From: an uncultured Eubacteriales bacterium
GTDB taxonomy: Bacteria > Bacillota > Clostridia > Christensenellales > Aristaeellaceae
Reading direction: 5' to 3'
Length of the DNA: 64,000 nt
Assembly (NCBI GenBank): GCA_902799465.1
Contig: CADCAS010000001.1
Location: 80,055 to 144,054, forward strand
Shown: in pieces, positions 1 through 64,000 of the stretch
Layout: each line of letters begins with the position of its first letter
Position numbering within the stretch: the stretch's first letter is position 1
Notes under the pieces: model-generated
What the model was told of the DNA's origin: nothing
The model's input: the letters and a program-made list of their open reading frames with translations, nothing else
Databases searched by the model: none
Translations under genes and position numbers: made by a program

Positions 1-227
1 TCGCCGACGTGGCCCGCGCCTCCCGCGCCATCAAGGCGGCGTTTCACCCCGCCAAGGTCAACTACGGCGCGTTCAACGACAAGGGCCATCACCTGCACTT
101 CCATCTGGTGCCCAAGTATGAGAACGAGTTTGAGTTCGGCGGCGTGTTCGCCATGAACCCCGGCCGCGTGACCCTGACCGACGCCGAATACGACGCCATG
201 ATCGAGAAGATCAAGGCCGCCCTGTAA
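1..227 (+). CDS. HIT-family hydrolase, C-terminal fragment (5' end off-window)
   Basis: ORF open to the left edge; histidine-triad motif HLHFHLVP in the translation. Confidence 0.8.
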   Translation, partial: ADVARASRAIKAAFHPAKVNYGAFNDKGHHLHFHLVPKYENEFEFGGVFAMNPGRVTLTDAEYDAMIEKIKAAL

Positions 228-239
228 GGAGGAAATACC

Positions 240-542
240 ATGAACAATCGTTCCAAGGGCCTCGCCATTGCAAGCTACATCACCTGGATCGGCTGGCTGA
301 TCGCGTTCTTCAAGCGTGACAGGAGCGACACGCTGGTGCGCCGCCATATGAACCAGGCGCTGATTCTGAACCTGATCGCCACCGTCGCCAGCGTGATCGG
401 CCGGTTCGGCGGCATCTTCCGCACCGTCTACTTTGTGGTCGACCTCGCCGTACTGGTGCTGATCATTATGGGCATCCTCCGCGCCTCCAAGGGCAGCGAA
501 GAGCCCCTCCCCGTCATCGGCGGATATACCCTTATCGACTGA
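240..542 (+). CDS. small integral membrane protein (DUF4870-like)
   Basis: 100-aa ORF with a GGAGG RBS upstream; two or three hydrophobic helices (ITWIGWLIAFF, VVDLAVLVLIIMGIL). Confidence 0.7.
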   Translation: MNNRSKGLAIASYITWIGWLIAFFKRDRSDTLVRRHMNQALILNLIATVASVIGRFGGIFRTVYFVVDLAVLVLIIMGILRASKGSEEPLPVIGGYTLID

Positions 543-554
543 CGGAAAAGCATA

Positions 555-1574
555 ATGAAGCTATCAGATTTTATGTACGACCTGCCGGAGGAGCGCATCG
601 CGCAGACGCCGGTGGAGCCCCGGGACCACAGCCGGCTGATGGTGCTGCACCGGGACACCCACGAGATCGAGCACAGGCATTTCTATGATGTGATCGACTA
701 TCTGAACCCCGGCGACTGCATGGTGATCAACGAGACGAAGGTCATCCCGGCGAGGCTCTACGGGGAGCGGCCCACAGGCGGCGCGTGCGAGGTGCTGCTG
801 CTCAAGCAGGTGGGGCCGAAAAAATGGGAAACCCTGGTACGTCCGGGCAAGAAGCTCAGGCCCGGCGCGGAGGTGATCTTCGGCGACGGGCGGCTTCGGT
901 GCCGGGTGCTGGAGACCACCGACGCGGGCGGGCGCATCGTGGAATTCGAGTGCGAGGGCACCTTCGAGGCGGCGCTGGACGCGCTGGGCGAGATGCCGCT
1001 GCCCCCCTACATCCACGAAAAATTGCAGGACAGAAACCGCTATCAGACCGTCTATGCCAGACAGGACGGCAGCGCCGCCGCGCCCACGGCAGGTTTGCAC
1101 TTCACGCCGGAGCTGCTGGAGCGCATTCGCCAAAAGGGCATCGACATCGTGCCGGTGCTGCTGCACGTGGGGCTGGGCACCTTTCGCCCGGTGAAGGTGG
1201 AGAACATCGAGGACCACGAGATGCACACCGAGTATTTCGAGGTCACCGAGGACGCCGCCCGCCGCATCAACGCCGCCCGTGAGCGCGGCGGCCGCGTGAT
1301 TGCTGTGGGCACCACCAGCGTGCGCACCCTGGAATCCGCCGCGGAAAATGGCAGGGTCCGCGCCATGCGGGGCGACACCAACATCTTCATCAAGCCCGGC
1401 TATCAATACCAGATGGTGGACGCCCTCATCACCAACTTCCACCTCCCCGGCTCCACCCTGGTGATGCTGGTCTCTGCCCTCTACGACCGCGAGCGCATAC
1501 TGGACGCCTACCGCGTGGCCGTCAAGGAGCAATACCGCTTCTTCTCCTTCGGAGACGCCATGCTGATCCTCTGA
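555..1574 (+). CDS. queA: S-adenosylmethionine:tRNA ribosyltransferase-isomerase
   Basis: 339 aa; typical QueA N-terminus [30 protein letters not shown] and C-terminal [12 protein letters not shown]. Confidence 0.95.
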
Positions 1575-1577
1575 ACC

Positions 1578-1607
1578 CCGCCCGGACGAAAGTCCGGGCG
1601 GCTTTTT
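1578..1607 (+). terminator. rho-independent terminator after queA
   Basis: CCGCCCGGAC-GAAA-GTCCGGGCGG stem-loop followed by TTTTT. Confidence 0.75.
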
Positions 1608-1649
1608 CATAACCGGTCAGTCCTATTGAAACGTCGGACTTGTATAATC

Positions 1650-1979
1650 GAGAATGGAAAATGGAGAATGGAGAATTCAGGTGGAAATCCTTGCGGATTT
1701 CTTTTACTAAACGTAACTGTTCAGTCGGTCAGGGATGACTCCCTCAGTCAGCCTGCGGCTGACAGCTCCCTCGGAGAGGGAGCCTGGACGGAATCTCAAC
1801 AGCCTCCCTCTTTGAGGGAGGTGGCCCGCGAAGCGGGTCGGAAGGAGTCCGCGACTGAACAGTTACGATTAAACACTGTAAGCTGTGTTGTTGTGCTTGA
1901 TCACAGTCTTTTCATTCAAAGAAATCCGCAAGGATTTCCACATTCATTCTCCATTTTCCATTTTCAATTTTCAATTCTG
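1650..1979. repeat. heptamer-armed structured intergenic element A (core type 1, forward)
   Basis: Left arm is four tandem heptamers (GAGAATG GAAAATG GAGAATG GAGAATT). The right arm at 1941-1979 is their imperfect reverse complement. Core 1717-1862 is closed by CTGTTCAGTCG/CGACTGAACAG and holds several GC hairpins. Confidence 0.75.
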
Positions 1980-2084
1980 TATCCCGCCCCTCCCTTTCGC
2001 ACAATTTGTTCTTGTTAAATCCAATCATCTATGCTATAATAATTAACACAAGGCATACCATAAAATCAACAAGGGGGCTTTGCT

Positions 2085-3554
2085 ATGGCGGAAAACAGGA
2101 ATGGGTTGACGCGGGTTGCGTTTATCGGATCGGAGTGCTATCCCTTCATCAAGACGGGTGGCCTGGGCGACGTGATGTACGCCCTGCCGAGGGCGCTGAT
2201 CAAACAGGGGTGCGAGGTGCGGGTCATCATGCCCTACTACCGCTGCATCCCCGAGAAATACAAGGAGATGACGACCTACAAGGGCAACTTCATGATGGAC
2301 CTGTGCATGGACGGACGGCAGTTCTACGTGGGCATCATGGAGGCGGAGAAGGACGGCGTGATCTACGACTTCATCGACAACCGCGAATTCTTCGACTGGG
2401 GCAATCCCTACACGGGCCTGTGGGAGGACATCCCGAAGTACTGCTTCTTCTCCAAGGCCGCCCTGGCCATCCTCAATTACATGGAGTGGATCCCCGACGT
2501 GGTGCACTGCCACGACTGGCAGGCGGGTCTGGTGCCGGTGTACATGCGCACGCTGTTCGCGGGCACGCCCATCGGCGAGGCACGCAGCGTGCTGACCATC
2601 CACAACCTGCGCTTCCAGGGCATCTGCGGCATCCCCCACATGAAATACTGGACGGGCTTGCCGGACTACCTGTTCGACTATCCCGTCTTCAAGCAGAACG
2701 ACGACGACGCCAACATGTTCAAGGCCGGCCTGGCCTTCGCGGACCGCATCACCACCGTCAGCGAGACCTACGCCGAGGAGATCCAGACCATGTTCTACGG
2801 CGAGGGCCTGAACGATCACCTGTGGTATCACCGGACCAAGCTCAGCGGCATCGTCAACGGCATCGACGTGGAGCAGTGGGACGCCGCCGCGGACAAGCTG
2901 CTCACCGAGACCTACACCGCCGACGACGTCATCGAGAAAAAGAAGCTCAACAAGCGCGCCCTCCAGGAGAAGTTGGGGCTGGACGTGGACGACAACAAGT
3001 TCGTCATCGGCCTGATCTCCCGCCTGACCGACCAGAAGGGTCTGGACCTGGTGAACGCCGTATTCGAGCGCATGCTCAACGAGGAGACCCAGGTGGTCAT
3101 CCTCGGCACCGGCGATCCGCGCTACGAGGGCTCCTTCCGCTACTATGAGAGCGTCCACAAGGGCAGCGTCTGCGCCTACATCCAGTACAATGAGGCCCTG
3201 GCCCACCAGATCTACGCCAGCTCCGACGCGCTGCTGGTGCCCAGCCTGTTCGAGCCCTGCGGCCTGACCCAGCTCATCGCCATGCGCTACGGCACCGTGC
3301 CGATCGTCCGCGAGACCGGCGGCCTCAAGGACACCGTCGAGCCCTACAATGTCGAAACCGACGAGGGCAACGGCTTCACCTTCGACCGCTACGAGGCTGA
3401 CCTCCTCCTGGACGCCGTCGAGCGCGCCCGTGACCTCTTCTTCGACGAGCGCGGCAGCTGGAACGCCATGGTCATGCGCGACATGGAAAAGGACGTTTCC
3501 TGGGAGAATTCCGCCGGGAAGTATCTCAAGCTGTATGAGGAATTGAAGGGATAG
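2085..3554 (+). CDS. glgA: glycogen synthase (ADP-glucose type)
   Basis: 489 aa; GlgA hallmark N-terminus ECYPFIKTGGLGDV and C-terminal EPCGLTQL. Confidence 0.95.
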   Translation: MAENRNGLTRVAFIGSECYPFIKTGGLGDVMYALPRALIKQGCEVRVIMPYYRCIPEKYKEMTTYKGNFMMDLCMDGRQFYVGIMEAEKDGVIYDFIDNREFFDWGNPYTGLWEDIPKYCFFSKAALAILNYMEWIPDVVHCHDWQAGLVPVYMRTLFAGTPIGEARSVLTIHNLRFQGICGIPHMKYWTGLPDYLFDYPVFKQNDDDANMFKAGLAFADRITTVSETYAEEIQTMFYGEGLNDHLWYHRTKLSGIVNGIDVEQWDAAADKLLTETYTADDVIEKKKLNKRALQEKLGLDVDDNKFVIGLISRLTDQKGLDLVNAVFERMLNEETQVVILGTGDPRYEGSFRYYESVHKGSVCAYIQYNEALAHQIYASSDALLVPSLFEPCGLTQLIAMRYGTVPIVRETGGLKDTVEPYNVETDEGNGFTFDRYEADLLLDAVERARDLFFDERGSWNAMVMRDMEKDVSWENSAGKYLKLYEELKG

Positions 3555-3583
3555 GCGAATGTCGGGCAAAGCCCGACATTCGC
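3555..3583 (+). terminator. 12-bp-stem hairpin directly after glgA (no clear T-run)
   Basis: GCGAATGTCGGG-CAAA-GCCCGACATTCGC. Confidence 0.35.
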
Positions 3584-3988
3584 AGGCAACAGGCATCAGG
3601 CAACAGGCAACAGGCATTAGCCGGGGTTGCGGCAAAGCGTTTCACTGTTGATGCGAGGTCTGCATGCTTGTCGGACTGAGGGATGACCTCCGCTCGTAAA
3701 AAAGCTATCCTCGGGAAGTCAATCACGACCTCCCGAGGATAGCTTTATCTCTATAGAATGCATATATCTGTTCAGTCGTGGACTCCTTCCGACCCGCTTC
3801 GCGGCCCACCTCCCTCAAAGAGGGAGGCTTTTGGGCTTCCGTTCATGCTTCCGTTCAGGCTCCCTCTCCGAGGGAGCTGGCAGCCGCAGGCTGACTGAGG
3901 GAGTCAACCCTATGCGACTGAACAGTTGCGAACGCACCACGATTTGCCGTAACCCCGACTAATGCCTCATGTCTGATGCCTATTGCCT
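3584..3988. repeat. heptamer-armed structured intergenic element B (core type 1, inverted)
   Basis: Left arm AGGCAAC AGGCATC AGGCAAC AGGCAAC AGGCATT (3584-3618). Right arm AATGCCT CATGTCT GATGCCT ATTGCCT (3961-3988) is its complement. Core 3768-3925 is the reverse complement of 1717-1862, with a few substitutions and a short insertion. Confidence 0.75.
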
Positions 3989-4004
3989 CACAGAGGCGTC
4001 CCTG

Positions 4005-5822
4005 TCACGGGGACGCTTCTGTGCCGCTCTCCTGCGCCAGCTTTTCCACCAGCCGCTTGATGCGCTCGCGGGCTTCGGTCTGGTGCATGAACTGCTCCTC
4101 CCGGCTCTGCGGGGTGTCGCCCATGATGGCGACGAACTGGCTGACCTTGAGGCCCAGTGCGTCCTGCATGTCCCGGTCGGAGCCGTTCGGGGACACCAGG
4201 TAGTAGCACAGCAGCGAATCCTGCTGGCCTATGCGGTGCGCGCGGTCCTCGGCCTGGGAGTGAACGGCGGGCGACCAGTCCAGCTCGCCGAACACCACGC
4301 AGGTGGCCCGCTGGAGGTTCAGTCCGCTGGCGGAGCGCAGGGACACGCACAGCAGGTCCGTCTTGCCCGCCATGAAGGCCGCCGCGGCCTCGTCCTTCTG
4401 CTTATCGGTCTCACGTCCGGTGATGAATCTGGGCTTGCAGGCCTTGAGCTCCTTTTTGTAGATGTCCATCACCGCGTGGTGGTGGGCCATCAGCAGCACC
4501 TTCTCCCCGCCCTCCACCAGCGCCTTGACGAAGGCGCACACGAATGGCGCCTTGGCCACGCCGGTGGCCTGGCGCTGCTGCTGGGAGATGGCGTCCTCGA
4601 TGATGGCGCGGCGTGCGGGGTCGTCGGTGGCTTTAAGCAGCTTGAGGTTCTCGGCCACGGGCTTCATCAGCTCCCGGTACACCGCGTCGTCCCAGTCGAT
4701 CTCCTGCACCAGGCGGCGCTTGGCGGGCAGCTCCTTTAGCACGTCGGCTTTCAGCCGCCGCAGCATCAGCCCCTCGGCCCGCAGATGCTCCCCCAGCAGC
4801 TCGGGCTTGGCCACCACGGCGGTGTTGTAGCCGTAGCACCACTCCCGCGAGAAGCTCTCCCAATCGCCCAGGAAGTGGAAGTCGATGATGTTGACCACGT
4901 TCCAGATCTCGCCGCCCTGGTTGTAGATGGGCGTTCCCGACAGCCCGATGCAGTTCTCGCAGGCCTCCGACAGCAGAGACGCCGCGGAATACTTGCCCGT
5001 GCCGTTGTGGCGAAGCTCCTGCATCTCGTCGAAGATCACGGTCCTGAAGCCCAGCTCGGGCAGCACGTCCTTCCAGCCCCGCAGCAGCAGATAGTGGATG
5101 ATGTAGATGTCCGCCTCGGGCAGGGCATACGGCTTGAGGCCCCGGATGACGTGGACCCTCAGCCGCCCGTCGGGCGACAGGAAGCGCTCGACCTCCCGCT
5201 GCCAGTTGCGGATCAGATGGGGCGGCACCACCAGTATGGCGGGATAGGCCGCCGTGGTGGCCAGGAATGCCAGCGCCTGCACCGTCTTGCCCAGGCCCAT
5301 CTCGTCCGCCAGCAGGCAGCGCCGGGTGGACAGCATGAAGCCCAGTCCCTGCTTCTGGAAGGGCAGCAGTTCGCCGGTGAAGGTCTCCGCGGGCGGCGTG
5401 GCGGTCTCGGGCAGCTTCAGCGCCCGCTCCCGGCGCACGGCGTACTCCCGAGCCTCCTCCAGGGCGTTTTGCCACCGACTTTGGTCGGTTTCCTTTACCT
5501 CCAGCGGGTAGCGCAGCATCAGCCAGTTCAGCTCGCCGATGATGCGCCGGTGCGCCGTAAACCGCGCGACACCGCGCCCACGCCCGTCGCAGCCGGGAAA
5601 CAGCCGCTTCGCCAGCTCGGTCACGCAGGGCTCGCCCCTGATGGTCCAGCACTTGGACCGGCGGTTGTAGGACAGGGTGCCGTAGGTGCGCCCCCCTGCC
5701 GGCACATCCCGAAGATAGGCGGGAATGTCGCTCGGTTCGCAGGCGTCGCCGAAGTCGTCCATCACGATGGCGCCCTCCCCGGTGTACTCGTACTCCTCGC
5801 TCACGGCAGCGCCACCCCCCAC
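4005..5822 (-). CDS. SNF2-family DEAD/DEAH helicase
   Basis: Motifs LADEMGLGKT (Walker A/motif I), DEMQ (motif II) and helicase-C QAEDRAHRIGQ. A GTG at 5804 would give a GTGA stop/start overlap with the upstream gene and may be the real start. Confidence 0.9.
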   Translation of the reverse strand: MGGGAAVSEEYEYTGEGAIVMDDFGDACEPSDIPAYLRDVPAGGRTYGTLSYNRRSKCWTIRGEPCVTELAKRLFPGCDGRGRGVARFTAHRRIIGELNWLMLRYPLEVKETDQSRWQNALEEAREYAVRRERALKLPETATPPAETFTGELLPFQKQGLGFMLSTRRCLLADEMGLGKTVQALAFLATTAAYPAILVVPPHLIRNWQREVERFLSPDGRLRVHVIRGLKPYALPEADIYIIHYLLLRGWKDVLPELGFRTVIFDEMQELRHNGTGKYSAASLLSEACENCIGLSGTPIYNQGGEIWNVVNIIDFHFLGDWESFSREWCYGYNTAVVAKPELLGEHLRAEGLMLRRLKADVLKELPAKRRLVQEIDWDDAVYRELMKPVAENLKLLKATDDPARRAIIEDAISQQQRQATGVAKAPFVCAFVKALVEGGEKVLLMAHHHAVMDIYKKELKACKPRFITGRETDKQKDEAAAAFMAGKTDLLCVSLRSASGLNLQRATCVVFGELDWSPAVHSQAEDRAHRIGQQDSLLCYYLVSPNGSDRDMQDALGLKVSQFVAIMGDTPQSREEQFMHQTEARERIKRLVEKLAQESGTEASP

Positions 5823-6175
5823 AGACGGTTCAGCGATACGATCCGGACGGGCTTGCCCAGGATGCGCCCCGGCAGCGGCAGCGCCCGCTGGACGACCACC
5901 ACCGCCGCGTCCAGATCGTCGGATTCCAGATACCGCCGAAGCTGCTGGGTCAGCGCCGTCGCCGCGGGCCGCCCCTTCTTGACCTCTATGCCCACGCGCC
6001 CCACCCGGAAGTCGATGCGGCAGCGGGGTCCCAGTTTGTATTCATGCTCAAAATCAAGCCCTGCCGCGCCCAGGGCCGAAGCCACCTGGGCGTGGATGTC
6101 GTATTCCCCCGGCTGGGCGGGCATGCGCACGGCGGCCAGGGCATCGAGGATGAGGGCGATATTTGCGTCCGTCAT
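5801..6175 (-). CDS. small PD-(D/E)xK / VRR-NUC-like nuclease-fold protein
   Basis: 124 aa; D..(E)xK-like signature RIDF...GIEVKKG; translationally coupled to the SNF2 gene. Confidence 0.5.
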   Translation of the reverse strand: MTDANIALILDALAAVRMPAQPGEYDIHAQVASALGAAGLDFEHEYKLGPRCRIDFRVGRVGIEVKKGRPAATALTQQLRRYLESDDLDAAVVVVQRALPLPGRILGKPVRIVSLNRLWGVALP

Positions 6176-6633
6176 GGCATCTCCATCTCGTGTTCCATCG
6201 GTATAAACCCGTATTTTGTATACAGCGGACGCCCCTCGTCGGTGGCCTCCAGGGAGATGTGCCGAACGCCCCGCGCACGGGCGTCGGCCACCAGCATATC
6301 CAGAAGCCGCGTGGCGATGCCCCGTCTGCGGTAAGCGGGCCGCACGTACATGTTCATGATGTAGGCCTTCTCCCCCGTGGGATTGTGGCAGGTGGGCATG
6401 ACGCGGAAGTAGCTCACCCCGCCCGCGCCCACAAAGCGGCCATCATCGAAGGCCAGGTAGCCCGTGTGGCTCCCGACGGACAGCGCCCTCATGTAGTAAT
6501 CGCGGGACTGCGCCTTCACCTCGGAGAGGTCGTGATCGGCGTCCAGCCCGTTGGCGGCCCGCAGCACCTCCAGCCGCGTGGCCAGCAGCAGGTCCAGCCT
6601 GGAGAGGTCGGCTTTGATGTATTCGATATTCAA
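6172..6633 (-). CDS. GNAT-family N-acetyltransferase
   Basis: This is the C-terminal part of the long 6172..7527 ORF. GNAT motif A RRRGIATRLL is present. A TTG start at 6633 overlaps the upstream stop (TTGA). Confidence 0.8.
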   Translation of the reverse strand: MNIEYIKADLSRLDLLLATRLEVLRAANGLDADHDLSEVKAQSRDYYMRALSVGSHTGYLAFDDGRFVGAGGVSYFRVMPTCHNPTGEKAYIMNMYVRPAYRRRGIATRLLDMLVADARARGVRHISLEATDEGRPLYTKYGFIPMEHEMEMP

Positions 6634-7517
6634 GGCATGCGCTCCTGTAGGTCCATCAGCCGCTTGAGTTCTGCCGGCAGCGGCGAGGTCCGCTCGACGA
6701 TCTCCCCGGTGATGGGGTGGACGAGCCTGATGTAGGTGGAATGGAGGGCAAAGCGCCCCGGCAGCGCGGGGTCCTCCCGCCCATAGAGGAAGTCCCCGAC
6801 GATGGGATGTCCCAGGTGGGCCAGGTGGACCCGGATCTGGTGGGTGCGCCCCGTCTCCAAGCGCAGCCGCACCAGGGAACGCCCCTCCCCCGCCGCCTCG
6901 ACGCGATAGCGGGTCACCGCCCGGACGCCGTTGACCGCGTCCACCACCCGGCGGACGGTGGCGGCAGCCTCCTTGGCGATGGGCGCGTCGATGACGCCGG
7001 AGCCCTCCATGCGCCCCTCCGCCACCGCCAGGTACTCCCGCACAAACTGCTCGGTGTGCAGCTGCTTTTGCAGAGCCTGAGCGGCATGGGCGTGCCTGGC
7101 CGCGGCCATCAGGCCGCTGGTGCCCTTGTCCAGCCGGTTCAGCGGGCGAAACACCATGCCGGGATAGCGGTACGCCAGCCGGTTCTCCAGCGTCATGCCC
7201 GCCTGCTTTGCCGAGCACTGACACGCCAGCGGCGCGGGCTTGTCGATGATGAGGATATCGTCGTCCTCCCACACCACATTGACGGGGGTGGGATCGGGAA
7301 CTACCGCCGCCGCCGCGTTGTCCTCCAGCCACACCTCGACCCTGTCCCCACACTGCAAGACGTGGTTGGCGTGGACCGCGCAACCGTTGACCCGCACGCC
7401 GTCCCGGACCTTCAGCGCCGCGAACTGGTGATACGAGACCCCCATGCGTCCCCGCACGAAGTACTTCACCAGCCGCCCCGCGTCCTCCTCCGACACCGCC
7501 GCCGTCAGCACCCGCAC
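6630..7517 (-). CDS. RluA-family 23S rRNA pseudouridine synthase (RluD-like, S4 domain at the N-terminus)
   Basis: Catalytic motif LNRLDKGTSGLM and C-terminal RTHQIRVHLAHLGHPIVGD. Confidence 0.92.
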   Translation of the reverse strand: MRVLTAAVSEEDAGRLVKYFVRGRMGVSYHQFAALKVRDGVRVNGCAVHANHVLQCGDRVEVWLEDNAAAAVVPDPTPVNVVWEDDDILIIDKPAPLACQCSAKQAGMTLENRLAYRYPGMVFRPLNRLDKGTSGLMAAARHAHAAQALQKQLHTEQFVREYLAVAEGRMEGSGVIDAPIAKEAAATVRRVVDAVNGVRAVTRYRVEAAGEGRSLVRLRLETGRTHQIRVHLAHLGHPIVGDFLYGREDPALPGRFALHSTYIRLVHPITGEIVERTSPLPAELKRLMDLQERMP

Positions 7518-7654
7518 CAGCCCTCACCGCCCTTTCACACCATTATAGCATGCGCGGGTTAAAATGCAAGGCGAAAGGCGTCAATTGAACCGTGCTGATA
7601 GACGACGGTTGGCTATCATTCAGTCAAAGCGCTATACAGGGATATGACGGAGAT

Positions 7655-7835
7655 AATGAGGAATGAGGAATTAGGAATTAGGAATTGAAATAGCTTGGCT
7701 GCGTATGAGCGGTGATGCGCCGCCCACCAGGCAGCACGTATTGTTTCGATATATGACGGGCGGCCATTGACCGTTCCTACAACGCGCGGCAGTTGCTATT
7801 AATTCCTAATTCCTAATTCCTCATTCCTAATTCTC
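7655..7835. repeat. heptamer-armed structured intergenic element C (core type 2)
   Basis: Left arm AATGAGG x2, AATTAGG x2, AATTGAA (7655-7689). Right arm AATTCCT x3, CATTCCT, AATTCTC (7801-7835). The core begins AATAGCTTGGCTGCGTA..GATGCGCCGCCC. Confidence 0.75.
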
Positions 7836-7979
7836 CCCGTCAAATCCCAATTTGAAGTAACAGGGTGTATGGTAACAGCGCCCCTTCCCTCTTCCGCTAA
7901 ACTTCCATTAAGAAAGTGGACGAACCTCTCGGACTGTGCTATAATAAAGCGATGATACATCTGAAAGGGAGAAAGCGGC

Positions 7980-8531
7980 ATGAACGACTACAACGAGATC
8001 GGCGCGCGCCTGCGCGAATTGCGCGAGGTCAGCGACTACAGCATCGAGGATCTGGCGGCGGAGCTGAAGCTGGACCCCGAGGTATACGCCTCCTATGAAA
8101 AGAACGGCAAGGACGTGCCCATCAGCGTGATCTACGAGATCGCCAACAAGTTCAAGGTGGACTTCACGGAGATCGTCACCGGGCAGAGCGCCAAGCTGGA
8201 GACCTGGCACATGATCCGCAAGGGCGGCGGCAAGATCATCAACCGCAACCCGGAATACCACTTCGAGGACCTGGCCTTCCGCTATGCCAACAAGGTCATG
8301 CAGCCGCTGCTGGTGACCCTGGAGCCCACCGACGCCGTGGCCAAGCTCATCACCCACTCCGGCCAGGAGTTCAACCTGGTGCTGGAGGGCACGGTGATCG
8401 TCACCCTGGGGGACAAGGATTTCGTCCTCAACGAGGGCGATTCCATCTACTTCAACCCCACCATTCCCCACGGCCAGCGCTGCGGCAGCGCGGGGCAGCG
8501 GGCGCGGTTTTTGACGGTCATCGCGGAGTAA
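7980..8531 (+). CDS. XRE-family HTH regulator with C-terminal cupin domain
   Basis: N-terminal HTH (IGARLRELREVSDYSIEDLAAEL) and a C-terminal cupin (GDSIYFNPTIPHG). Confidence 0.88.
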   Translation: MNDYNEIGARLRELREVSDYSIEDLAAELKLDPEVYASYEKNGKDVPISVIYEIANKFKVDFTEIVTGQSAKLETWHMIRKGGGKIINRNPEYHFEDLAFRYANKVMQPLLVTLEPTDAVAKLITHSGQEFNLVLEGTVIVTLGDKDFVLNEGDSIYFNPTIPHGQRCGSAGQRARFLTVIAE

Positions 8532-8552
8532 CGCCAGGAGGGAGTCCTTACC

Positions 8553-10244
8553 ATGAACTATCTGCTCAATAAATTCCTGCCTCAGATCGAGTTTGACAGC
8601 TACGAGGAATTCAAGGATAAATTCACCATCAACGTGCCCGAAGATTTCAATTTCGGCTTCGACGTGGTGGACGCCTGGGCCGAGGCGGAGCCCGAAAAGC
8701 GGGCGCTGCTGTGGGTCAACGAGGAGGACGAGGAGCACAGCTTCACCTTCACCGACATCAAGCGCCTGTCCAACCGCGTGGCCAACTTCTTCAGCGACCT
8801 GGGCCTCAAAAAGGGCGACGTGGTGATGATGATCCTGCGCCGCCGCTGGGAATACTGGATCTGCGCCACGGCGCTTCACAAGCTGGGTGTCATACTGATC
8901 CCCGCCACCCTCCAGCTGACCAAGAAGGACATCGTCTATCGCGGCAACGCCGCCGAGGTCAAGGCCGTGGTGTGCGTGGACGACGCCTTTGTGGTGGGCC
9001 AGATGGAGGCCTCCCAGCCGGAGATCCCCTCCCTCAAGCACAAGATCCTGGTGGGCAGCCCGCGGGACGGCTGGCTCGACCTGCATGCCGAGATGGAAAA
9101 GTACCCCGAGACCTTCGAGCGCCCCACCGGCGATGCGGCCACCCGCGTCAACGACGTGATGCTGGTGTACTTCACCAGCGGCACCACCGGCATGCCCAAG
9201 CTGGTGCAGCACAACTTCGCCTATCCCCTGGGCCACATCGTCACCGCCAAATACTGGCAGCACGTGGAGGAGAACCGGCTGCACATGTCCGTGTCCGACT
9301 CCGGCTGGGCCAAGTTCGGCTGGGGCAAGATCTACGGCCAGTGGATCTGCGGCGCGACCATCTTCTGCTACGACATGGTGGGCAAGTTCAACCCCGCCAA
9401 CCTGCTCGCGAAGGTGGAGAAGTACCAGGTGACCACCTTCTGCGTGCCCCCGACCATGTACCGCTTCATGCTCCAGGAGGACCTGTCCAGGTACGACCTG
9501 TCCTGCCTGCATCACTGCGCCACCGCCGGCGAGCCGCTGAACCCCGAGGTGGTGAAGCAGTGGAAGGAGAAGGTGGGCCGGCAGATCTACGAGGGCTTCG
9601 GCCAGTCCGAGGGCCCCGTGCTGATGGCCAACTTCGGCAGCGAGTGGTTTAAGCCCATCGAGGGCTCCACCGGCAAGCCCAATCCCCTGTTTGACATCCA
9701 GCTGCTGGACAGCGACGGCAACGTCTGCGAGGACGGCGACGAGGGCAGCCTGACCATCATGGACGTGAAGCACCACCCGCCCGTGGGCCTGTTCACCGGC
9801 TACTACCGAGACCCCAAGCAGACCGAGGAGAAGCTGGGCGGCATCGGCTACAACACCGGCGACGTGCTCTGGCGCGACAGCGAGGGCTACTACCGCTTCG
9901 TGGGCCGCAATGACGACGTAATCAAATGCTCCGGCTATCGCATCGGGCCCTTCGAGGTGGAGTCCGCGCTGATCGCCCACGACGCCGTGGTGGAGTGCGC
10001 CATCACCGGCGCGCCCGACCCTATCCGCGGCCAGATCGTCAAGGCCACCGTCGTGCTGGCCAAGGGCTGGACCCCCTCCGATCAGCTCACCAAGGAGCTC
10101 CAGAACCACGTCAAGAAGCTCACCGCCCCCTATAAGTACCCCCGCGTCATCGAATACGTCGACGAGCTCCCCAAGACCGTCGGCGGCAAGATCAAGCGCG
10201 CACAGATCCGCAAGGCCGACGAGGATCAGTACGGCGCACAATAA
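8553..10244 (+). CDS. AMP-forming acyl-CoA synthetase (medium-chain/acetyl-CoA-synthetase-like)
   Basis: AMP-binding signature YFTSGTTGMPK, plus YNTGD and C-terminal PKTVGGKIKR. Confidence 0.92.
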   Translation: MNYLLNKFLPQIEFDSYEEFKDKFTINVPEDFNFGFDVVDAWAEAEPEKRALLWVNEEDEEHSFTFTDIKRLSNRVANFFSDLGLKKGDVVMMILRRRWEYWICATALHKLGVILIPATLQLTKKDIVYRGNAAEVKAVVCVDDAFVVGQMEASQPEIPSLKHKILVGSPRDGWLDLHAEMEKYPETFERPTGDAATRVNDVMLVYFTSGTTGMPKLVQHNFAYPLGHIVTAKYWQHVEENRLHMSVSDSGWAKFGWGKIYGQWICGATIFCYDMVGKFNPANLLAKVEKYQVTTFCVPPTMYRFMLQEDLSRYDLSCLHHCATAGEPLNPEVVKQWKEKVGRQIYEGFGQSEGPVLMANFGSEWFKPIEGSTGKPNPLFDIQLLDSDGNVCEDGDEGSLTIMDVKHHPPVGLFTGYYRDPKQTEEKLGGIGYNTGDVLWRDSEGYYRFVGRNDDVIKCSGYRIGPFEVESALIAHDAVVECAITGAPDPIRGQIVKATVVLAKGWTPSDQLTKELQNHVKKLTAPYKYPRVIEYVDELPKTVGGKIKRAQIRKADEDQYGAQ

Positions 10245-10257
10245 ACCCATAATAACC

Positions 10258-10297
10258 CGCCGCGCAGGTTAAAACTCCATGCCTGCGCGGCTTTTTT
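10258..10297 (+). terminator. rho-independent terminator
   Basis: GCCGCGCAGG ... CCTGCGCGGC stem followed by TTTTTTT. Confidence 0.75.
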
Positions 10298-10369
10298 TGC
10301 GGCCCGTTTAAGGCTATTTCAAGGATACCGCGTATAATGGAGCCATCCAATGAACGGGAGGCACACAAA

Positions 10370-12532
10370 ATGAAGAAACTGATCGCGATGCTACTGACCC
10401 TCTCGATGCTGCTGGCGCAGGGCGTATGCGCCGTCGCGGAGGATACCGACGAAACTACCGCAGAGGAGCGCGCGGCCATCGAGGCGGCGCTGAACCTCGC
10501 AAACAACCCGGACCAGGCCTGGTCCTACGACGCCGAAAGCGACGCCTGGACGCTGTCCATCGTGTCGGCGGTGGTCAATCCCGTGATCCCCGACGAGGAG
10601 GGCGTGTCGGTGTGCGTGCCGGGGGCCTATGTGACCGGCATCGACACCGACGGCGACGGCGCGGCGGATGTCACCGCCGAAAGCTATGCCGACACCGTGA
10701 ACGGTTCCCTGGTCATCGACTATGACGCCAGCGTCACCTCCACCCACGGCCAGGTCTACACTGCCGCCACGGCCCCGGTGATCCTGAACACCGGCGCGGC
10801 GGGCTACGGCAACTCCAGCAACACGCTGGCGTCCTCTGCCTACGCGCAGGAGGGCTATATCAACGTCTCCTGCGGCAACCGCGGCAAGCAGGACAGCTAT
10901 ACCGACGAAAGCGGCCAGACCGTCTACACCGGCGACGCGCCGTCCTGCCTCGCGGACCAGAAGGCCGCGGCGCGGTTCGTGAAGTACAACATCCTGCTGG
11001 GCAATCTGCCGGGCAGCGTGGACTACTGGGTCTCCACCGGCGGCAGCGGCGGCGGCGCGCACGCGGTGATGTTCGCGGCCACCTCCAACCATCCGGATTT
11101 CTACGACTATCAGATCGAAGTCGGCGCGGTGGGCGTCTATCGCAACGCCGACGGCAGCTATGATACCACCGTCACCATCGACGGCGAACAGGTGGAGCTC
11201 TCCGACGGCGCGTGGGGCTGCGTGGGCTACAGCCCAATCACGTCCCTCTACGAGGCCGACATGGCCATGGCCTTCGAGTATTCCCTCGACCCGGATTACA
11301 GCTTCAACACTGAATTCCAGAAGACGCTGGCGAGCTGCCTGTCTCAGGAGTACATGGAGTACGTCAACAGCCAGGACTGGACGTTTATGGGCGTCCCGCT
11401 GACCATCGAATACGACGCGGAAAGCGGAAGCTATACCGGCAGCTATGTGGATATGTACCGCTCCTGGTTCATCAACCAGCTCAACGAATATCTGAGCCAG
11501 CTGGATTACGCCGACGGCTGGACTTGGTTCGACTCGGACGGCAATACCCTGTCCGACGCGGAATTCCAAACCATGACCTTAGAGGACAAGATGCAGGCGT
11601 TCATTGAGGGCCGCTACTACAAGGGCTCCTCCGGTCGCGGCGGTCGCGGCGGCATGATGGGCGGCATGCTCCCCAGCGGCATGAACGGCAGGGCCGACTT
11701 CGGCGGCGGGCGTCCCGACTTTGCGAACGGTGAAATGCCCGACTTCGGCGGCCGGGGCGGCATGGGAGACGTCAACATGGGACCCGACGCCGGCGGCGAC
11801 GAAATGCGGGTCGGCACGCCGGATCAGGGCACCACTCAGGCCAGCGGCAGCGCCGTGGATTCCAGAAATTACGCCACCTATGAAGAGATGCTCGCCGCCT
11901 ACGCCGCCGACATCGCGGAGCTTGAGTCGGGCGACCGCTATGGCAAAAACCCCGTCGACCTCTACAATCCCCTCAACTACATCGGCGCGGAGGGCACTGA
12001 AAACCCCGCCTGGATGGTGCTGCTGTGCGGCGCGGCGGAGGGCGACATCTCCATGCTGAACTCCATGAACATCGAGATTGCCGCGCAGATGGCGGGCATC
12101 GACGCCGAAGCCCAGTGGCAATGGGACGGCGGCCACGTGCCCAGTGAAATCTTCGGCAGCTCCCTGGCGCTGCGGGTGGATCAGATGTACGGCGAATACG
12201 CGGAGAATCCCGCCCTTACCGGCGAGGCAATCACCAAATCCGATGCCGATTTGCAGACCGAAAACGGCGCCGCGGAATCCCCCACCGGCACGGACCTGAC
12301 CTCCTGGGTCAGCCTGGAGGAGGACGGGAGATATATCTTCTCCCTGGAGGACATCGCCGCCTACCGCACCGCCGCCGCCAGCAAGGCCACCCCCAGCTTC
12401 GACGTGATCGACTACGGCCAGGAGGACTACGTGTTCGGCGACACTGACACCGACGCCCGCCACTGGAGCGAATGGGTCTACAAAGCCCTGTCGGACAACC
12501 GCGAGGTCCTGGAGCCTCTGTTCAATCAATAA
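10370..12532 (+). CDS. secreted protein, putative alpha/beta-hydrolase (tannase/esterase-like) with a Gly/Met-rich insert
   Basis: Signal peptide MKKLIAMLLTLSMLLAQGVCAVA. GxSxG-like nucleophile elbow STGGSGGGAHAV. The start is placed at the internal ATG behind the GGGAGG RBS. Confidence 0.7.
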   Translation: MKKLIAMLLTLSMLLAQGVCAVAEDTDETTAEERAAIEAALNLANNPDQAWSYDAESDAWTLSIVSAVVNPVIPDEEGVSVCVPGAYVTGIDTDGDGAADVTAESYADTVNGSLVIDYDASVTSTHGQVYTAATAPVILNTGAAGYGNSSNTLASSAYAQEGYINVSCGNRGKQDSYTDESGQTVYTGDAPSCLADQKAAARFVKYNILLGNLPGSVDYWVSTGGSGGGAHAVMFAATSNHPDFYDYQIEVGAVGVYRNADGSYDTTVTIDGEQVELSDGAWGCVGYSPITSLYEADMAMAFEYSLDPDYSFNTEFQKTLASCLSQEYMEYVNSQDWTFMGVPLTIEYDAESGSYTGSYVDMYRSWFINQLNEYLSQLDYADGWTWFDSDGNTLSDAEFQTMTLEDKMQAFIEGRYYKGSSGRGGRGGMMGGMLPSGMNGRADFGGGRPDFANGEMPDFGGRGGMGDVNMGPDAGGDEMRVGTPDQGTTQASGSAVDSRNYATYEEMLAAYAADIAELESGDRYGKNPVDLYNPLNYIGAEGTENPAWMVLLCGAAEGDISMLNSMNIEIAAQMAGIDAEAQWQWDGGHVPSEIFGSSLALRVDQMYGEYAENPALTGEAITKSDADLQTENGAAESPTGTDLTSWVSLEEDGRYIFSLEDIAAYRTAAASKATPSFDVIDYGQEDYVFGDTDTDARHWSEWVYKALSDNREVLEPLFNQ

Positions 12533-12571
12533 AATCACGGCAATGACCGCCCCGCGGCGGCCATTGCCTTT

Positions 12572-12940
12572 CTATGTCTTCATGTGGGGCTTGAACAGCA
12601 GCGCGTTGATCAACCCGAACACCACCGCCGCGGTGATGCCCGCCGCCGTCCGCGTGACGCCGCCCACAAAGGCCCCGATCAGCCCATAGCGGTTCACACC
12701 CTCGATGGCGCCCATGGCCAGCGAGTAGCCAAACCCCGTCAGCGGCACCGTGGCCCCCGCCCCGGCGAAGTCCACCAGCGGCTTGTACAGCCCCAGCGCC
12801 GTCAAAAACACCCCGGACACCACAAACAGCACCAGTATCCGCGCGTTGGTCAGCTTCGTATTCATGATCAAAGCCTGCCCCACACAGCAGATCAAACCGC
12901 CGACGACAAAGGCCTTGAGGAATGGCATTATTGTTTCCAT
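12572..12940 (-). CDS. spoVAE: stage V sporulation protein AE
   Basis: 122-aa membrane protein with SpoVAE-like sequence (VPLTGFGYSL..GAIEGV). AGGAGGG RBS before the ATG at 12940; last gene of the spoVAC-AD-AE order. Confidence 0.85.
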   Translation of the reverse strand: METIMPFLKAFVVGGLICCVGQALIMNTKLTNARILVLFVVSGVFLTALGLYKPLVDFAGAGATVPLTGFGYSLAMGAIEGVNRYGLIGAFVGGVTRTAAGITAAVVFGLINALLFKPHMKT

Positions 12941-12973
12941 ATGCTTCCCTCCTGATTGGATGTTTTGAATAAA

Positions 12974-13126
12974 GGGAAAAGGCAACAGGGAAAAGGGAAA
13001 AGGAATAGCTTGGTTGCGTAGGGGCGGCGATGCGCCGCCCGCCCGGAAATACGGATTATATCGCTATAGTGCGCGCGACAGCCGTCTCCCCTTTTCCCTT
13101 TTCCCTTTTCCCTATTCCCTTTTCCC
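12974..13126. repeat. heptamer-armed structured intergenic element D (core type 2), intercistronic in the spoVA operon
   Basis: Left arm GGGAAAA GGCAACA GGGAAAA GGGAAAA GGAATAG. Right arm TTTTCCC x3, TATTCCC, TTTTCCC. The core begins AATAGCTTGGTTGCGTA..GATGCGCCGCCC, as in element C. Confidence 0.75.
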
Positions 13127-13138
13127 TAATCCGTCGCC

Positions 13139-14146
13139 CTACTCCCCCTCCAGACTCACCGCATAGCATATCCCGGGTATGCTCTGCCCCTGCTGGCTGG
13201 ACGTGGGCGAAAGCATGGCCCCGGATCCGGAGAGGAGGACGCGGGACAGCTCGCCGCTCTCGATGCGCTTCATGATCCAGCTGCACGACACCGACGCCAC
13301 GCAGCCGCAGCCGCTGCCCCCGGCGTGGGGGTCCTGCGCCTGGCTGTAGAGGCTCGCACCGCAGTCCACCAGCTTGTCCGCAGGCATATCCACCCCCGCC
13401 TTGCGGCACAATTGTAGAAGCAGGTCGCGCCCGATCCAGCCCAGGTCGCCGGTGACGATCAGGTCGTAGTCGTCGGCGGACTGCCGGGTGTCTGTGAGGT
13501 GGGCCGTCAGGGTGTCGAACACCGCAGGAGCCATGGCCGCCCCCATGTGGTTGGCATCCGTGATATTGAGATCGATGACCCGCCCCAGCGTCCCTGAGGT
13601 GACCTGTATGCCATGCCCGCCGCCGGACAGCAGCGCGCAGCCGCAGGCGGTGGCGGTCCAGCTGGCCTGGGGCGGGCGCTGGGTGCCCAGCTCCAGCGGG
13701 AAGCGGAACTGACGCTCGGCGGTGCAGAAGTGGCTGGAGGCGCAGCACAGCGCGTTGCGCAGGTCCCCGCCGCTGATCAGCGCCGCCCCCAGCGTCAGCG
13801 CCTCCACGAAGGTGGAGCACGCCCCGTACAGGCCCAAAAACGGCGCGCCCAGCTTCTTCGCGGCGAAGGTGGTGGCGATGATCTGGTTGTTCAGGTCGCC
13901 ACCCAGCACCGCGTCCACGCCGCCCGCGGACAGTCCCGCGGCGTCCAACGTGTCCCGGGCGCAGCGGCGCACCATCTCGCTCTCCGCCAGCTCCCAGCTC
14001 TTCTGGCCCAGCAGGTCGTCCTCCAGGATGGCGTCGAACCACTCCGCCAGAGGGCCCTGCCCCTCCTTGCGTCCGGCGACGCCCCGGTGGGCGGCGATCA
14101 CCGGAGGATTCTCATAGACGATGGTCTGTCCTCCCGCGCGGCTCAC
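13139..14146 (-). CDS. spoVAD: stage V sporulation protein AD
   Basis: 335 aa with a thiolase-like SpoVAD sequence (QTIVYENPPVIAAHRGVAGRKEGQGPL). GTG start overlaps the spoVAC stop (GTGA). The track ORF 13139..14638 is an in-frame read-through artefact. Confidence 0.88.
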   Translation of the reverse strand: MSRAGGQTIVYENPPVIAAHRGVAGRKEGQGPLAEWFDAILEDDLLGQKSWELAESEMVRRCARDTLDAAGLSAGGVDAVLGGDLNNQIIATTFAAKKLGAPFLGLYGACSTFVEALTLGAALISGGDLRNALCCASSHFCTAERQFRFPLELGTQRPPQASWTATACGCALLSGGGHGIQVTSGTLGRVIDLNITDANHMGAAMAPAVFDTLTAHLTDTRQSADDYDLIVTGDLGWIGRDLLLQLCRKAGVDMPADKLVDCGASLYSQAQDPHAGGSGCGCVASVSCSWIMKRIESGELSRVLLSGSGAMLSPTSSQQGQSIPGICYAVSLEGE

Positions 14147-14601
14147 AGCAGCCACCCCCTCAGCGCCCAATAGATCACGCCCACCAGCACCGACGACGCG
14201 ATGCCATAGGCCAGCACCGGCCCCGCCAGCGTGAACAGCCGCGCCCCCACGCCGGTGATCGCGCCCTCCCGCTGGAATTCGATGGCCGGCGCCGCCACGG
14301 AATTGGCGAAGCCCGTCACCGGGATGGCCGACCCCGCCCCGGCATACTTGCCGATGCGGTCGTACACGCCCAGCCCCGTCAGCGTGGTGCCGATGAGGAT
14401 CAGCACCGAGGTGGTGAACATCGGGTTGGTAACCTCGCCCAGCTTCAGGGTCTCCGCCCACGCGCTGATGAGCTGTCCCAGCGCGCAGATCGCGCCGCCC
14501 ACCCAGAAGGCGCGGACGTAGCCCACCAGCATCCGGCTGGATGGCGTGACACGGGACACCAAGTGCTGGTATTGCCCGGCGGTGTAGGGCTGTCGGCTCA
14601 T
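14143..14601 (-). CDS. spoVAC: stage V sporulation protein AC
   Basis: 152-aa membrane protein (GAGSAIPVTGFANSV). GGGAGG RBS before the ATG at 14601. Confidence 0.88.
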   Translation of the reverse strand: MSRQPYTAGQYQHLVSRVTPSSRMLVGYVRAFWVGGAICALGQLISAWAETLKLGEVTNPMFTTSVLILIGTTLTGLGVYDRIGKYAGAGSAIPVTGFANSVAAPAIEFQREGAITGVGARLFTLAGPVLAYGIASSVLVGVIYWALRGWLL

Positions 14602-14873
14602 ATCCCTGCCTCCCGTCCGCAGGGCAGGGCCGCGGCATACTCCCGCGCCCGTATCTCCCGATTCCTGCAAGCGATGTCCGGCTCCGTTATGACGATGGGC
14701 AGATCCCGCCGCTCCATGCGCGTCATCCCCTTTTTCTTTTGGGACTATTATGGGCCGCGGCGGGGCAGAATATGCAGAAACTCAGCGTGTTGCGCGAAAA
14801 ACGAATTAAAATAAAAGGGGGCCAGTCCGCGCGAAATCCACGCTTCCTGTCCCCTTTGTTGATCCTCAATCCG

Positions 14874-15449
14874 TCACTTCAGCATCTCTGCGAGGCTGCC
14901 CTCGGGCTCCACGCCCGTGCCCTCGCGGATGAGGGTGAACATCTCCTTGAGCTGCTTTTTGTTGTAGATGCCGGTGTTCATGTGGTAGCGCTTGCCGTCG
15001 CTGGTGAGGAAGCAGGCCTCCTTCACCTTGAACAGCGGCGACTTCTCGTCTGCGTTGGACTTGTCCACGCGGCTGAACCCCAGGTCCTCCACATAGCCGT
15101 AGCGCTCGACCTTGTCCATGTCGATGGTCTTGTCGATGAGCTTGAGGTCGGTGGAGCCCTGGCGGTAGATGATCATGGCCCGCTTCGCGTCCGGCGCGGG
15201 CTGGATGGTGGCGGGAAAGGCGATGCGCAGCCGCTTCCCGTCGATGCAGACCTGCGCCCTGGCATACAGCGAGCCGTAGGCGATGCCCATGGCGGCGATG
15301 AGATAGGAGAAGAAGGAAAAGCTGCTCATGTACGGGTTAATGGTGCCGGTGATCTGACCGTAGAGGGTAAATATGGCATCGGAGCAGCTTATCGCGACCA
15401 GCACATACAGCACGATATAGCCTGAACAGTAGGGACGAAATCTCTTCAT
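14874..15449 (-). CDS. hypothetical membrane protein
   Basis: 191-aa ORF with two N-terminal hydrophobic helices; coding-type GC3 bias. Confidence 0.6.
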   Translation of the reverse strand: MKRFRPYCSGYIVLYVLVAISCSDAIFTLYGQITGTINPYMSSFSFFSYLIAAMGIAYGSLYARAQVCIDGKRLRIAFPATIQPAPDAKRAMIIYRQGSTDLKLIDKTIDMDKVERYGYVEDLGFSRVDKSNADEKSPLFKVKEACFLTSDGKRYHMNTGIYNKKQLKEMFTLIREGTGVEPEGSLAEMLK

Positions 15450-15467
15450 ATCCGCGATCCTTTCACA

Positions 15468-16064
15468 TTAAAACATCCGAAACAGCGCCACCAGCTTGCC
15501 CAGCACGGTGGCATTCTCGACGATGATGGGCGCCATGGTGGAATTCTCGGGCTGGAGCCGCACGTGGCCATCCTCGTAGAAGATGCGCTTCAGCGTCGCC
15601 TCGTCCTCCACCAGCGCCACCACGATCTCGCCGTTGTCGGCGGAATCCTGCTGGCGAATGACCACGATGTCGCCGTCGTAGATGCCCGCCTCGATCATGC
15701 TCTCCCCCTGCACCCGCAGGCAGAAGCAATCGTCCTGTCCCAGCAGGCTCTGAGGCAGCACCAGATGGTCCTCGATATTCTCCACGGCCAGGATCGGCAG
15801 GCCCGCCGTCACCCGACCCACCAGCGGCACGCTGCGGCCCCGCTGGTGGGAGCCGTCCAGCACCTCCAGCGCGCGGGGCTTGGTGGAGTCCCGCCGGATG
15901 AGGCCCTGCTCCTCCAGGTGGTTCAAATGGGCGTGCACCGTGGAGGTGGATTTCAGCCCCACCGCCTGACAGATCTCCCGAACAGAAGGCGGATAGCCCT
16001 TCAGCTCGATCTCACTCTTGATGTAATCCAGGATTCGCTGCTGATTCAGCTGTGACGAACGCAT
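15468..16064 (-). CDS. lexA: LexA repressor
   Basis: Winged-helix N-terminus ([23 protein letters not shown]) and S24 peptidase C-terminus (GESM...[12 protein letters not shown]). Confidence 0.95.
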
Positions 16065-16131
16065 GCCAAGCCTCTCCCATCACGCAATGATGAATTGTGA
16101 CTTTATTATAGCATATTCTTTGTAAAAATAC

Positions 16132-16143
16132 AAACATATGTTC
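16132..16143. promoter_or_regulatory. SOS (Cheo-type) box upstream of lexA
   Basis: AAACATATGTTC is one mismatch from GAAC-N4-GTTC. On the minus strand it overlaps a TTGTAT-17-TATAAT promoter. Confidence 0.55.
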
Positions 16144-16146
16144 AAA

Positions 16147-17076
16147 TTATGTGCGCGTTTTCGGCAAAAAAGCCGACTTCAGCGCCGCCTCCGACAGCCC
16201 CTGCCCGATGACGACCAGCACGCCCTTGCGCACGTCGTCCACCGGGCGCACGGCGCGGTCCTCGGGGGTGCAGTTGACCTCGTACCAGTGTCCGTCCAGA
16301 TCCCGAATGTACCCCTTGACCCGCAGCACTCTGCCGAACTGCGGCTCGCGCATCACGGCGTCCAGCCGCGCCAAAAGATCTGCCTCGCCTTCGCAGCGGT
16401 CGGCGGTCATGAAGGTGTCGTAGAGCTCCTCGTGATTTGCCCCGTGGTGAGGATGCTCGTCCCGCCGGTAACCGCAGGCCATGAGGCGCTCAAAATCCCC
16501 ATCCGTCAGCGCGTCCCAGTCCACCGCCCAGACCTCGTCGTTCAGCACACGGCGTCCCCCGCATTTCAGGATCAGCCCGTTGAGCCACGCCACCGTCCGC
16601 GCCGCCGCGCCCTCACCTTCGCCCTGGGCCTTGCTCAAAACCACCGCGCCCGCCGCCATCAGCTGGCTGAACATCAGCGCCTCGGACTCCGGGGAGAGCG
16701 TCTCCGGCACCCGCGCGTCCACGATGGCCACCACGCTGCCGATCTCGCACAGCCCGCGCACCTCGTCCATGACCCCGAAGAACTCGTCCACGTCGTAGAT
16801 GCCCGACGGCTCCACCAGCACACGGTCGATCCCCCGCGCTGCCGCGTCCTTGAGCATCCCGATAAACTGGCCCCGTCCCCGGCAGCACATGCACACCCCC
16901 GACAGGTCCTCGATATCGCAGTCCTCGTCCCTCAAAAGCCGCGCGTCCACGCCCACACTGCCAAATTCGTTCTCGATCACAAGCACCCGACGGTCCGCCA
17001 AATGCTCCAGATACCTGTGGATAAAGGTCGTCTTCCCGGCCCCCAGAAATCCCGTGATCAAATCCACCCGCGTCAA
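16147..17076 (-). CDS. COG0523-family (CobW/YjiA-like) metallochaperone GTPase
   Basis: P-loop GFLGAGKTT and CxCC motif GVCMCC; TTG start. Confidence 0.85.
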   Translation of the reverse strand: MTRVDLITGFLGAGKTTFIHRYLEHLADRRVLVIENEFGSVGVDARLLRDEDCDIEDLSGVCMCCRGRGQFIGMLKDAAARGIDRVLVEPSGIYDVDEFFGVMDEVRGLCEIGSVVAIVDARVPETLSPESEALMFSQLMAAGAVVLSKAQGEGEGAAARTVAWLNGLILKCGGRRVLNDEVWAVDWDALTDGDFERLMACGYRRDEHPHHGANHEELYDTFMTADRCEGEADLLARLDAVMREPQFGRVLRVKGYIRDLDGHWYEVNCTPEDRAVRPVDDVRKGVLVVIGQGLSEAALKSAFLPKTRT

Positions 17077-17391
17077 TCCGCCCTGCCCCCTTCACATGAA
17101 ATCCTCCTCCTATCTTACCATAATCCCCTCCCCCATGCAACCCTGACCGACTCTCTGTTTGCAGCTCCACATTCCGGCGGCTTTGGAGTGGCTGACGGCA
17201 GAAATATGTCCTGTCGTATCCTCAGCCTTGTTGAATCCTGTAAACGCAGAACCAGGAGTGGTTTTGAGGCCATCTATTCTGCCTTTTCATCGTCTGTCAT
17301 GGTTAATGGGTGAATTGCAATCTCCGCATATTTCTAATCCCTTTGTTCACCGCTGCCTTTTGTTAAATATCCATATCCTCCCTCCAACCAC

Positions 17392-17421
17392 TGGACAAAT
17401 CCCAGACACCTGTGCTATAAT
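17392..17421 (+). promoter_or_regulatory. sigma-A-type promoter for the tRNA pair
   Basis: TGGACA - 18 nt - TGcTATAAT (extended -10), about 30 nt upstream of tRNA-Thr. Confidence 0.55.
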
Positions 17422-17450
17422 ATCATACTGTCAGCGGTTATGATTTATCC

Positions 17451-17526
17451 GCCAATGTAGCTCAGTTGGCAGAGCAGCGGTTTCGTAAACCGCAGGTCAA
17501 GGGTTCGAGTCCCTTCATTGGCTCCA
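17451..17526 (+). tRNA. tRNA-Thr (anticodon CGU), CCA encoded
   Basis: Cloverleaf folded by hand: acceptor GCCAATG/CATTGGC, anticodon loop TTCGTAA, T-loop GGTTCGAGTCC. Confidence 0.9.
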
Positions 17527-17532
17527 CCCCAA

Positions 17533-17606
17533 CGAGGTGTAGCGCAGTTTGGTAGCGCGTTTGGTTCGGGACCAAAAGGTCGCAGGTTCAAATCCTGTCA
17601 CCTCGA
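17533..17606 (+). tRNA. tRNA-Pro (anticodon CGG)
   Basis: Acceptor CGAGGTG/CACCTCG, anticodon stem-loop TTTGG-TTCGGGA-CCAAA, T-loop GGTTCAAATCC. Its 3' 42 nt are part of attL. Confidence 0.9.
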
Positions 17607-17607
17607 C
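17565..17607 (+). repeat. attL core (3' part of tRNA-Pro)
   Basis: TTCGGGACCAAAAGGTCGCAGGTTCAAATCCTGTCACCTCGAC is identical to 56952-56994. Confidence 0.92.
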
Positions 17608-17611
17608 TTGT

Positions 17612-17650
17612 AAATCTGTGTGATGTGTGAAGCATTACACAGATTTTTTT
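17612..17650 (+). terminator. hairpin plus T-run after tRNA-Pro (phage-side)
   Basis: AAATCTGTGTGATG / CATTACACAGATTT stem, then TTTTTTT. Confidence 0.6.
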
Positions 17651-17697
17651 GTGCTATTCTTTCAAAATCGGACGTGTAATGGCGGGATGAGTGCGGG

Positions 17698-17721
17698 TTT
17701 GGGTAACAGATTTGGGTAACA
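17698..17721 (+). promoter_or_regulatory. paired TTTGGGTAACA repeats (candidate recombination-protein binding sites, left arm)
   Basis: GGGTAACA at 17701 and 17714 (13-bp spacing). The same pair with the same spacing occurs at 56830 and 56843. Confidence 0.45.
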
Positions 17722-17766
17722 TTGGGGACAGATGGCCGGGGTGACGGACATCTGTCCCCTATTGTG

Positions 17767-19029
17767 TTATTGTGGGTTGTCGAGCTGGGGATCTTCGGGG
17801 GTGAGGGCGGTTTCGATCAGGCGCTGCATGGCGGCGGCGGACTCCTGGTCGCGGCGGCGGATGGCGTGAGCGTAGATGCGAAGGGTGGTGCTGGCGTCCT
17901 CGTGGCCCAGGCGGGAGGCGACGGCCACGGCGTCGATGTTATTGGCGAAGAGGAGGGTGGCGTGGGTATGGCGGAGGTCGTGGAAGCGAACGCCCTCAAA
18001 GCCGTTCTCATCGGCGAACTTGCGGAACCACTTGGACGGGGTGTCATGGTGGACTGGAGAGCCGTCCCAGGCGCAGATGATGCGACCGCAGCCGCGCCAG
18101 CGATCTCCGAGGAAAGTGGCGGCATCCTCGTGGTACTTGCGGGTCTCCTCCAGCAAGGCCATCATGCCGGGCGGCAGGTCTATGGTGCGGACGCCGGCTT
18201 CTGTCTTGGGATCGTCGACGTAGTTGCCCTTCTCCGGGGTATACTTGAGCGCCCGGTGGATGTCGATACAGCACTCCTCCCAGTTGACATCGGACAGCTC
18301 CAGCGCGCCGACCTCACCCAGGCGCAGGCCGCAGAGCAGCGCCAGCAGCACGGCGCAGCGCAGGGGCAGGGATTCCTCCTTCGCCAGGCAGCGGAGCAGC
18401 TGGACAGCCTGGCGGTCATCAAGAAAGTGGACGCGCTTCTTCTTCACCTTGGGACGGTCCACGCGATCCATGGGATTGACACTGAGATACTGCCACTGGA
18501 CGGCCTTGTTCAGCATGTAGCTGATGCAGTCGTAATAGTGGCGCACGGTGCGGTCAGAGAGCTTCCGGGGCTCCGGGGCCTCGCGTTCCCGGTCGGCCTT
18601 GCGCTTGCGCTGCTCCGCGGGGATGGCGGTGGTGCGGGCGTCGTCCTCCCGGATGGAGTTGATGAACGTCGTCAGCTGCATGGGGGTGAGCTTGCGCAAC
18701 GGGATGTCTCCCAGCGCGGGGAGTATGCGGCTGCTTAAAAAAAACTGGTAGTTCTTCGCGGTGGTGGGCGTGCAGTTGGGCGTGACGTGCTCCTTCATCC
18801 AGAGCTCAGCGAACTCCCGGACGCTGATGCCGCTGTCGTGGATTTGCTTGCCCTCTGCGATGTCCAGCTGGAGCTGGGCGGCGGCCAGCTCCGCCCTGGC
18901 CTGCTGCTCCATCTTCGACATGCCCGCCGGGAAGGTCAGCGTGCGCCGGATCCACTTGCGGCCGTCGGCCACGGAGGTGCGCACGCCCACGCGCCAGGTG
19001 TTGGGGCCGCGCTGTTCGATGGATGCCAT
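17767..19029 (-). CDS. int: tyrosine recombinase / phage integrase
   Basis: 420 aa from the ATG at 19029 (GAGGTG RBS). C-terminal catalytic region HDLRHTHATLL...LGHEDASTTLRIYAH. Lies adjacent to attL. Confidence 0.93.
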   Translation of the reverse strand: MASIEQRGPNTWRVGVRTSVADGRKWIRRTLTFPAGMSKMEQQARAELAAAQLQLDIAEGKQIHDSGISVREFAELWMKEHVTPNCTPTTAKNYQFFLSSRILPALGDIPLRKLTPMQLTTFINSIREDDARTTAIPAEQRKRKADREREAPEPRKLSDRTVRHYYDCISYMLNKAVQWQYLSVNPMDRVDRPKVKKKRVHFLDDRQAVQLLRCLAKEESLPLRCAVLLALLCGLRLGEVGALELSDVNWEECCIDIHRALKYTPEKGNYVDDPKTEAGVRTIDLPPGMMALLEETRKYHEDAATFLGDRWRGCGRIICAWDGSPVHHDTPSKWFRKFADENGFEGVRFHDLRHTHATLLFANNIDAVAVASRLGHEDASTTLRIYAHAIRRRDQESAAAMQRLIETALTPEDPQLDNPQ

Positions 19030-19076
19030 AGAATCACCTCGTAAGATATTTCTGTAGGGGGGTGTGTCGAAAAAAC

Positions 19077-19167
19077 GTGTTATTGTGTTATTCAGAATTT
19101 CGCTACCTATTTTTATCCTCGACAATTGCAGTGTTATTTTTCGTGTTATAACCCGGAAATGTGTTAT
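19077..19167 (+). promoter_or_regulatory. five direct GTGTTAT repeats upstream of int (candidate arm-type sites)
   Basis: GTGTTAT at 19077, 19085, 19131, 19143 and 19161. The complementary ATAACAC cluster lies at 56678-56778. Confidence 0.5.
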
Positions 19168-19239
19168 TCACGCCAAAACAGACCACGGGCACGAGCTGCG
19201 CGGGATGCGCTCTCGTGCCCGTTTTTTTGTTGTAGCCCG

Positions 19240-19800
19240 CTACTGATATCTGATGGCGATGCCCACGCCATAGTTATAGCCGTTGGTGCCGCCGTCGATC
19301 TTGAAACCGCTGACCATCGCATCGGAATGCCGGAGGGCTTCATCCACTTCCGCGATACTGTCCTTTGGAACATGGCCGATCAGCACATCGTTCACCCGCA
19401 CCTCGAAGGCCAGCTCACCCTGCCAGGACGATCTGAGGATGGCCACGTTGAGGTTGTCGCCGTCTTGGAAGGGCGAGCGCTGGTGGTCGATGTCGGCGAT
19501 GATGCTCTGGCGGTTCGTGCCGTCGTCGTTGTCGAAGGTCACTCCCGCGACGCGGAAGTTGACGAAGTGATACTGCGGAGCAGCCGGGGCAGGCCTTGCA
19601 GTAGTCGTGTGAACACCAGCCGCGGGCATCGGCTTCTTTGCCGGAGCAGCGGATTTCAGGTCCCGCACGCCCAGCACAGCGAAGACCGCGCCGACGGCGA
19701 TGCCGCCCAGTAGCGCGTTCTTTCCGCCCTGGCTGGCCGCGCTGGCGACGCAGATCACGGCCAGCGCCAGGAATACGACACCGAGGATTTTCTTCTTCAT
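19240..19800 (-). CDS. membrane-anchored HIRAN-domain-like protein (lysogeny-region moron)
   Basis: N-terminal TM helices. C-terminal FRVAGVTFDNDDG...LIGHVPKD resembles HIRAN. Confidence 0.55.
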   Translation of the reverse strand: MKKKILGVVFLALAVICVASAASQGGKNALLGGIAVGAVFAVLGVRDLKSAAPAKKPMPAAGVHTTTARPAPAAPQYHFVNFRVAGVTFDNDDGTNRQSIIADIDHQRSPFQDGDNLNVAILRSSWQGELAFEVRVNDVLIGHVPKDSIAEVDEALRHSDAMVSGFKIDGGTNGYNYGVGIAIRYQ

Positions 19801-19828
19801 GGGTCATTCCTCCCTGTGACAGCGCGGA

Positions 19829-20356
19829 TCAGTCGGGCAGGACGACGGTGAACACACCCGCGCTCTTGAAGCTGCCGGCGCGATCCTCGATCTCCACATC
19901 GATGGTGTCGGTGTCTTCCGGGATGACGAAGAACCACCGCATCTCCTTGAGGGTGGCGCCGGGCTGCACGTTCTTGCTCCAGTTGTCGGTATTCACCAGC
20001 TGGTCGTCCATGTAGATGGTGCGGTCACATTCCACGCCGTTCTGGTAGACCTTCACCCAATGGTTTTCCCGGAAGTTGTCGGTCTGATCGGTGGTGTTGG
20101 TATAGGCAAATACCAGTGAGATCACCGGCTGACCATCCTTGTCCAGTCCGCGCTCCATGCTGTTGAGTTCGACATGGGCGGTGGTGGTGTCCCATGTGGC
20201 AAAGGCGCCTTCCGTCTGTGTGCGGGACGCCAGCTCCAGATTGATCAGGTCGCGCATCTGGACGAGCTCGTCTGTGCTCATGGAGAAAATATCGGCTTCC
20301 GCGAAAGCGGCAGCGGACAGCAGCAGCGCCAGAACCAGGATAATCAGTTTACGCAT
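19829..20356 (-). CDS. secreted protein/lipoprotein (DUF4352/DUF5067-like)
   Basis: Signal peptide MRKLIILVLALLLSAAAFA; GGGAGGAAATAAC RBS before the ATG at 20356. Confidence 0.65.
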   Translation of the reverse strand: MRKLIILVLALLLSAAAFAEADIFSMSTDELVQMRDLINLELASRTQTEGAFATWDTTTAHVELNSMERGLDKDGQPVISLVFAYTNTTDQTDNFRENHWVKVYQNGVECDRTIYMDDQLVNTDNWSKNVQPGATLKEMRWFFVIPEDTDTIDVEIEDRAGSFKSAGVFTVVLPD

Positions 20357-20873
20357 TGTTATTTCCTCCCTTGTTCTCCAGCATACGTGCCGGCATCTTC
20401 GTGACATCGAGAGCCGCAATGGTGGCGGCGTTGGCGGCGTCGGCGAGCTTTGCCGAGTCGCCGTCGGTGGCGGCCTTGAGGCAGGTGGTCAGGTGGCGCA
20501 TGAAATCCCGCCAGGCCGTGAGCGGCTGTTCGCCGCAGGGCTTGCCCTGGCACATGTAGACGATGGCCGCGTCCACCAGCGCGCCGACATCACTGGCCGT
20601 GGGCGCGGAGGCGCCGGCGAGGTTGTTCAGCGTCATCAGCGAGGACACCAGCGCGGAGGCGTTGGCGCTGCGCTCGGCGGAGATCCCCGCGATGTAGTCC
20701 AGGGAAACGTGGTAGTAGTTGGACAGCGCCAGCGCGTGGTCCATGCTGGGGATGCGCCCGTTCTCATAGGCGGACAGGGCGCTCCGGGGAATGCGCAGCG
20801 CATCCGCCACGTCGGTCTGGTTCAGTTCCTTTTCCTCTCGCAGCTGTTTGATTCTGTTTGCGGCATACGACAT
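20349..20873 (-). CDS. XRE-family repressor (CI-like)
   Basis: HTH IKQLREEKELNQTDVADALRIPRSALSAYENG. Divergent from the early-lytic genes. No S24 peptidase domain seen. Confidence 0.85.
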   Translation of the reverse strand: MSYAANRIKQLREEKELNQTDVADALRIPRSALSAYENGRIPSMDHALALSNYYHVSLDYIAGISAERSANASALVSSLMTLNNLAGASAPTASDVGALVDAAIVYMCQGKPCGEQPLTAWRDFMRHLTTCLKAATDGDSAKLADAANAATIAALDVTKMPARMLENKGGNNNA

Positions 20874-20968
20874 TTAAGACATCACCTCTCTTATTGTTTT
20901 AATTGTATCATTTCTTTTGTTATTTGTGTCGATTCTGTTTTATTGTCATTGATTTAGAAGTTTACCTA

Positions 20969-20998
20969 TTGACAAAAAAAAAAAAAAAACCGTAGAAT
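20969..20998 (+). promoter_or_regulatory. early-lytic (PR-like) promoter with an A16 spacer
   Basis: TTGACA - 18 nt (15 further A residues, then CCG) - TAGAAT, reading toward the cro-like gene. Confidence 0.6.
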
Positions 20999-21011
20999 GA
21001 TAGACACTAAA

Positions 21012-21024
21012 GACATTATATGTC
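21012..21024. promoter_or_regulatory. operator-like palindrome
   Basis: GACAT-TAT-ATGTC just downstream of the -10, with extra GACA(C/T) half-sites nearby. Confidence 0.4.
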
Positions 21025-21105
21025 CTTAAACACGGACATTCAAGACAGATAAACCCAAAATACACACGAAAAATCAGCCAATATCTACCAAACGGAGGAA
21101 TCCCA

Positions 21106-21579
21106 ATGAAAAGCTATCAAAACATCTACCGCGCGGCGCGGATGCAGGCAGCCCAGGGCGAGCCGATCTTCTCCAGCCGGGAGCGCACGGCGGCGGAGCT
21201 GTTCGTGAGCGCGGAGGCCTTGCAGGACTACGAGACCGGCCGGACGCTGCCACCCTGCGATGTGGTACAGCGGATGGTGGAGGTCTACGGCGTGCCCGAC
21301 CTGAAGCGCCAGCACATCCGCGCCTGCTGCCCACTGCTGACCGACTACGGCGGGGAGGGCTTCGAGGGGCTCCCGCTGGCGGCGCTGAAGTGGGCCATCG
21401 AGGTCGACGACATGCGGGACATGGCGCTGCGCTTCGCCCGCATGGCCCGGGACGGTCGGATCAGCAGCGACGAGATCGAGGCCGCCCTGCGGGTGCGCGA
21501 CAAGGCAGTGACGCTGCGGCAGGTGATGGAGGAGAGCATCGAGGTCATCGACCAGGCGATGAAGGGGGTAAATAAATGA
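21106..21579 (+). CDS. XRE-family HTH protein (Cro/early regulator)
   Basis: HTH RERTAAELFVSAEALQDYETGRTLP; first gene of the rightward early operon. Confidence 0.75.
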   Translation: MKSYQNIYRAARMQAAQGEPIFSSRERTAAELFVSAEALQDYETGRTLPPCDVVQRMVEVYGVPDLKRQHIRACCPLLTDYGGEGFEGLPLAALKWAIEVDDMRDMALRFARMARDGRISSDEIEAALRVRDKAVTLRQVMEESIEVIDQAMKGVNK

Positions 21580-21905
21580 ATCTTCAAACTGTGAACGCTG
21601 TCAGCAGCGCGCTGGGGATCTCCCGGGACCGGGTGCGGCGGGCCATCGCCAACGGGCATCTGGAGGTGATGAAGTTGGGGAACCGGAACCTTATAGACCT
21701 GGACACGGCGCGCAGGGTGCTGATCGGGGGCATGAATATCGAGGCATTGAGCGCGGCCACGGGGCTGAGCGTGACGGCGATCCGCCGCGGCATCAAAGAG
21801 GGCTGGATGCCCTTCGAAAAGCCGGGCAAGAGCTACATGTTCGACCTGGAAAAGGTAAAGGCGGTGCTGGAAGGACGGATGGAGAAGCGGGGTGACGGGG
21901 CGTGA
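21576..21905 (+). CDS. DNA-binding protein with two excisionase-type (HTH_17-like) repeats
   Basis: LQTVNAVSSALGISRDRVRRAIANGHL and IEALSAATGLSVTAIRRGIKEGWMP; ATGA overlap with the previous gene. Confidence 0.65.
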   Translation: MNLQTVNAVSSALGISRDRVRRAIANGHLEVMKLGNRNLIDLDTARRVLIGGMNIEALSAATGLSVTAIRRGIKEGWMPFEKPGKSYMFDLEKVKAVLEGRMEKRGDGA

Positions 21906-22243
21906 AGCTGCGGACGGTGAACGAGGCGGTTCAGGAGCTGGGCGTATCCAAGTATTACCTGCGCACCGGCATCAAGGAAAAGCGTTTCCCGGCGCTGGAA
22001 TGGGGCGGGCGGCTGCTGGTGGACATCGAGGAGATAGAGCCGCTGATCGCGGAGGAGCGTCGCCAGCGGGAGGCCCACGAGGGCATGATCGGCCTGAAGG
22101 ACTGCGCGGAGGCCATCGGCATCAAGCCGGAGTCCCTGCGGAAGATGGCGATGGCGGGGCTGGTGCCCCACCGGAAGGTCGGGCGATACTACAGATTCTG
22201 CCTGGCGGACGTGATGGCCGCGATCCGGGCAGGCATGAAGTAA
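21902..22243 (+). CDS. DNA-binding protein with two excisionase-type HTH repeats (paralogue of the previous gene)
   Basis: GTG start overlapping the previous stop. LRTVNEAVQELGVSKYYLRTGIKEKRFP and LKDCAEAIGIKPESLRKMAMAGLVP. Confidence 0.65.
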   Translation: MKLRTVNEAVQELGVSKYYLRTGIKEKRFPALEWGGRLLVDIEEIEPLIAEERRQREAHEGMIGLKDCAEAIGIKPESLRKMAMAGLVPHRKVGRYYRFCLADVMAAIRAGMK

Positions 22244-22261
22244 CAAGAAGGGCTGAGGGCT

Positions 22262-25072
22262 ATGGCGCACGAGTATATCGGTCTTCCAAATCTGATCAGC
22301 CTGCTGGGCGGCGAAAAGGGCAAGCCCAAGCGGGGCAAGAACGGCATGGAGCACCTGTGCCTGTGCCCCGTCCACGGCGACCGCAAGGCCAGCCTCTCCG
22401 TGGTGGAGACCAACGACCGCATACTGATGAAATGCCTCAGCCACGATTGCAGCACGGAGGCCATCTGCGACGCCATCGGCATCAAGGTGACGGAGCTGTT
22501 CAGGGGGCCCATGCCGGAGACCGCGAAGCCGGCGCGGAAGCCCGCGACGAACCGGAAGAAGGCCGCACCTCCGCCACCGGAGGAACCCCCGCCGTCGAAG
22601 GTCTACAGCAGCTACGCGGAGGCCTACGGCTACCTGGGCAAGCTGGTGTGCTGCTATCCCTACCGGGACAGCAAAGGGCAGCTCATGTACGAGGTGGCCC
22701 GGATCGTACAGAAGGATGGCGAGAAGACCTTCCGCCAGCACCGGCCCGTGAAGCCGGACGGCAGCGGGAAGTGCGCCTTCCCCATCCGCCTGGACGTGCC
22801 GGCCTCGATGCGGGAGAGCCTGATCTACCGCCAGCGGGAGATCGAGGACGCGGTGGCCGCGGGCGAGCCGGTGTACATCGTGGAGGGCGAGAAGGACGCC
22901 GACACGATGGCGAAGCTGGGCCTTCACGCCACCACCAACTCCGGAGGCGGCGGCAAGGAGCGCTGGAAGGACGGCCACACCGCCCACTTCAAGGGCGCGG
23001 CGGAGGTGTTCATCCTGCCGGACAACGACGCCACCGGCGAGGGCCACGCCCAGGAGGTCTACAAGGCGGTGGCGAAGGTCGCCAAGGCGGTCTACATCAT
23101 CCGTCTGGTGGAAGGCTACGGCGAGCTGCCGCCCAAGGGCGACTTCACCGACCTGGCGGCGCTGGCGGGAACAGAGAAAGCCGTGGAGATCCTCCACAGG
23201 CTGGAGGCGGAGGCCCGGGAGAGCCTGTGGCAGCGGGCGCAGCGGGCCTATGCGGATATTCCCGGCTACGGCATCGACGAGGGGCGGACCTGCCAGTTCG
23301 TGGACGGCGTGCCGAAGCAGCTGTGCAACTTCGTGGCGCTGCCCACGGAGATCGTGGAGACGGACAACGGCCTGACGGTGGAGAAGAGCATGAAGATCGC
23401 GGGCTGGAACCTGTTCGGCAGGCCGCTGCGGCCGGTGGTGGTGCCCATGAGCAAATTCAAGACCATGGACTGGGCGCTGGAGAGCTGGGACGTGGAGGCC
23501 AACATCATGCCGGGCAACACGGTGCGGGACAAGCTCAGGTGGGTGATGACGGAGGCGGCCTTCCGCACGGCGACGCGCAAGACGGTCTACAGCCACTGCG
23601 GTTGGCGGCAGATCGACGGGAAGTGGGTGTATCTCCACCAGGGCGGCTGCATCGGTGCGGAGGGCATCAATGTGGACATGGGCAACGAGCTGGCGGGCTA
23701 CACGCTGTCCGGCTATCCCGAGGGCATGACAGAGGTGGACGCGGCGGTGACCAGCTACAGCACCACGCTGAACATCCCGGCGCAAATCAGCGTGCCGCTG
23801 CTGGGCATCACCTACCTGGCGCCGCTGTGCGAGTTCCTGGAGCAGATGCTCTGCCCGCCCAGCTTCATCACGGCGCTGATCGGGCGGCACGGCAGCCACA
23901 AGACCAGCATCGCCTCGCTGTTTCTGAACCACTTCGGGCGGTTCGGCCTGCGGGGAATGCCCCAGAACTTCACCAGCACGGTGAATGCTGTGCGCAACGC
24001 GGCCTTTGCCGCCAAGGACACGGTGTTGCTGATCGATGACTTCTTTCCCCAGAGCGGCGCGGGGCTCCAGGAGGTGCGCAAGATGAACAACATGATGCAG
24101 CTTTTGAGCCGCGCCTTCGGTGACAAGGCCAACCGCAGCCGGCTGAACGCAGACCTTTCGACCCAGGCGGCGAAGCCATCGCGGGGCATCGCGCTGATCA
24201 CCGGCGAGAACACGCCGGACATCGGCGGCAGCGGGCAGGCCCGCATGTACATCATCAGCCTGGACAAGGGCTCCTACACCTACTCAGACGACATGGACAG
24301 GCTGCGGCAGGACGCGGAGGACGGCGCGCTTCGTCTGGCGATGGCCAGCTACATCGAATGGCTGCTGCCCCAGGCGAACGAGCTGCCCGCGCGGCTGCGG
24401 GACATGTTCACCGAATACCGCAGGAAGGCCCACAAGCTCATCGCCGGGGCGGCCACCAACGATCGCGCCGACGACGCCGCGGCCCACATCATGCTGGGGC
24501 TGACGATAATGCTGGAATGGATGGAACACCTGGGGCTGATGGAGGGCGAGGCCGTGGAGGCGCAGCTGACGGACTGGTGGAGCGTGGTGCTAAGCAACAT
24601 CCGCCAGCAGGGCGCGGAGGGCCGGGACGAATCGCCGGTGAGCATGTTCCTGACGGCGACGCGGGAGATGCTGATCAGCGGGGCCATCGCCGTGACGGAC
24701 ATCAGCGACGCAGATGTGAAAAAGGGCGGCTCCGGCAAGAGCGTGATGGTGGGCTACTGCGACGCGCAGAACTACTATTTCCTGCCCGACCAGCTGATCG
24801 GCGAGGTGACCCGGTTTTACAACAATCAGAACCGGGTGTTTCCGCTGACCAAGAACGCGCTGTTCAAGATCATGCGGGACGACGGCGTGGTGGAGCAGTG
24901 GGATGAGCGCTCCGGCCGGACGACCCGGCAGAAGAACATCAACGGCAGGAACTACCGATACCTGTGGATCCCGCGCTGGCGCATCGACGGCAAACAGCCG
25001 GCGGTGGAGCAGGTAAAGATGGACTTCAAGGAAGTAGACGATAAAGAAGTGCCGGAAGATTGGAAGGAATGA
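22262..25072 (+). CDS. phage primase/helicase (Zn-ribbon + TOPRIM + P-loop DUF927-like domain)
   Basis: Zn-binding CLCPVHGD..CLSHDC, TOPRIM VYIVEGEKDADT..ILPDNDATGEGHA, Walker A GRHGSHKTS. Confidence 0.85.
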   Translation: MAHEYIGLPNLISLLGGEKGKPKRGKNGMEHLCLCPVHGDRKASLSVVETNDRILMKCLSHDCSTEAICDAIGIKVTELFRGPMPETAKPARKPATNRKKAAPPPPEEPPPSKVYSSYAEAYGYLGKLVCCYPYRDSKGQLMYEVARIVQKDGEKTFRQHRPVKPDGSGKCAFPIRLDVPASMRESLIYRQREIEDAVAAGEPVYIVEGEKDADTMAKLGLHATTNSGGGGKERWKDGHTAHFKGAAEVFILPDNDATGEGHAQEVYKAVAKVAKAVYIIRLVEGYGELPPKGDFTDLAALAGTEKAVEILHRLEAEARESLWQRAQRAYADIPGYGIDEGRTCQFVDGVPKQLCNFVALPTEIVETDNGLTVEKSMKIAGWNLFGRPLRPVVVPMSKFKTMDWALESWDVEANIMPGNTVRDKLRWVMTEAAFRTATRKTVYSHCGWRQIDGKWVYLHQGGCIGAEGINVDMGNELAGYTLSGYPEGMTEVDAAVTSYSTTLNIPAQISVPLLGITYLAPLCEFLEQMLCPPSFITALIGRHGSHKTSIASLFLNHFGRFGLRGMPQNFTSTVNAVRNAAFAAKDTVLLIDDFFPQSGAGLQEVRKMNNMMQLLSRAFGDKANRSRLNADLSTQAAKPSRGIALITGENTPDIGGSGQARMYIISLDKGSYTYSDDMDRLRQDAEDGALRLAMASYIEWLLPQANELPARLRDMFTEYRRKAHKLIAGAATNDRADDAAAHIMLGLTIMLEWMEHLGLMEGEAVEAQLTDWWSVVLSNIRQQGAEGRDESPVSMFLTATREMLISGAIAVTDISDADVKKGGSGKSVMVGYCDAQNYYFLPDQLIGEVTRFYNNQNRVFPLTKNALFKIMRDDGVVEQWDERSGRTTRQKNINGRNYRYLWIPRWRIDGKQPAVEQVKMDFKEVDDKEVPEDWKE

Positions 25073-25103
25073 AAACCGCCAGCGCTGGCGGTTTTGAGGA
25101 GGG

Positions 25104-25316
25104 ATGACTGTGCTGGAAAATATTCAGAAGATGCAGCAGTTCCTGATAGCGTGCAGGGTGACCGAGTATCTGATGCCCGAACAGATCGCGCTGCTGTCTG
25201 TGGCGCTGGACGTGTTGAAGGAATATGTGAAAAATGCTGACGATTTGGAAAAGCTGGCCATCGACCAGGTGCTGGAAGCCCGGACGGCTGCCGGGATCGT
25301 AAGACGAGTGGACTGA
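25104..25316 (+). CDS. hypothetical phage protein
   Basis: 70-aa ORF behind a GAGGAGGG RBS. Confidence 0.55.
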   Translation: MTVLENIQKMQQFLIACRVTEYLMPEQIALLSVALDVLKEYVKNADDLEKLAIDQVLEARTAAGIVRRVD

Positions 25317-25320
25317 TTTG

Positions 25321-25344
25321 AAAAGCGTCAGCGCTGACGCTTTT
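25321..25344. repeat. 24-bp perfect palindrome, copy 1 (hairpin flanked by A4/T4; putative bidirectional terminator)
   Basis: AAAAGCGTCAGCGCTGACGCTTTT. Confidence 0.9.
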
Positions 25345-25365
25345 GAAAGGAGGAAGCCATTGAAA

Positions 25366-25902
25366 ATGAGAAACCAGGCCCCGCGGCTACCTCAAGTCCC
25401 GGAAGTGTGGCGGGATGTCCCCGGCTATGGTGGGCTGTACCAGGTCAGCAGCGAAGGCCGGGTGCGCAAGCGTCTGAAGGGCGGCGGATGGCGGTTTGTC
25501 AAGATCGTGGAAGGCAGGGGGCGCAGTGGCAAACATCAGGTGGTCAACCTCTACATGAACGGCCAGCACTTCCAGGCCACTGTACTGCGCGTGGTAGCCC
25601 TGGCATTCTATCCTGATCGGATGACCGGCGACGCTATGGCCGTCCATCGCAACGGCCTGCATGCCGACAACAGTCTGCGCAACCTGATAATCCTGACCAA
25701 CCGGGAATGCTCCCTGTGGCAGAATAACTGCCGGCGCCGGGCGGTGTGCATGATCGACAGCGAGGGCGAGCCACTGGAAATCTATCCAACCATAGCGGCA
25801 GCCTGCCGGGCAACCGGGTTGGCAAAGCAGACCATTTACCGGCACTGTAACAACAAGCCCAACCGGGGACTGCCGGACGGCGTGAGCTTTGAGTGGGCGT
25901 AG
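25366..25902 (+). CDS. HNH homing endonuclease (NUMOD4 + HNH_3 + C-terminal HTH)
   Basis: WRDVPGYGGLYQVSSEGRVRK (NUMOD4), HRNGLHADNSLRNL (HNH), ATGLAKQTIYRHC (HTH). A TTG at 25360 is an alternative start. Confidence 0.8.
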   Translation: MRNQAPRLPQVPEVWRDVPGYGGLYQVSSEGRVRKRLKGGGWRFVKIVEGRGRSGKHQVVNLYMNGQHFQATVLRVVALAFYPDRMTGDAMAVHRNGLHADNSLRNLIILTNRECSLWQNNCRRRAVCMIDSEGEPLEIYPTIAAACRATGLAKQTIYRHCNNKPNRGLPDGVSFEWA

Positions 25903-25919
25903 GGTTAGGAGGCGACGAT

Positions 25920-26138
25920 GTGAACAGGCACAAGGATCATCTGACCGCCAGCTGCCCGTATTTCCAGACTCGGTCCGACTACAAAGGCGGTCACTGGGTT
26001 CTGTGCTGTCTGGGCAGCAAGGCCTTTGAAACAGCCTGGGAGCGCAATCAATTCTATAAGACGATGTGTTGCGAGAGAAGCGACCTTTGTGAGATCCGTA
26101 CGATCGGAAAAGTAAAAAGGAGGGGACCCAAGACATGA
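25920..26138 (+). CDS. small Cys-rich hypothetical protein
   Basis: GTG start 7 nt after an AGGAGG RBS; 72 aa. Confidence 0.45.
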   Translation: MNRHKDHLTASCPYFQTRSDYKGGHWVLCCLGSKAFETAWERNQFYKTMCCERSDLCEIRTIGKVKRRGPKT

Positions 26139-27382
26139 AACAGAATTTCAAGGTGACCTACATCGACCCCAACAGACGGCAGCTCTACATCGGCGTGCAG
26201 CCGGAGGGCGGCTACTGCGGATATGCTCAGACCGGGAAGGAGACCCCGCGACGGCTGACCAACGGCTACATGAAGCGGGAAGGCTATGCCACTTATGAGG
26301 AGGCGGAGCGTGCCCTGGACCTGTACGTCTCCAATGCGCGCTACGAGCGCGCCGGCAACTGGGAGGTGCTGGTGAACGGGAAGTATGTGAGCTGGGACGA
26401 GCTGTCGAAGATCAGGATGGGTCACCTGCCTGCCCCGACCATGGCGCCTCCGGACGCGGTGGTGAGCCTGGCGAATATCGAGTACCGCATCGCCATCCAC
26501 ATCCAGGGTGCCTATGAGAACCTGCTGGAGGTCGGCCGGGCGCTCGTGGAGGCAAAGGACGCCGACCTGGTGCCGCACGGTCAATGGGAGACATGGCTGG
26601 AGAAGAACACCGGCATGAGCGACCGCAGCGCCCAGCGGCTGATGCAGGCCGCCAGGGCGACACCCGCGGGGTCCATGATGTCCAAGCTGCCGGTGACGAA
26701 GATCCAGGCCATACTGTCACTGCCTGAACCGGAACGGGAACCGATGGCGGAGAAGGCCGTGGCGGAGAACATGACCCTCCGGCAGCTGCAACAGGAGATC
26801 AGGGACCAGAAGGCGAAGGTCGAGGCGCTGGAGGGTATGAACAAGCGCATCAACAGCCGGGCGGAATCCAGCGAGCACAATGCCCGGCAAGCCCGGGTCA
26901 TGGCAGACAAGGCGATCAAGCGGGCGAATGAAGCGGAGCGCGAACGGGATGAGCTCCGGATGGCCATGGAGGAGATGGCCGGCGAGCTGGAAAAGCCCCC
27001 GACGCCCGCCGTCGGCATCAGCGAAGAAGCCCAGGCGGAGATCGACCGGCTGAACGCCGCCCTGGCCGATGCGGAGAAGATGGCCGAATACCAGGCCCGG
27101 CAGCGGGAGCAGGCCCAGCAGGAGCTGCTGGATCTCCGGACGCAGGCGGCGCGGGGCGAGGGGCAGGCGCAGGAGGATCTGACGGCGGAGGCCGTGGGCG
27201 TTGCGGCGCGGACCTTCATCACGTCGGTGGGCTATCTCCCCCACTCCGACCGGCTGCTGACCCTGCGGGAAGGCGACCGGGCGCAGATCGCGTCCTGCGC
27301 GGTGACGCTCCAGCGCTGGGCGGAGGATGTGCTGAGGATCGTCAACAGTGCCAGGGACGCGGTGGTCATTGAGGGGGTGTGA
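26135..27382 (+). CDS. DUF3102-like phage protein with a long coiled coil
   Basis: IAIHIQGAYENLLEVGRALVEAKD..HGQWETWLEKNTGMSDRSAQRLMQ resembles DUF3102; the C-terminal half is Glu/Arg/Ala-rich coiled coil. Confidence 0.65.
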   Translation: MKQNFKVTYIDPNRRQLYIGVQPEGGYCGYAQTGKETPRRLTNGYMKREGYATYEEAERALDLYVSNARYERAGNWEVLVNGKYVSWDELSKIRMGHLPAPTMAPPDAVVSLANIEYRIAIHIQGAYENLLEVGRALVEAKDADLVPHGQWETWLEKNTGMSDRSAQRLMQAARATPAGSMMSKLPVTKIQAILSLPEPEREPMAEKAVAENMTLRQLQQEIRDQKAKVEALEGMNKRINSRAESSEHNARQARVMADKAIKRANEAERERDELRMAMEEMAGELEKPPTPAVGISEEAQAEIDRLNAALADAEKMAEYQARQREQAQQELLDLRTQAARGEGQAQEDLTAEAVGVAARTFITSVGYLPHSDRLLTLREGDRAQIASCAVTLQRWAEDVLRIVNSARDAVVIEGV

Positions 27383-27385
27383 TTC

Positions 27386-27805
27386 ATGGGCGAGCTGGTG
27401 ACGATGAAGCAGAACGGCGCGCTGCCGATCCCCGCGGCAGTAGTCGAAGAGATGCAGCAGATGAGGGAAGCACTCCAGACCATGGCCGGTCTGCTGCGGG
27501 CAACCAACGAGACCATGATGCAGCTCCAGCGCCAGGTGCGGCTGTTGGAGAAGGTCACACCCTCCCAAGCCAGCGCCATGAACAGGGCCATCCGGGAACG
27601 GGCCACGGAGCTGTGCGCCATCTACATGGCGCCCGCCTGCGACAAGGCCGTTGCCACAGCCATCCGCAAGGCCGTGAAGCTGCGCTTCGGCGCGTCCACC
27701 GCGAAGGATCTGCCGCGGTGCGAGTATGAGGTGGCCATGGCACAGGTCCGGGGCTGGGATGATTACAAGGTTATGAAGGGCATTCGGGAGAAGTTACGAC
27801 CATGA
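27386..27805 (+). CDS. hypothetical phage protein (ORF6C-like)
   Basis: 139-aa ORF with coding GC3 bias and tight spacing in the operon. Confidence 0.6.
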   Translation: MGELVTMKQNGALPIPAAVVEEMQQMREALQTMAGLLRATNETMMQLQRQVRLLEKVTPSQASAMNRAIRERATELCAIYMAPACDKAVATAIRKAVKLRFGASTAKDLPRCEYEVAMAQVRGWDDYKVMKGIREKLRP

Positions 27806-27954
27806 TCTATGATGATACGTGTACTAAAATCTGTGACACCTGCCGCCACTACTTGGGCGGCGGGTGCTGCCGGATCAACCTGGAGGCCGAATGCGGCAAG
27901 GGCGAGTTTGAGGCATGGGAACCAAAAGAACTGGAGGAAGACCATGGACATTGA
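27802..27954 (+). CDS. small CxxC protein (50 aa; below the ORF-track cut-off)
   Basis: Hand translation MIYDDTCTKICDTCRHYLGGGCCRINLEAECGKGEFEAWEPKELEEDHGH; ATGA overlap with the preceding stop. Confidence 0.45.
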   Translation: MIYDDTCTKICDTCRHYLGGGCCRINLEAECGKGEFEAWEPKELEEDHGH

Positions 27955-28213
27955 CAAGGCAGCAGAAGCTCGGTCCCGCATGGTGTCCGGCTTCTATGAG
28001 TTCGTCGGCGGGCTGGTGGATCTTGTGACTCTGGCCTTCGCAGACCTGGCCAAGACGTTGGGTACTTTCGATTGGAGCGGGCTGGCAAAGCTGAAAGAGT
28101 CAGACCCGGATCTGTTCAGCTGGACAGCCAGTGGCCCGATCCGGCGCGTGCAGCTGCGGCGGGCGAGGGCTTTGATGGAGGAGAGAAAATGGCAGAATTA
28201 TACAAGACACTGA
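27944..28213 (+). CDS. hypothetical phage protein
   Basis: Internal ATG (MDIDKAAEARS...) of track ORF 27809..28213, preceded by GGAGGAAG. Confidence 0.5.
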   Translation: MDIDKAAEARSRMVSGFYEFVGGLVDLVTLAFADLAKTLGTFDWSGLAKLKESDPDLFSWTASGPIRRVQLRRARALMEERKWQNYTRH

Positions 28214-28398
28214 CGCCGGCATTCCGGCAGCAGATTCTTGACAGCCTGGATCAGCAGCTGCGGGAGCTGGACGCTTGCCAGGAAAACGCGCTGGTGGCCG
28301 TGCAGCGATTGGGGCTTTCCAGCTATAAGGCCCTTTTCAAGGCGCTGCCCGATGGCTATCCGGTTCCGATCACAAAGGGAGGACGCTATGACGGATAA
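28189..28398 (+). CDS. hypothetical phage protein
   Basis: MAELYKTLTPAFRQQ... behind a GGAGGAGAG RBS. Confidence 0.5.
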   Translation: MAELYKTLTPAFRQQILDSLDQQLRELDACQENALVAVQRLGLSSYKALFKALPDGYPVPITKGGRYDG

Positions 28399-28681
28399 AT
28401 ATAAGGGTTACCACGAAAGCGTCAACATAGAGCAGTTCGCCAACGCCGTGCAGCTGCTCGACGATGCCACCCGCTACGACAGTGAGATGCGGTTGAGCAA
28501 TATGGAGTTGGTAGCCCTGGCGCGGATCCTGGCCTATGAGGGCGTCCATGGAGATGGCGGGCACTTCGCCCACGCGGTGGATTTTCTGTGGATGGCCCAC
28601 AGGATCAGCACGGCGTCGAAGCTGATGCTGCTGGATCTTATGGGCAACGATCTGATGGACAAGATTAACAATGGAAAATAA
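28388..28681 (+). CDS. hypothetical phage protein
   Basis: MTDKYKGYHES... behind an AAGGGAGG RBS. Confidence 0.55.
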   Translation: MTDKYKGYHESVNIEQFANAVQLLDDATRYDSEMRLSNMELVALARILAYEGVHGDGGHFAHAVDFLWMAHRISTASKLMLLDLMGNDLMDKINNGK

Positions 28682-28898
28682 GATGGACCACGATTATGAG
28701 CTATTCGCCATCGTGCTGAACAGTAAGCCCGCCACCTGCGAGACCTGCCCGTTCTTCGGCCATTCGATCCGCAGCACATACCTGGGCTATTGCACCCCGC
28801 TGAACAAGCGGATGCGGCGCGATGATTTCACCATGGGAACCCTGGGCACCTGCCCGATAAGAGTGCACGAAGAGAAGGCGAAAGCATATGAGCCATGA
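28671..28898 (+). CDS. small CxxC protein
   Basis: 75 aa; TCETCPFFGH...YCTP...GTCP. Confidence 0.5.
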   Translation: MENKMDHDYELFAIVLNSKPATCETCPFFGHSIRSTYLGYCTPLNKRMRRDDFTMGTLGTCPIRVHEEKAKAYEP

Positions 28899-29061
28899 AG
28901 AGAGAAAAAGATATTTTAGGGTGGAGTGTATAGGAACTTTGCCTGATCGAACAAACGAGGGTTATACGATTAAGCAATACATAGTAATGATCAGGAAGCC
29001 GCTCAGACCGATCCGATACATGCAGCTTCGGAAAGTGATGGCAATGATGAAGGAGAGATGA
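28888..29061 (+). CDS. hypothetical small basic protein (57 aa; below the track cut-off), low-GC segment
   Basis: Hand translation MSHEERKRYFRVECIGTLPDRTNEGYTIKQYIVMIRKPL...; its stop overlaps the next start (ATGA). Confidence 0.35.
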   Translation: MSHEERKRYFRVECIGTLPDRTNEGYTIKQYIVMIRKPLRPIRYMQLRKVMAMMKER

Positions 29062-29249
29062 CCATGGACAAGAAAGATTTGAATGACAATGGTCGTGAAG
29101 ACGTGCTCAATGACATAGAGGCAGCTATTAATGGGCTGAAGAGTGTGGAACACTACGGGTTATTTGTTCAGCATGAGGATGAATGCAAGGAAGGCATTCA
29201 AATGGCCATTCGATTACTGAGAGGAATGAAGGAGGTATTGAAGGGATGA
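29058..29249 (+). CDS. hypothetical phage protein
   Basis: 63-aa ORF; ATGA coupling on both sides. Confidence 0.5.
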   Translation: MTMDKKDLNDNGREDVLNDIEAAINGLKSVEHYGLFVQHEDECKEGIQMAIRLLRGMKEVLKG

Positions 29250-29698
29250 ACAAGGTTATACTGATCGGCAACCTGGCGAACGACCCGGAGGCGTTCACCA
29301 CGCAGAGCGGGATCAGCCGCTCCACCTTCCGACTGGCGGTGCAGCGGCGGTATGCCAACGCCCAGGGCGTCCGGGAGGCGGACTTTCTGACCATCGTGGC
29401 CTGGCGAAATACCGCGGACTTCTGCAACCGCTACCTGACGAAGGGGCGGAAGATCGCCGTGGAGGGCAGCATCACGGTGCGCAGCTACGACGGGCAGGAC
29501 GGGCAGCGGCACTGGGTGACGGAGATCATCGCCGACAGCGTGGAGGCCGTCGGCGGCAGAAAGAGCGAGGATCCCAGCCCGGAGGAGCCGCCGGCACCGA
29601 AACCATCGGAGGACCGGCCGGAACAGCAGCGGATGGACATGTACAATAATGCTCCCGATGATTTCACGGAAGTGGACGACGACGAATTGCCTTTTTAG
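29246..29698 (+). CDS. ssb: single-stranded DNA-binding protein
   Basis: MNKVILIGNLANDPE... OB-fold N-terminus and acidic tail DDDELPF. Confidence 0.93.
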   Translation: MNKVILIGNLANDPEAFTTQSGISRSTFRLAVQRRYANAQGVREADFLTIVAWRNTADFCNRYLTKGRKIAVEGSITVRSYDGQDGQRHWVTEIIADSVEAVGGRKSEDPSPEEPPAPKPSEDRPEQQRMDMYNNAPDDFTEVDDDELPF

Positions 29699-29723
29699 TT
29701 GACAGATGACGGAGGGCGGCAGC

Positions 29724-30197
29724 ATGACACTGACAGCGATGGAGATCCTGGAGCGATGCAGGCGGGCGGAGGGCGAAAAGCGCCGTCTGAAGGAACGGGC
29801 CGATATGATCCGGGACACCGCCGGCCACATGACGGCGAGCCTGGACGGCATCGGCGCGCGGAGCACCGGCGCCGGCGACCGCATGGTGGGACTGATGGCC
29901 AGGCTCGAGGAGGCAGAGCAGGCCCTGAAGCAGCGGGACCAGGAATACACCGCGGAGGTCGCCGCCGCCTGCCAGCTGCTGGACCGGCTGCCGCCCCTGG
30001 AGTGCGGTATCATGACGCGCTATTATATCCGGGGTGAAACGCTCAGAGCCATCGCAACTGAGATGGGATACAGCTATGGGTATATCTGCAACAGCAAGAC
30101 GGCCGCATGCCGGCAGCTGAAGAAGCTGGGCGAGGGCGACATTATGCGCGTGCTGCCGCAATGGTACATAATCGAAGATGAAAAGCGTCAGCGCTGA
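29724..30197 (+). CDS. sigma-70 region-4-like phage transcriptional regulator (RinA/ArpU/DUF1492-type candidate late activator)
   Basis: C-terminal HTH LPPLECGIMTRYYIRGETLRAIATEMGYSYGYICNSK. GGAGGG RBS before the ATG at 29724. The stop codon lies inside palindrome copy 2. Confidence 0.6.
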   Translation: MTLTAMEILERCRRAEGEKRRLKERADMIRDTAGHMTASLDGIGARSTGAGDRMVGLMARLEEAEQALKQRDQEYTAEVAAACQLLDRLPPLECGIMTRYYIRGETLRAIATEMGYSYGYICNSKTAACRQLKKLGEGDIMRVLPQWYIIEDEKRQR

Positions 30198-30203
30198 CGC
30201 TTT
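30181..30203. repeat. 24-bp palindrome, copy 2 (23/24)
   Basis: AAAAGCGTCAGCGCTGACGCTTT(a). Confidence 0.9.
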
Positions 30204-30211
30204 AAGAAGGG

Positions 30212-30541
30212 ATGGTATCAATGGAGAAAAAGACCAATCTGACGGTTACGATCAAGGGAACCTGTGAGGATGAAAATGGCGAGATGCACATCGTAGATGC
30301 CAAGTATGAAAACTTGGATTTCGTATTCCTGAACGCATTCAAGTTTCTCCCCAACGATCAATGCAGTCATGAGGTCGCGACGATGGGTGGTTCTTCGGGT
30401 TACATGTGGTCAAAAATCATAAAGACTATCATCGAAACTGTGGATGAGGACGGAGATTTTTTCCTTGTGATACTGAAGAGGGCCTTAACGGAATTGACGA
30501 TGAAAAGCGTCAGCGCTGACGCTTTTGAAGAAAAAATGTGA
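30212..30541 (+). CDS. hypothetical protein (moron-like, lower GC), bracketed by palindrome copies 2 and 3
   Basis: 109-aa ORF with AT-richer codons than its neighbours; its 3' end reads through palindrome copy 3 (KSVSADAF). Confidence 0.5.
   Translation: MVSMEKKTNLTVTIKGTCEDENGEMHIVDAKYENLDFVFLNAFKFLPNDQCSHEVATMGGSSGYMWSKIIKTIIETVDEDGDFFLVILKRALTELTMKSVSADAFEEKM
30503..30526. repeat. 24-bp palindrome, copy 3
   Basis: AAAAGCGTCAGCGCTGACGCTTTT. Confidence 0.9.
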
Positions 30542-30609
30542 ACCTATGTGAGTAAGATGTGAATAAATGTGAATCGATGTGAACTTGATGTGAACCCCCC
30601 TCATGTGAT
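30536..30609 (+). repeat. array of seven direct ATGTGA(A) repeats with helical phasing
   Basis: Repeat starts at 30536, 30546, 30557, 30567, 30577, 30588 and 30603, giving spacings of 10, 11, 10, 10, 11 and 15. Confidence 0.85.
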
Positions 30610-30614
30610 ATATA
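30585..30614 (+). promoter_or_regulatory. candidate late promoter overlapping the repeat array
   Basis: TTGATG - 18 nt - TGaTATATA (extended -10). Confidence 0.4.
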
Positions 30615-30802
30615 TAAAATGACCGATGCGGGGAAAACAGATGGCGGGACGCTGGGGATTCCACGGCCGCCGGCTGCGACAGCTTTCTTCAAGGTTTACT
30701 TCCTCTCAATTTTGATTCGACCAACCATGCCCTATCCCCCGCACGGTCACCATCTTGCGTCAAGCGTGGCTCCGACACACGCCTGGCGCTTTATTATACC
30801 TC

Positions 30803-30826
30803 AAAAGCGTCAGCGATGACGCTTTT
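30803..30826. repeat. 24-bp palindrome, copy 4 (one central mismatch)
   Basis: AAAAGCGTCAGCGaTGACGCTTTT. Confidence 0.85.
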
Positions 30827-30847
30827 CATCATTTTGGGGGTGTTTGG

Positions 30848-31018
30848 ATGGTGCTTGATGTGACAAAGGTGCCGGACTGTGACAACTGCTTCCTGAAGGA
30901 ATCCTGCGCGGACGCGGTGCCGGGGCAGTTCTGCACGGCGTGGATCAGCCGGGAGCCGCCGAAGCGGGAGCCGGATCCGAATGAGGCGTGGAGGCGGGGC
31001 GAGGACGTGAGCTTCTGA
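30848..31018 (+). CDS. small CxxC protein
   Basis: MVLDVTKVPDCDNCFLKESCADAVPGQFC...; its stop overlaps the HNH start. Confidence 0.5.
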   Translation: MVLDVTKVPDCDNCFLKESCADAVPGQFCTAWISREPPKREPDPNEAWRRGEDVSF

Positions 31019-31332
31019 TGGACTACAAGGAAAGCCTTCCCTTCTACCACTCCGCGGCCTGGAAGCGGGTGCGGGCGCTGGCGATGCAGCGGGATCAGGG
31101 GATGTGCCAGGACTGCATGGACCGGCTGCGGGCGGGCTACGGCATCAAGCCGAACCGGGCGCAAATGGTTCATCACATCATCCCGCTGGAGGAGCGGCCG
31201 GACCTGGCACTGGACCTGAACAACCTTCGCAGCCTGTGCAATGAGTGCCATAATAGACAGCACCCTGAGAAGGGGCGGGACCGGCGGCAGGCGAAGGAAG
31301 TGCCCGCGGGGATGCGGGTCATCAAGGTATAA
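31018..31332 (+). CDS. HNH endonuclease (packaging-associated)
   Basis: CQDC...HHIIPLEE...NLRSLCNECHN; lies immediately upstream of terS/terL. Confidence 0.88.
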   Translation: MDYKESLPFYHSAAWKRVRALAMQRDQGMCQDCMDRLRAGYGIKPNRAQMVHHIIPLEERPDLALDLNNLRSLCNECHNRQHPEKGRDRRQAKEVPAGMRVIKV

Positions 31333-31346
31333 GGGAGGATTACATC

Positions 31347-31721
31347 ATGAACGAGGTTCTGAAGAACGCGCACTTTGAGCGGATCACCGACGAGAAGGCC
31401 CGGAGGGTCTATGAATACTTATGCGACGCCTGCGACAGGCGCGTGGGCGGCATCACCGACGCCGATCAGATGCTGGTGGCGGATTACGCCTACGCCGAAC
31501 AGGTGAAGGGCGTGCTGATGGACGACATCGCCAAGCGCGGCATCGGCCAGGAACGCAGCAACGGGCGGCAGAAATACTGGGCCGACAACAAGAGCCTGGC
31601 GCACCTGCGTTCCTACTGCGATCAGCAGCGCAAGCAGCTGGCGGAGCTTCGGCTGACGCCGAACGGGCGCAAGGCGGAAAGCGTGGATCTGGATGACGAC
31701 TTCGACAGGTTCCCCGATTGA
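31347..31721 (+). CDS. terS: terminase small subunit (P27-family-like)
   Basis: 124 aa between HNH and terL; YAYAEQV...LRLTPNGRK pattern. Confidence 0.8.
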   Translation: MNEVLKNAHFERITDEKARRVYEYLCDACDRRVGGITDADQMLVADYAYAEQVKGVLMDDIAKRGIGQERSNGRQKYWADNKSLAHLRSYCDQQRKQLAELRLTPNGRKAESVDLDDDFDRFPD

Positions 31722-33423
31722 AAGATGTCTAAGTTACGCCCGTAGGGCGGTCAACGGGGAAATCGTCGTATGTGAAAAGACCAGGATGGCCTGCCGCCGC
31801 TTCCTGGACGATCTGGAAAAGAGCAAGGATCCCGGATACCCGTGGGTGTTCGACGAGCATAAGGCCGCGCGGCCGGTGGACTTCATGGAGAAGTTCCTGG
31901 TGCCCACCAAGGGCGACTACGACCGCATGGTGCTGATGGACTGGCAGTGCTTCATCGAGTGCAACCTGTTCGGCTGGGTGGACAGACAGACGGGGCTCCG
32001 GCGGTTCAACGAGGCGCTGATCCTGGTGGGCACCGGCAACGGCAAGAGCACGATGATGGCCGGAAACGCCACCTTCATGGCCTGCAAGGACGGGGAGAAA
32101 GGCGCGGAGATCTACCTGCTGGCCAACTCCAAGGACCAGGCGGGCATCGTGTTCAATGAGTGCAAGGCGCAGATCGAGGCCAGCCGGTTCCTGGCGCCGC
32201 GGTTCCGGACGCTGCGGGACGGTGTCTACTACGACAAGGCCAACGCCACCATCCGGCACCGAAGCAGCGACTCCAAGCGATTGGACGGCCTGAACCCGCA
32301 CGGTGCGATCTTCGACGAGATCCACGAATACCGGGATTTCAAGCTGCTGAACATCATCAAGAAGAAGACCGTCAAGCGCACCCAGCCGCTGATCATGTAC
32401 ATCACCACCATGGGCAACGTGCTGGACGGGCCGCTGGCGTACTACTACGGCCAGTTCACCGACGCGCTGCTGGGACACCTGGACCCGCTGGTGGCGGACC
32501 GGATGTTCGCGTTCATCGCGGAGATGGACGCCACGGACGACATCGAGGACAGCAGCCTGTGGATCAAGGCGAATCCTTCCATCGGGCAGACGCTGGAGCT
32601 TTCACGGCTGGAGGAGCAGTGGAAGCGCGACAAGCTGATCCCCAGCGAGCGCGCCAACTTCATCTGCAAGCAGCTGAACATCATGGTGAACGCCGACGAC
32701 ATGGCCTTCGTGCAGCCGGAGGTCATCAAGCGGAACCGTGAGACCATCCCGGAGGAAAGTCTTTTGGGGCGGCGCTGCTACGGCGGCTTCGACCTTAGTA
32801 ACCGCGAGGACTTCACCGCTGCGGCGCTGGAGTTCCCGCTGGACGACGGGCGCATCTTCGTCAAGCTTCACTCCTGGGTGCCGCGGCGGAAGGTGGAGCT
32901 GGACCAGGAGAAGATCGACTACTACGGCCTGGCGATGAAGGGACATCTGACCATCGTGGAGGGCGAATACATCCGGCAGGAAGATGTGTTCGACTGGTTC
33001 GTCCAGCAGTCTAAGCTCTACGAGCTGGTGACCATCGGCTACGATCCGGCCAACGCCACGCGGCTTCGGCAGATGCTGGAGAACAAGGGCTTCGACTGCC
33101 AGGTGGTCAGGCAAGGGCCGATCACGCTGAACGACCCGATGAAGGACATCAAGGAGTTGCTGCTGGCCGGCAAGGTCGTCAGCAACGCCGACCCGATGCT
33201 GGCGTGGTACACGGACAACGTGCGCATCTCCGGCGAGCGCCGGCACGCCGACAAGGAGAACTGGATGCCCACCAAGCGCAACAAGTTCCGGAAGATCGAC
33301 GGCTTCATGGCCTGGCTGGACGCTCACTGCGTCCGCATGGACAAGCAGCCGGCGGGCATGGTGGTGACGCCGCCGCGAATCCGCGTGGTCGATCTGGGCA
33401 GCAGGAGGCACGCGCGCATATAA
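31693..33423 (+). CDS. terL: terminase large subunit
   Basis: Walker A LILVGTGNGKST, Walker B/coupling IFDEIHEY, and nuclease-domain C-terminus. Confidence 0.93.
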   Translation: MTTSTGSPIERCLSYARRAVNGEIVVCEKTRMACRRFLDDLEKSKDPGYPWVFDEHKAARPVDFMEKFLVPTKGDYDRMVLMDWQCFIECNLFGWVDRQTGLRRFNEALILVGTGNGKSTMMAGNATFMACKDGEKGAEIYLLANSKDQAGIVFNECKAQIEASRFLAPRFRTLRDGVYYDKANATIRHRSSDSKRLDGLNPHGAIFDEIHEYRDFKLLNIIKKKTVKRTQPLIMYITTMGNVLDGPLAYYYGQFTDALLGHLDPLVADRMFAFIAEMDATDDIEDSSLWIKANPSIGQTLELSRLEEQWKRDKLIPSERANFICKQLNIMVNADDMAFVQPEVIKRNRETIPEESLLGRRCYGGFDLSNREDFTAAALEFPLDDGRIFVKLHSWVPRRKVELDQEKIDYYGLAMKGHLTIVEGEYIRQEDVFDWFVQQSKLYELVTIGYDPANATRLRQMLENKGFDCQVVRQGPITLNDPMKDIKELLLAGKVVSNADPMLAWYTDNVRISGERRHADKENWMPTKRNKFRKIDGFMAWLDAHCVRMDKQPAGMVVTPPRIRVVDLGSRRHARI

Positions 33424-33453
33424 AAAAGACCCCGAAGGGTCTTTTTTGATCGG

Positions 33454-33666
33454 TCAAACCCATGACAGGTGGCGCTTCTGCTGCATGCAGTCCACCAGAT
33501 AGTAGTTGATCAGCGTCTGATAGGGAATGCCCGTGCTCTCTGCCTGGGTCTTGAAGTATTCCACGGTTTCGGCGTCGATGTTGATGGTTACCTGCTTCTT
33601 CTGTCGGGCAGCGTAGGGATTCTTGACGGCTTTGGAAAAATCGTACTCTTCACGCATACGGAACAC
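33454..33666 (-). CDS. brnA: BrnA-type antitoxin (CopG/RHH-like)
   Basis: EYDFSKAVKNPYA...TINIDAETVEYFK..GIPYQTLIN; lies downstream of brnT. Confidence 0.8.
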   Translation of the reverse strand: MFRMREEYDFSKAVKNPYAARQKKQVTINIDAETVEYFKTQAESTGIPYQTLINYYLVDCMQQKRHLSWV

Positions 33667-33669
33667 CTC

Positions 33670-33957
33670 CTAACCCTGGTCGTATTGCGCGGACTCGTGG
33701 GCGGTCGCCTTTCTGGCGGAAATGATGCGGATGACGCGGTCGCCGTCCCTCAGGCAGTGGCAGACGACCAGCATTCTGGCCCGGATGCTGAAGCCCAGGA
33801 TGATGAACCGCTCCTCCGTCTCGGAATGATCGGGATCGTCGATCACCAATGCCTCCGGGTCCTCAAACACCGTGCTGGCTTCCTCGAAGCTCACGCCGTG
33901 TTTTCTGATGTTAATCGATGCCTTGTCGGCATCCCACTCAAATCTCATGCCGTTCAT
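33670..33957 (-). CDS. brnT: BrnT-type toxin (DUF497)
   Basis: FEWDADKASINIRKHGVSFEEASTVFEDP...ERFIILG...IRIISARKAT. Start is at 33957 or 33948. Confidence 0.85.
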   Translation of the reverse strand: MNGMRFEWDADKASINIRKHGVSFEEASTVFEDPEALVIDDPDHSETEERFIILGFSIRARMLVVCHCLRDGDRVIRIISARKATAHESAQYDQG

Positions 33958-33981
33958 AATTATATTATAATTATGAACGGC
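33949..33981. promoter_or_regulatory. 33-bp perfect palindrome over the brnT start and promoter (candidate TA operator)
   Basis: GCCGTTCATAATTATA-T-TATAATTATGAACGGC; it contains TATAAT in both orientations. Confidence 0.6.
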
Positions 33982-34001
33982 TGAAAAGTCAAGCGGAGGG
34001 A

Positions 34002-35246
34002 ATGAATATGTGGCCATTCAAAAGGCGGAAAAACGAGGTCAAGGCGCGGGACGAGCCCCGGCAGGTGAACCGCAACCGGAATCTGCGGATGATCAACCGG
34101 CCGCGGGCGGACAACACGATCCAGGGGAACGAGGCCATCTACGCGGCGGTGTCGCGGATCGCGAACACCATGGGCATGATCCCGATGCACATCTACAAGG
34201 ACTACGCCATACAGCCGAAGCATCCGCTGGAGCGGCTGCTGGCGCTGGAGCCGAATCCGAACTTCACGGCCTTCGGCTTCCGGCAGACCATGGAGGTGCT
34301 GCGCAACACCGAGGGCAACGCCTACGCGCTGCGGGTATTGGACAGGTTGGGCGGGCTTCTGCGGCTGGACATCCTGAACCCCACGCGGGTGCAGCCCATG
34401 CGGGATCCGGCGGACGGCTCGACCTGGTATCAGATCATGCTGGACGATGGGGTGGCCTACACCATACCCGGCTACATGGTGCTGAACCTCCGGCACATGT
34501 CGGCCAACGGGGAAAAGGGCATCCGGCCCATCGACGTGCTGCGCAAAAGCCTGGACTACGACGCGCAGGTGAAGGCGCTGTCGCTGGACCAGCTGGACGG
34601 CGTGAACCACGGCATCATGCTGACGGTGCCCAACAGCGGCCTCAGCCAGGAGCAGAAGGACGACCTGGTGGATCGCTTCCTGGAGACCTATGAAAAAAGC
34701 AACCGGTCCGTGGTGGTGCTGGAGGGCGGCCTGACGGCGACGAACTTCTCCTCCTCACCGGTGGACAGCCAGCTGCTGGACGTGGAAAGGATCACCCGGA
34801 ACCGCGTGGCGACGGTCTACAACCTGCCGCCCCATATGCTGGGCGATTATTCGGACACGTCCTTCTCCACGGCCGAGCAGCAGATGCAGGAGTTTTTGCA
34901 GCTGACCATCATCCCCATCGTTCAGCAGTGGGAGGACGAGTTCAACCGGAAGCTGCTGACGCCGGAGGAGTTCGCCGTCGGCTACCGCATCCGCTTCGAC
35001 ACCGACGCGCTGACCCGTGCGGACACGCTGGCGACGGCGCAGACCAACCAGATGGCGATTCGCGGCGGCTGGCGCAAGCCCAACGAGGTCAGACAGAGCG
35101 AATACCGCCCGCCGGACCCCTACGGCGATCACCTGATGAGCAGCCGCGACATACTGCCGCTGCGCATCATGGTGGACAATCCCGAATTGCTTTTGGGGGC
35201 GGCTTCGGCGGTGAAGCAGGAGAAGAAGGAAGGTGAGAACAAGTGA
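34002..35246 (+). CDS. portal protein (HK97-family-like)
   Basis: 414 aa after terL; NEAIYAAVSRIANTMG..., LEGGL..., PPHMLGD motifs. Confidence 0.88.
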   Translation: MNMWPFKRRKNEVKARDEPRQVNRNRNLRMINRPRADNTIQGNEAIYAAVSRIANTMGMIPMHIYKDYAIQPKHPLERLLALEPNPNFTAFGFRQTMEVLRNTEGNAYALRVLDRLGGLLRLDILNPTRVQPMRDPADGSTWYQIMLDDGVAYTIPGYMVLNLRHMSANGEKGIRPIDVLRKSLDYDAQVKALSLDQLDGVNHGIMLTVPNSGLSQEQKDDLVDRFLETYEKSNRSVVVLEGGLTATNFSSSPVDSQLLDVERITRNRVATVYNLPPHMLGDYSDTSFSTAEQQMQEFLQLTIIPIVQQWEDEFNRKLLTPEEFAVGYRIRFDTDALTRADTLATAQTNQMAIRGGWRKPNEVRQSEYRPPDPYGDHLMSSRDILPLRIMVDNPELLLGAASAVKQEKKEGENK

Positions 35247-36061
35247 GACGGTTTTGGAATTTCCGAAACGATGTGAACCAGCCCGAGGACGGTGTGCTGA
35301 CGGTGGACGGCGTGCTGATGACGGACGACTGGTGGGACGACGATGACGGCGTGACATCCTCGCGGGCGTTCAAAAAGGCGCTGGCGAAGTACCGGAACGT
35401 CACGGTGGTCATCAACAGTCCCGGCGGCGACGTGATGGCCGGGGCGGAGATGTACTCCGCGCTGAGGGAGCATTCCACCAGCGGGAAGGGCAGGGTCACG
35501 GTGAAGATCACGGCCCTGGCGGCCAGCGCGGCGAGCGTCGTGGCCATGGCGGGCGACGAGATCCTGATGAGCCCGGTGGCGTACATGATGGTCCACAACC
35601 CGTGGAGCTTCATGGCCGGCAACGCCGACGACATGCGCAAGGAGGCCGACGCGCTGGACGAGATCGCGGAGGGCATCATCAACGCCTACCAGCTGCGCAC
35701 CCACAAGAGCCGGGCGAAGCTGAAGGAGCTGATGGACGGCGAGAGCTACATGAACGCCCGGCGGTGCATCGCGGAGGGCTTCGCGGACGGGCTGCTGTAC
35801 GAGGCTCCGATGGAGCCCGATGAAGAGGAACCGGAGGAGGACGACCCCGACGAGGAAGAGGGCGTGCTGATGAAGGCCAAGGACTTCGGCATCGGTCGGG
35901 CCGTGGCCTGCGCGATAGCGCACGGGATGAAGGTGAACCCGCTGCGGACGCGCAGCGCAAAGGCTCCGAACGCTGCGGAAATGCAGCATGAGGACAGCCT
36001 TGAGGATGAGATCCGGCTGGACATCGCCATGCGGGCGGAAATGATCGCAAGCCTGTTTTGA
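35243..36061 (+). CDS. ClpP-like (S14) prohead protease
   Basis: INSPGGDVMAG...ALAASAASVVAMAGD...MMVHNPW; acidic C-terminal extension. Confidence 0.9.
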   Translation: MRRFWNFRNDVNQPEDGVLTVDGVLMTDDWWDDDDGVTSSRAFKKALAKYRNVTVVINSPGGDVMAGAEMYSALREHSTSGKGRVTVKITALAASAASVVAMAGDEILMSPVAYMMVHNPWSFMAGNADDMRKEADALDEIAEGIINAYQLRTHKSRAKLKELMDGESYMNARRCIAEGFADGLLYEAPMEPDEEEPEEDDPDEEEGVLMKAKDFGIGRAVACAIAHGMKVNPLRTRSAKAPNAAEMQHEDSLEDEIRLDIAMRAEMIASLF

Positions 36062-36063
36062 TC

Positions 36064-36087
36064 AAAAGCGTCAGCGCTGACGCTTTT
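36064..36087. repeat. 24-bp palindrome, copy 5
   Basis: AAAAGCGTCAGCGCTGACGCTTTT, between the protease and capsid genes. Confidence 0.9.
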
Positions 36088-36109
36088 CGAATGTAAGGAG
36101 GACAACAAA

Positions 36110-37339
36110 ATGAACGAGCTTCAGAGACTCATGAACGAGATCACCAATCTGGGCAATCAGATCCGGGCGGCGGCGATGGCGCTGGCGAACCGGGCGATGG
36201 ACAGCAATGTGAGCATCGACGACGTGAAGAAGGACCAGGCCGCGCTGGATGCGATGAAGCAGCGGCTGGCGGCGCTCCAGGCGGCCTACGATGTGCAGGT
36301 TCAGACGGCTGCGGACGGTGTTCAGCCCACCGGCAGCGAGGGCCAGAAGAAGAGCCTGAAGGACATGCTGAAGTCCAACGAGTACGCGCGGGCGTTTGCC
36401 TATGCCATCCAGAACGGCATCGGCCGCAAGAACGGCCGGGGCAACGAGCAGGTGAAGATCCTCTACGACGCGCTGACCGAATCCGGCGGCACGCCCGTGG
36501 GCAGCGACGGCGGCTTCCTGGTGCCGGAGGACATCGACCACTCCATCCGCGAGCTGCGCAGGACGCTGAACCCGCTGGCGCAGTATTTCGGCGAGGAGAA
36601 CGTCACCGCGCCCACCGGCTGGCGCGTGGTGGACACCGCGCCCACGAGGGGCCTGGTGGACGTGAACGAGATGGGCCAGATCAACGCGAACGACGACAAG
36701 CCCTTCTTCAAGAAGGTGCCCTACAGCACCAGCAAGAAGGCGCTGATCCTGCCCGTGTCCAACGAGCTGGCCACCGACAACGTGGCGAACCTGTTCGCGT
36801 ACCTGAGCCAGTGGTTCGCCAAGAAGCTGGTGATCACCGAGAACGCCATGCTGGTGGCGCTGCTGCGGTCCCTGACCGCCGTGGACATCTCCACCGACCC
36901 GCTGGCGGGCATCAAGAAGGCGCTGAACGTGGACCTCGACCCGGCCATCGCCGCGGTCTCCACGATCATCACCAACCAGTCGGGCTTCAACGAGCTGGAC
37001 AACCTGCTGGACGACAACAAGCGTCCCCTGCTGCAGCCCGATCCCACCAACGCCACCGTGAACCGCATCAAGGGCCACACCGTGGCCGTGGCGAGCGACG
37101 CCACGCTGCCGAACGTCACCAGCGGCGAGGGCCAGAGCGCTACCTCTGCCGCGGATATCTTCATCGGCGACGGCAAGGAGTTCGCCACCCTGTTCCGCGT
37201 GGGCGGCTTCGAGCTGGCGAGCACTGACATCGGTGGCAGCGCCTGGCGCACCAATTCCACCGAGATCCGCGGCATCGCGCGCCTGGGCGTGACCCTGTTC
37301 GACGACAAGGCCATGGTCCGCCGCAGCCTGACGGTCTGA
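36110..37339 (+). CDS. major capsid protein (HK97 fold)
   Basis: 409 aa with an N-terminal coiled-coil delta domain; sits after the protease. Confidence 0.9.
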   Translation: MNELQRLMNEITNLGNQIRAAAMALANRAMDSNVSIDDVKKDQAALDAMKQRLAALQAAYDVQVQTAADGVQPTGSEGQKKSLKDMLKSNEYARAFAYAIQNGIGRKNGRGNEQVKILYDALTESGGTPVGSDGGFLVPEDIDHSIRELRRTLNPLAQYFGEENVTAPTGWRVVDTAPTRGLVDVNEMGQINANDDKPFFKKVPYSTSKKALILPVSNELATDNVANLFAYLSQWFAKKLVITENAMLVALLRSLTAVDISTDPLAGIKKALNVDLDPAIAAVSTIITNQSGFNELDNLLDDNKRPLLQPDPTNATVNRIKGHTVAVASDATLPNVTSGEGQSATSAADIFIGDGKEFATLFRVGGFELASTDIGGSAWRTNSTEIRGIARLGVTLFDDKAMVRRSLTV

Positions 37340-37355
37340 TCCGGAGGGCAGCGCA

Positions 37356-37607
37356 ATGGCGATTGAGAGATCAGAGAGCCAGCAGACCACCTGCAACGCC
37401 ACCGCCGTCATCGACGGTGAGCGCAAGCAGGTGGCCAGCGCCACCTGCTCCATCCGCCCGGGCAAGAGCATGACCTTCTCGGTGGACGTCCAGGCGGACC
37501 TGAGCCAGCTGAGCGAGGAGGACCGCACCGCCGTGGTCACTATGTTCGAGGATTACCTGGCGGAAGAACAGATGAAGGCCAGCGAGCTGGGCATACCAAT
37601 CAACTGA
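37356..37607 (+). CDS. hypothetical head-associated protein
   Basis: 83-aa ORF directly after the capsid gene. Confidence 0.55.
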   Translation: MAIERSESQQTTCNATAVIDGERKQVASATCSIRPGKSMTFSVDVQADLSQLSEEDRTAVVTMFEDYLAEEQMKASELGIPIN

Positions 37608-37617
37608 GGTGATGAGC

Positions 37618-37884
37618 ATGGTGGACGTGGATTACATCCGCAGGTTTGCGGGCGCCGATCCGGAGGACGATGCCCTGCTGGAATCCATGCGGGACGCCGC
37701 GGTGGAATGGTATGAAAAGGCGGGCGTGCCCAGGACGACGGAAGGGGCGCTTTACGCCTTTTGGGTGGCGAATTTAGCGGCCTGGATGTATGACAACCGG
37801 GGCAATGCCGACGCGCAGGCCGCGATCCCGGCCTACATTGTCACCAGCGTCCACCAGTTACGCCCTGCGGGAGGTTCCACATGA
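37618..37884 (+). CDS. head-tail connector (gp6-like)
   Basis: Synteny plus VDYIRRFAGADPEDDALLESMRDAAVEWYEKAG; GAGGTG RBS 6 nt before the ATG at 37618. Confidence 0.7.
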   Translation: MVDVDYIRRFAGADPEDDALLESMRDAAVEWYEKAGVPRTTEGALYAFWVANLAAWMYDNRGNADAQAAIPAYIVTSVHQLRPAGGST

Positions 37885-38219
37885 GCATCAAAGCTGGAGA
37901 TCTGCGGCATGTTGTGACGCTGCAAAAGCCCGGAAACACCGTGAACGAGAAGGGCCGCAGGATCACCGGCTGGGTGGACGTGGCCATCGTGCGCGCGGGC
38001 AAGGCCGACGTCTCCGGCCGGGAGTTCTACGTGGCGCAGGCCTATCACGCGGAGGATGTGGTGACGTTCACGCTGCGGTATCGCAGCGACGTCACCACCC
38101 AGTGGCGGCTTAAACATCACGGCGCGGTTTACAACATCTTAGAGGTCAACCATCTGGGCTATATGCGCGACTACATGAGGCTCAAGTGCAGATTGGTGAC
38201 CGGGGAGGCGAATCACTGA
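37881..38219 (+). CDS. head-closure / head-tail adaptor protein
   Basis: GDLRHVVTLQKP...GREFYVAQA...FTLRYR pattern typical of SPP1 gp16-like proteins. Confidence 0.75.
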   Translation: MSIKAGDLRHVVTLQKPGNTVNEKGRRITGWVDVAIVRAGKADVSGREFYVAQAYHAEDVVTFTLRYRSDVTTQWRLKHHGAVYNILEVNHLGYMRDYMRLKCRLVTGEANH

Positions 38220-38644
38220 TGGGAACCTTTTCATGCAGCGGCATCGGCGCGGAGCTGGAGAAGTTCGACCTGAAGCGCAGGGGCGCGGACGAGGCCATCA
38301 GCAAGGCCGTGAAGGCCGGCGGCCAGGTGCTGGCGAAGCGGCTGAAGGACGCCGCGCCGGAGAGAAGCGGCGGGCTCAAGAGGAGCATCAAGGCCAGCAA
38401 GGTGGAATACAACGCCGGGGACGGCTTCCACTGCAACGTGGGCCCGGATGGGAAGGACGCGCACGGCGTGCCATACGCCAAGATCGGGAACATACTGGAA
38501 TACGGCCGAAGCGCACAGGCGCGGGACCCGGGCCGAGACGTGACGGCCATGCCGAAGAAGCCCTGGTTCGTGCCGACGGTGAACAGCGCGGAGAATGAGG
38601 TCGTGCAGGCCATGCGCGACGCCTTCAACGGAGCACAGAAATGA
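38219..38644 (+). CDS. HK97 gp10-family tail-neck protein
   Basis: Synteny plus GGLKRSIKA...YAKIGNILEYG; ATGA overlap with the previous gene. Confidence 0.7.
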   Translation: MGTFSCSGIGAELEKFDLKRRGADEAISKAVKAGGQVLAKRLKDAAPERSGGLKRSIKASKVEYNAGDGFHCNVGPDGKDAHGVPYAKIGNILEYGRSAQARDPGRDVTAMPKKPWFVPTVNSAENEVVQAMRDAFNGAQK

Positions 38645-38997
38645 GCGATTTACTGACAACTGATGTCGTTCAGCAATTCTTCTATGGAGCGCTGAAGGAC
38701 ATGCCCGTGCCGGTGAGCCAGCCGCCGGGGGATTCGGAGGCCGAGACGTGGATCACGTTTAACGAGGTTTCCGCCGACAGCCGCACAGCATCCAACGGTG
38801 TGCAGCGGGTTCGCCACCTGGTGCAGCTGCACGGCTGGAGCCATAGCCAGGACGACGATCACCGCGTGGCCTTCTTCATGGCGATTGAGCTGCTGAAGGC
38901 CGCGGGGGTCCGGGTGTTTGGCTACGGCATGGACGAATATGAGCAGGACACGGGAATCCACCATATCGCATGTACGTGTGAGTGGTGGCAACGATAG
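38641..38997 (+). CDS. putative tail-completion protein
   Basis: 118-aa ORF between the gp10-like and major tail genes. Confidence 0.55.
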   Translation: MSDLLTTDVVQQFFYGALKDMPVPVSQPPGDSEAETWITFNEVSADSRTASNGVQRVRHLVQLHGWSHSQDDDHRVAFFMAIELLKAAGVRVFGYGMDEYEQDTGIHHIACTCEWWQR

Positions 38998-39016
38998 TTT
39001 ATAGGAGGGTAATAAA

Positions 39017-39640
39017 ATGCCTAACGATAACAACACTGCCCTTCAGGGGGCGAATGCCTATTCCGAGGGCTACTTTTACGGTGTCCTCGACATCTATTAT
39101 GCGGTGATGAAGACGCCGGACGGCCCGAAGGTGAAGCCCACCTATGATCCCTACGAGGTGCTGGGCAAGACCATCGAGGTGACCATCACGCCCAATTACA
39201 AGGAGGGCAAGGTGTTCGCGTCGAACGTGGCCACCCGCAACGAGAAGCGCGTGGACAGCTACACCGTGTCCATCAACCTGGACAAGGTGCCCTACGCGGT
39301 GCGGGAGGAGATCCTGGGCCGGATGAAGGACTCCAACGGCGTGCAGATCATCAAGGGCAATCAGATCGCGCCCTATGTGGCCATCGCCTTCGCCCTGACG
39401 CTGGACGACGGCAGCAAGGAGCTTTGGACCCTGTACAAGGGCAAGTTCTCTGAGATGTCTCAGACCGGCCACACCGACAGCGATTCCATGACCTATCAGC
39501 ATCCGACCATCGAGGCGACCTTCATCCGCCGCGAATGCGACGACGCGCTGGCTGCCATCGCCGCCACCGCGGACGAGAATGTCATGGAGACCGTGGAGGC
39601 CGGCTGGTTCGAGCAGGTCTACGAAGTGCCCGCGGCATAA
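39017..39640 (+). CDS. major tail protein (phi13-family-like)
   Basis: 207 aa upstream of the chaperone pair; no sheath gene is present. Confidence 0.75.
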   Translation: MPNDNNTALQGANAYSEGYFYGVLDIYYAVMKTPDGPKVKPTYDPYEVLGKTIEVTITPNYKEGKVFASNVATRNEKRVDSYTVSINLDKVPYAVREEILGRMKDSNGVQIIKGNQIAPYVAIAFALTLDDGSKELWTLYKGKFSEMSQTGHTDSDSMTYQHPTIEATFIRRECDDALAAIAATADENVMETVEAGWFEQVYEVPAA

Positions 39641-39652
39641 GGAGAACGATCA

Positions 39653-40036
39653 ATGGAGAACAAGGAAGTAACGGGGCGGGATATTTCCCGTCCCACCGAT
39701 CATCTGGAGCTGGGCGGCGTTGACTATCCGCTGGCCTTCGACCTGGCCTGCATGCGGGTAGCGGAGGACGTTTATGAGGTCCAGTACGGGCGCAACGTGA
39801 ACTTCGCGAACATCGTGATGTATCTGGCGGCGGGCAAGCTGGGCGCCATCATGGCAATCCTCTACGGCGCGCTGCTGTCCGGGGCGAAGGCGCACAAGGT
39901 CGAGCCGCTGACCTGGGAGGAGTTCACGGAGAAGTTCCGGCTGACCAGCATCCCGGCGGTGAAGGAGCTGCTGATGGAGCGGGTAAAGGACGCGCTGCCG
40001 AAGGCGGAGGGCGAGGGTGAAAACCCTCCTCAGTAG
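39653..40036 (+). CDS. tail assembly chaperone (gpG-like)
   Basis: 127 aa, acidic, positioned after the major tail gene. Confidence 0.7.
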   Translation: MENKEVTGRDISRPTDHLELGGVDYPLAFDLACMRVAEDVYEVQYGRNVNFANIVMYLAAGKLGAIMAILYGALLSGAKAHKVEPLTWEEFTEKFRLTSIPAVKELLMERVKDALPKAEGEGENPPQ

Positions 40037-40269
40037 GCCGGGAGGACGACCACACCTTCCCCTGGCTTGAGCTGTATTCCGGGGCGCTGGAGGTGGGAAT
40101 GGACCCGGCAACGTTCTGGGCATCCAGCCCGCGGGCGGTGTTTCTGGTGATTCGGGAAAGGCGACGGAGGACCTCATCCGTCTCGCGCTATGCGCGATCC
40201 ACCTTCCCCAGAGGGGAAGGCAAAGGACGACCGGCGAAGGTGCGGCTGAACAGATTGCCGCACCCGTGA
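40021..40269 (+). CDS. -1 frameshift extension of the tail assembly chaperone (gpT-like); no start codon of its own
   Basis: The -1 frame is open from 40021 (a TGA lies at 40018-20) and overlaps the last 16 nt of the chaperone gene. Hand translation KPSSVGREDDHTFPWLELYSGALEVGMDPATFWASSPRAVFLVI... Confidence 0.6.
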   Translation, partial: KPSSVGREDDHTFPWLELYSGALEVGMDPATFWASSPRAVFLVIRERRRRTSSVSRYARSTFPRGEGKGRPAKVRLNRLPHP

Positions 40270-40280
40270 GGATTGCAGAA

Positions 40281-40317
40281 GGAGGAACGTTTTAAGTGGC
40301 GTTCCTCCATTTTTTTT
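40281..40317 (+). terminator. rho-independent terminator immediately after the chaperone genes
   Basis: GGAGGAACG ... CGTTCCTCC stem, then ATTTTTTTT. Confidence 0.7.
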
Positions 40318-40333
40318 GTAAGGGGGCGATGCT

Positions 40334-41110
40334 GTGATTGTGGGCAGCACGGGCTTTTCTTTTGGCGGCGTGCACAGCCGGGACGACATGGGGCTGATCT
40401 ACGCGGAGAAGGACGGCCACGTCATGATCCCGGAGATCAAGCGCAACGCCTACAGCATCGCCGGCATGAGCGGCACGGTGCTGATGCCCGGCGAGGCCTG
40501 GCAGACGTTCTTTTTGGAGGGAACGCTCTACCCCGCGGAGGAGCCGCGCACGCTGGCGGACGCCCAGGCGCTGCTTCGGGACATCGTTGCCTGGCTGACC
40601 GCCGGGCGGCAGCGGCTGATCTTCGACTATGAGCCGGGGGTCTACTACCTGGCGGAGATCTCCACGGCCAGCAAGTACAGCCTGCGCAACTGGTTCGGCG
40701 GCGAGCTGCCGATCCGGTTCACGGTGCAGCCGTTCGCGTACAGCGTGGAGGAGCGATCGAGCACCGTGGAGACCGCCTCGAGCAGCGCCACGGTCCAGCT
40801 GAACGTCGAGACCGGCCAGAGGGCGCCGCTGAAGCTGACGATCGAAAACACCGGCACGGCAGCCATCACGCGGGTGACGATCCAGGGCATCACTCTGAAG
40901 AACATGAACCTCGCCCACGGGCAGACGCTGGTGATCGACTGCGAGCCGCCCATGGGGGCGACGGTCGGCAATGAGAGCGCCATGCAGTATGCCGCGGCCT
41001 TCGCGCCGGTCATGCTGGACAACGGCGTGAACAGGATCCCGGTATCGCTGTCCTACGGCGGCGGCACGGTGCGGGCGAGGATCACGGCTTCGGCGAGGGG
41101 GCGGTGGTAA
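40334..41110 (+). CDS. distal tail protein (Dit, siphovirus tail family)
   Basis: GTG start; FSFGGVHSRDDMGLIY...GTLYP...IRFTVQPFAYS pattern. Confidence 0.75.
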   Translation: MIVGSTGFSFGGVHSRDDMGLIYAEKDGHVMIPEIKRNAYSIAGMSGTVLMPGEAWQTFFLEGTLYPAEEPRTLADAQALLRDIVAWLTAGRQRLIFDYEPGVYYLAEISTASKYSLRNWFGGELPIRFTVQPFAYSVEERSSTVETASSSATVQLNVETGQRAPLKLTIENTGTAAITRVTIQGITLKNMNLAHGQTLVIDCEPPMGATVGNESAMQYAAAFAPVMLDNGVNRIPVSLSYGGGTVRARITASARGRW

Positions 41111-43285
41111 ATGGAGTATTTGAGCGTTTACGACCAGGACGGCACGATGCTAGCCGTGCTGGATCACGCGGACAAGATCGGCTACGTTCTCAAGCACAAC
41201 GACCTCTGGACGGGGTCGTTTTCGCTGCCCTCCGGAGATCCGGCGAACGCCTTTTGTCAGGCGCACAACCTGGTGCGACTGCCGGACGGGAGCCGGGACA
41301 CGGGCCTCTTCCGGATCGTCGGCATGCCCAGCGGCGAGGAGTCCGCGATGGGCGGCGTGCGCACCTACAACCTGGAACATGTGATGGCCACGCTGCTGGA
41401 CGACGTCCTCTTTGGGTATCACGAGGTGGGCGGCACCGGGGTCAATACCCGGCAGGTGATGGAGTACATCCTGGGAAAGCAGACAGTGCGGCGCTGGCAG
41501 CTGGGCGCGTGCGAGTTCAACGACTACTTCCAGTATCACTTTGAAAACGTGTCGCTGCTGTCGGCGCTGCTTTCATTGGGCGAGGTTTTGACGGAGGAAT
41601 ACACGTGGGACTTCGACACCGACACGACGCCCTGGACGGTGAACCTGCGGCGGGCCGACAGTGCGCCCGGCTGCGGCATCCACTACGGGCGGAATCTGGT
41701 GAGCATCACAAAGACCATGGACGCCTCCGCGCTGGTGACGCGGCTGTATCCGCTGGGATACGGCGAGGGCGTGAACCAGCTGACCATCCGGGACGCGAAC
41801 GGGGGTCTCCCCTACCTCGACGCCGACACCATCGCCACCTGGGGCGTGAAGTGCAGCGTCTGGACGGACACGAGGATCCAGGACGCTCAGACGCTGAAAG
41901 CCCGGGGCCTTCAGGTGCTGGACGGATACAAGAATCCCTACATCACCTATACCGCGAAGGCCATCGACCTGTATCTGATCACCGGCTACAGCTGGGACAA
42001 CTACATGCCCGGCAAGCTGGTCAAGGTGATGGACTCGGAGCACGGGATCGACTTCGACGCGCGGATCGTGGAGATCGGCAAGCGGGACGTGAACGGCGAT
42101 CCCGGCGACATCGAGATCACCATCGCCAACACGCCCAGGGACGCGGCGGATTCTATCAACACGCTGGCGGACCGCGTGGGCATCGGCGAGCTCTACAGCC
42201 AGGGCGCGACGAACCTGTTCGCCATCCCCTTCGCCGACAACGCGGACGAAAACCACCCGGCGAAATTCCGCGTTTACATCCCCGCGGGGATGGTGCGGAT
42301 CAACAAGATGCAGCTGACGTGGCAGCTCCAGCCCTTCCGGGCCTATTCCACCGGCGCGGCTGCCGGCGGCAGCACCACGAAGACCAGCAGCAGCGGCGGC
42401 GGCGGCGCGGTGACGACGCGCACGTCGGACGATGTGCAGCAGACCAGCGAATACGGGGGCAAGACGACCATCACCCAGCCGGAACGCGTGCTGACCGACG
42501 ACATCATCGCCGACCTGGGATGGACGACCGGTCCCTACAAAAACGGCCTGGGCGACCAGGAATACATGGGAAGCACCGACGGCACTGAGCTGACGACCTC
42601 CACGGGCGGCGCACACGCGCACCGGCTGCCGGATCACAGCCACGGCATGAGCCACCACCATCGGGTGGACGCCCACACCCATTCCGTCAACATCGACGCG
42701 GAGGCGGACTGGAATGTCAACATGGTCCATGTGGCGGGCTATACCGGCAACCCGAGCGGCGAGGTCAACACGGGACAGCCCAAGTATCAGGACGATACGA
42801 AGCCCAATACCGACCCGGTGACGGACGCCACGACCTATATGGATGATGGGCATACGCATGATGTGGTCAGGCATGCCCACGGCATGGACCATTTCCACTA
42901 CTTCAAGAGCCTCAAGATCCCGTCATTCGACATTGAGATACCGGACCACAGTCATGCCGTGAAGATACCCGGCCACAACCACACGGTGGACATCCAGCCG
43001 CACACCCACGACGTGACGCTGCCCGACCACGAGCACGGCATCGTGTACGGCATCTATGAAGGCGGCAGGGCCAGCAGCGTGACCATCAACGTGGACGGCG
43101 TGAGCGTTCCCGTCGGCAGCGGCGGCGAGATCGACGTGAGCGGCTACTTATCCAAGGACGACAACGGCAAGATCCGGCGCGGCGCGTGGCACGAGATCCA
43201 GATCGTGCCGGACAGCCTGACGCGCATCGAGGCCAACCTGACCGCGCAGGTTTTTGTGCAGTCGGTCGGCGGGGGCGACTATTGA
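41111..43285 (+). CDS. tail-associated protein (Tal / prophage-tail endopeptidase family) with a His-rich C-terminal region
   Basis: N-terminus MEYLSVYDQDGTMLAVLDHADKIGYVLKHNDLWTGSFSLP is typical of siphovirus Tal. The C-terminus carries at least 9 HxH motifs. Confidence 0.75.
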   Translation: MEYLSVYDQDGTMLAVLDHADKIGYVLKHNDLWTGSFSLPSGDPANAFCQAHNLVRLPDGSRDTGLFRIVGMPSGEESAMGGVRTYNLEHVMATLLDDVLFGYHEVGGTGVNTRQVMEYILGKQTVRRWQLGACEFNDYFQYHFENVSLLSALLSLGEVLTEEYTWDFDTDTTPWTVNLRRADSAPGCGIHYGRNLVSITKTMDASALVTRLYPLGYGEGVNQLTIRDANGGLPYLDADTIATWGVKCSVWTDTRIQDAQTLKARGLQVLDGYKNPYITYTAKAIDLYLITGYSWDNYMPGKLVKVMDSEHGIDFDARIVEIGKRDVNGDPGDIEITIANTPRDAADSINTLADRVGIGELYSQGATNLFAIPFADNADENHPAKFRVYIPAGMVRINKMQLTWQLQPFRAYSTGAAAGGSTTKTSSSGGGGAVTTRTSDDVQQTSEYGGKTTITQPERVLTDDIIADLGWTTGPYKNGLGDQEYMGSTDGTELTTSTGGAHAHRLPDHSHGMSHHHRVDAHTHSVNIDAEADWNVNMVHVAGYTGNPSGEVNTGQPKYQDDTKPNTDPVTDATTYMDDGHTHDVVRHAHGMDHFHYFKSLKIPSFDIEIPDHSHAVKIPGHNHTVDIQPHTHDVTLPDHEHGIVYGIYEGGRASSVTINVDGVSVPVGSGGEIDVSGYLSKDDNGKIRRGAWHEIQIVPDSLTRIEANLTAQVFVQSVGGGDY

Positions 43286-43306
43286 TTGAGAGGAGGACTA
43301 AAGAAC

Positions 43307-46300
43307 ATGGCAGACAATGAGAACAATGGCGTTCAGACTATACACGGTTTGAGCGTGGAGCAGAGCCTGCTGGGCGCCGTGAACGACGCGGCTACCCAGG
43401 AGCCCGACGAGGAATATGAGATCATCGCCGTGGAGGATCTGGAGCGGGTGAAGCTGGGCCGGCAGGGCGAGAACGAGACCCAGACCGTGCGCATCGACTG
43501 CAATGAATGGCTGGTGCAGCTCCAGGGGTGCACCTTCATGGTGGTGGCGCTGCGGCCCGGCGAGACGGAGCTGTACGTGCCGGACATCACGGTTTCCAAC
43601 GGACTGATCACCTGGCCCATCACAGCGCAGGACACCGCCTGCTCCGGCGCGGGCCGGGCGGAGGTGCGCGCGCTCAAGGGCGACGCGGTGAAGAAATCCA
43701 AGCTGTTCCGCACCTGGATCGAGCCCGCCCTGGAGGGCGCCATCGGCACGCCGGTGACCCCGCCCAACTGGGTAAAGGAGACGAAGGAAGCCCTCGACCG
43801 GGCCAACACCCTGATGGCGGACGCGCTGGCGGCTGCCAACGAGGCCAACGAAGCGGCGGAGAACCTGGACGACGAGGTGGCTGCCGCCAAGACCGACGCC
43901 CTGGACGCCATCGCGGCGGCAAAGACTGACGCGCAGGAAGCGGCGGACGCGACGCTTACGGACATCGCGGAGGCCCGCGACGCGGGCCTGGACGCCATTG
44001 ACGCGGCCCAGGCGGCGGCTGTGGCGGACGCTGCGGAGGCCATGAACACGGCGAAGGACGACGCTGTGGCGGCGGGAGAAGCGGCCCTGGAGGCCGCCAA
44101 GGTGGCGAAGCTGGAGGAAATCGCGGAAGCCAAGACCAACGCGGAGCAGATCGCGGCGGCGGCGGTGGAAATCGCCGAGGACGCCAACGCCAACGCCGTG
44201 CAGGCGCTGGAAAAGGCCACCAACGCCGAGAACGATTCCGCGACCTACGCGACGGACATTGACGAGCTGAAGTCTGGGATGCAGCGCTATAACCTGGAGA
44301 GCGGCAGCTACTTCGGCGGCGTATTCCTGGACGAGGACACCAACACGCTGTACTTCACCGACAAAAACGGCAGGGTCATTGCCGAGGTGGAGAACATCGG
44401 ACGCGGCGGCGGCGGCGGCGGTGGCGGCGACGACAGCGGCAGCAACAGCAAGATCCACATGGACAACATCAGCGGCTGGCAGTCCAAGACACTGGCGCGG
44501 AAGAAGGACGAGGCCGTCCCCAGCTGCCCGGTGACGCTGCAGTGGTCGTCCATTGAGAACGAGTTGCCGACCGGCAACGGCACGCTGCGGGTCATGGTCA
44601 ACGACAAGACCGAGGCCATGCTGGAGGTGCAGCAGGGCACTGTGGTGGTGGACGTAGCCGGGTATCTGAAGACCGGCTCCAACATGCTAGACTTCACGGT
44701 ATACGACATCTACGGCAAAAACCGCACCTGCCGCTGCTCGGTGGACGTCAAGGAGATGTACCTGGAGAGCACCCACGACAACACCCAGCCCCAGAAGGGC
44801 GCTTTTGCGTTCGCATACACGCCCTTCGGCAGCGTGCGCAAGCTCGTCCACTTCGAGATGGACGGCACGGAGCTGGGCACCGTGGAGACCTCCGTCAACG
44901 GACACCAGCAGAGCTACACCATCCCGAAGCAGACCCACGGGGCGCATGTGCTGCGCGTGTGGTTTGAGGCTGAGATCAACGGTCAGACGGTTCTGTCCAA
45001 TACGCTGTATTACGAGATCATCTGCATTGACCCGCTGAGCACCGCGCCGATCATCGTCTCCAACTTTGACCGCTCCACCGTGTCCCAGTATGAGACGCTG
45101 ACCATTGAATACAACGTCTATGACCCCATGCGCCTGGAAGCGCCGGTCACCATCGACGTGGACGGGACTCAGGTCGCGAGCCTGACCGCCAGCCGCGAGA
45201 CGCAGACCTTCACCTACCGGGTGAGCCGCGCCGGAGCGCTGGCCATCGCCATCAAGAGCGGCGAGACTACAAAGACCCTTGACCTGACGGTGACCGAGTC
45301 CGACGTGCACCCGGAGGCCGTGACCGACCAGCTGAGCCTGTACCTGGACGCCGCAGGCCGCAGCAATTCCGAAACCAACCCGGCAGTGTGGGAATACGGC
45401 AGTGGCGCGAGCAAGATCGCGGCGACGTTTACCGGCTACAACTGGACGCGGGACGGCTGGCTGCTGGATGAGAACGCCCTGACCTGCCTGCGCACGATGG
45501 GCGGCGGCAAGGTGACAATCCCCGCGCTGGTCTACGGCAGGGACTTCCGCTCCAGCGGCAAGACCATTGAAATTGAGTTCAAGAGCCACAACGTGCTGGA
45601 TTACGACAGCCCCATCATCAGCTGCATGAGCGGCAACAGGGGCTTTGAAATCTATGCCGACCACGCGGTATTCAAGAGCGCCCGCGCAGAGGTGAGCACC
45701 CGGTTCGCTACTGACAAGCGGATCCGGCTGACGCTGGCCGTGGAGCCTCAAAACGACTACCGGCTGGTATACCTGTACATCGACGGTATATATCAGAGCA
45801 TTTCCCAGTACTCCACCACCGACAGCTTCCAGCAGGCGGAGCCCGTGGGCATCACCGTGGGCGACAATGCCCGCTGCGGCGTGGACTTGTACAACGTTCG
45901 CGTGTATGACCGCTATCTGACCGGCGACGAGGTGCTCATGAACTACATCGCCGATCGGCAGGACGCCTTCGAGATGCTGGAGCTGTACCAGCGCAACGAC
46001 ATCTACGAAAACGGCCAGATCGCCATCAGCAGGCTGCCGAAAGACCTGCCCTACGCCGTTTTGACCGGCCCGGAGTCCCCGCAGTACAAGGGCGACAAAA
46101 AGACTGTGAGCATGGTCTACGACGAGCCCGCCAACAGCGCACGGCACCTGGTGGCCCAGGGCGTGGTCGTGAACGTGCAGGGCACCAGCTCCCAGTATTA
46201 CGCTGTCAAGAATCTGAAGATCACCTTCAAGGAAGGTGCGACGGTGAACGGGCGGCTGGTGATGGGCTTCACCATCCGGGACGGCAGCATCATGGTGGAC

Positions 46301-49300
46301 ACGTTTACACTGAAGGCGGACGTGGCCTCCTCGGAGAGCGCCAACAACATTGTGCTGGCGAAGCTGTTTGACGACCTGTCCCAGGAGCTGGGCATCCTGA
46401 CCCCGCCCCAGAAAAAGAACCGGGCCGTGCGGCAGGGCATGGACGGCTTCCCCTGTGCTGTGTTCTGGGATTATGGCGACGGCCCCGTGTTCATCGGCAA
46501 GTACAACTTCAACAACGACAAGGGTACCCCGGAAACCTTCGGCTTTGCGGATGGTGACGAGGTGTGGGACGTGCGCAACTTCGACAGCCAGCTTTCCAAG
46601 TTCCGCACGAACGTGTTCGGCGACAGCTGGACGGACGATTATGAGTCCATCTTCCCGGAGGACTACTTCGACAGCACCCGGCTGCAGGCCATGACGGACT
46701 TCATCTACGGCACCTGGCAGGAGAACGCCAGCGGTAACGCGCTGCCGGAGGCCGTGACCTATGATGGCGTGAGCTACGACCACGACACCGCCGCCTACCG
46801 CCTGGCGAAATTCAAGGCCGAGTACGGCGACTGGTATGACCTGGACAATGCGGCGTTTTTCTACGTGTTCACGCTGGTCATGCTGCTGGCGGACAACCGG
46901 CAGAAAAACGAGCACCTGGCCTGGTATGACGATATCAAAAGGTGGTGGGAGCTGCCCTACGACTTTGACACCGCGCTGGGCACCGACAACCTGGGCCGAC
47001 TGACCTTTGAATACTGGATGGAGGATATTGACCAGGTCGGCGGCAAGAACATCTTCAACGGCCAGGACAACGTGAAATGGCAGAACTACCGGCAGGCGTT
47101 CTGGGCTCGCTGCTGCGCTATGTATCAGCGGATGCGCTCTACCGGCAAGTTTTCGGCGGAGTACATCGCCACACTTATCGACGTCTGGCAGGGAAGCTGG
47201 CCGGAGGCCATGTGGAACGAGGATGGCGAGTACAAGTACACCAACCCGCTGCGCAGGGACGGCATCACCACCTATCTGTCCATGGCGCTGGGCAGCAAGA
47301 AAGGCCAGCGCTACGACTTCCTGGTGTGGCGGTTTGCCTACTGTGACAGCCTGTTTGACGCGGGTGACGCGCTCCAGACCATCATGTTCCGGCCCTACTT
47401 CCACATCACGGAGGCGCAGCGGGCCAGCGGCGACTACGACGTGACGGTGGAACTCTACAAAAAGGGCTACGTCAAGCTGCTGTGGGACGACACCGCCACG
47501 GGCGAGCGCCTGGTGGGCAACACGCTGACCTGCCAGTGCGAGAACCCCTACACGGACGCCAACCAGGCCGTGTGCAACCTGCACAGCGCCAAGATGATAA
47601 AGGACATCCGGGGCCTCGAAAAGCTGAACGTGCAGTATTTTGACGGCTCCAAGGCCGAGAACCTCCAGGCCATCCGACTGGGCAGCCAGGAGGAGGGCTA
47701 CGTCAACGAAATGACCACCGAGGTATCGGCGGGCGCGAACAGGAAGCTGACTCTGGTCGAGCTGACCGGGTGCGTGAACTTCGGCACCGGCGACCAGAAG
47801 GTGCTGACGCTGACCCAGTGCCCGAACCTGGAAAAGGTCTACGCGACCCGGACGGCGCTCCAGGGCGTTGACCTGCCCAACGGCGGCGTGCTGAACACGC
47901 TGAAGCTGCCTGCGACCACCAGCAGCCTGGTGATCCGCAACCAGCCCCGGCTGACGGACGCGAACCTGACGCTGGCGGGCTGGGACAACATCGACCAGCT
48001 CTGGCTTGAGAACATGAGCGGCCTGGACACCAAGGCCATATTCAACCGGGTGCCCGTGGGCACCGCCGTGCGCATTACGGGCTTCACCTGGGAGGTGACC
48101 GGCGCAGCGGAAATTGACACCATCATGGACAGGCTGGACACCATGCGCGGTATCAGCATCAACGGCCAGGGGCAGAGCGAGGAAGTGGACGACGCGCAGA
48201 TGAGCGGCACCATTCACGCCAGCGCCCTGCGCGGCGACGACATCGCCCGGTGGAAGGAGCGCTATCCCACCATCAACGTGACTGCCGACCACACCTCCTC
48301 CACCAAGACCTTCAAGAGCTGGGACGGTTCTACGACCGTGGGGACGGTGGAGTATGCCGACGGCAGGCCCGTGACGGCGCTGCCGAGTGTCCCGGCGAGG
48401 ACGGAGACCGCCCAGTACACCTTCACGGCGGTGGGCTGGAATACTGCGGAGGACGCCCAGACCGCGAACTTTGACGCGAGCACCGTCAACGACAGCGACC
48501 TGACCCTGTATGCCGCTTACAGCCGCACGGTGCGCAGTTATCCCATCACCTGGGCCAACGACGACAACAGCCAGCTGGACAGCGAGACCTACCAGTACGG
48601 CCAGCGGCCCAGCTATAAGAAGGGCACGCCTGTGAGCGCGGTGGACAGCAGCAGGCCGTTCGTGTCCTGGACGCCCACCATTGTGGATGTGACCGGGCCT
48701 GCGACCTACAAGGCGAGCTACATTCCGATTTACACCGCGACCTTCGTGAGGGCTGCGGAGGACGGCGGCGGGACGCTGGGAACCAAGAATTACCAGGACG
48801 GCCAGACGGTGACGGACGACGGCATCACGACGCCCACCAGCACCCGCGAGGGTTACACCTTCAGCGGGTGGACGCCTGCCCTGGGTGTGATCCACGCGAA
48901 CACGACCTACACGGCGAAGTTCAAAGCGCCCAGCGACGCCCCGACGGCGACCACTGCCGACGGCGCTTATGGCGTGGAGTGGGACTACAACGCCAGCGCC
49001 ACCACGCTGACCAGGAAGGGCCTTGCGGCGAGCTTCAGCAACCCGACGCCCGCCACGGCGGTGGACGGCAGCGGCTCCTCGCCCTTTGACACCATCGCGC
49101 CCTGGAAGGACATGAAGCGCTTCAACGTCGTGAGAGGCGCGGCGTCTGATTCGCAGAATCAGCCGTCCGCGGTTTCCGGCGACGCCGGAAACTCGGAATC
49201 CCAAGGGGATTCCGACCTTTGGACGCTGGTGCCCGACACCGACGCGAGCTTCGACGAGGCCGCCAACGACACGGTGGTGTACATCCCCGAGTTCTACTAC

Positions 49301-50095
49301 ACCGCCTACAAGGACACGACCAACAAGAAGTGGCTGTGGGCCATCAGCCCGACTCAGCTTCCGGGCTACAAGAAACACCCCGGCAGCGGCTGCTATGTGG
49401 GCCGCTTCCACACCGGCGGCGACAGCTCTGCGGTGTATTCCAAGGGCGGCGTGGCCCCGCTGGTGAGCACCACCCGCGCCAACTTCCGCACCTACAGCAA
49501 GGCCAAGGGCAACGGCTGGCACCAGATCGACCTGGCCACCTGGTCCGCCATCCAGCTGCTCTACCTGGTGGAGTTTGCCAACTGGCACAGCCAGGACCAG
49601 CTGGGCACCGGCCAGAATACCGGCAGCATCAAGGCCACCGGCGCGACCACCGGCGCAGTCTACCACACCCTCAAGCGCAGCGGCGCCAGCAACATGTACC
49701 GCTGGATCGAGAATCCGTTCAGCAATGTGCTGACGTGGGTGGACGGCTTTGTGGCCAACAACCGGGCGGCCTATGTCAGCACCGACATGGCCAGCTACGG
49801 CGAGAGCACCAGCGGCATGGAGGCCGCGGGCATCACGCTGCCCAGCAGCGAGATGATCACCGGCCTGGGCTACAGCGAGAAATGCGCCTGGGCGTTTATC
49901 CCGGACACCGCAAGCGGCGGCAGCGCGACCACTTATGTCACTGACCGCGTGTACTCCGACGCCGGCGTGCGGCTGGTGGCCGTTGGCGGCAACTACTACT
50001 CCAACGACCACTGTGGCGTGTTCTACTTCGGCGCGGATTGGAGCGTCGCCGGAGCCAGCGCCAGCCTGGGCTCCCGTCTCCTTTATAAGCCCTGA
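43307..50095 (+). CDS. giant tail fibre / receptor-binding protein (2262 aa), DGR target with a C-type-lectin-fold C-terminus
   Basis: GAGGAGGA RBS. Ala-rich coiled coil, poly-Gly hinge, LamG-like, LRR-like and Listeria-Bacteroides-type repeats. C-terminal ...GGNYYSNDHCGVFYFGADW... carries the VR. Confidence 0.88.
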   Translation: MADNENNGVQTIHGLSVEQSLLGAVNDAATQEPDEEYEIIAVEDLERVKLGRQGENETQTVRIDCNEWLVQLQGCTFMVVALRPGETELYVPDITVSNGLITWPITAQDTACSGAGRAEVRALKGDAVKKSKLFRTWIEPALEGAIGTPVTPPNWVKETKEALDRANTLMADALAAANEANEAAENLDDEVAAAKTDALDAIAAAKTDAQEAADATLTDIAEARDAGLDAIDAAQAAAVADAAEAMNTAKDDAVAAGEAALEAAKVAKLEEIAEAKTNAEQIAAAAVEIAEDANANAVQALEKATNAENDSATYATDIDELKSGMQRYNLESGSYFGGVFLDEDTNTLYFTDKNGRVIAEVENIGRGGGGGGGGDDSGSNSKIHMDNISGWQSKTLARKKDEAVPSCPVTLQWSSIENELPTGNGTLRVMVNDKTEAMLEVQQGTVVVDVAGYLKTGSNMLDFTVYDIYGKNRTCRCSVDVKEMYLESTHDNTQPQKGAFAFAYTPFGSVRKLVHFEMDGTELGTVETSVNGHQQSYTIPKQTHGAHVLRVWFEAEINGQTVLSNTLYYEIICIDPLSTAPIIVSNFDRSTVSQYETLTIEYNVYDPMRLEAPVTIDVDGTQVASLTASRETQTFTYRVSRAGALAIAIKSGETTKTLDLTVTESDVHPEAVTDQLSLYLDAAGRSNSETNPAVWEYGSGASKIAATFTGYNWTRDGWLLDENALTCLRTMGGGKVTIPALVYGRDFRSSGKTIEIEFKSHNVLDYDSPIISCMSGNRGFEIYADHAVFKSARAEVSTRFATDKRIRLTLAVEPQNDYRLVYLYIDGIYQSISQYSTTDSFQQAEPVGITVGDNARCGVDLYNVRVYDRYLTGDEVLMNYIADRQDAFEMLELYQRNDIYENGQIAISRLPKDLPYAVLTGPESPQYKGDKKTVSMVYDEPANSARHLVAQGVVVNVQGTSSQYYAVKNLKITFKEGATVNGRLVMGFTIRDGSIMVDTFTLKADVASSESANNIVLAKLFDDLSQELGILTPPQKKNRAVRQGMDGFPCAVFWDYGDGPVFIGKYNFNNDKGTPETFGFADGDEVWDVRNFDSQLSKFRTNVFGDSWTDDYESIFPEDYFDSTRLQAMTDFIYGTWQENASGNALPEAVTYDGVSYDHDTAAYRLAKFKAEYGDWYDLDNAAFFYVFTLVMLLADNRQKNEHLAWYDDIKRWWELPYDFDTALGTDNLGRLTFEYWMEDIDQVGGKNIFNGQDNVKWQNYRQAFWARCCAMYQRMRSTGKFSAEYIATLIDVWQGSWPEAMWNEDGEYKYTNPLRRDGITTYLSMALGSKKGQRYDFLVWRFAYCDSLFDAGDALQTIMFRPYFHITEAQRASGDYDVTVELYKKGYVKLLWDDTATGERLVGNTLTCQCENPYTDANQAVCNLHSAKMIKDIRGLEKLNVQYFDGSKAENLQAIRLGSQEEGYVNEMTTEVSAGANRKLTLVELTGCVNFGTGDQKVLTLTQCPNLEKVYATRTALQGVDLPNGGVLNTLKLPATTSSLVIRNQPRLTDANLTLAGWDNIDQLWLENMSGLDTKAIFNRVPVGTAVRITGFTWEVTGAAEIDTIMDRLDTMRGISINGQGQSEEVDDAQMSGTIHASALRGDDIARWKERYPTINVTADHTSSTKTFKSWDGSTTVGTVEYADGRPVTALPSVPARTETAQYTFTAVGWNTAEDAQTANFDASTVNDSDLTLYAAYSRTVRSYPITWANDDNSQLDSETYQYGQRPSYKKGTPVSAVDSSRPFVSWTPTIVDVTGPATYKASYIPIYTATFVRAAEDGGGTLGTKNYQDGQTVTDDGITTPTSTREGYTFSGWTPALGVIHANTTYTAKFKAPSDAPTATTADGAYGVEWDYNASATTLTRKGLAASFSNPTPATAVDGSGSSPFDTIAPWKDMKRFNVVRGAASDSQNQPSAVSGDAGNSESQGDSDLWTLVPDTDASFDEAANDTVVYIPEFYYTAYKDTTNKKWLWAISPTQLPGYKKHPGSGCYVGRFHTGGDSSAVYSKGGVAPLVSTTRANFRTYSKAKGNGWHQIDLATWSAIQLLYLVEFANWHSQDQLGTGQNTGSIKATGATTGAVYHTLKRSGASNMYRWIENPFSNVLTWVDGFVANNRAAYVSTDMASYGESTSGMEAAGITLPSSEMITGLGYSEKCAWAFIPDTASGGSATTYVTDRVYSDAGVRLVAVGGNYYSNDHCGVFYFGADWSVAGASASLGSRLLYKP
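49944..50083 (+). repeat. DGR variable repeat (VR)
   Basis: 140-nt match to 50214-50353 with 17 mismatches, all opposite TR adenines. Confidence 0.9.
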
Positions 50096-50102
50096 CGGGG
50101 GA

Positions 50103-50122
50103 CCGGGGGCCGCAGCCCCCGG
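50103..50122 (+). promoter_or_regulatory. GC hairpin 8 nt downstream of the VR gene stop (DGR target-recognition-type element)
   Basis: CCGGGGGC-CGCA-GCCCCCGG: 8-bp GC stem, 4-nt loop. Confidence 0.6.
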
Positions 50123-50213
50123 AAACGTGGCCCAGCTACAGAGAGGATGATTGCTATGAAGTAGCAGCTTAATAAAAGGGATTACCCATGCAGTGGGCCA
50201 GGCTATGCGTTTC

Positions 50214-50353
50214 ACCGCGTGAACTCCAACACCGGCGTGCAGCTGGTGGCCGTTGGCGGCAACTACAACTCCAACGACAACTATGGCGTGTTCTACTTCA
50301 ACGCGAATTGGAACGTCACCGAAACCAACGCCAACCTGGGCTCCCGTCACCTT
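50214..50353 (+). repeat. DGR template repeat (TR), noncoding
   Basis: A-rich (AAC-codon-rich in VR register) invariant copy. Bracketed by the inverted repeat ATTACCCATGCA (50181-92) / TGCATGGGTAAT (50378-89). Confidence 0.9.
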
Positions 50354-50380
50354 GTTTAATGATCCATGTTTTAGCATTGC

Positions 50381-50590
50381 ATGGGTAATTCCGCAGCACT
50401 CGCTGAAAATTCTACCGACAGGACGGGGTTTAGTAGGACGGGGCCGGACTTTGAGTCTGGCCCCGTTTCGGACGACCCCGAGGTAAACAAGGAGGCATTA
50501 GAGCTGGCGCTGAACGGCATCGAGACGGACGACGGGCAGCTGGAGAGAGCAGAGGAACAATTCAGGAAAGACGTGGAAGGATGGTGCTAA
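50381..50590 (+). CDS. doubtful small acidic ORF
   Basis: The only in-frame ATG sits inside the TR-flanking inverted repeat. The first half has non-coding-like codon usage and crosses a hairpin (50441-50465). The second half looks coding and follows an AAGGAGG at 50489. Confidence 0.25.
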   Translation: MGNSAALAENSTDRTGFSRTGPDFESGPVSDDPEVNKEALELALNGIETDDGQLERAEEQFRKDVEGWC

Positions 50591-51630
50591 GGATGAAAGC
50601 GGTGGAAAGACTGATCGCAACGGCTGAAGCGGAGCTCGGCTACCTGGAGAAAAAGAGCAATAAGGACCTGGACAGCAAGACGGCCAACGCCGGCAGCGCG
50701 AATTATACGAAGTATAACCGCGACCTGAAGAACTGGACCGGCGTGGGCAGCCTGAGCGCCCAGTGGTGCCAGGCGTTTGTGGACTGGTTATTTATTATGG
50801 CCTTCGGCGTGGAAGTTGCGAAGAAGCTGCTGGGCAAATTCACCAACTACACACCCACCGGGTCCGACGCCTTCAAGAAGCGGGACGCCTACATCAAGCG
50901 GGGCAAGGGAAAGCCGAAGCGCGGCGACGTGATTTATTTTTACTCCAGCGCGAAGGGCAGGATCGGCCACGTGGGCATCGTGACGGATGTCACCAGCTCC
51001 AAGGTGTACACCATCGAAGGCAACACCAGCGGGGCCAGCAGCCTGGTGACGAACGGCGGCGGCGTCAAAAAGAAGAGTTACAGCCTGTCCAGCACCTACA
51101 TCGACGGCTATGGCAGCGTGGATTATTCCGTGGTGGACGGTCTGGACTTCAAGGCCCCGGAAGTGGTGGCCGTGAAGCTGGGCGACCGGCTGCTGAAGAA
51201 CGGCAGCGAGGGCGACGACGTGAAAGAGCTCCAGGCGGCGCTGATCGGCCTGGGCTTCAGCTGCGGCAGCTATGGCGCGGACGGCGAATATGGGGATTGC
51301 ACTGAGATGGCCGTACGGGCCTTCCAGGCGGCCCACGGCTGCGAAGTCGATGGAGAATATGGCCCGGAGACGCACGCGGCCCTGGAGGCCGCCGTGGACG
51401 CCCAGAGCGCCGGAGCGGACCCGGAGGCCGCCCAGTATGTGCAAATTGAAAAGGGTAAAAAGTGCTACATAAGGACCGGCCCCGGCACGGAGAACAAGGC
51501 CCTGGGCGTGGCGCACAGCCTGGACAAGCTGCAATACGCGGGCGAGACCGCGGAAAACGGCTGGCACCGGGTCAAGTACGGGAACGGGCTGGCCTGGGTA
51601 TCCGGCAAGTACGGGAAGCTGGTGGCGTGA
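50581..51630 (+). CDS. endolysin (CHAP/NlpC-P60-type amidase + PG_binding_1 + SH3-like)
   Basis: QWCQAFVDW (catalytic Cys context), GHVGIV...IEGNT, LKNGSEGDDVKELQAAL, and C-terminal SH3-like GWHRVKYGNGLAWV. Confidence 0.88.
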   Translation: MVLRMKAVERLIATAEAELGYLEKKSNKDLDSKTANAGSANYTKYNRDLKNWTGVGSLSAQWCQAFVDWLFIMAFGVEVAKKLLGKFTNYTPTGSDAFKKRDAYIKRGKGKPKRGDVIYFYSSAKGRIGHVGIVTDVTSSKVYTIEGNTSGASSLVTNGGGVKKKSYSLSSTYIDGYGSVDYSVVDGLDFKAPEVVAVKLGDRLLKNGSEGDDVKELQAALIGLGFSCGSYGADGEYGDCTEMAVRAFQAAHGCEVDGEYGPETHAALEAAVDAQSAGADPEAAQYVQIEKGKKCYIRTGPGTENKALGVAHSLDKLQYAGETAENGWHRVKYGNGLAWVSGKYGKLVA

Positions 51631-51776
51631 TGCAGCGGGAAATATTGGTGGCCGTGGCCTGGGCGGACCTGATCCTATGCGAAGTCGGCAAAATCCTGGC
51701 CATGGTGATCCCCGCGGCGCTGATTGGAGCGCTGGCGGCGCTGGTGTTTGAGTATCAGCGGAGAAAGCGGAGGTGA
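51630..51776 (+). CDS. small membrane protein (lysis accessory?)
   Basis: 48 aa with one TM helix and a basic tail RRKRR; its ATG overlaps the endolysin stop. Confidence 0.4.
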   Translation: MQREILVAVAWADLILCEVGKILAMVIPAALIGALAALVFEYQRRKRR

Positions 51777-51833
51777 TGGCCTATGAGGGGATAGAGCCAT
51801 GGGCGACCATAAAACAAAAGGGAGGAATAGAAA

Positions 51834-52274
51834 ATGGATAAGGTATGGTCCGAGGTAGTGAAGATCATGGCCGCAGGCGTGGGCATCATCGCCGGATTCT
51901 ATGGCGGATGGACGCCGGGCAGTCGGGTGCTGGTGGTGCTGATGGTGGTGGACTACATCACCGGCCTGGCCTGCGCCCTGACCGGGCACAGCACAAAGAC
52001 CGAAAGCGGCCACTTTTGGTCGCAGGTGGCCTTTGTGGGATTGCTCAAAAAGGGCGTTATTATGCTGGTCATCCTGGTGGCCGCGCAGCTGGACGGCGTG
52101 ATTAACGGCGGCGAGGGCGTGACCCTGTTCCGGTCCGCCGCTGAATTTTTCTATATTGCCAGTGAGGGCCTGTCCATCGTGGAGAACGCGGGTCTCCTGG
52201 GTGTGCCCGTGCCCAAGGGCATCAAGCAGGCCCTGGAGGCGCTACGGGATAAGAACGACAAGGACAAAGACTAA
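51834..52274 (+). CDS. holin (phage_holin_4-like)
   Basis: 146 aa, 3-4 TM helices, charged C-terminus; VVDYITG...FYIASEGLSIVENAGLLG. Confidence 0.85.
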   Translation: MDKVWSEVVKIMAAGVGIIAGFYGGWTPGSRVLVVLMVVDYITGLACALTGHSTKTESGHFWSQVAFVGLLKKGVIMLVILVAAQLDGVINGGEGVTLFRSAAEFFYIASEGLSIVENAGLLGVPVPKGIKQALEALRDKNDKDKD

Positions 52275-52285
52275 CCAAACAAGCG

Positions 52286-52315
52286 GCGCTCATCCGAAAG
52301 GGTGGGCGCTTTTTT
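52286..52315 (+). terminator. rho-independent terminator after the holin gene
   Basis: GCGCTCATCC-GAAA-GGGTGGGCGC (with G-U pairs), then TTTTTT. Confidence 0.6.
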
Positions 52316-52342
52316 CTGTTTTAGAAGAAAGGGGGGATAGCT

Positions 52343-55300
52343 GTGCCGAACAACAGCGAGGGCATCGGAACGAAAGTAAGCGTTAAGGGCGATAAAGAGT
52401 ATAAAAGCGCATTACAGCAAATCAGCAGGCAGCTGACCGTTCTTAATACCGACATGAAGGCCAGCCAATCCGCTTTTGGTGCCCAGGCTGAGACCATGGA
52501 CGGTATGCACGACCGCCTGGAAAAACTCAATGAAATATATGAGGTCCAGGCGAAAAAGGTGGAGCTGATCCGGGAACAGCTGGAGAAGGCCAAGGCGGAA
52601 TACGGCGAGAACAGCAAGCAGGCGGATGATCTGCAAATTGCCCTGAACAAGGCCACGGCGCAGATGAACGGGACGGCGAACCAGATCACCACCACGGAAC
52701 AGGGTCTGAAGACGCTGGCGGACGCCCAGCATCTGGCCGGGGACGCGACGGACGCTTCCTCGATGACCTTGAAAGAGGCGGAGCAGGCACTGAAGAACGC
52801 CGGCGAGGGCGCTGAGGAGATGGCCGGTTCTGTGGGCGACGCCGGGGACGCCGCGGGCGAGGTCGGCGACGCCGCAGAGGACGCCAGCGGCGGCGTGGGC
52901 AGCTTTGCAGAGTCGCTGCTGGAGGCGGCAGGGGCCGTGGGCGGCGGCTTCCTGGACGGCGTGCAGGGGCTTCTGGGCGCGCTGGGCAGCATTGGCGGGG
53001 CGTGCGTGGAGGCGCTGGGCGAGGCGTTTGACCTGGCAAAGGACGCGGGCAAGTATGCCGACGATCTGCTGACGCTGTCGAGCCAGGTGGGCGTGGACAC
53101 AGACAAGCTCCAGCAGTGGCAGTATGCCAGCAACTTCATCGACACGTCGGTGGAAACGATCACCGGAAGCATGACGAAGCTGACGAAGAAGATGGACTCC
53201 GCGCAGGAGGAGGAGAAGAAGAACGCGGAGAAGTGGCAGGAGCACCTGGACAAGATCGCGCGGGGCGAGAAGGACACCTGGAGCGAGGTCACCACGGCCC
53301 GGGACGCCTTTGTGAAGCTGGGTGTTTCCTGGAAGGACTACAACGGCAACCTGCGCGACAACGAGGAGGTCTTCATGGACCTCATCGACGCGCTGGGGAA
53401 GGTCGAGAATCCGGTGGAGCGCGACGCGCTGGCCATGGAGCTGTTCGGCAAGAGCGCCAAGGAGCTCAATCCGCTGATCGAGGCCGGCAGCCGCGCTTGG
53501 CGGGAGATGGGCCAGGAAGCGGAGGCCATGGGGACGGTGTTCTCCGAGGGGAACCTCGAGATCATGGGCGGCTTCGACGACACCATGCAGATGTTCAACG
53601 CCACGGCGGACGCCATGAAGAAGACCATCGGGCTCAAGATGATCCCGATGTTCGAGCCGCTGGTGCAGGCCGCGGGCCAGAGCATGGGCAGGCTGTCGAA
53701 GGCGCTCCAGGACGGGGCGAGCCCGACGGAGCTGGCCGGTGTGCTGGACGAGGTCGCGAACAGCCTGATCGACGAGCTGACGGTGACGTTCGTGCGGCTG
53801 GACGAGATGGTGCCGGAGGCGGTGAAGGTCATTTCGCAGGTGATCAGCCATGTGGCCGAAGCGCTGCCGGAGCTGGCGCGGGTGGCGCTGCCGGGGGCGA
53901 TGAAGCTGTTGCAGGCGGTGCTGGATGGGCTGTTGCAGATCACCGGGCCGCTGGCCACGCTGGCCACGGAGCTGGTGACCACGGTGGCGGGGTTTCTGAT
54001 CGACAACCTGCCGGACATCGTGGACGCGGGCACGGATCTGTTGCTGGGGCTGGTGGACGGTATCGTGGACGCGCTTCCGGAGCTGATCCCGGCGGCGGTC
54101 GAGATGGTGGTGAAGCTGGCGGAAGGGCTGATTCAGGCCATCCCGAAGTTAGTGGAAAAGCTGCCGGAGATCGTTGATGCCATCTGGGACGGTCTGGTGA
54201 ACACGGACTGGCCGGGACTGGGCAGTGAGGTGCTGAGCTCGATCTGGGGCACGCTGGGAGCGCTGGGCGACGACCTGCTGGGGATCTTCACGGACGCCAT
54301 CACGAACATCACCGGTCTGGACTTCGCCTCCATCGGCAGCGGCATCCAGAGTGCCATCGAGGGCATTCTGGGGTCGGACGGCAGCTTCCTGTCGGGGCTG
54401 TTTTCCGACGCGCACGACGACATCGAGGGAATCGACTGGGACAAGCTGGGCGAGAACGTCGGGAAGGCCGGTTCGGCGCTGGTGAATATGACCGGCGAGG
54501 CGCTGGCGGGCGGCTTTGAGGCCGGTTATGCGCTGATCGAGAATATCGAATGGGGCAAGCTGGGTGAGACGGTCGGCAACATCGCCAACGGGCTGGTGAA
54601 TCTGACCGGCGAGGTGGCTGCGGCGGGCTTCGAGGCAGCGCACGGGCTGATCGAGGGGCTGGACTGGGAAGGCCTGGGCAAGACCGTGGGCGACGTGGGC
54701 AACGGGTTGGTGAACCTGACCGGCGAGGTCGCCGCGCAGGGGTTCCAGAACGCGCACGATCTGATCGAAAATATCGACTGGAGCGGGCTGACGGACACGC
54801 TGGCGGCGGTGCCGAACGGGCTGATCGAGCTGTCCGGCGACCTGATCGCGCAGGGTTTCCGGAATGGGCACGACCTGATCGAGAAGATCAACTGGGGCGG
54901 TCTGACGGACACGCTGGCAGCGGTGCCCAACGGTCTGATCGAGCTGAGCGGCGAGACGCTCTCCGGGGCGTTCTCGGCGGCCTATGACATCATCAGCGAC
55001 ATTCCCTGGGACGAGCTGGGGAACGAAGTCGCGGACGGCCTGGGGCGCGCCTGGGGCATCGTCAGCGGCGTTGGCGACGTGGCGCTGGGCTTGGGCGAGG
55101 GCGCGGTGATGGCCGGTCAGCAGGGCGTCGGGGCGCTGAAGGACTGGATCGCTTCATGGCGGGACGACGGCGAGGTGGAGAGCGAGGCCACGGCCGTCGG
55201 CGCGCAGGTGATCACCGACGTGGGCACCGGCGTAACCAACGAGGTGCCGCAGCTGGAGACCACCGCGCAGGAGGCCGCGGACGCGCTGCTGACGGCGATC

Positions 55301-55963
55301 CGGAATGTACTGACAGAGTCGACGGTGGAGCAGATCGGCAAGGATCTGGACGAGGACGTCTGGACCGGCGTGGTGCTGGGCGAGGACGAGCTCTTGCAGG
55401 TCGTGGCCGGGGTTGCCGGGGATTCCTTTGACGAGCTCAGGGACGCCGTGGAGGACGCCGGGTTTGCCGAGATCGGCCGGCAGATGGACAACGGGATTGT
55501 TTCAGGCATTTACGAGAACAGCCGGTACATCAAGGAGGCGGCCAGGGCGGCGGCGCAGGCGGCTTACAATGCCGCGAAGAGCGAGCTGGGGATCGCCAGC
55601 CCGTCCAAGAAGGGCGGATGGTTGGGCGAGATGTTCGACCTGGGCTTCGCCGGTGGATTGATCGACAACGCCGATGAGATCGAGAGCGCCATGGGGTATC
55701 TCAATGAGCTGACCACTGCGGAGGCTGAGCCGGTGATGGTCGGAGGGCCGATGCAGCGAGGGTTTGCTGGATTTGAGATCGATTACGGGCAGATGCGGGA
55801 GGCTTTCATTGAGGCCATCGAGGAGACCGGTGTGGGCAATATGGTGATGCAGATGGATAAGGAAGTCGTCGGCGAAACGCTGGAGCCGGTCACCAGCAGG
55901 GCCACCCGGCAGCGGCAGCAGAGGTATGTCAAGGGCAGGACGGCAAGGCTGGTGATAGGATGA
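52343..55963 (+). CDS. tail tape-measure protein (1206 aa), in a non-canonical position
   Basis: GTG start behind AAAGGGGGG. N-terminal coiled coil. TMP core LQQWQYASNFIDTS..., ALAMELFGKSAKELNPLIEAG. 38-aa tandem repeats. Confidence 0.85.
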   Translation: MPNNSEGIGTKVSVKGDKEYKSALQQISRQLTVLNTDMKASQSAFGAQAETMDGMHDRLEKLNEIYEVQAKKVELIREQLEKAKAEYGENSKQADDLQIALNKATAQMNGTANQITTTEQGLKTLADAQHLAGDATDASSMTLKEAEQALKNAGEGAEEMAGSVGDAGDAAGEVGDAAEDASGGVGSFAESLLEAAGAVGGGFLDGVQGLLGALGSIGGACVEALGEAFDLAKDAGKYADDLLTLSSQVGVDTDKLQQWQYASNFIDTSVETITGSMTKLTKKMDSAQEEEKKNAEKWQEHLDKIARGEKDTWSEVTTARDAFVKLGVSWKDYNGNLRDNEEVFMDLIDALGKVENPVERDALAMELFGKSAKELNPLIEAGSRAWREMGQEAEAMGTVFSEGNLEIMGGFDDTMQMFNATADAMKKTIGLKMIPMFEPLVQAAGQSMGRLSKALQDGASPTELAGVLDEVANSLIDELTVTFVRLDEMVPEAVKVISQVISHVAEALPELARVALPGAMKLLQAVLDGLLQITGPLATLATELVTTVAGFLIDNLPDIVDAGTDLLLGLVDGIVDALPELIPAAVEMVVKLAEGLIQAIPKLVEKLPEIVDAIWDGLVNTDWPGLGSEVLSSIWGTLGALGDDLLGIFTDAITNITGLDFASIGSGIQSAIEGILGSDGSFLSGLFSDAHDDIEGIDWDKLGENVGKAGSALVNMTGEALAGGFEAGYALIENIEWGKLGETVGNIANGLVNLTGEVAAAGFEAAHGLIEGLDWEGLGKTVGDVGNGLVNLTGEVAAQGFQNAHDLIENIDWSGLTDTLAAVPNGLIELSGDLIAQGFRNGHDLIEKINWGGLTDTLAAVPNGLIELSGETLSGAFSAAYDIISDIPWDELGNEVADGLGRAWGIVSGVGDVALGLGEGAVMAGQQGVGALKDWIASWRDDGEVESEATAVGAQVITDVGTGVTNEVPQLETTAQEAADALLTAIRNVLTESTVEQIGKDLDEDVWTGVVLGEDELLQVVAGVAGDSFDELRDAVEDAGFAEIGRQMDNGIVSGIYENSRYIKEAARAAAQAAYNAAKSELGIASPSKKGGWLGEMFDLGFAGGLIDNADEIESAMGYLNELTTAEAEPVMVGGPMQRGFAGFEIDYGQMREAFIEAIEETGVGNMVMQMDKEVVGETLEPVTSRATRQRQQRYVKGRTARLVIG
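54420..55045 (+). repeat. about six tandem 114-bp (38-aa) repeats inside the tape-measure gene
   Basis: Unit I(D/E)W(D/G/E/S)xLGxxVGxxxNGLVNLTGExxAxGFxxxHxLIE, repeated with decreasing identity. Confidence 0.8.
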
Positions 55964-56250
55964 TGTCTGGGGATGAGAAGGTGATATTGGCTGCGGCCGT
56001 AGAACGATACGGCGAGGGCGCGCAGCTGGTCAAGTGCTGCGAAGAGTTGAGCGAGCTGGCGCATGCGATCTGCAAGCGGTTCGATGTGTCTGTGGGGTAT
56101 GAGCGCGATGGCGAGGAGGTCGTCGAGGAGATCGCCGATGTCGAGATCATGCTGGAGCAGCTGCGCGTGATCCTCCGCGTGGATCCGGAGATGGAGCAGC
56201 GATGGCGGGAGAGGAAGCTGAACAGGCTGCGGAGGCGGCTGGGTGTATAG
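55960..56250 (+). CDS. MazG-like nucleotide pyrophosphohydrolase domain protein
   Basis: EELSELAHAICK ... EEIADVEIMLEQL pattern; ATGA overlap with the TMP stop. Confidence 0.5.
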   Translation: MMSGDEKVILAAAVERYGEGAQLVKCCEELSELAHAICKRFDVSVGYERDGEEVVEEIADVEIMLEQLRVILRVDPEMEQRWRERKLNRLRRRLGV

Positions 56251-56254
56251 ACGT

Positions 56255-56289
56255 GGGAGGAAGGTCGTGTGGCCTTCCTCCCGCTTTTT
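56255..56289 (+). terminator. rho-independent terminator at the end of the rightward prophage genes
   Basis: GGGAGGAAGG ... CCTTCCTCCC perfect 10-bp stem, then GCTTTTT. Confidence 0.75.
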
Positions 56290-56677
56290 GTTTGGGGTGG
56301 CGAGCGACGGCCGGCCGGCTGACAATGGCGCAGGTGTGGGGCACTGGTGGCCTGTGAGATGGGTGTGGCGCGCCGGCCGGCTGCTATTGTTTGGCGCGAA
56401 GCGCCAGGGCTTTTCTCCTCGGCGCGCATGCGCTCGGGGTTTTTCTTTCGCCAGAAATCGCCGATTGTGAGGGGTGCGGGTGACACGGTGTGGGGAAAGC
56501 GGTCGACTTTGGAGGATTCTTTCCGCTGCCGATTATGATGGCGATGGGCCAGGTGCGAGGACGATGAGGGGTATCCCGGCCCGGGTCGGAAGTTGGAAAG
56601 GCCTCTCCCCTACACCGGGCGCATCCTAACCCTTTACAGCGTAGGACTTTGAAAAAACAGGGCGGGGCTATTCTTGA

Positions 56678-56778
56678 ATAACACATATAACACTATAAAA
56701 GGAAATGTGTTATATATCAATGATGGGCATATATTATTGAAAAGAAATCTTGCCTAACACAAACAACACTTATAACAC
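56678..56778. promoter_or_regulatory. ATAACAC/GTGTTAT repeat cluster in the right arm
   Basis: ATAACAC at 56678, 56687 and 56772; GTGTTAT at 56707; 6/7 copies at 56754 and 56763. Confidence 0.5.
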
Positions 56779-56829
56779 ATACAGAAAAATAATTATGTTC
56801 TTAGGCACATAATTATGATTGAAAAGTCT

Positions 56830-56850
56830 GGGTAACATTTATGGGTAACA
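56830..56850 (+). promoter_or_regulatory. paired GGGTAACA repeats (right arm)
   Basis: GGGTAACA at 56830 and 56843, with the same 13-bp spacing as 17701/17714. Confidence 0.45.
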
Positions 56851-56951
56851 AGTGTCGAGAAAATAGACGCAGGTTGCACAAAACACTCTTTTTTCATATC
56901 GTAATTCAATAAAATCAGACTGCAAATTACCGTTTAACGAATTATAAGCCC

Positions 56952-56994
56952 TTCGGGACCAAAAGGTCGCAGGTTCAAATCCTGTCACCTCGAC
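56952..56994 (+). repeat. attR of the prophage, doubling as the left att of the tandem element (tRNA-Pro 3' remnant)
   Basis: Exact 43-bp copy of 17565-17607. Confidence 0.92.
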
Positions 56995-57145
56995 CACCCC
57001 AAAAAGCCTTGAAAACACAGCGTTTTCGGGCTTTTTTCTTATTGCTGAAAGCACCAGTTTCCCTAAAATTGCCCTAACCAGCATTGAAATGAGCCTCAGC
57101 GTGATTAATACAGGGTGCTACATATGGAAGATTTCACATCAAATA

Positions 57146-57212
57146 CAGGTTTTACAGGAATATGCAGGTTTTACAGGATATACAAGTTTTCCATATATAC
57201 AGGGTTTACAAA
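57146..57212 (+). promoter_or_regulatory. direct repeats CAGGTTTTACAGGA (candidate arm-type sites of the second integrase)
   Basis: Perfect copies at 57146 and 57165; degenerate copies at about 57182 and 57200. Confidence 0.45.
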
Positions 57213-57257
57213 CAGATAATACAAATCCTGCAGGCGACGCCTACAGGATGCGTTTAT

Positions 57258-58397
57258 CTACTCTTGTTTTTCATGTCGCTGTTGCCTTCGTTCGGCAGCT
57301 TGACGTTTCATCTCATCCGTGCTGGCGGTGTACACGTCCAGTGTAATTCCCGTGGTACTGTGCCCGGCCATAGCCGCTATGGTCTTGATGTCGGTTCCGG
57401 CCTTTTCCTCGTTGGTGATGAACGTTTTCCGCAGCGTGTGGAGCGTGACCTCTGGATGGCCGAGGCGGTTACGGATTCGGACAAAGGCGTTTTCAATCGT
57501 CCTGTGCGGCATCGGCGACCCGTCCTCGCGGGTGAACACCAACCCGTTGTCATTCTGCCATTGATTCCCGGCGCGGAGCCTGTTTTCATTCTGGCGGCGT
57601 TTCTCGTCCCTCAGGAAGGCGAGCACGTAGGGCGGGACGTAGATACTCCGTGCCTGTTTGGTTTTGGTTCGATCCTTGACCTCGCGCACGCTTCCTTTTG
57701 TGCGCTTGCGTTCAAGCTGGCCTGATATGAGTATCTCGCCGGATTTCAGATTGATATTCTTCCACAAGAAGCCTAACACTTCACTAATTCGTGCTCCCGT
57801 ATGTAGCGCAAGCAAGAATATATTCTTGTAGGGGGAGGCGTTAAACTCTTTCTCAAACGCCGTTTGTAAATCAGATTCCATGGCAACCGGCGCTTTACGA
57901 ATGATGTGTGGCAAATCCAGATCCGAGGCAGGGTTTTTCGGTATGAGTTCCATTTTGACGGCATCTTGAAGCGCTGCCGAAAGGACACCAACGATATTAT
58001 GGATATATTTCGGGGATTTATCCAGACCATTCACGAACTCTTGACACTGAGCGCGACGAAGTTCCTGCAGTCTGGCTTTACCTAACCTCGGTTTGATGTA
58101 TAACCGACAAATTGATTCATAGTTGGTATAAGTACCAGGTTCTATATTCCGTTTTTTTTCTAACCATTCATCTACCCATTGAGACAGGTTCTTTTTTTGA
58201 GGCGAGACATATTGCCCGGTAGTTATCTTTGCTTGCACATCACGCAGTTTCCTCACACATTCAGATTCGCTGGTCGCGCTGACGGATTTTTGCATGTGGG
58301 TGAAGGGGTCGGTGTACCGCCCTTCATAGTAAACACGTCCCTTGACATACTTCTTCCTGACAGATCCAAGGCCATTACTATTCTTTTTCCCTGTCAT
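57258..58397 (-). CDS. int: tyrosine recombinase / integrase (second element)
   Basis: 379 aa from MTGKKNSNGLGSVRKKY...; catalytic region HTLRKTFIT...AGHSTTGITLDVY. Confidence 0.9.
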   Translation of the reverse strand: MTGKKNSNGLGSVRKKYVKGRVYYEGRYTDPFTHMQKSVSATSESECVRKLRDVQAKITTGQYVSPQKKNLSQWVDEWLEKKRNIEPGTYTNYESICRLYIKPRLGKARLQELRRAQCQEFVNGLDKSPKYIHNIVGVLSAALQDAVKMELIPKNPASDLDLPHIIRKAPVAMESDLQTAFEKEFNASPYKNIFLLALHTGARISEVLGFLWKNINLKSGEILISGQLERKRTKGSVREVKDRTKTKQARSIYVPPYVLAFLRDEKRRQNENRLRAGNQWQNDNGLVFTREDGSPMPHRTIENAFVRIRNRLGHPEVTLHTLRKTFITNEEKAGTDIKTIAAMAGHSTTGITLDVYTASTDEMKRQAAERRQQRHEKQE

Positions 58398-58881
58398 GCG
58401 GATCACCCATTTCATCAGCATCAAAAAAAGATGTCCTGTTCCTAAGGATAGCGAATAAATCATCACGTGACATAACGCCATCTTTCACAGCATCAGAGAG
58501 CTTATCAAAATCCTTGAAAAAACTAACAATAGGAAATGATGCAGTAGACAGCGAAAACTCATTATCTGAAACGCAGATTTTAAAGCTATTTTTCCCGGCT
58601 TTGATTTCTGCGAGCTGTGCAAGTATGCTGCAAATAACACTGTACTTTCCAGTGCCAAGCGGAAACAGGTGATTTATGAAATCGTCTTCGCCAAGAAGCC
58701 ACCATACAGGAACACCGAGAATTCTCGCATACTTCACTACCTCATTTATTCGTGGGTTTTTTTTGTCGTTGATATAAGAACTCAACGTTCCTGGTGCAAT
58801 CTGTAAATCTTCCGCAAGCTCTGCCTGCGTGATGCCTTTAGTGGTAATGATAGTCCGCAATCTTTCTGCAAATTCCTTCAT
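58378..58881 (-). CDS. XRE-family repressor
   Basis: HTH LRTIITTKGITQAELAEDLQIAPGTLSSYINDKK; GGAGGTG RBS. Confidence 0.85.
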   Translation of the reverse strand: MKEFAERLRTIITTKGITQAELAEDLQIAPGTLSSYINDKKNPRINEVVKYARILGVPVWWLLGEDDFINHLFPLGTGKYSVICSILAQLAEIKAGKNSFKICVSDNEFSLSTASFPIVSFFKDFDKLSDAVKDGVMSRDDLFAILRNRTSFFDADEMGDPHDREKE

Positions 58882-58921
58882 ATAGGGCACCTCCAACTTT
58901 AATTATAACGAAACATGAATA

Positions 58922-58980
58922 AATTGTCAAGCGCAAAAGAAATTTTCTTTCTTGACAATTCTTTTCGTGTATGCTATAGT
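58922..58980 (+). promoter_or_regulatory. rightward promoter with a flanking 10-bp inverted repeat (operator candidate)
   Basis: TTGACA(58952)-17 nt-TATAGT(58975). AATTGTCAAG (58922-31) / CTTGACAATT (58951-60) overlaps the -35. Confidence 0.6.
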
Positions 58981-59000
58981 GTTTTCGGAGGTGAAAAAGG

Positions 59001-59204
59001 ATGGACGCAAAAAACACCCTGGATACCGGTGCATTTACCCTCGCAGAAGCCGCAAAATATTGTGGCGTCTCGTATCCGGTCATGCTTGCATGGGTCAATC
59101 TTCCGACATTTCCTGCGATTCGTTCCGGCAGAAGGTGGGTTATCCCGAAATCCGCACTCACTGAGTGGCTGGATGCCCAGGCAAAAGCAAGGATGGAGAT
59201 TTAA
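59001..59204 (+). CDS. excisionase-family HTH protein (AlpA/Xis-like)
   Basis: FTLAEAAKYCGVSYPVMLAWVNLPTFPAIRSGRRWVIPKSAL. Confidence 0.75.
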   Translation: MDAKNTLDTGAFTLAEAAKYCGVSYPVMLAWVNLPTFPAIRSGRRWVIPKSALTEWLDAQAKARMEI

Positions 59205-59744
59205 ATGGATCTTTTTGAGCGGTTGCGAGATGAAGTTAGCGCGGAAGCGGCCGGACGCCGCTACGGATTGCGCTTTAACAGGTCTGGCCGTGCCTGGTGT
59301 CCGTTCCATCCGGATGGGAAGCATGCCGCAATGGCGTTTTACACCGATGGCGGTGCCTACTGCCACAGTTGCCACATGTCCGCTGATGCCGTCAGTCTGA
59401 CCGCGAAATTGCTGAATTTATCTCAAATTGATGCCGCGAAGCAGCTGGCGCACGATTTCAACATTACTGATGTCGATGGACGGCCTGACCCGGCGCTGAT
59501 CGAGAAGCGGAAGCGCGAATGCCAGCAGGAGCGCGAACGCAGGGAAGCGGAGAAAAATGCATTCAATCTGCGCTGGGGCCAGCTTTGTGAGATTGCCAGG
59601 GAAGCTGATGCGGAATTGCGCCGCTTCACGGATCCGGAGGTCGCATGGAACGATCCGCGATTCATCGCGGTGCTGACAGCGCTGGCGAGGGCAAATGAGC
59701 TGCTTGACATTATGTGGGAAGTGATTTGTTATGAGCGGTCTTGA
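59205..59744 (+). CDS. CHC2 zinc-finger (DnaG-primase N-terminal-like) protein
   Basis: CPFHPDGKHAAMAF...YCHSCH. Confidence 0.75.
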   Translation: MDLFERLRDEVSAEAAGRRYGLRFNRSGRAWCPFHPDGKHAAMAFYTDGGAYCHSCHMSADAVSLTAKLLNLSQIDAAKQLAHDFNITDVDGRPDPALIEKRKRECQQERERREAEKNAFNLRWGQLCEIAREADAELRRFTDPEVAWNDPRFIAVLTALARANELLDIMWEVICYERS

Positions 59745-60846
59745 TACTTTCATCATGGACGGGTACAAGTTACCTGACACTATTGTCCATGATGCAGTGC
59801 CGACACCACCGGCGGGGCCCTTGTGGAAAACCATTCAGGCGGGAAGGGGGTGTGATTTGATGTCAATGGAATTTCCTCCCATAGTCTATGCTGTGGAAGA
59901 CCTCATAACCGAAGGCTGCAGCATACTTGCAGGTCCGCGCAAAGTCGGTAAATCCTGGCTATCTTTGCAGTTGTGTCTGGCCATTGCAAACGGTACTCCG
60001 CTGCTTGGGCGGCATGTTGAGCAGGGTGAAACACTATATTGCGCCTTTGAAGATCCACCACGTAGATTGCAGGATCGGCTCAACAAACTGGGAGAACCAA
60101 TGGGAACAGATTTTTATTATCTCTGCCGAGACAAGTTGCTGACAATAAATAATGGACTTGTTGATTTTCTCGATGCCTGGTGCACTGCGCACACCCGTGC
60201 AAGAGCGATTGTGATCGACGTCCTCGCCATGGTATGGCACTCTAACAAGCGCAACCAAGATGCTTATACTGAGGCATATGACGTCATTGGGCGATTCAAA
60301 AAGCTGGGAGAGCAACATCATGTCGCCGTGATCCTGGTGCACCACGTTAGGAAAAAAAGCCGCGATGACGGTGACGATCCTTTTGACAGAATTTTGGGAT
60401 CGACTGGCATTGTGGCTGCTGCGGATACATCTTTAGTTCTGGAGCGATCACCAGCTTCGGTTCACGGAAAACTATCCGTCATAGGTCGCGACGTGCCAAG
60501 TGATGAAATCCCAGTAGCATATGAGCGATGCCGTTGGCGGCTGTCCTCCATCCTGGAGGATGATGGAAACGACGAAATCAGAAAGCTGGTGCGTGGTTTA
60601 GCTGCTTCATCCCCGGCGGGATGGATTGGTACACCATCTCAGGCTGTTGCCCAGGCTGGCGAATTTGGAGCGCGTGTAACTTCACCTGAGAGCGTTGGAT
60701 GGTTCTTCAAAAATGGCTATTGCGCCGATGTCTCGATTAGGCGAAGAACACGAACCAGTCGTGATTACATCATCAAAGCATTAGAGCCTGATAGCGATCA
60801 CCGGTTAGAGGGTCAGCCACATGAACAGATTGAAGCCGATATATAG
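59731..60846 (+). CDS. AAA_25/RepA-like RecA-fold ATPase (replication)
   Basis: Walker A GPRKVGKSW and Walker B AIVIDVL; HHVRK motif. Confidence 0.8.
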   Translation: MSGLDTFIMDGYKLPDTIVHDAVPTPPAGPLWKTIQAGRGCDLMSMEFPPIVYAVEDLITEGCSILAGPRKVGKSWLSLQLCLAIANGTPLLGRHVEQGETLYCAFEDPPRRLQDRLNKLGEPMGTDFYYLCRDKLLTINNGLVDFLDAWCTAHTRARAIVIDVLAMVWHSNKRNQDAYTEAYDVIGRFKKLGEQHHVAVILVHHVRKKSRDDGDDPFDRILGSTGIVAAADTSLVLERSPASVHGKLSVIGRDVPSDEIPVAYERCRWRLSSILEDDGNDEIRKLVRGLAASSPAGWIGTPSQAVAQAGEFGARVTSPESVGWFFKNGYCADVSIRRRTRTSRDYIIKALEPDSDHRLEGQPHEQIEADI

Positions 60847-61126
60847 AATTGTGTTCAGCTTCCACGCTGACCGCCTCGCGGCGCTGGAGCGTGATGATCA
60901 GCGCTTCGCAGAGGATACCGTGGCCGGGGTGAAGACAATCCTTATGAAAGCCGGAAGGGATCCAGTAGTGGCGGTGTTCCTGGAGGCGGTCATGGCTGAC
61001 CTTGCGCTGCAAAGCGGCGCAGAGACGCGCCTGGAGCTGTGGCGACGGTTCACAGAGCGTGTAAATCGAGAGCTGGAGAGCCTGGAAGCCTTGGAAGGTG
61101 GTGACGGCCATGGCCAAGACGGATGA
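60821..61126 (+). CDS. hypothetical protein
   Basis: 101-aa ORF in operon context. Confidence 0.45.
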   Translation: MNRLKPIYRIVFSFHADRLAALERDDQRFAEDTVAGVKTILMKAGRDPVVAVFLEAVMADLALQSGAETRLELWRRFTERVNRELESLEALEGGDGHGQDG

Positions 61127-61210
61127 CACGTCTTAATGGGCGCTGTGTGTGATCGATGGTGATGGGTCGGACTTGGCAGGCACAGTATCATCATCGAAGG
61201 AGGATCACAC

Positions 61211-61450
61211 ATGGACAGGAATGTTTTTACATTCTCCATCCCCCGGCGTGATTGCATGGTTGTGGCGACGGCATTGCATCACCTGGGCATGGAGGCAGCG
61301 GAGGGTGACGATATCGGTCACCGGGCGCTGCTGCTGGAGCGGTATCTGTGTGCCATGTGCAAGGCAGACAATGCCACACATGAGATCGAGAGTTTGCGGA
61401 TGCTGCTGTTTGCGGACAAGAAAGGAGCGGAACATGAGTATAAGAGATGA
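61211..61450 (+). CDS. hypothetical protein
   Basis: 79-aa ORF. Confidence 0.4.
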   Translation: MDRNVFTFSIPRRDCMVVATALHHLGMEAAEGDDIGHRALLLERYLCAMCKADNATHEIESLRMLLFADKKGAEHEYKR

Positions 61451-61727
61451 TTTGACCATGCCTCTGACACCGACTATGGTGACAGTACTCAGCATGGCGG
61501 TGGAAAACTTCGTGGAACACGGTATGCCGGATAAACCCATCTTCGGCTGTGACATCTCCAGGGTAACCGACAGGATCACAACTGAGTTGGATTACATGCG
61601 TCGCCTGGTTGAGCTGGAGCAGCAGGGAAACAAGGAAGCTTATGAGGAATGCCGTGCGGATTTGGCCTTGTATGAGGCCGGTCTGCTTGCCGAGATGGAG
61701 AAGCTGGAAGCGGAAACTACTTTTTGA
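61434..61727 (+). CDS. hypothetical protein
   Basis: Internal ATG (MSIRDDLTMPL...) behind an AAAGGAG RBS within track ORF 61149..61727. Confidence 0.5.
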   Translation: MSIRDDLTMPLTPTMVTVLSMAVENFVEHGMPDKPIFGCDISRVTDRITTELDYMRRLVELEQQGNKEAYEECRADLALYEAGLLAEMEKLEAETTF

Positions 61728-61747
61728 AATGGAAGGGAGAAAAGATC

Positions 61748-62245
61748 ATGAAGAATCTTGCGGCACAGAGAGAACGGGCTATGAATGCAGTGAACGGTCT
61801 GACCTTTGAACAGGTCGAAACGGCAGCACAAGTAATGGAGTTTGCTGTCCAGAAGTACGGCAACCAGCCGTCGATCCTGGCAGGATTGGCGTTCATGGCT
61901 GGCGTTGCCGTGGGGAAGAGCGAGAGCGGCAGCGGCACGAATGAGAAGAGTGTGAGCGAAGCGGCTACGGCAGAAGATGTCGTTCGATGTGTTCATGCAG
62001 GCTATGCAGGCGACATCTCTGATGACATTGAAGCACCGCTGCGCAGGCTGGCCGATGTCATGTTTGCGACAGTCGCGCACTATGAGGATATTCAAGCAGA
62101 GAAAGGATGCAAACTGACAACCACCGAAGCAAACGAGGCGGTTGAATACTTGGAAACTTTCGCGCGTAGTGTCCGATGCATCCAAGAGAACGCGCTGGCC
62201 ATATCGAAAAGGGCGGACAATGCCGCTCTGGGCGTGGCTGATTGA
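61748..62245 (+). CDS. hypothetical protein
   Basis: MKNLAAQRERAMN... behind a GGAAGGGAG RBS. Confidence 0.55.
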   Translation: MKNLAAQRERAMNAVNGLTFEQVETAAQVMEFAVQKYGNQPSILAGLAFMAGVAVGKSESGSGTNEKSVSEAATAEDVVRCVHAGYAGDISDDIEAPLRRLADVMFATVAHYEDIQAEKGCKLTTTEANEAVEYLETFARSVRCIQENALAISKRADNAALGVAD

Positions 62246-62300
62246 CCTTTTTCGTTGCGCAGGAAGTGCCAACATGTTATAATAGAGGTGGTGGTTGTCG

Positions 62301-62486
62301 ATGTCTCTTGTGGTCTGCGTCAAGTATACGGATGATCGTGAAATGCTATCCGTGACGGAAAGGTTGCAGGATTTGGATCTGCGAGTTTCAAAAGAAGCGC
62401 ATACCGACGGTGGCCGGTTCCGGCGCGTATATCTGAAATCAAAGGACGTCACAAAGGGCACAAAAGCAGCCCACCAAACCGAATAG
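62301..62486 (+). CDS. hypothetical small protein
   Basis: ATG 6 nt after an AGAGGTGGTGG RBS. Confidence 0.45.
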   Translation: MSLVVCVKYTDDREMLSVTERLQDLDLRVSKEAHTDGGRFRRVYLKSKDVTKGTKAAHQTE

Positions 62487-62533
62487 AATACACATATCAA
62501 GTACCCCACCCGGCAGCGGGTGGAAGCCTACAA

Positions 62534-62582
62534 GGCGCGGGAAACGAGATCGAGTGATCGATCACGCCCCGCGCCTGTTTTT
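62534..62582 (+). terminator. hairpin plus T-run
   Basis: GGCGCGGG ... CCCGCGCC stem, then TGTTTTT. Confidence 0.5.
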
Positions 62583-62605
62583 ATCAGGAAGGGGTGGACA
62601 ACACC

Positions 62606-62785
62606 ATGCGGTACAGCAAAGCCAGGGAGCTGGTGGTCTTCACCAGCGCGGCGACAGTTTCAACGATGATCAGGTCACCACAGCAAATCTGGGAATTCAT
62701 CAAAATGGTGACGAGGGACTTTGGAATGCCTCACCGCTGGGGCTGGGCGGAGGATCTGGATCTGGAAGGTGGTGCGGTAGCGTGA
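62606..62785 (+). CDS. hypothetical small protein
   Basis: ATG after an AGGAAGGGGTGG RBS. Confidence 0.4.
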   Translation: MRYSKARELVVFTSAATVSTMIRSPQQIWEFIKMVTRDFGMPHRWGWAEDLDLEGGAVA

Positions 62786-62947
62786 GCAAGCTGCATAACG
62801 GATTTTTAATTCCGTCGCCACCATGGCGAAGCAATAAGCCGTCGGACGGCGATCCGCACCACAGCACCAGCACCGGCACAGCTTCGGCAAGTTGGAGACG
62901 GCTGTGGGCGAAGCAGAGAAACAATCAGGAAGGGAGGGAAACAACAC

Positions 62948-63172
62948 ATGGAAAATCGGAACATAGCGAAGGTCAAGCAGCTGTGCAAGCAGCGTGCGGA
63001 GCTGGATGCGAAGCTGAAAACGCCACAGTTTAGGCGTAACACTATCGAGTGCATCCGGGCGCGGATTGCTATCAAGAATGAGATCCAGCAGATTGACAAG
63101 CAGCTGCGCGGATTGAAAAATATTGTGATCCGCGAGAAACGACCTGACTTGATTCTGCGCACGGGATGGTAA
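62948..63172 (+). CDS. hypothetical basic coiled-coil protein
   Basis: 74-aa ORF behind a GGAAGGGAGG RBS. Confidence 0.5.
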   Translation: MENRNIAKVKQLCKQRAELDAKLKTPQFRRNTIECIRARIAIKNEIQQIDKQLRGLKNIVIREKRPDLILRTGW

Positions 63173-63185
63173 TGGAGGTGACCAT

Positions 63186-63392
63186 GTGGCACGGCTGAAA
63201 GAGATCAGGATCACTGGCCGGGAAGCCTTCCGGGCAGCGGCGGGGATCCATCGCGCCTGGTATGATCCTGCTGTTGACGGTCCGCCGGAAGGCAGGAAGC
63301 ACAAGCGTACTGTGTCATGGCTGGCCAGGATCGGCGCGGCAGTTCATGCGAAGGTAATCGGAACGGTCAAGCGCCTGGTGCGTAGGGGATAA
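63186..63392 (+). CDS. hypothetical basic protein
   Basis: GTG start after a GGAGGTG RBS. Confidence 0.4.
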   Translation: MARLKEIRITGREAFRAAAGIHRAWYDPAVDGPPEGRKHKRTVSWLARIGAAVHAKVIGTVKRLVRRG

Positions 63393-63423
63393 TCAAACAA
63401 CACGTTGAACAGGAGGAATAACG

Positions 63424-64000
63424 ATGCGAGTGATGGACGAGATTTTGAGGATCGATGTGCGTAGCATCCAGGAGCGGAGCAAGCTGGAGGATGAGGCGCG
63501 AGAGCTGACCGCGAGGATTGGCGATCTGCAAAAGACCATGGATCAGGCCATTGCGGAAGGCGACACTCCGTATAATCGCGGCGTTTACGAGAGAGCTGAT
63601 TCTGAGCAGCGCAAATTGATTGCGCGTCTCGGTTTCGTGAAAAATCTGCTGGCCGTGCCCCGTCCCATGGTGACCCGGCAGGAAGTGCTGGAAGCATGGC
63701 AGCAGTACGCCGAACGCTACAACGCCAGCGTGGAGCCGGATCTGATCAAGTATGACAAGGCCCGGCGTGAGCTGGCGAAGCAGTTTCAGACGATTGTCCG
63801 CAAGCAGAATGAAGCCATGAAGGTGCGCGACAAGCTGACGGCCGTTCTGGAGGCACTTCCGGGTGGTGTGGAGTTCAACATCTTCGGGGCTGCGGATCCG
63901 GAAATGGAGCCGATTGAGGGTCTGCCTTCCACAAAGCCTGTCGTTTATGAAGGGCAGTACACCACCGGCGACCTCGCATTTTTTGCCAGTCATGGTGATC
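63424..64000 (+). CDS. hypothetical protein, 3' end off-window (not in the ORF track because no stop is reached)
   Basis: ATG after an AGGAGGAATAACG RBS. Hand translation MRVMDEILRIDVRSIQERSKLEDEARELTARIGDLQ... stays open to the window edge. Confidence 0.5.
   Translation, partial: MRVMDEILRIDVRSIQERSKLEDEARELTARIGDLQKTMDQAIAEGDTPYNRGVYERADSEQRKLIARLGFVKNLLAVPRPMVTRQEVLEAWQQYAERYNASVEPDLIKYDKARRELAKQFQTIVRKQNEAMKVRDKLTAVLEALPGGVEFNIFGAADPEMEPIEGLPSTKPVVYEGQYTTGDLAFFASHGD

Follow-up and report, generated by a model that had tools for sequence, protein, structure and literature searches.

In siphoviruses the tail module follows a canonical order, major tail protein, the chaperones G/GT, tape measure protein (TMP), Dit and Tal, as in lambda (V-G/GT-H-M-L), SPP1, HK97 and TP901-1. 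The run from major tail through G/GT to TMP is among the best conserved synteny of long-tailed phages and routinely serves as the basis for annotating TMP and chaperone genes, and the adjacency of G/GT and TMP is often assumed to aid stoichiometry or co-translational chaperoning. The TMP is bound by G and GT, which also recruit the tube protein (PMC5009743). Cluster O actinobacteriophages have an HNH gene between the chaperone and tmp (PMC4351075), and Microbacterium Cluster EI phages carry inserts between major tail and tmp (PMC7302621). DGRs that target phage tail fibres, of the BPP-1 type, have been surveyed (PMC5758913). The literature that we searched holds no description of a TMP behind the lysis cassette, which is not proof of novelty.

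We analyzed a stretch of 64,000 nucleotides (the window) in which a prophage breaks this order. From 5′ to 3′ it reads major tail, G/GT chaperone, hairpin, Dit, Tal, fibre, DGR remnant, endolysin, holin, hairpin, TMP, MazG-like gene and attR (Table 1). The first-pass annotation had pointed out the broken order, and all the positions that it gave hold in our gene calls and family matches. The slot between G/GT and Dit, where a TMP usually sits, contains none; immediately 3′ of G/GT there is instead the hairpin and then Dit, whose start lies only 64 nt 3′ of the T-extension stop, and the TMP is found 12 kb from that slot, 3′ of the lysis genes. Since 43-nt att repeats could be located, the TMP is indeed the penultimate gene before attR. 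Our preferred reading, to which we assign a probability of about 0.7, is that the displaced order is a stable, inherited trait of a clade of Clostridia phages in which the TMP serves as the ruler, is expressed by read-through and is chaperoned in trans. Members of this clade are temperate, HK97-like siphoviruses with HNH-terS-TerL and a ClpP-type protease, and their hosts are uncultured spore-forming Clostridia of gut and rumen.

Table 1. Positions in the window of the prophage features discussed in the text
Feature	Position	Strand	Evidence and remarks
Sigma-factor-like transcription regulator, candidate late-gene activator	29706-30197	+	phrog_36 1e-9, phrog_351 2e-5; upstream of HNH and terS
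22-bp palindrome copy AAAGCGTCAGCGCTGACGCTTT	36065-36086		further copies start at 25322, 30182, 30504, 30804; 0 expected by chance
Major tail (tube) protein	39017-39640	+	phrog_88 4e-40; PF04630
Chaperone G (39653-40036) with -1 frame T extension	39653-40269	+	TGA 40267-40269; directly after major tail gene
Slippery heptamer A_AAC_CCT, -1 programmed frameshift	40021-40027	+	X_XXY_YYZ class; just 3′ of -1-frame TGA, two codons before G stop
Terminator-like hairpin and T-run between chaperone GT and Dit	40281-40317	+	hairpin 40281-40308, -21.1 kcal/mol, z -5.5
Dit (distal tail protein), GTG start	40334-41110	+	phrog_33 5e-20; 100 homologues
Tal/tail-associated protein (Prophage_tail)	41111-43285	+	PF06605 1e-31, above cut-off
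Tail fibre, 2269 aa	43286-50095	+	phrog_5302 tail protein; C-terminus holds DGR VR
DGR variable repeat VR, fibre C-terminus	49944-50083	+	VR/TR alignment
DGR template repeat TR	50214-50353	+	VR/TR alignment
Scar of clean ~1.2-kb deletion removing DGR reverse transcriptase gene	50502-50503		collinear blastn with L050, L047, L058
Endolysin	50581-51630	+	CHAP, PG_binding_1, SH3_3
Holin (Phage_holin_4_1)	51834-52274	+	PF05105 1e-32
Terminator-like hairpin and T-run just 5′ of TMP ribosome-binding site	52285-52316	+	hairpin 52285-52310, -20 kcal/mol, z -4.2
TMP, 1206 aa, GTG start	52343-55963	+	phrog_58 8e-40; >20 PHROG tape-measure families
MazG-like NTP pyrophosphohydrolase	55960-56250	+	phrog_2245 2e-23; start overlaps TMP stop (ATGA)
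Strongest terminator-like hairpin, end of rightward operon	56253-56290	+	hairpin 56253-56284, -28.3 kcal/mol
attR	56952-56994	+	exact 43-nt repeat of tRNA-Pro 3′ end; attL 17565-17607

Dit and Tal are recognized by family homology and by their adjacency. By homology the chaperone has a single weak match (phrog_2115 'tail protein', 5e-4) and none in a Pfam profile search; its overlapping G and T ORFs follow the major tail gene directly and are joined by a slippery site, from which the -1 frame stays open to position 40269. Displaced and canonical relatives alike conserve the slippery AAACCCT (GGGCCCT in L051), and the T extension is also conserved across displaced relatives, which indicates that the chaperone has been maintained despite the distant TMP.

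The displaced gene is identified as a TMP by its PHROG families, which also include phrog_5493 (7e-37), and by a collinear alignment with canonical-position TMPs from residue 6 to the C-terminus, with PF10145 scoring 26.8 bits, under its cut-off of 33.2. It is long and internally repeated, as expected of a TMP: the 38-aa repeats reported at first sight are real, with TRF finding about four tandem copies of 114-nt period at 54478-54954, and about eight copies of the same repeat occur in the TMP of L061. The LFGKSAKELNPLIEAG core singled out in the same annotation proved to be the best conserved block of the TMP alignment, and a C-terminal GRT.R.V motif is shared by displaced and canonical TMPs. 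The gene is intact and the only one of its kind, as tblastn revealed no second TMP or TMP remnant elsewhere in the window. Displaced relatives keep full-length TMP ORFs of 1089 to 1276 aa, and dN/dS among displaced TMPs is 0.30 to 0.51 for pairs with a dS of 0.3 to 0.8; these TMPs are under purifying selection. Judged from the sequences, the displaced TMP is most likely a functional tail-length ruler; its absence from the slot between G/GT and Dit concerns where the gene lies and not what it does.

It is improbable, by comparison, that the TMP-like gene is no longer a ruler, having become a moron or effector, or that the clade is defective or satellite-like and uses the TMP of a helper. Such a role would suit its location amid moron-type genes (MazG; a methylase in L050) at the end of the prophage, the terminator-like hairpin that precedes it and the decayed copies in L004 and L050, and contractile injection systems do have effectors derived from TMPs (PMC13277306). 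However, the gene is the sole TMP homologue of an otherwise complete tail module and is collinear over its full length with canonical TMPs, motif and repeats included, and the conserved G/GT and frameshift have TMP handling as their known role (PMC5009743).

The order recurs in other assemblies. One relative (L042, 92% nucleotide identity) is collinear across chaperone-T, hairpin, Dit and Tal, and another (L001, 99.99%), which may share the sample of the window, covers fibre, lysin, holin, TMP, MazG and attR. Diverged relatives with the displaced order, with TMPs 45 to 72% and Dits 57 to 77% identical to those of the window, come from independent assemblies, and the contigs of two of them hold both junctions: ERZ28614072 scaffold_2346 (L052 and L045; Dit 77%, TMP 65% identical) reads MTP-chaperone-Dit-Tal...holin-TMP on one contig, and ERZ28654966 scaffold_1002 (L053 and L047), whose proteins recur in the rumen-type MAGs L054 and L048, shows the same order, again on one contig. 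MTP-chaperone-Dit-Tal without a TMP is seen in L055 and L057 (the TMP of L057 itself was not seen), holin followed by TMP in L005 to L008, L058 and L050, and TMP followed by host genes in L049; a scan of a set of genome contigs with the TMP gave a single 3.3-kb locus (L004). Some copies have decayed, with a Dit-lysin fusion in L004 and a frameshifted TMP in L050. The displaced clade is known from metagenomic contigs and MAGs alone, and its members come from many independent ones.

That the junctions were made by contigs misjoined at repeats is hardly conceivable given these data. The source is metagenome-assembled and there are hairpins and repeats at the junctions, but independent assemblies repeat both junctions at 92 to 100% identity and again at 55 to 77%, the junction sequences vary between relatives, and the genes abut cleanly at the junctions with a ribosome-binding site each.

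All relatives found with a TMP at most 45% identical, L049 excepted, show the order MTP-chaperone-TMP(-Dit-Tal). The closest of these canonical relatives are L051 (a contig of GCA_037194045.1), L056 with L060, L014 with L067 (IMG/VR 3300029590_000019), MT836202 and MT837222, which are 72 to 81% identical to the window in TerL, 66 to 71% in major tail, 51 to 58% in chaperone, 39 to 43% in TMP, 43 to 64% in Dit and about 60% in Tal. Their slippery site and post-GT hairpin are those of the window, but the order remains MTP-G/GT-hairpin-TMP-Dit-Tal. A search of the 'phages' collection returned no close relative, the best match being unannotated faecal contigs of canonical order with 44% TMP identity. 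Neighbour-joining groups the displaced TMPs in a single clade in 200 of 200 bootstraps (191 of 200 with P0009 from L049 included), with the TMPs of the canonical relatives as the sister clade. Dit identity is no guide to the arrangement (63% in canonical L056, 57% in displaced L057), which leaves room for mosaic exchange or for more than a single event.

The arrangement had at first been read as an internal translocation in this prophage, with the proviso that a gene order shared by a whole phage lineage would make it a lineage trait, still non-canonical. The synteny comparison points to the latter. A recent translocation private to this prophage, perhaps linked to loss of the DGR reverse transcriptase (RT) and leaving a rearranged, perhaps defective element, would account for an order unlike that of many canonical relatives and for a window copy without RT, and is nonetheless highly improbable: the order is found in relatives from many samples whose TMP and Dit are as little as 45% and 57% identical, a divergence that excludes copies of one recent element, and the displaced TMPs are monophyletic with the dN/dS values given above. 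The resemblance between the RBS-GTG contexts of Dit and TMP, and a TAA before the Dit ribosome-binding site, were considered as breakpoint marks and rejected on finding relatives without these features.

The DGR remnant speaks to the same question. VR and TR are identical at 123 of 140 positions and all 17 mismatches fall on TR adenines, the pattern of a DGR repeat pair. No RT lies between TR and endolysin in the window, and no RVT_1 match was found among the subset of window ORFs scanned. Displaced-TMP relatives (L047, L050, L055 and L058) retain an RVT_1-like gene between TR and endolysin; this ORF, missing from the window, matches RVT_1 weakly, below the Pfam cut-off. Because displaced-TMP relatives still carry RT, its loss is an event separate from the displacement of the TMP, and the suggestion that the same event had removed both falls away. 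With the RT gene deleted, the DGR of the window cannot diversify on its own.

Expression of the TMP has to take into account the hairpins. Three of them combine a GC-rich stem-loop with a U-run (-20 to -28 kcal/mol, z -4.2 to -5.8), and the TMP lies behind at least two, as first proposed, so that read-through is needed. Canonical relatives carry an equivalent hairpin between chaperone GT and TMP, and the one distal to GT is therefore ancestral and was not made by the rearrangement. In canonical relatives such hairpins stand 5′ of co-oriented genes that are essential, and this position argues for the predicted terminators being leaky. The hairpin between holin and TMP is kept wherever a displaced relative has both genes, with its T-run about 26 to 35 nt from the TMP start, and this distance of at most 35 nt leaves no space for a promoter after the hairpin.

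Alternatively, the order is real but TMP and MazG form a separate unit, transcribed from a late promoter of the phage sigma-like factor and not by read-through from the holin. The prophage encodes such a regulator, a hairpin parts holin from TMP throughout, and in L047 a consensus TTGACA-17-TATAAT falls in the moron region that separates the two genes. No plus-strand promoter was detected around the TMP by a sigma-70 scan, which is blind to promoters of a phage sigma-like factor; that factor could have one within or upstream of the holin gene. Against this, the short distance from T-run to TMP start would put the promoter upstream of the hairpin, which transcripts would still have to cross, and no recurring sequence was noticed on inspection of the stretches 5′ of late genes. 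We consider a separate unit unlikely and favor read-through.

A single ancestral event would explain the displaced order. The ancestral TMP gene, together with its own ribosome-binding site, would have left the slot between GT and Dit and landed 3′ of the holin terminator and 5′ of the MazG-like gene, equivalent to a swap of the adjacent blocks [TMP] and [Dit-Tal-fibre-lysis] with three breakpoints, all intergenic. The TMP would now be transcribed as the distal end of a long rightward late operon through read-through or antitermination of the post-holin hairpin and translated from its own putative GGGGG ribosome-binding site and GTG start, and G and GT, made 12 kb upstream, would bind it in trans.

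How the block moved may be related to a family of palindromes, which we mapped in the relatives and whose versions are genome-specific and dispersed. Palindromic hairpins occur upstream of terS and at the boundaries terL|portal, protease|capsid, capsid|connector and Tal|fibre, and in canonical relatives also at chaperone-GT|TMP. Gene blocks could have been relocated at dispersed 22-bp palindromic hairpins, the displaced TMP being one outcome of cassette shuffling; L015, with Dit-Tal between TerL and portal right after such a hairpin, and L061, with a DGR cassette between GT and TMP, would be others. The family is absent at both junctions of the displaced lineage, where we checked, so a hairpin-mediated origin is offered as a hypothesis, and a doubtful one. 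If shuffling does take place, the group is a natural test of which tail-gene adjacencies are required.

At the chaperone-TMP junction canonical relatives accommodate large inserts (L061 and L066 carry a DGR cassette of 4 kb there, L062 and L063 an insert of 2.2 kb), and strict adjacency is thus unneeded in this phage group. In the displaced clade adjacency appears to be dispensable altogether, since the G/GT frameshift is intact and the sole TMP lies 12 kb off, behind lysis genes and a hairpin. The clade is therefore a natural system for testing chaperoning in trans and control of TMP dosage. Pipelines that annotate by position will overlook or misname the TMP here and may flag such prophages as defective.

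As in Cluster O and Cluster EI phages, the chaperone-TMP neighbourhood accepts inserted genes, seen here in canonical L061 and L062; in those clusters, however, one or few genes are inserted, and the TMP remains ahead of the minor tail genes rather than behind the lysis cassette. The DGR resembles those of the BPP-1 type in its VR at the fibre C-terminus, its TR just downstream and its differences on TR adenines, but the window copy is without RT, a deletion unrelated to the displacement of the TMP. With the canonical siphovirus module the locus shares a tube protein, G/GT with a -1 frameshift, one long repeat-bearing TMP, Dit and a Prophage_tail Tal, all on a single strand and in one late operon. 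It differs in that the TMP is 12 kb downstream, past fibre, DGR remnant, endolysin, holin and hairpin, and is translationally coupled to a MazG-like gene, an ATGA overlap found also in L005 and L045.

The gene for the tape measure protein (TMP) of this 39.4-kb prophage, which is integrated at tRNA-Pro, lies behind the holin and not in the canonical order of major tail protein (MTP), chaperone, TMP, distal tail protein (Dit) and tail-associated protein (Tal). The late region runs rightward from HNH, terS, TerL, portal, ClpP-type protease, capsid and connector genes into the tail genes. The tail assembly chaperones G and GT retain an intact frameshift signal, a classical heptamer for -1 slippage (A_AAC_CCT, 40021-40027), and the T extension of GT ends at 40269, leaving only 64 nt, mostly a hairpin with a T-run, before Dit. 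A tblastn search of the window with its own TMP and that of a canonical relative found no second TMP or TMP remnant. The first-pass annotation, which had described the displaced TMP, was thus right in every checkable detail.

Features of the prophage, the adjoining element and a related retroelement cassette (window coordinates unless stated)
Feature	Position	Remarks
attL	17565-17607	exact 43-nt repeat shared with attR
Integrase	17767-19125	minus strand
AAAGCGTCAGCGCTGACGCTTT palindrome	25322, 30182, 30504, 30804, 36065	22 bp each
Major tail	39017-39640	late region, rightward
Chaperone G	39653-40036	late region, rightward
Dit	40334-41110	late region, rightward
Tal	41111-43285	late region, rightward
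Fibre	43286-50095	late region, rightward; 2269 aa
Variable repeat (VR)	49944-50083
Template repeat (TR)	50214-50353
Endolysin	50581-51630	late region, rightward
Holin	51834-52274	late region, rightward
TMP	52343-55963	late region, rightward
MazG-like gene	55960-56250	late region, rightward
attR	56952-56994	exact 43-nt repeat shared with attL
Second element, integrase	57258-58481	minus strand
Second element, HTH repressor-like gene
Second element, primase-like gene	59205-59744
Second element, AAA_25 gene	59731-60846
Complete cassette of related locus L061	6119-9314 of L061	between GT and TMP, also in L066; 416-aa target with C-terminal VR, Avd-like ORF, TR, 511-aa RT

Just upstream of HNH and terS, at 30536-30594, five direct copies of ATGTGAA and one ATGTGAG (30547) are spaced by ∼10 bp, with AT-rich sequence after them; the array may serve terminase binding (as a cos site) or regulate a late promoter. 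Directly to the right of attR, the tRNA-Pro site carries a second integrative element (56995-64000) in tandem; its GC content is 45-55%, that of the prophage 62%. L001, an ENA contig of 14.9 kb, has this tandem as well.

An assembly artefact could be ruled out at both junctions of the displaced gene. L042, a metagenomic contig 92% identical to the window, matches it collinearly from the end of the chaperone, through the T extension, hairpin and Dit, to the start of Tal. For L001, identity is 99.99% over the stretch from the fibre to the neighboring element, which includes the holin, TMP, MazG and attR. More important, both junctions recur in diverged relatives with different junction sequences. 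The displaced order is real and conserved across the lineage.

On a single contig (ERZ28614072 scaffold_2346, comprising loci L052 and L045), HNH-terS-TerL-portal through MTP-chaperone-Dit-Tal is followed by lysin, holin, an extra gp10-like gene, TMP and the MazG-like gene, with Dit 77% and TMP 65% identical to those of the window. A more distant contig (ERZ28654966 scaffold_1002, L053 and L047; Dit 67%, TMP 53%) reads MTP-chaperone-Dit-Tal-fibre-RT-lysin-holin-TMP, and two contigs of metagenome-assembled genomes (L054 and L048) carry the two halves of this order. MTP-chaperone-Dit-Tal is also found in L055 and L057, and holin followed by TMP in L005-L008, L058 and L050. L049 has a TMP 45% identical, with host genes downstream and no chaperone upstream; all other relatives with TMPs at most 45% identical, dozens of loci, are canonical, MTP-chaperone-TMP(-Dit-Tal). 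In a neighbor-joining tree (1120 columns), the displaced TMPs form one clade in 200/200 bootstraps (191/200 with the L049 protein included), and its sister clade is canonical. The clade of displaced TMPs has dN/dS values of 0.30-0.51 at dS of 0.3-0.8, showing purifying selection. An internal translocation private to this prophage, as first proposed, is not borne out, since comparison of synteny revealed a lineage-wide gene order shared by diverged relatives with monophyletic TMPs, the very outcome that the first-pass annotation had named as refuting it. The simplest reading of these sequences is that TMP was relocated once, in an ancestor, and that its descendants then diversified for a long time under selection.

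Dit identity is uncoupled from the arrangement (63% in canonical L056, 57% in displaced L057), and because it does not track this split, tail-tip genes appear to have been exchanged between backbones. L052 displays the same mosaicism. Compared to the window (31693-55963), its proteins from TerL through MTP are 77-99% identical, most of them 89-99%, whereas chaperone G, Dit, Tal, holin and TMP are only 65-77%, the fibre N-terminus 60% and the MazG-like gene 89% identical; the boundary is sharp, with a breakpoint where the major tail gene gives way to the chaperone. This phage also has two HK97-gp10-like genes, one in the head-tail connector region and a second (PF04883; L045 9573-9986, equivalent to L052 19997-20410) immediately preceding the displaced TMP, and a GH2 glycosidase of 844 aa replaces the giant fibre. 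In L004 (1000-1665; contig 197 of rumen genome RUG10934), Dit is fused at about codon 42 to the endolysin at about codon 162, Tal, fibre and the diversity-generating retroelement (DGR) are gone, and the chaperone is 1.4 kb from TMP; either the prophage has decayed or its assembly has collapsed.

We considered the post-GT hairpin as a scar of the TMP move and rejected it, given that in the canonical relatives L051, L014, L027 and L018 the equivalent position, between GT and TMP, is also occupied by a hairpin with a T-run; displaced L052 has no hairpin after GT. In the canonical relatives, ∼30 nt lie between this hairpin and the TMP start, and TMP, Dit, Tal, fibre and lysis genes all depend on transcription through it, so late transcription must pass such structures. 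The hairpins are ancestral and look leaky. Throughout the displaced clade, wherever holin and TMP are both present, a hairpin stands directly before the TMP ribosome-binding site, or before the gp10-like/TMP pair in L045. Variable moron-type inserts of 0.4-1.1 kb lie between holin and this hairpin in displaced relatives; that of L047 holds, at ∼9400-9450, a perfect TTGACA-17-TATAAT promoter directed towards small ORFs and the hairpin. The gap between the hairpin and TMP is too short for a promoter, and TMP mRNA must cross a terminator-like hairpin wherever transcription starts. The MazG start overlaps the TMP stop (ATGA) in the window and likewise in L005 and L045, and the strongest hairpin stands after MazG. 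We propose that read-through or antitermination would allow expression of TMP, the last of the structural genes in the late operon. A sigma-factor-like regulator is encoded at 29706-30197, so late promoters may differ from sigma-70 sites, and TMP may therefore also have a late promoter of its own in front of the pre-TMP hairpin.

With TMP at the end of the late operon, G and GT, whose role has been summarized (PMC5009743), would act on it in trans. Tolerated inserts between GT and TMP in canonical relatives support this, namely, a 4-kb DGR cassette in L061 and L066 and a 2.2-kb insert in L062 and L063. In the window's own DGR remnant, VR and TR differ by 17 mismatches, 17/17 at TR adenines. 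Displaced-TMP relatives carry a 361-404-aa gene between TR and endolysin, with weak RVT_1 matches that fall below the Pfam cut-off and cover nearly the whole model. The window lacks exactly this 1.2 kb (gap point between 50502 and 50503), so the reverse transcriptase (RT) gene was lost by a clean deletion. Since relatives with a displaced TMP keep the RT-like gene, its loss is later and separate, and the earlier suggestion that one event moved TMP and removed the RT does not hold.

The displaced order may have originated by a swap of TMP with the Dit-to-holin block, for which three intergenic breakpoints would be needed; one possible route is duplication via unequal exchange between genome copies and subsequent loss of the redundant copies. 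A possible clue to this origin is a perfect 22-bp palindrome, AAAGCGTCAGCGCTGACGCTTT, present in five copies in the window (0 expected by chance). In relatives, palindromes of this family lie upstream of terS and at the terL/portal, protease/capsid, capsid/connector and Tal/fibre boundaries, and canonical L051, L067, L056 and L060 also have one at GT/TMP, the left breakpoint. Within multicopy genomes, those at operon gene boundaries are identical or one base apart, and the sequence varies between genomes; they could be attenuators, protein-binding sites or recombination sites. The hairpins at both junctions of the displaced lineage are unrelated to this family, so its connection with the displacement of TMP is only circumstantial. 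In L015 (7179-13899; IMGVR_UViG_2799112448_000002), TerL is separated from portal by a Dit-Tal block that is joined tightly to its neighbors; a family palindrome marks the TerL/Dit junction, directly before the block. L015 and L057 have collinear blocks with a nucleotide identity of 74-82%. The L015 arrangement is a second relocation of tail genes within this phage group, different from that of TMP.

In the literature searched, only small insertions adjoining TMP were found (PMC4351075, PMC7302621) and no TMP downstream of a lysis cassette, which is not proof of novelty. The displaced TMP is moderately surprising to a specialist in tail assembly. The parts of this prophage are ordinary members of known families, and it is the position of TMP that is unusual.

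Follow-up and report, generated by a model that had tools for sequence, protein, structure and literature searches.

When two copies of a repeat differ only at the adenines of one of them, does the locus hold a working diversity-generating retroelement (DGR) or the trace of a past one? The question is raised by a 39.4-kb prophage (17565-56994) in the window, the whole 64-kb stretch of a roughly 150-kb contig analyzed here. The prophage is bounded by a 43-nt exact direct repeat: attL (17565-17607) is the 3' end of tRNA-Pro(CGG), and attR (56952-56994) is the right-hand copy. Features are on the + strand, except for a GC-rich hairpin and a deletion junction, to which no strand is assigned. The lesson for annotation is that an adenine-only repeat pair proves DGR ancestry, not DGR activity.

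The first-pass annotation had aligned by hand the 3' end of a giant tail-fiber gene (49944-50083) with a non-coding downstream segment (50214-50353) and called them the variable repeat (VR) and template repeat (TR) of a DGR. A machine comparison at a constant 270-nt offset returned the same count, 17 mismatches over 140 positions, each with A in the downstream copy: from TR to VR, 13 are A>G, three A>T and one A>C. The changes affect 17 of the 34 TR adenines and none of the 106 C, G or T positions; mismatches at non-adenine TR positions, which the annotation had named as contrary evidence, were looked for in the machine alignment and not found. If placed by chance, all 17 mismatches would fall within the 34 adenines with a hypergeometric probability of 7.5e-13. 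Identity is lost immediately outside 49944 and 50083 (+4). As described earlier, the VR ends 12 nt upstream of the fiber-gene stop, the TR starts 118 nt past it, and the TR read in the gene's frame is AAC-rich (10 AAC codons and one AAT). All TR adenines except one (33/34) occupy codon positions 1-2 in that frame, and all 17 changes are non-synonymous.

The homology closes with the GC-rich block CTGGGCTCCCGTC (50066-50078), present as annotated, which together with a T at 50079 forms an IMH-like 3' end of the VR (50066-50083); the TR carries A at the matching position 50349, as an IMH*-like counterpart. Because the same T/A difference is common to all eight relatives that carry it, it represents a fixed difference between the IMH, the sequence at the VR end where homing initiates, and the IMH* of the TR rather than random adenine mutagenesis, leaving 16 of the 17 differences as mutagenic. 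A GC-rich hairpin or cruciform, CCGGGGGC-CGCA-GCCCCCGG (50103-50122), with an 8-bp stem, a 4-nt loop and no U-tract, follows 19 nt past the end of TR/VR homology. Every DGR-bearing relative keeps it, L001 and L014 with a compensatory C-G>T-A change (relatives are designated by L numbers), and it is missing from L009, a locus with neither TR nor reverse transcriptase (RT). The hairpin fits the target-site element of phage DGRs, its loop being CGCA and not the GRNA consensus (PMC3240598).

The target gene (43286-50095) follows the genes for Dit (40334-41110) and Tal (41111-43285), identified by a Prophage_tail Pfam match and a Dit PHROG match. The 2262 aa given in the first-pass annotation hold for translation from the first ATG (43307), whereas from the TTG at 43286 the product has 2269 aa. 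PHROG searches gave phage matches for the middle part of the protein and phrog_5302, 'tail protein', for the C-terminal module. Pfam yields no match for the last 299 aa (E<=10) and, for the last 499 aa, only weak InlB-repeat (Flg_new) matches in the N-terminal part, so the fold had to come from structure prediction. An AlphaFold2 model of the last 369 aa (mean pLDDT 92.9), the putative receptor-binding module encoded by 48986-50092, has a C-type-lectin (CLec)/FGE-like fold, in agreement with what had been surmised from the protein sequence. Its top Foldseek match in the PDB is TaqVP of Thermus aquaticus (5vf4, E=4.7e-11); further matches are formylglycine-generating enzymes (FGEs, ~1e-4), Mtd (1yu1/1yu4) and Treponema TvpA (2y3c, 2e-2). 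The likeness to FGE-type folds is structural only: by sequence the module does not belong to Pfam FGE-sulfatase (PF03781), and identity to its best structural matches, TaqVP, TvpA and FGE, is only 8-17%. The variable residues of those proteins sit in the C-terminal region of the fold, as in the model here, where the VR encodes the final ~47 residues of what is predicted to be a phage fiber tip. The closest predicted structures in BFVD are gut-phage 'tail collar fiber' proteins (TM <=0.84), and among more than 770 homologues of the module, column entropy is high at the VR codons.

Comparison with related rumen phages reveals the flow of sequence from TR to VR. The window TR is identical to those of L008 and L013 (140/140) and nearly so to those of L012 and L022 (139/140). 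Among the VRs that accompany this TR in L008, L012 and L013, 32 of the 34 TR-adenine positions vary and none of the other 106 does, and the window VR differs from them at TR-adenine positions only. Twenty of the 21 sites that separate it from the L022 VR are also TR adenines; the remaining site is a natural non-adenine marker, C117G, copied into L022's VR from L022's own TR. Natural diversification from a template is thus seen in the lineage, in four same-TR phages and in the G117 of L022. Together with the adenine-only pattern, the differently diversified VRs that stand beside one TR uphold the assignment of 49944-50083 and 50214-50353 as a VR/TR pair, and the system is of a known kind, a DGR.

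The search for an RT had a different outcome. In the 64-kb window, tblastn with three DGR RT queries produced nothing below E=0.2, and six-frame searches for the motifs YxDD and [ILVM]GxxxSQ gave only chance matches (in the Tal and TMP ORFs, a tyrosine integrase gene at 17767-19125 and a DUF5067 protein), with no YxDD in a long RT-like ORF. No DGR-clade RT is encoded with the TR in the window or in the att-bounded prophage, and none is found in the visible part of the neighboring integrative element. The accessory protein Avd is frequent in DGRs and not universal. The candidate Avd of L002 has no tblastn match in the window, the scanned small prophage ORFs include no 23S_rRNA_IVP/Avd-type Pfam match, and the VR-TR interval (only 118 nt) is too short for avd.

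In seven relatives (L001, L008, L010, L011, L013, L014 and L016), a 384-aa DGR-type RT is encoded between the RT-18 spacer RNA and the endolysin gene. At 50502/50503 the window jumps from L008 position 11432 to 12569; the missing 1136 nt (11433-12568) start 2 nt ahead of the RT ATG and take in all of the RT ORF but its last ~7 codons. Left of this deletion junction, the orphan ribosome-binding site of the lost gene, AAGGAGG (50489-50495), persists within a 22-nt block, CCGAGGTAAACAAGGAGGCATT, that L001 and L008 carry without change 8-10 nt ahead of the RT ATG. Right of it, alignment to L008 12569-12589 identifies the last ~7 RT codons (AGAERH, 50503-50523), whose stop has changed from TGA to CGA. 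The ORF list and comparison with L001 and L008 also identify 50503-50590 as the 3' part of a small ORF, which in these two phages encodes 40 aa, shares sequence with the RT 3' end and terminates where the endolysin gene (CHAP, PG_binding_1 and SH3_3; 50581-51630), the right-hand neighbor of the cassette, begins. In the window, the start codon and the first ~11 codons of the small ORF are gone, and the rest continues an upstream frame (ORF 50381-50590). Recombination with a DGR-free phage is an unlikely origin of the RT-less state because the ribosome-binding site and last codons of the RT gene are still present. The position of the TMP gene after the lysis genes was considered as a sign of the rearrangement that removed the RT and rejected, since RT-bearing L008 and L014 share this gene order. 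The working BPP-1-like element implied by the first-pass annotation is therefore not supported: a ~1.14-kb deletion between the spacer RNA and the endolysin removed the RT ORF, and no avd was found.

What the deletion spared is the template RNA. A long-range stem, formed by a 5' arm at 50180-50192 and a 3' arm at 50378-50390, brackets the TR in the DGR RNA. Checked by direct duplex folding, the stem displays compensatory changes in L001/L014 (CCCACGC/GCGTGGG) and L010 (CCCGCGCA/TGCGCGGG) and is kept in L013 via a G.U pair; RNAalifold on seven loci did not recover it, MAFFT having misaligned the L010 3' arm. Next to the 3' arm, 50394-50494 matches the covariance model of the RT-18 RNA motif (Rfam RF03021) over model positions 1-84 of 84, its 64.7 bits exceeding the gathering score of 41.3 and thus placing this structured spacer RNA in the family; an internal hairpin also shows compensatory changes. 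RT-18 is one of the RT-1 to RT-19 motifs, a class defined by position directly 5' of an RT gene, of which only RT-10 was assigned to DGRs, with speculation on the others (Weinberg et al., 2017; PMC5737381). This orphan motif is now placed between the TR and a DGR-type RT, for in L008, L001, L010 and L014 it lies shortly before the RT start; the window motif, by contrast, has no RT gene downstream, the gene having been deleted. In the window, the TR, the stem around it and RT-18 are all free of decay (0-1 differences from RT-bearing relatives). A scan around the TR found no sigma-70 promoter, and, as the hairpin beyond the VR lacks a U-tract, the template RNA may be transcribed by read-through from the fiber gene.

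These observations are probably best explained by the recent deletion of the RT from a temperate-siphophage DGR, with the receptor-binding fiber tip now frozen. In an intact element, such as those of the relatives, the downstream-encoded RT would copy the TR-spacer RNA into cDNA, misreading adenines; the cDNA would replace the VR and rewrite up to ~19 codons, mostly AAC, thereby changing receptor specificity and diversifying the C-type-lectin tip of the 2262-aa fiber. The deletion took the RT ORF almost exactly and left all RNA and DNA cis elements in place. With the ORF gone, the 16 adenine substitutions can be read as a record of mutagenic retrohoming before the loss and not, demonstrably, of ongoing retrohoming. 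The element appears to be inactive at present and to have been active shortly before the deletion, and its fiber tip is most likely fixed. A tail fiber can thus carry a DGR-written receptor-binding tip without an RT in the phage. The RT-less clone itself, known from the window and four other assemblies (L018-L021), has an identical VR in all five; these copies are nearly clonal, so the identity is weak evidence of inactivity. Complete invariance of the VR across many related strains or read sets, combined with the absence of an RT anywhere in the genome, had been named at the outset as grounds against a DGR. This is borne out only by half: the VR is invariant in the near-clonal RT-less copies and the window and prophage have no RT, whereas among RT-bearing relatives with the same TR the VR does vary, and only at TR adenines.

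The RT has been lost at least five separate times in this one rumen phage lineage, four of the losses being those of L022, L015, L017 and L009, and the template RNA is intact after three. Of four deletions that removed the RT, three have an end point within 20 nt of the RT start and spare the TR and RT-18, which could mean that the RNA is still useful; the absence of decay in the TR, stem and RT-18 and of non-adenine TR/VR mismatches accords with a very recent deletion and no less with continued selection on the RNA. The cassette might then be a non-autonomous, active DGR supplied with RT in trans by a DGR on the host chromosome, a co-resident prophage or a co-infecting relative. This reading, which we judge unlikely, draws on the intact cis elements, identical to those of RT-bearing relatives, and on the sparing of TR and RT-18 in three independent lineages. 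In addition, the RT-bearing close relatives L011, L013 and L014 co-occur in a single rumen metagenome, Ga0326512, and plasmid-borne avd-TR-brt of BPP-1 serve a target in trans (PMC5758913; constructs, PMC3240598). Its difficulties are that the window, with the visible part of the neighboring element, holds no RT, that the VR is the same in all five RT-less assemblies, and that a 28-nt frameshifting deletion in the L018 fiber gene suggests decay, not use. We also know of no natural DGR reported with its TR RNA separated from the RT gene, surveys having started from the RT; because they are so anchored, RT-less cassettes have gone unseen. A broader version, that RT-less cassettes are non-autonomous DGRs using the RTs of their relatives as SINEs use LINEs, and that the clustering of deletion ends 3' of RT-18 reflects selection on the RNA, seems more doubtful still.

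The source of the window is a metagenome-assembled genome, and identity to L008 drops at the junction from ~94% on the left to ~77-86% on the right, as might be expected if the RT gene existed and the contig had collapsed or joined two variants. Such an assembly or binning artifact is highly improbable: the junction does not lie at a repeat, the last RT codons are still present to its right, other relatives have different RT deletions, and the same junction recurs base for base in L018-L021, assembled with different pipelines (ENA ERZ28614727, ERZ919313 and ERZ27280616, and Logan ERR3201388). Further relatives were sought by blastn in the GenBank phage collection, and matches to the TR end and the deletion junction by exact-pattern scans of IMG/VR; neither returned any. 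A last alternative sees no DGR in the pair at all, only an ordinary tandem segmental duplication at the 3' end of the gene, with divergence due to normal mutation or to an A>G process of the deaminase type. It accords with 13 of 17 changes being A>G transitions, but it is refuted by the cross-lineage comparison and hardly merits consideration. The changes, A>T and A>C included, affect one copy's adenines only; from lineage to lineage the non-coding copy stays constant, and variation in the coding copy is limited to those adenines. The pair is also accompanied by an RT-associated RNA motif and a CLec target fold, and relatives encode an RT of the DGR type.

Among known systems, the locus most readily compares with the BPP-1 DGR (mtd VR, avd, TR, spacer RNA, brt). 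Both have a VR at the 3' end of a tail-fiber gene with a CLec fold (predicted here), a nearby non-coding TR, adenine-only TR-to-VR differences concentrated in AAC codons, and a GC-rich block that ends the homology, beyond which lies a GC hairpin (8-bp stem, 4-nt loop). The window differs in having no RT gene and no avd, either between VR and TR or found elsewhere in the prophage, in its RT-18 rather than RT-10 spacer RNA, in the CGCA rather than GRNA hairpin loop, and in a target protein about six times longer than Mtd. With the DGRs of gut Firmicutes and Bacteroides prophages (Faecalibacterium prophages, PMC11792537; hankyphage), it shares a temperate phage, an anaerobic gut or rumen Clostridia host and a distal tail-fiber target adjoining lysis genes; those elements, however, were described together with their RTs. 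Literature searches for RT-less or orphan DGR cassettes yielded only 'partial DGRs' from fragmented contigs, and the papers covered describe no RT-deleted cassette with an intact TR and spacer RNA. The present lineage offers a natural series of intact, RT-deleted, TR-truncated and fully replaced loci, in which to study how hypermutation is turned off in phages, why this happens, and whether template RNAs can be served in trans.

The RT of the relatives departs from familiar forms. Its identity rests on PDB sequence search, NCBIfam and PHROGs: the best PDB match, over residues 4-297, is the 328-aa 'Reverse transcriptase' 8ub7_A (E=1.8e-14), which we take to be the BPP-1 DGR RT (bRT), and phrog_1423 is matched at 9.5e-93. 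A Pfam search (RVT_1) did not detect it, and where BPP-1 has YMDD and IGxxxSQ, the relatives' RT has RNMDD and IGFYxxQ. These features point to a clade of DGR RTs that is invisible to Pfam RVT_1 and carries RNMDD instead of YxDD.

The 3' end of the giant tail-fibre gene (43286-50095, plus strand) and a noncoding copy downstream of it make up the variable repeat (VR, 49944-50083) and template repeat (TR, 50214-50353) of a diversity-generating retroelement (DGR). The first-pass annotation had said as much from a hand alignment, which machine comparison reproduces exactly: with the offset fixed at 270, 17 of the 140 nt are mismatched. The TR carries A at all 17, and the gene base opposite is G at 13 of them, T at 3 and C at 1; none of its 106 non-adenine positions differs, and the chance that 17 random mismatches would all fall on its 34 adenines is 7.5e-13. 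Similarity falls away sharply beyond both repeat ends, the homology finishing in a GC-rich block, CTGGGCTCCCGTC. Read in the gene's frame, the TR contains ten AAC codons and one AAT, 33 of its 34 adenines occupy codon positions 1 or 2, and every one of the 17 differences alters an amino acid. The ORF length given earlier, 2262 aa, holds for a start at the first ATG and becomes 2269 aa if an upstream TTG is used. The final mismatch, T 50079 in the gene against A 50349 in the TR, is identical in every related locus, which excludes random mutagenesis as its source and marks it as a fixed difference between an IMH-like and an IMH*-like repeat end.

Related phage loci supply the polymorphism data. 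The TR is the same in L008 and L013 (140/140 each) and nearly so in L012 (139/140), while their gene copies differ from that of the window at 17-20 sites. Across these four lineages 32 VR positions vary, accounting for 32 of the 34 TR adenines and none of the 106 other positions, so that the expected confinement of changes to TR adenines is indeed seen among lineages with the same TR. A natural marker reveals the direction of transfer: in a further locus, L022, a C>G change at a non-adenine TR position is also present in the VR, and at the same position L012 has G in the TR and still C in the VR. Copying is thus shown to be directional, from TR to VR.

The target domain fits this assignment. 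The final 369 aa of the fibre were modelled with AlphaFold2 from 105 homologues, with a mean pLDDT of 92.9. The model's best PDB match is TaqVP, a DGR variable protein of Thermus (E=4.7e-11), followed by formylglycine-generating enzymes (FGE), BPP-1 Mtd and Treponema TvpA; the predicted structure thereby bears out the C-type-lectin (CLec)/FGE-like fold suggested previously. In BFVD the model resembles many gut-phage 'tail collar fiber' proteins (TM up to 0.84). A Pfam search of the C-terminal domain recognised no family; the module belongs to a family of more than 770 members in which column entropy peaks at the VR codons.

Cis-acting elements surround the repeats. Nineteen nucleotides past the end of homology lies a hairpin (50103-50122) with an 8-bp GC stem, a 4-nt CGCA loop and no U-tract. 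Every relative with a DGR keeps it, the stem showing one compensatory C-G>T-A change; one relative that lacks TR and RT is without it. A hairpin/cruciform is needed for target recognition in BPP-1 and is conserved in phage DGRs (PMC3240598); the window's hairpin is the corresponding element, with CGCA in place of the GRNA loop. On either side of the TR lie the arms of a 13-bp long-range stem (50180-50192 paired with 50378-50390), in which compensatory changes preserve pairing in three sequence versions. Straight after this stem comes an RT-18 RNA (50394-50494), a full-model Rfam match scoring 64.7 bits against a gathering score of 41.3. Motifs RT-1 to RT-19 are by definition structured RNAs adjoining RT genes; the TR-RT spacer of BPP-1 is RT-10, and a role for further RT motifs in other DGRs was put forward as speculation in the study that described them (PMC5737381). 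Adenine-only mismatches, identical TRs beside different VRs, the fold and these elements together show that the VR/TR pair was correctly identified.

The working element that this implied is unsupported. The DGR of the window is incomplete: its defining reverse transcriptase (RT) was sought there and is missing, and no Avd turned up among the small prophage ORFs scanned. No YxDD box occurs within the window in a plausible ORF, tblastn of the window with three DGR RTs gave no match (best E=0.2), and every prophage ORF longer than 250 aa is assigned to something else. The relatives likewise have no room for avd between VR and TR. In seven of them (L008, 11435-12589; L001, 6013-7167; also L010, L011, L013, L014 and L016) the RT-18 RNA and the endolysin are separated by a 384-aa ORF. 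Its best solved-structure match is a 328-aa 'Reverse transcriptase' (8ub7-8ube, E=1.8e-14, residues 4-297), which from its length we take to be the BPP-1 DGR RT and with which motif 4 and the catalytic box align. It also matches phrog_1423 'Reverse transcriptase' (9.5e-93) and, weakly, group II/retron/DRT models; its sequence thus identifies it as a predicted DGR-type RT. All seven copies carry RNMDD and IGF(Y/F)xxQWLAN rather than YxDD and IGxxxSQ, and none matches Pfam RVT_1, so RT-anchored, Pfam-reliant DGR finders could miss the whole family.

Comparison with L008 locates the loss. Between the fibre-gene end and 50502, a stretch that takes in VR, hairpin, TR, RT-18 and the ribosome-binding site of the RT, the two sequences are co-linear at ~94% identity; after 50502 the window skips 1136 nt of L008 and resumes at the last ~7 RT codons (50503-50523, the TGA stop changed to CGA), followed by a small ORF and the endolysin. 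The RT ORF has therefore been deleted almost exactly, with both edges still recognisable. An assembly accident is ruled out by the identical junction in four other assemblies (ERZ28614727, ERZ919313, ERZ27280616 and Logan ERR3201388). A conserved 40-aa ORF (MALDI..GIET..GQLE..EGWC; L008 ~12533-12655, L001 7112-7234) runs in a different frame across the RT 3' end and terminates at the start codon of the endolysin; the window copy (50503-50590) lacks its first ~11 codons. Identity to L008 is ~91-94% over 49226-50502 (CLec module, TR and spacer) and only ~77% in the other tail and lysis genes, the right edge of the high-identity stretch coinciding with the deletion junction. Phages appear to exchange the DGR module as a unit.

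RT loss has recurred independently in four further loci, each with a different junction. In L022 (~795-815) the deletion begins just past the RT ATG, finishes where the small ORF ends and lies at a CATG microhomology; it leaves TR and RT-18 whole, and this locus has a VR unlike that of the window. L015 (~8060-8136), a low-coverage and otherwise odd contig, has lost RT codons 1-~320, the left end lying 14 nt upstream of the window's. The L017 deletion (~2925-2945) starts at ~nt 48 of the TR, its right end no more than ~10 nt from that of the window deletion, and L009 (1550-2225) has reverse-strand ORFs in place of TR and RT. In three of four deletions (window, L022, L015) the left end falls less than 20 nt from the RT start codon and the RNA is spared, which may reflect a hot spot beside the GC-rich RT-18 hairpin, or selection.

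The VR is identical in five RT-less copies, but these are nearly clonal and their agreement is weak evidence on activity. TR, stem and RT-18 show no decay relative to RT-bearing relatives (0-1 differences), and the window has no non-adenine TR/VR mismatch; either the deletion is of recent date or selection continues to act on the RNA. A recently inactivated element with a frozen VR is probably the present state; trans-complementation, the main alternative, is rather unlikely. L018, which shares the junction, differs mainly by a 28-nt fibre-gene deletion and in tape-measure repeat number. The frameshifting deletion (window 47123-47150) splits the fibre gene into ORFs of 1369 and 903 aa, and the tape-measure gene encodes 1244 rather than 1206 aa. 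These changes suggest decay of the RT-less prophage in one host lineage or more.

By mechanism and ancestry the element is, like that of BPP-1, a phage DGR acting on a CLec tail-fibre tip, a kind of system already well known. What this case adds is a clean, recurring RT deletion, a place for RT-18 within a DGR and an RT clade whose catalytic box is unusual. In the literature searched we found no description of RT-deleted cassettes with an intact template RNA, which RT-anchored surveys would overlook; the 'partial DGRs' of DGRscan are fragmented contigs.

Cattle-rumen metagenomes and 'uncultured Clostridiales' RUG MAGs are the sources of the closest relatives. Host genes in the left part of the window (queA, glgA, SNF2 helicase, acyl-CoA synthetase, spoVAD) indicate a spore-forming Firmicute of ~62% GC; a 731-aa host ORF (10337-12532) has a strong coding signal (GC3 0.86) and no Pfam match. 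The 39.4-kb prophage is inserted in tRNA-Pro(CGG) between 43-nt exact direct repeats (17565-17607 and 56952-56994). It encodes, in order, integrase, regulators, primase-like protein, SSB, HNH, TerS, TerL, portal, ClpP protease, capsid, head-tail connectors, tail tube, chaperones, Dit, Tal and the giant fibre. Next come the repeat copy, an endolysin (CHAP/PG-binding/SH3) and a holin; the tape-measure gene, unusual in this position, and a MazG-like gene close the series. The tape-measure gene (52343-55963, strong PHROG TMP matches) thus lies at the prophage right end and not in the gap between chaperones (39653-40269) and Dit (40334-41110); RT-bearing relatives share this position (L008 14668-18237, L014 4857-7619), which makes it a lineage feature and not a local rearrangement. 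Between terminase and portal the minus strand (33454-34017) encodes a BrnT-type ribonuclease toxin (Pfam 2.8e-30) with a small partner ORF upstream; the two look like a toxin-antitoxin pair. Directly after attR begins a second integrative element of lower GC (~50%; 56995-64000) with an integrase (57258-58481, minus strand), HTH regulators, a primase zinc-finger protein and an AAA_25 protein; no RT was seen within its visible part. The same element stands alone in another locus, L026, where it extends into an 873-aa tape-measure-like gene.

Follow-up and report, generated by a model that had tools for sequence, protein, structure and literature searches.

DGRs of architecture A1 (target–TR–RT, with no accessory gene) make up 29% of DGRs (Wu et al. 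2018, PMC5758913). They occur in gut and rumen prophages of Oscillospiraceae/Ruminococcaceae, for example in Faecalibacterium phages (PMC5883640). The DGR of Bordetella phage BPP-1 (mtd–avd–TR–brt) has an Avd gene and, between TR and the reverse transcriptase (RT) gene, an 'Sp' region, which serves to recruit the RT and to prime cDNA synthesis. The target-recognition element of DGRs is a GC-rich hairpin with a 4-nt loop, located 4–34 bp after the VR and absent after the TR (PMC3240598). Remote or 'orphan' VRs, described in Treponema denticola, Legionella and cyanobacteria, have no TR of their own, the cognate TR–RT being elsewhere in the same genome (PMC4891356, PMC7517822). Finally, the RT-18 RNA motif was defined by its location beside a reverse transcriptase gene (PMC5737381).

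The locus described here belongs to a rumen prophage and was analysed within a 64-kb stretch of DNA (the window). It shares with A1 DGRs a VR at the 3′ end of a tail protein gene, in a domain with a predicted FGE/C-type-lectin-like fold, a TR shortly downstream, the lack of avd, a GC hairpin past the VR and adenine-only mismatches at about 50% of the TR adenines. The structured spacer RNA is also present, although the RT that should follow it is found in the window's relatives only, the window itself having lost the gene through a 1136-nt deletion. The similarities with BPP-1 comprise the tail-fibre target, the IMH-type boundary, a hairpin with an 8-bp stem and a 4-nt loop, a spacer RNA between TR and RT (Rfam RT-10 in BPP-1, RT-18 here) and, in the relatives, an RT homologous to Brt. 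However, Avd is absent from the lineage, the spacer RNA is of another family, the loop is CGCA rather than GRNA and the RT is deleted. As in remote VRs, no RT adjoins the VR, but here TR and spacer RNA do adjoin it, and this spot is visibly the one from which the RT was excised. The situation also resembles ORF-less group II introns and SINEs, in which RNA and cis elements are kept, the enzyme gene is gone and autonomous siblings live in the community; unlike in those elements, there is no evidence of continued mobilisation of the window cassette. Overall, the locus represents a known system in a decayed state and reveals no new mechanism.

The VR/TR pair and its target protein

The prophage is delimited by an exact 43-bp direct repeat, its assignment resting also on tRNAs and structural genes. 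Its ends, the target gene and the repeats are the following:

17565..56994, no strand: prophage with the DGR cassette, 43-bp exact direct repeat at both ends
17565-17607: attL, the 3′ end of tRNA-Pro CGG
17767-19125: integrase of the prophage
43286..50095, + strand: DGR target gene, 2269-aa tail/receptor-binding protein (from the ORF list)
49220-50092, + strand: variable-protein domain, C-terminal 291 aa of the target
49944..50083, + strand: VR, at the 3′ end of the target ORF
50066-50083, + strand: VR 3′ end, CTGGGCTCCCGTCTCCTT, IMH-like boundary
50103..50122, + strand: GC-rich hairpin/cruciform after the VR, 8-bp stem and 4-nt loop CGCA
50214..50353, + strand: TR, 34 adenines
56952-56994: attR, second copy of the 43-bp repeat

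The cassette carries the DGR signature. VR and TR are 140-nt direct repeats that disagree at 17 positions, without exception (17/17) at TR adenines (13 A>G, 3 A>T and 1 A>C) and at codon position 1 or 2. Half of the TR adenines are changed in the VR (17/34), while none of the 106 non-A positions is mismatched; the cis elements that retrohoming requires are all intact. The same restriction to TR adenines is found in two related contigs, L018 and L006 (15/15 in each).

The TR lies 118 nt after the target stop codon, and the hairpin begins 19 nt past the VR end. Folding of the DNA gives −13.8 kcal/mol (z −2.4) for the hairpin, and no counterpart was found downstream of the TR when the equivalent stretch was folded (z 0.08). 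The element agrees in position and shape with the target-recognition element of Guo 2011 (PMC3240598), its CGCA loop departing from the GRNA consensus. The hairpin was rejected as a terminator because no T-run follows the stem.

The C-terminal domain of the target matches phrog_5302, annotated 'tail protein' (1.7e-49). Its AlphaFold model (pLDDT 95.7) is closest in the PDB to the DGR variable protein TaqVP (5VF4, E 8e-12), with FGE enzymes, Mtd and TvpA next, so that the VR occupies the 3′ end of a target whose domain is predicted to be C-type-lectin/FGE-like.

Loss of the RT gene

The sequence-only reading had found neither RT nor Avd in cis, and the sensitive profile search that it named as a possible refutation likewise detects neither in the 64-kb window. 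Pfam scans of all the large ORFs of the window returned no RVT_1, tblastn with the cognate RT of L006 found no RT in it (best E 0.19), and neither an RT nor a fragment of one emerged from its 1077 six-frame segments with a family HMM run with filters off (best E 1.5), built from up to 120 family RTs of 330–480 aa plus BPP-1 Brt. No RT shows up either among the Pfam domains marked over about 12 kb of the neighbouring element; within the window, prophage, host flank and the tandem element as far as it is visible are all without one. In a Pfam scan of 50 further ORFs, almost all small, no Avd family is among the best 25 of 46 matching families (down to E about 1e-5), and phmmer with BPP-1 Avd found none in the 64-kb window (best E 2.4). 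The cassette accordingly shows no DGR-clade RT gene adjoining the TR, the site at which its relatives have one, and no accessory protein (Avd, HRDC, MSL or CH1), Avd being absent from the RT-bearing relatives as well.

Downstream of the TR, the window contains:

50394..50494, + strand: RT-18 structured RNA (Rfam RF03021, 64.7 bits against a gathering score of 41.3)
50502..50503, + strand: deletion junction, where 1136 nt of the RT-bearing siblings are missing
50503..50590, + strand: small-ORF 3′ remnant, 29 codons, ending in LALNGIETDDGQLERAEEQFRKDVEGWC and a stop codon (from alignments with relatives)
50593..51630, + strand: endolysin, CHAP/PG_binding_1/SH3 (Pfam; start as called in public assemblies)
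51834..52274, + strand: holin, Phage_holin_4_1 (Pfam, 1.3e-32)

The RT-18 match is full-length (model positions 1–84), with scores of 41.8–75.2 bits in the relatives, and the RNA folds stably over 50354-50500 (−58.4 kcal/mol, z −4.2). It is the TR-to-RT spacer RNA and presumably corresponds to the Sp region of BPP-1. At its end, AAGGAGG (50489-50495) is the ribosome-binding site of the lost RT gene. A pattern search of representative genome contigs for RT-18 returned RUG14340 as its sole match. In the window, RT-18 is followed by the junction and then by the endolysin; in L002, L003 and L005–L008 it is next to an RT gene, with an ORF of RT size directly behind it, a comparison that leaves aside L004 and L009–L010 (not checked or off the contig end). 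The open frame at 50381-50590, a 69-aa ORF already regarded as doubtful, is present but was rejected as a gene: it consists of RT-18 RNA and the 3′ remnant of the small ORF. The endolysin begins 227 nt (listed ATG, 50581) or 239 nt (called start, 50593) after the TR, in keeping with the earlier estimate of about 230 nt.

An RT between the fibre and lysis genes, which the sequence-only reading suggested looking for in related prophages, is indeed found in sibling phages from rumen metagenomes. Their order is target–VR–TR–RT-18–RT–small ORF–endolysin–holin. The RT comes immediately after RT-18 in ten contigs (L002, L003, L006, L007, L008, L034, L035, L036, L039 and L040), and the order small ORF–CHAP endolysin–holin is common to L002, L006, L035, L036 and L039. 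The RT of L003 passes RVT_1, while that of L006 matches phrog_1423 at 9.5e-93 and is 26% identical to Brt (E 1e-16). The small ORF, whole in L002, L006, L034, L035 and L036 and in agreement over the aligned portion of L007, encodes 55 aa in the relatives, overlaps the 3′ end of the RT gene and abuts the endolysin start.

The RT gene was removed from the window cassette by a 1136-nt deletion, and very recently, because L036 agrees with the window at 657/659 non-VR bases as far as 50502, beyond which it has the segment that the window lacks. L036 positions 1-799 align to window 49704-50502, and its positions from 1936 onwards to the window from 50503 onwards. The same breakpoints are obtained with L006, in which 4189-5464 align to 49226-50502 and 6601-7783 to 50503-51680. 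The missing segment takes in the entire RT ORF together with small-ORF codons 1–26; the deletion begins 2 nt ahead of the RT start codon and ends in small-ORF codon 27. The endolysin sets the right-hand bound on what a deletion can take away.

The remaining cis elements are almost unchanged with respect to the siblings. From the TR to the junction, L036 and the window differ at 2/289 bases, whereas the two VRs show 19 differences, all of them at TR-A sites. The TR of L006 is identical to that of the window (140/140), against 13% divergence between the target genes, and the two RT-18 RNAs differ at 3/109; L034 and L035 have the window's TR over the 123 and 125 bases that they hold. The description of the TR as intact and recently used carries little weight, since no decay is expected yet with only 2/659 non-VR differences from an RT-bearing sibling. 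The lesion looks days to years old and not like a maintained lineage.

Of the two alternatives initially posed, an RT–Avd pair acting in trans and a very recent loss of the RT module, the loss is now shown directly, but without Avd as part of the module. Avd was not lost from this cassette, because the RT-bearing relatives, which run target–TR–RT with the same short VR–TR spacer, are also without it; it was never in the cassette of this lineage. For a trans-acting pair there is no positive evidence, a single identical VR being found in all six RT-less assemblies with the window junction.

A second RT-less allele

L018 is a second RT-less allele. Compared with L036, which comes from the same sample, it is collapsed at a CATG microhomology. 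As both its left and its right breakpoints differ from those of the window, L018 is an independent deletion and the RT has been lost at least twice in the lineage. The left breakpoints of the two alleles closely flank the RT start codon, one on each side and 5 nt from the other, and both deletions spare the RNA. This could hint at selection to keep the RNA; alternatively, the clustering may reflect selection to keep the ribosome-binding site and the small-ORF 3′ end before the endolysin. In L018, the RT ATG appears to be fused in frame to ...MEGWC and a stop, directly ahead of the lysin start.

The window junction (50502|50503) is also present in at least five other metagenome contigs, which run unbroken through VR and TR, whereas four short RT-bearing contigs (L034, L035, L039 and L040) end in or just upstream of the TR. 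The exact 345-aa endolysin product occurs in six contigs, with every context shown being RT-less. The VR is identical in 6/6 assemblies with the window junction; this is weak evidence of inactivity, because these assemblies, apparently from one cattle-rumen cohort, show 100% identity in the rest of their sequence as well and are consensus sequences, in which microdiversity is hidden. RT-bearing siblings with 0–2 differences in TR and RT-18 are present in the same samples as RT-less alleles (L018 with L036 in ERZ28614206; L020 with L039 in ERZ27280472).

Alternative explanations and significance

The window cassette is probably an accessory-less DGR of the target–TR–RT type that has just lost its RT gene, with a VR that is now frozen. 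In the intact relatives, a late transcript would contain the TR and then RT-18, with the RT translated from the ribosome-binding site at the RT-18 end. The enzyme would copy the TR into adenine-mutagenised cDNA, with which the VR in the 3′-terminal part of the tail-fibre gene would then be overwritten, the IMH-like boundary and the GC hairpin guiding the exchange. The deletion in the window took the enzyme and left VR, hairpin, TR and RT-18 untouched, and these look perfect only because decay has had too little time to set in. Such a cassette cannot diversify alone, its receptor-binding sequence probably remaining at the last written state, although the RT of a co-infecting sibling with near-identical TR and RT-18 could in principle still rewrite the VR. 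With the RT gene deleted, the receptor-binding tail protein is therefore most likely fixed in sequence.

It is unlikely that the cassette works as a non-autonomous DGR in which a sibling phage's RT uses the TR/RT-18 RNA, or just the VR, in trans, so that RT-less users persist. Components of the BPP-1 DGR placed on plasmids do act on separate targets (PMC3240598, PMC12875486). The VR boundary, hairpin, TR and RT-18 are all intact, with the near-identity to L006 and L036 given above, but this is expected anyway at 2/659 divergence from an RT-bearing sibling. Both independent deletions spared the RNA module, for which the ribosome-binding site and small-ORF end before the endolysin offer another account. 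The sharing of samples by RT-bearing and RT-less alleles does not place them in the same cell, and no VR variation exists in the six assemblies sharing the junction. Slimmer still is the chance of the broader proposal that RT-less cassettes are maintained in this way, through recurrent enzyme-only deletions, with the receptor-binding protein rewritten whenever the phage shares a cell with an RT-bearing sibling. If true, it would imply a cheater/public-good dynamic for the diversification enzyme, in elements missed by every RT-anchored DGR survey.

A dedicated RT encoded outside the window, on the host chromosome or another element and perhaps with an accessory protein, would make the present layout stable and normal, as with the distant RTs that serve remote VRs in Treponema, Legionella and cyanobacteria (PMC4891356, PMC7517822). 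This is very improbable: it is between RT-18 and the lysin that the cassette demonstrably lost an RT of its own, with a truncated small ORF left behind, which identifies a fresh lesion and not an evolved layout, and the prophage, host flank and visible tandem-element part hold no RT. Hardly any credence is left for an artefact, in which the RT would be missing by mis-assembly or the repeats would be a chance or ordinary duplication unrelated to DGRs. VR/TR repeats do break the assemblies of RT-bearing siblings, and the left part of L036, which has one non-A VR/TR mismatch at the polymorphic TR site, may be chimeric. However, at least five further assemblies from different assemblers contain the window junction, the microhomology at the junctions (at most 4 nt) is far below any assembler k-mer, and a chance repeat is excluded by the 17/17 adenine-specific mismatches, RT-18 and the TaqVP-like modelled fold.

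As a very recent loss, the locus provides a breakpoint-resolved example of the death of a phage DGR, in a lineage with at least two RT losses and with RT-bearing siblings circulating in the same rumen samples. Why these deletions recur we can only infer; it can now be asked whether RT loss is selected, for instance by locking in a working receptor specificity or shedding a costly mutator, and whether RT-less cassettes are revived in trans. To our knowledge, every DGR survey locates its loci through the RT gene, and RT-less TR/VR cassettes are therefore systematically missed. The locus also gives the Rfam RT-18 motif a role: in one DGR lineage it is the spacer RNA between TR and RT.

The displaced tape-measure gene, previously taken as a companion rearrangement in the same prophage, is unrelated to RT loss: a 61%-identity homologue also follows the holin in the RT-bearing L035.

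The target, the template and the RNA behind them

The DGR cassette of the prophage is built on a 140-nt direct repeat, whose variable copy (variable repeat, VR; 49944-50083) forms the final codons of a 2269-aa ORF and whose template copy (template repeat, TR) lies at 50214-50353. All 17 mismatches between the copies fall on an A in the downstream copy and all 17 on codon positions 1 or 2, while none of the 106 non-A positions is mismatched. The VR is altered at 17 of the 34 template adenines, which resembles the density of diversified VRs in Bacteroides, typically about half of the available positions (bioRxiv 10.1101/2024.11.15.621889). A GC hairpin (8-bp stem, 4-nt loop) stands 19 nt 3' of the VR, and no equivalent was found 3' of the TR; such a hairpin beyond the VR, without a counterpart beyond the TR, has been described for DGR targets (PMC3240598). 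For the last 291 aa of the target there is a confident fold prediction (pLDDT 95.7), with the DGR variable protein TaqVP as the best PDB match, followed by FGE enzymes, Mtd and TvpA. The adenine-only mismatches, the hairpin and the TaqVP-like fold therefore show that the locus comprises a true DGR target and its template.

Between the TR and the endolysin gene, positions 50394-50494 match the structured RNA RT-18 (Rfam RF03021) with 64.7 bits, against a gathering score of 41.3, and fold far better than shuffled sequence (z -4.2). The 3' end of this RNA, AAGGAGG, is the ribosome-binding site of a now-missing gene. The 69-aa ORF at 50381-50590, already considered doubtful in the sequence-only reading, is a composite that contains the RT-18 stretch and is no gene. 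RNAs RT-1 to RT-19 were defined beside reverse transcriptase (RT) genes; the spacer between TR and brt in BPP-1 is RT-10 (PMC5737381), whereas it is RT-18 that follows the TR in the window. The BPP-1 spacer brings in the RT and supplies the priming adenosine, as summarised in PMC12875486. The 349-aa endolysin ORF of the window starts 12 nt later in public calls.

Loss of the reverse transcriptase

The earlier claim that the cassette has neither RT nor the accessory protein Avd in cis was upheld by every search of the window. No RVT_1 domain was detected in Pfam scans of all ORFs of at least about 250 aa, and tblastn with the cognate RT of a relative returned nothing (best E 0.19). An HMM built from up to 120 family RTs (330-480 aa) plus Brt, the BPP-1 RT, and run with filters off against all 1077 six-frame segments reached a best E of 1.5. 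No Avd family was present in the best 25 of 46 Pfam families (down to E ~1e-5; 50 further ORFs, almost all small), and a direct Avd search was also negative. None of the related RT-bearing loci has an avd between VR and TR, and the lineage falls into architecture A1, the type without an accessory gene that accounts for 29% of catalogued DGRs (PMC5758913).

Related loci were recovered through the target domain, an RT-18 sequence pattern and exact-protein look-ups. Those bearing an RT (L002, L003, L005-L008, L034-L036, L039 and L040) were recovered from viromes of the rumen, from metagenomes and from a Clostridiales MAG of rumen origin. In each of them an ORF of 361-408 aa lies directly 3' of RT-18. 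In L003 this ORF matches RVT_1 at 2e-8; in L006 it matches phrog_1423 'reverse transcriptase' (9.5e-93) and shares 26% identity with Brt (E 1e-16). An RT is thus found in related phages between the fibre and lysis genes, where the sequence-only reading had proposed to look for it. The order after the RT in the closer loci is a 55-aa ORF, a CHAP endolysin and a holin. Distant blastn of the window region against GenBank phages gave two short lysin matches only. Exact searches of IMG/VR with a VR/TR 22-mer, the junction and the RT-18 3' end yielded nothing, and only the more distant L002 and L003 are present there.

The RT-bearing contig L036 (sample ERZ28614206) locates the loss to the nucleotide. 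It differs from window 49704-50502 at 21 positions, namely 19 in the VR, all at TR-A sites, plus position 50331 within the TR and position 50362. No difference occurs in the 240 nt of target flank, in the 130-nt spacer or in RT-18. Beyond the junction 50502|50503, L036 carries 1136 extra nt, comprising 2 nt, the RT ORF and the first 26 codons of the small ORF, after which homology resumes at 84%. The RT-bearing L006 has identical breakpoints. An imperfect 14-nt repeat, in register with the junction, flanks the lost segment, with one copy, GTAAACAAGGAGGC, at the end of RT-18 and the other, GTGAACCAGCAGGC, within the small ORF; this is consistent with deletion through short homology. The change was clearly a loss, because the RT-less form has a truncated ORF and adenine mutagenesis requires an RT. 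Very recent loss of the RT module, one of two explanations first put forward, is therefore borne out, with 1136 nt including the RT present in L036 and absent from the window, and only 2 of 659 non-VR bases differing. The window cassette belongs to a known DGR lineage without accessory genes and has recently had its RT deleted. Full-text literature searches found no description of RT-deleted TR/VR cassettes.

The small ORF cut by the deletion is acidic and conserved (L036 1856-2023; L006 about 6530-6700, with the sequence MSHLQVIARLEEMLRMALDIVNQQAQLLEQHGIETESGQLERAEEQFRKDVEGWC; window remnant 50503-50590). In close RT-bearing relatives its reading frame overlaps the RT gene at the 3' end and extends to the endolysin start; the window retains a shortened copy, and a second RT-less allele, L018, has lost nearly all of it. 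It matched nothing in Pfam, NCBIfam or PHROG. A role as DGR accessory is the less likely reading: the ORF is missing from L003 and L005, the more remote loci with an RT, in which different small ORFs stand ahead of different lysins. It more probably belongs to the lysis region.

Recurrence of the deletion and use of the cassette

At least five further contigs from metagenomes (L014, L015, L016, L017 and L028) share the junction, VR and TR of the window base for base, and the exact endolysin of the window has no RT beside it in any context among the matches listed. L018 has other breakpoints: it keeps the RT start (GATCATG), joined to the last five codons of the small ORF, and relative to L036 it shows a deletion of ~1204 nt between two CATG tetranucleotides, with 100% identity on both sides (293 nt on the left, at least 100 nt on the right). 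Derivation of either RT-less allele from the other was rejected, as L018 has TCATG, missing from the window, and the window has ~70 nt of the small ORF that L018 lacks. On this comparison, in which L018 is a single scaffold, the RT was lost more than once.

At the equivalent of 50331, L036 has C in its VR (241-380) and G in its own TR (511-650), its one non-A mismatch; in L018 the VR carries G at this site. Two explanations fit: a TR mutation later than the last homing event, or a scaffold that fuses a window-type left arm with the TR-RT of another phage. Because this mismatch lies at a polymorphic TR site, L036 is possibly chimeric in its left arm as an assembly. From the TR rightwards, the RT-bearing haplotype was confirmed in two further samples (L039 at 99.9% identity, L040 with the same RT).

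In the long hairpin of RT-18 (50413-50464), an A-T pair in the window, L018 and L036 is replaced by G-C in the RT-bearing L006, L034 and L035, a compensatory double change that preserves the stem. Since L036 bears an RT and has the A-T version, this change is older than the deletions.

The TR had also been read as intact and recently used. The absence of non-A mismatches (0/106) agrees with this, but intactness itself is uninformative, since flawless cis elements are expected when the nearest RT-bearing sibling differs so little. TR conservation was rejected as a sign of present function: the match is just as complete (140/140) with the RT-bearing L006, in which the target gene has diverged by 13%, so the constraint is older than the deletion.

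The other explanation first offered, an RT-Avd pair acting in trans, is improbable in our assessment, also in the form of a non-autonomous DGR served by the RT of a sibling. Siblings with an RT and (near-)identical TR and RT-18 do occur in the same samples, and DGR parts act on separate targets (PMC3240598, PMC12875486). Against it, a single VR is common to all six window-type assemblies, with VR and TR assembled straight through, which points weakly to a static VR, these being consensus sequences from seemingly one cohort and identical elsewhere too. The short RT-bearing contigs L034, L035, L039 and L040 start inside or just upstream of the TR, and such breaks may reflect, at the assembly level, a VR that is hypervariable in RT-bearing populations alone. 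The left breakpoints of the two RT-less alleles closely flank the RT start codon, with 5 nt between them. Such clustering could reflect selection to keep the RNA, or equally selection for a ribosome-binding site and small-ORF end before the endolysin. The window cassette shows no new mechanism; its value lies in a breakpoint-level view of DGR decay, in RT loss that recurs alongside RT-bearing siblings, and in a functional placement of RT-18.

Prophage setting and tape-measure gene

The cassette lies in the following setting.

1-17.1 kb: host genes (queA, glgA, rluD-type synthase, spoVAD and others)
17451-17607: tRNA-Thr and tRNA-Pro
17565-17607 and 56952-56994: 43-bp direct repeat, the limits of a 39-kb siphovirus-type prophage
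17767-19125: prophage integrase
Prophage gene content: terminase, portal, ClpP protease, capsid, tail genes, the 2269-aa tail protein, then endolysin and holin
56995-64000 (continued in contig L030, 1-13622): second integrative element, in tandem at the same tRNA-Pro att site
57258-58481, minus strand: integrase of the second element

The second element has a lower GC content (48-55%) and also encodes HTH regulators, a primase zinc ribbon and an AAA_25 helicase-like protein. L030 adds ~12 kb with a primase-helicase module, an 873-aa tape-measure-like protein and a ribosomal protein S21 homologue; the element looks like a satellite or phage-derived element. The rest of it had been suggested as a possible source of an RT, and none was found over these ~12 kb.

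The tape-measure gene (52343-55963, + strand; 1206 aa; PHROG tape-measure families down to 8e-40) lies 3' of the holin at the prophage right end, and the stretch from the tail chaperone (39653-40036) to the putative distal tail protein (40334-41110) contains none. This displacement had been taken as a further rearrangement of the same prophage. In the RT-bearing L035 a homologue with 61% identity occupies the same unusual position, so the placement is, by this comparison, a lineage trait and no companion rearrangement. A 96-aa ORF 3' of the tape-measure gene (55960-56250, + strand) matches PHROG nucleoside triphosphate pyrophosphohydrolase (MazG-like) families at 2.4e-23. A BrnT/BrnA toxin-antitoxin pair (33454-34017, - strand) lies on the opposite strand between the large terminase and portal genes. 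In the L014/L021 assembly (ERZ28614727 scaffold_1825; L014 1502-8262), the gene calls split the 2262-aa target gene into two ORFs that overlap, of 1369 and 903 aa, and the tape-measure protein has 1244 aa, against 1206, which suggests frameshift or repeat-length variation between otherwise identical prophage copies.
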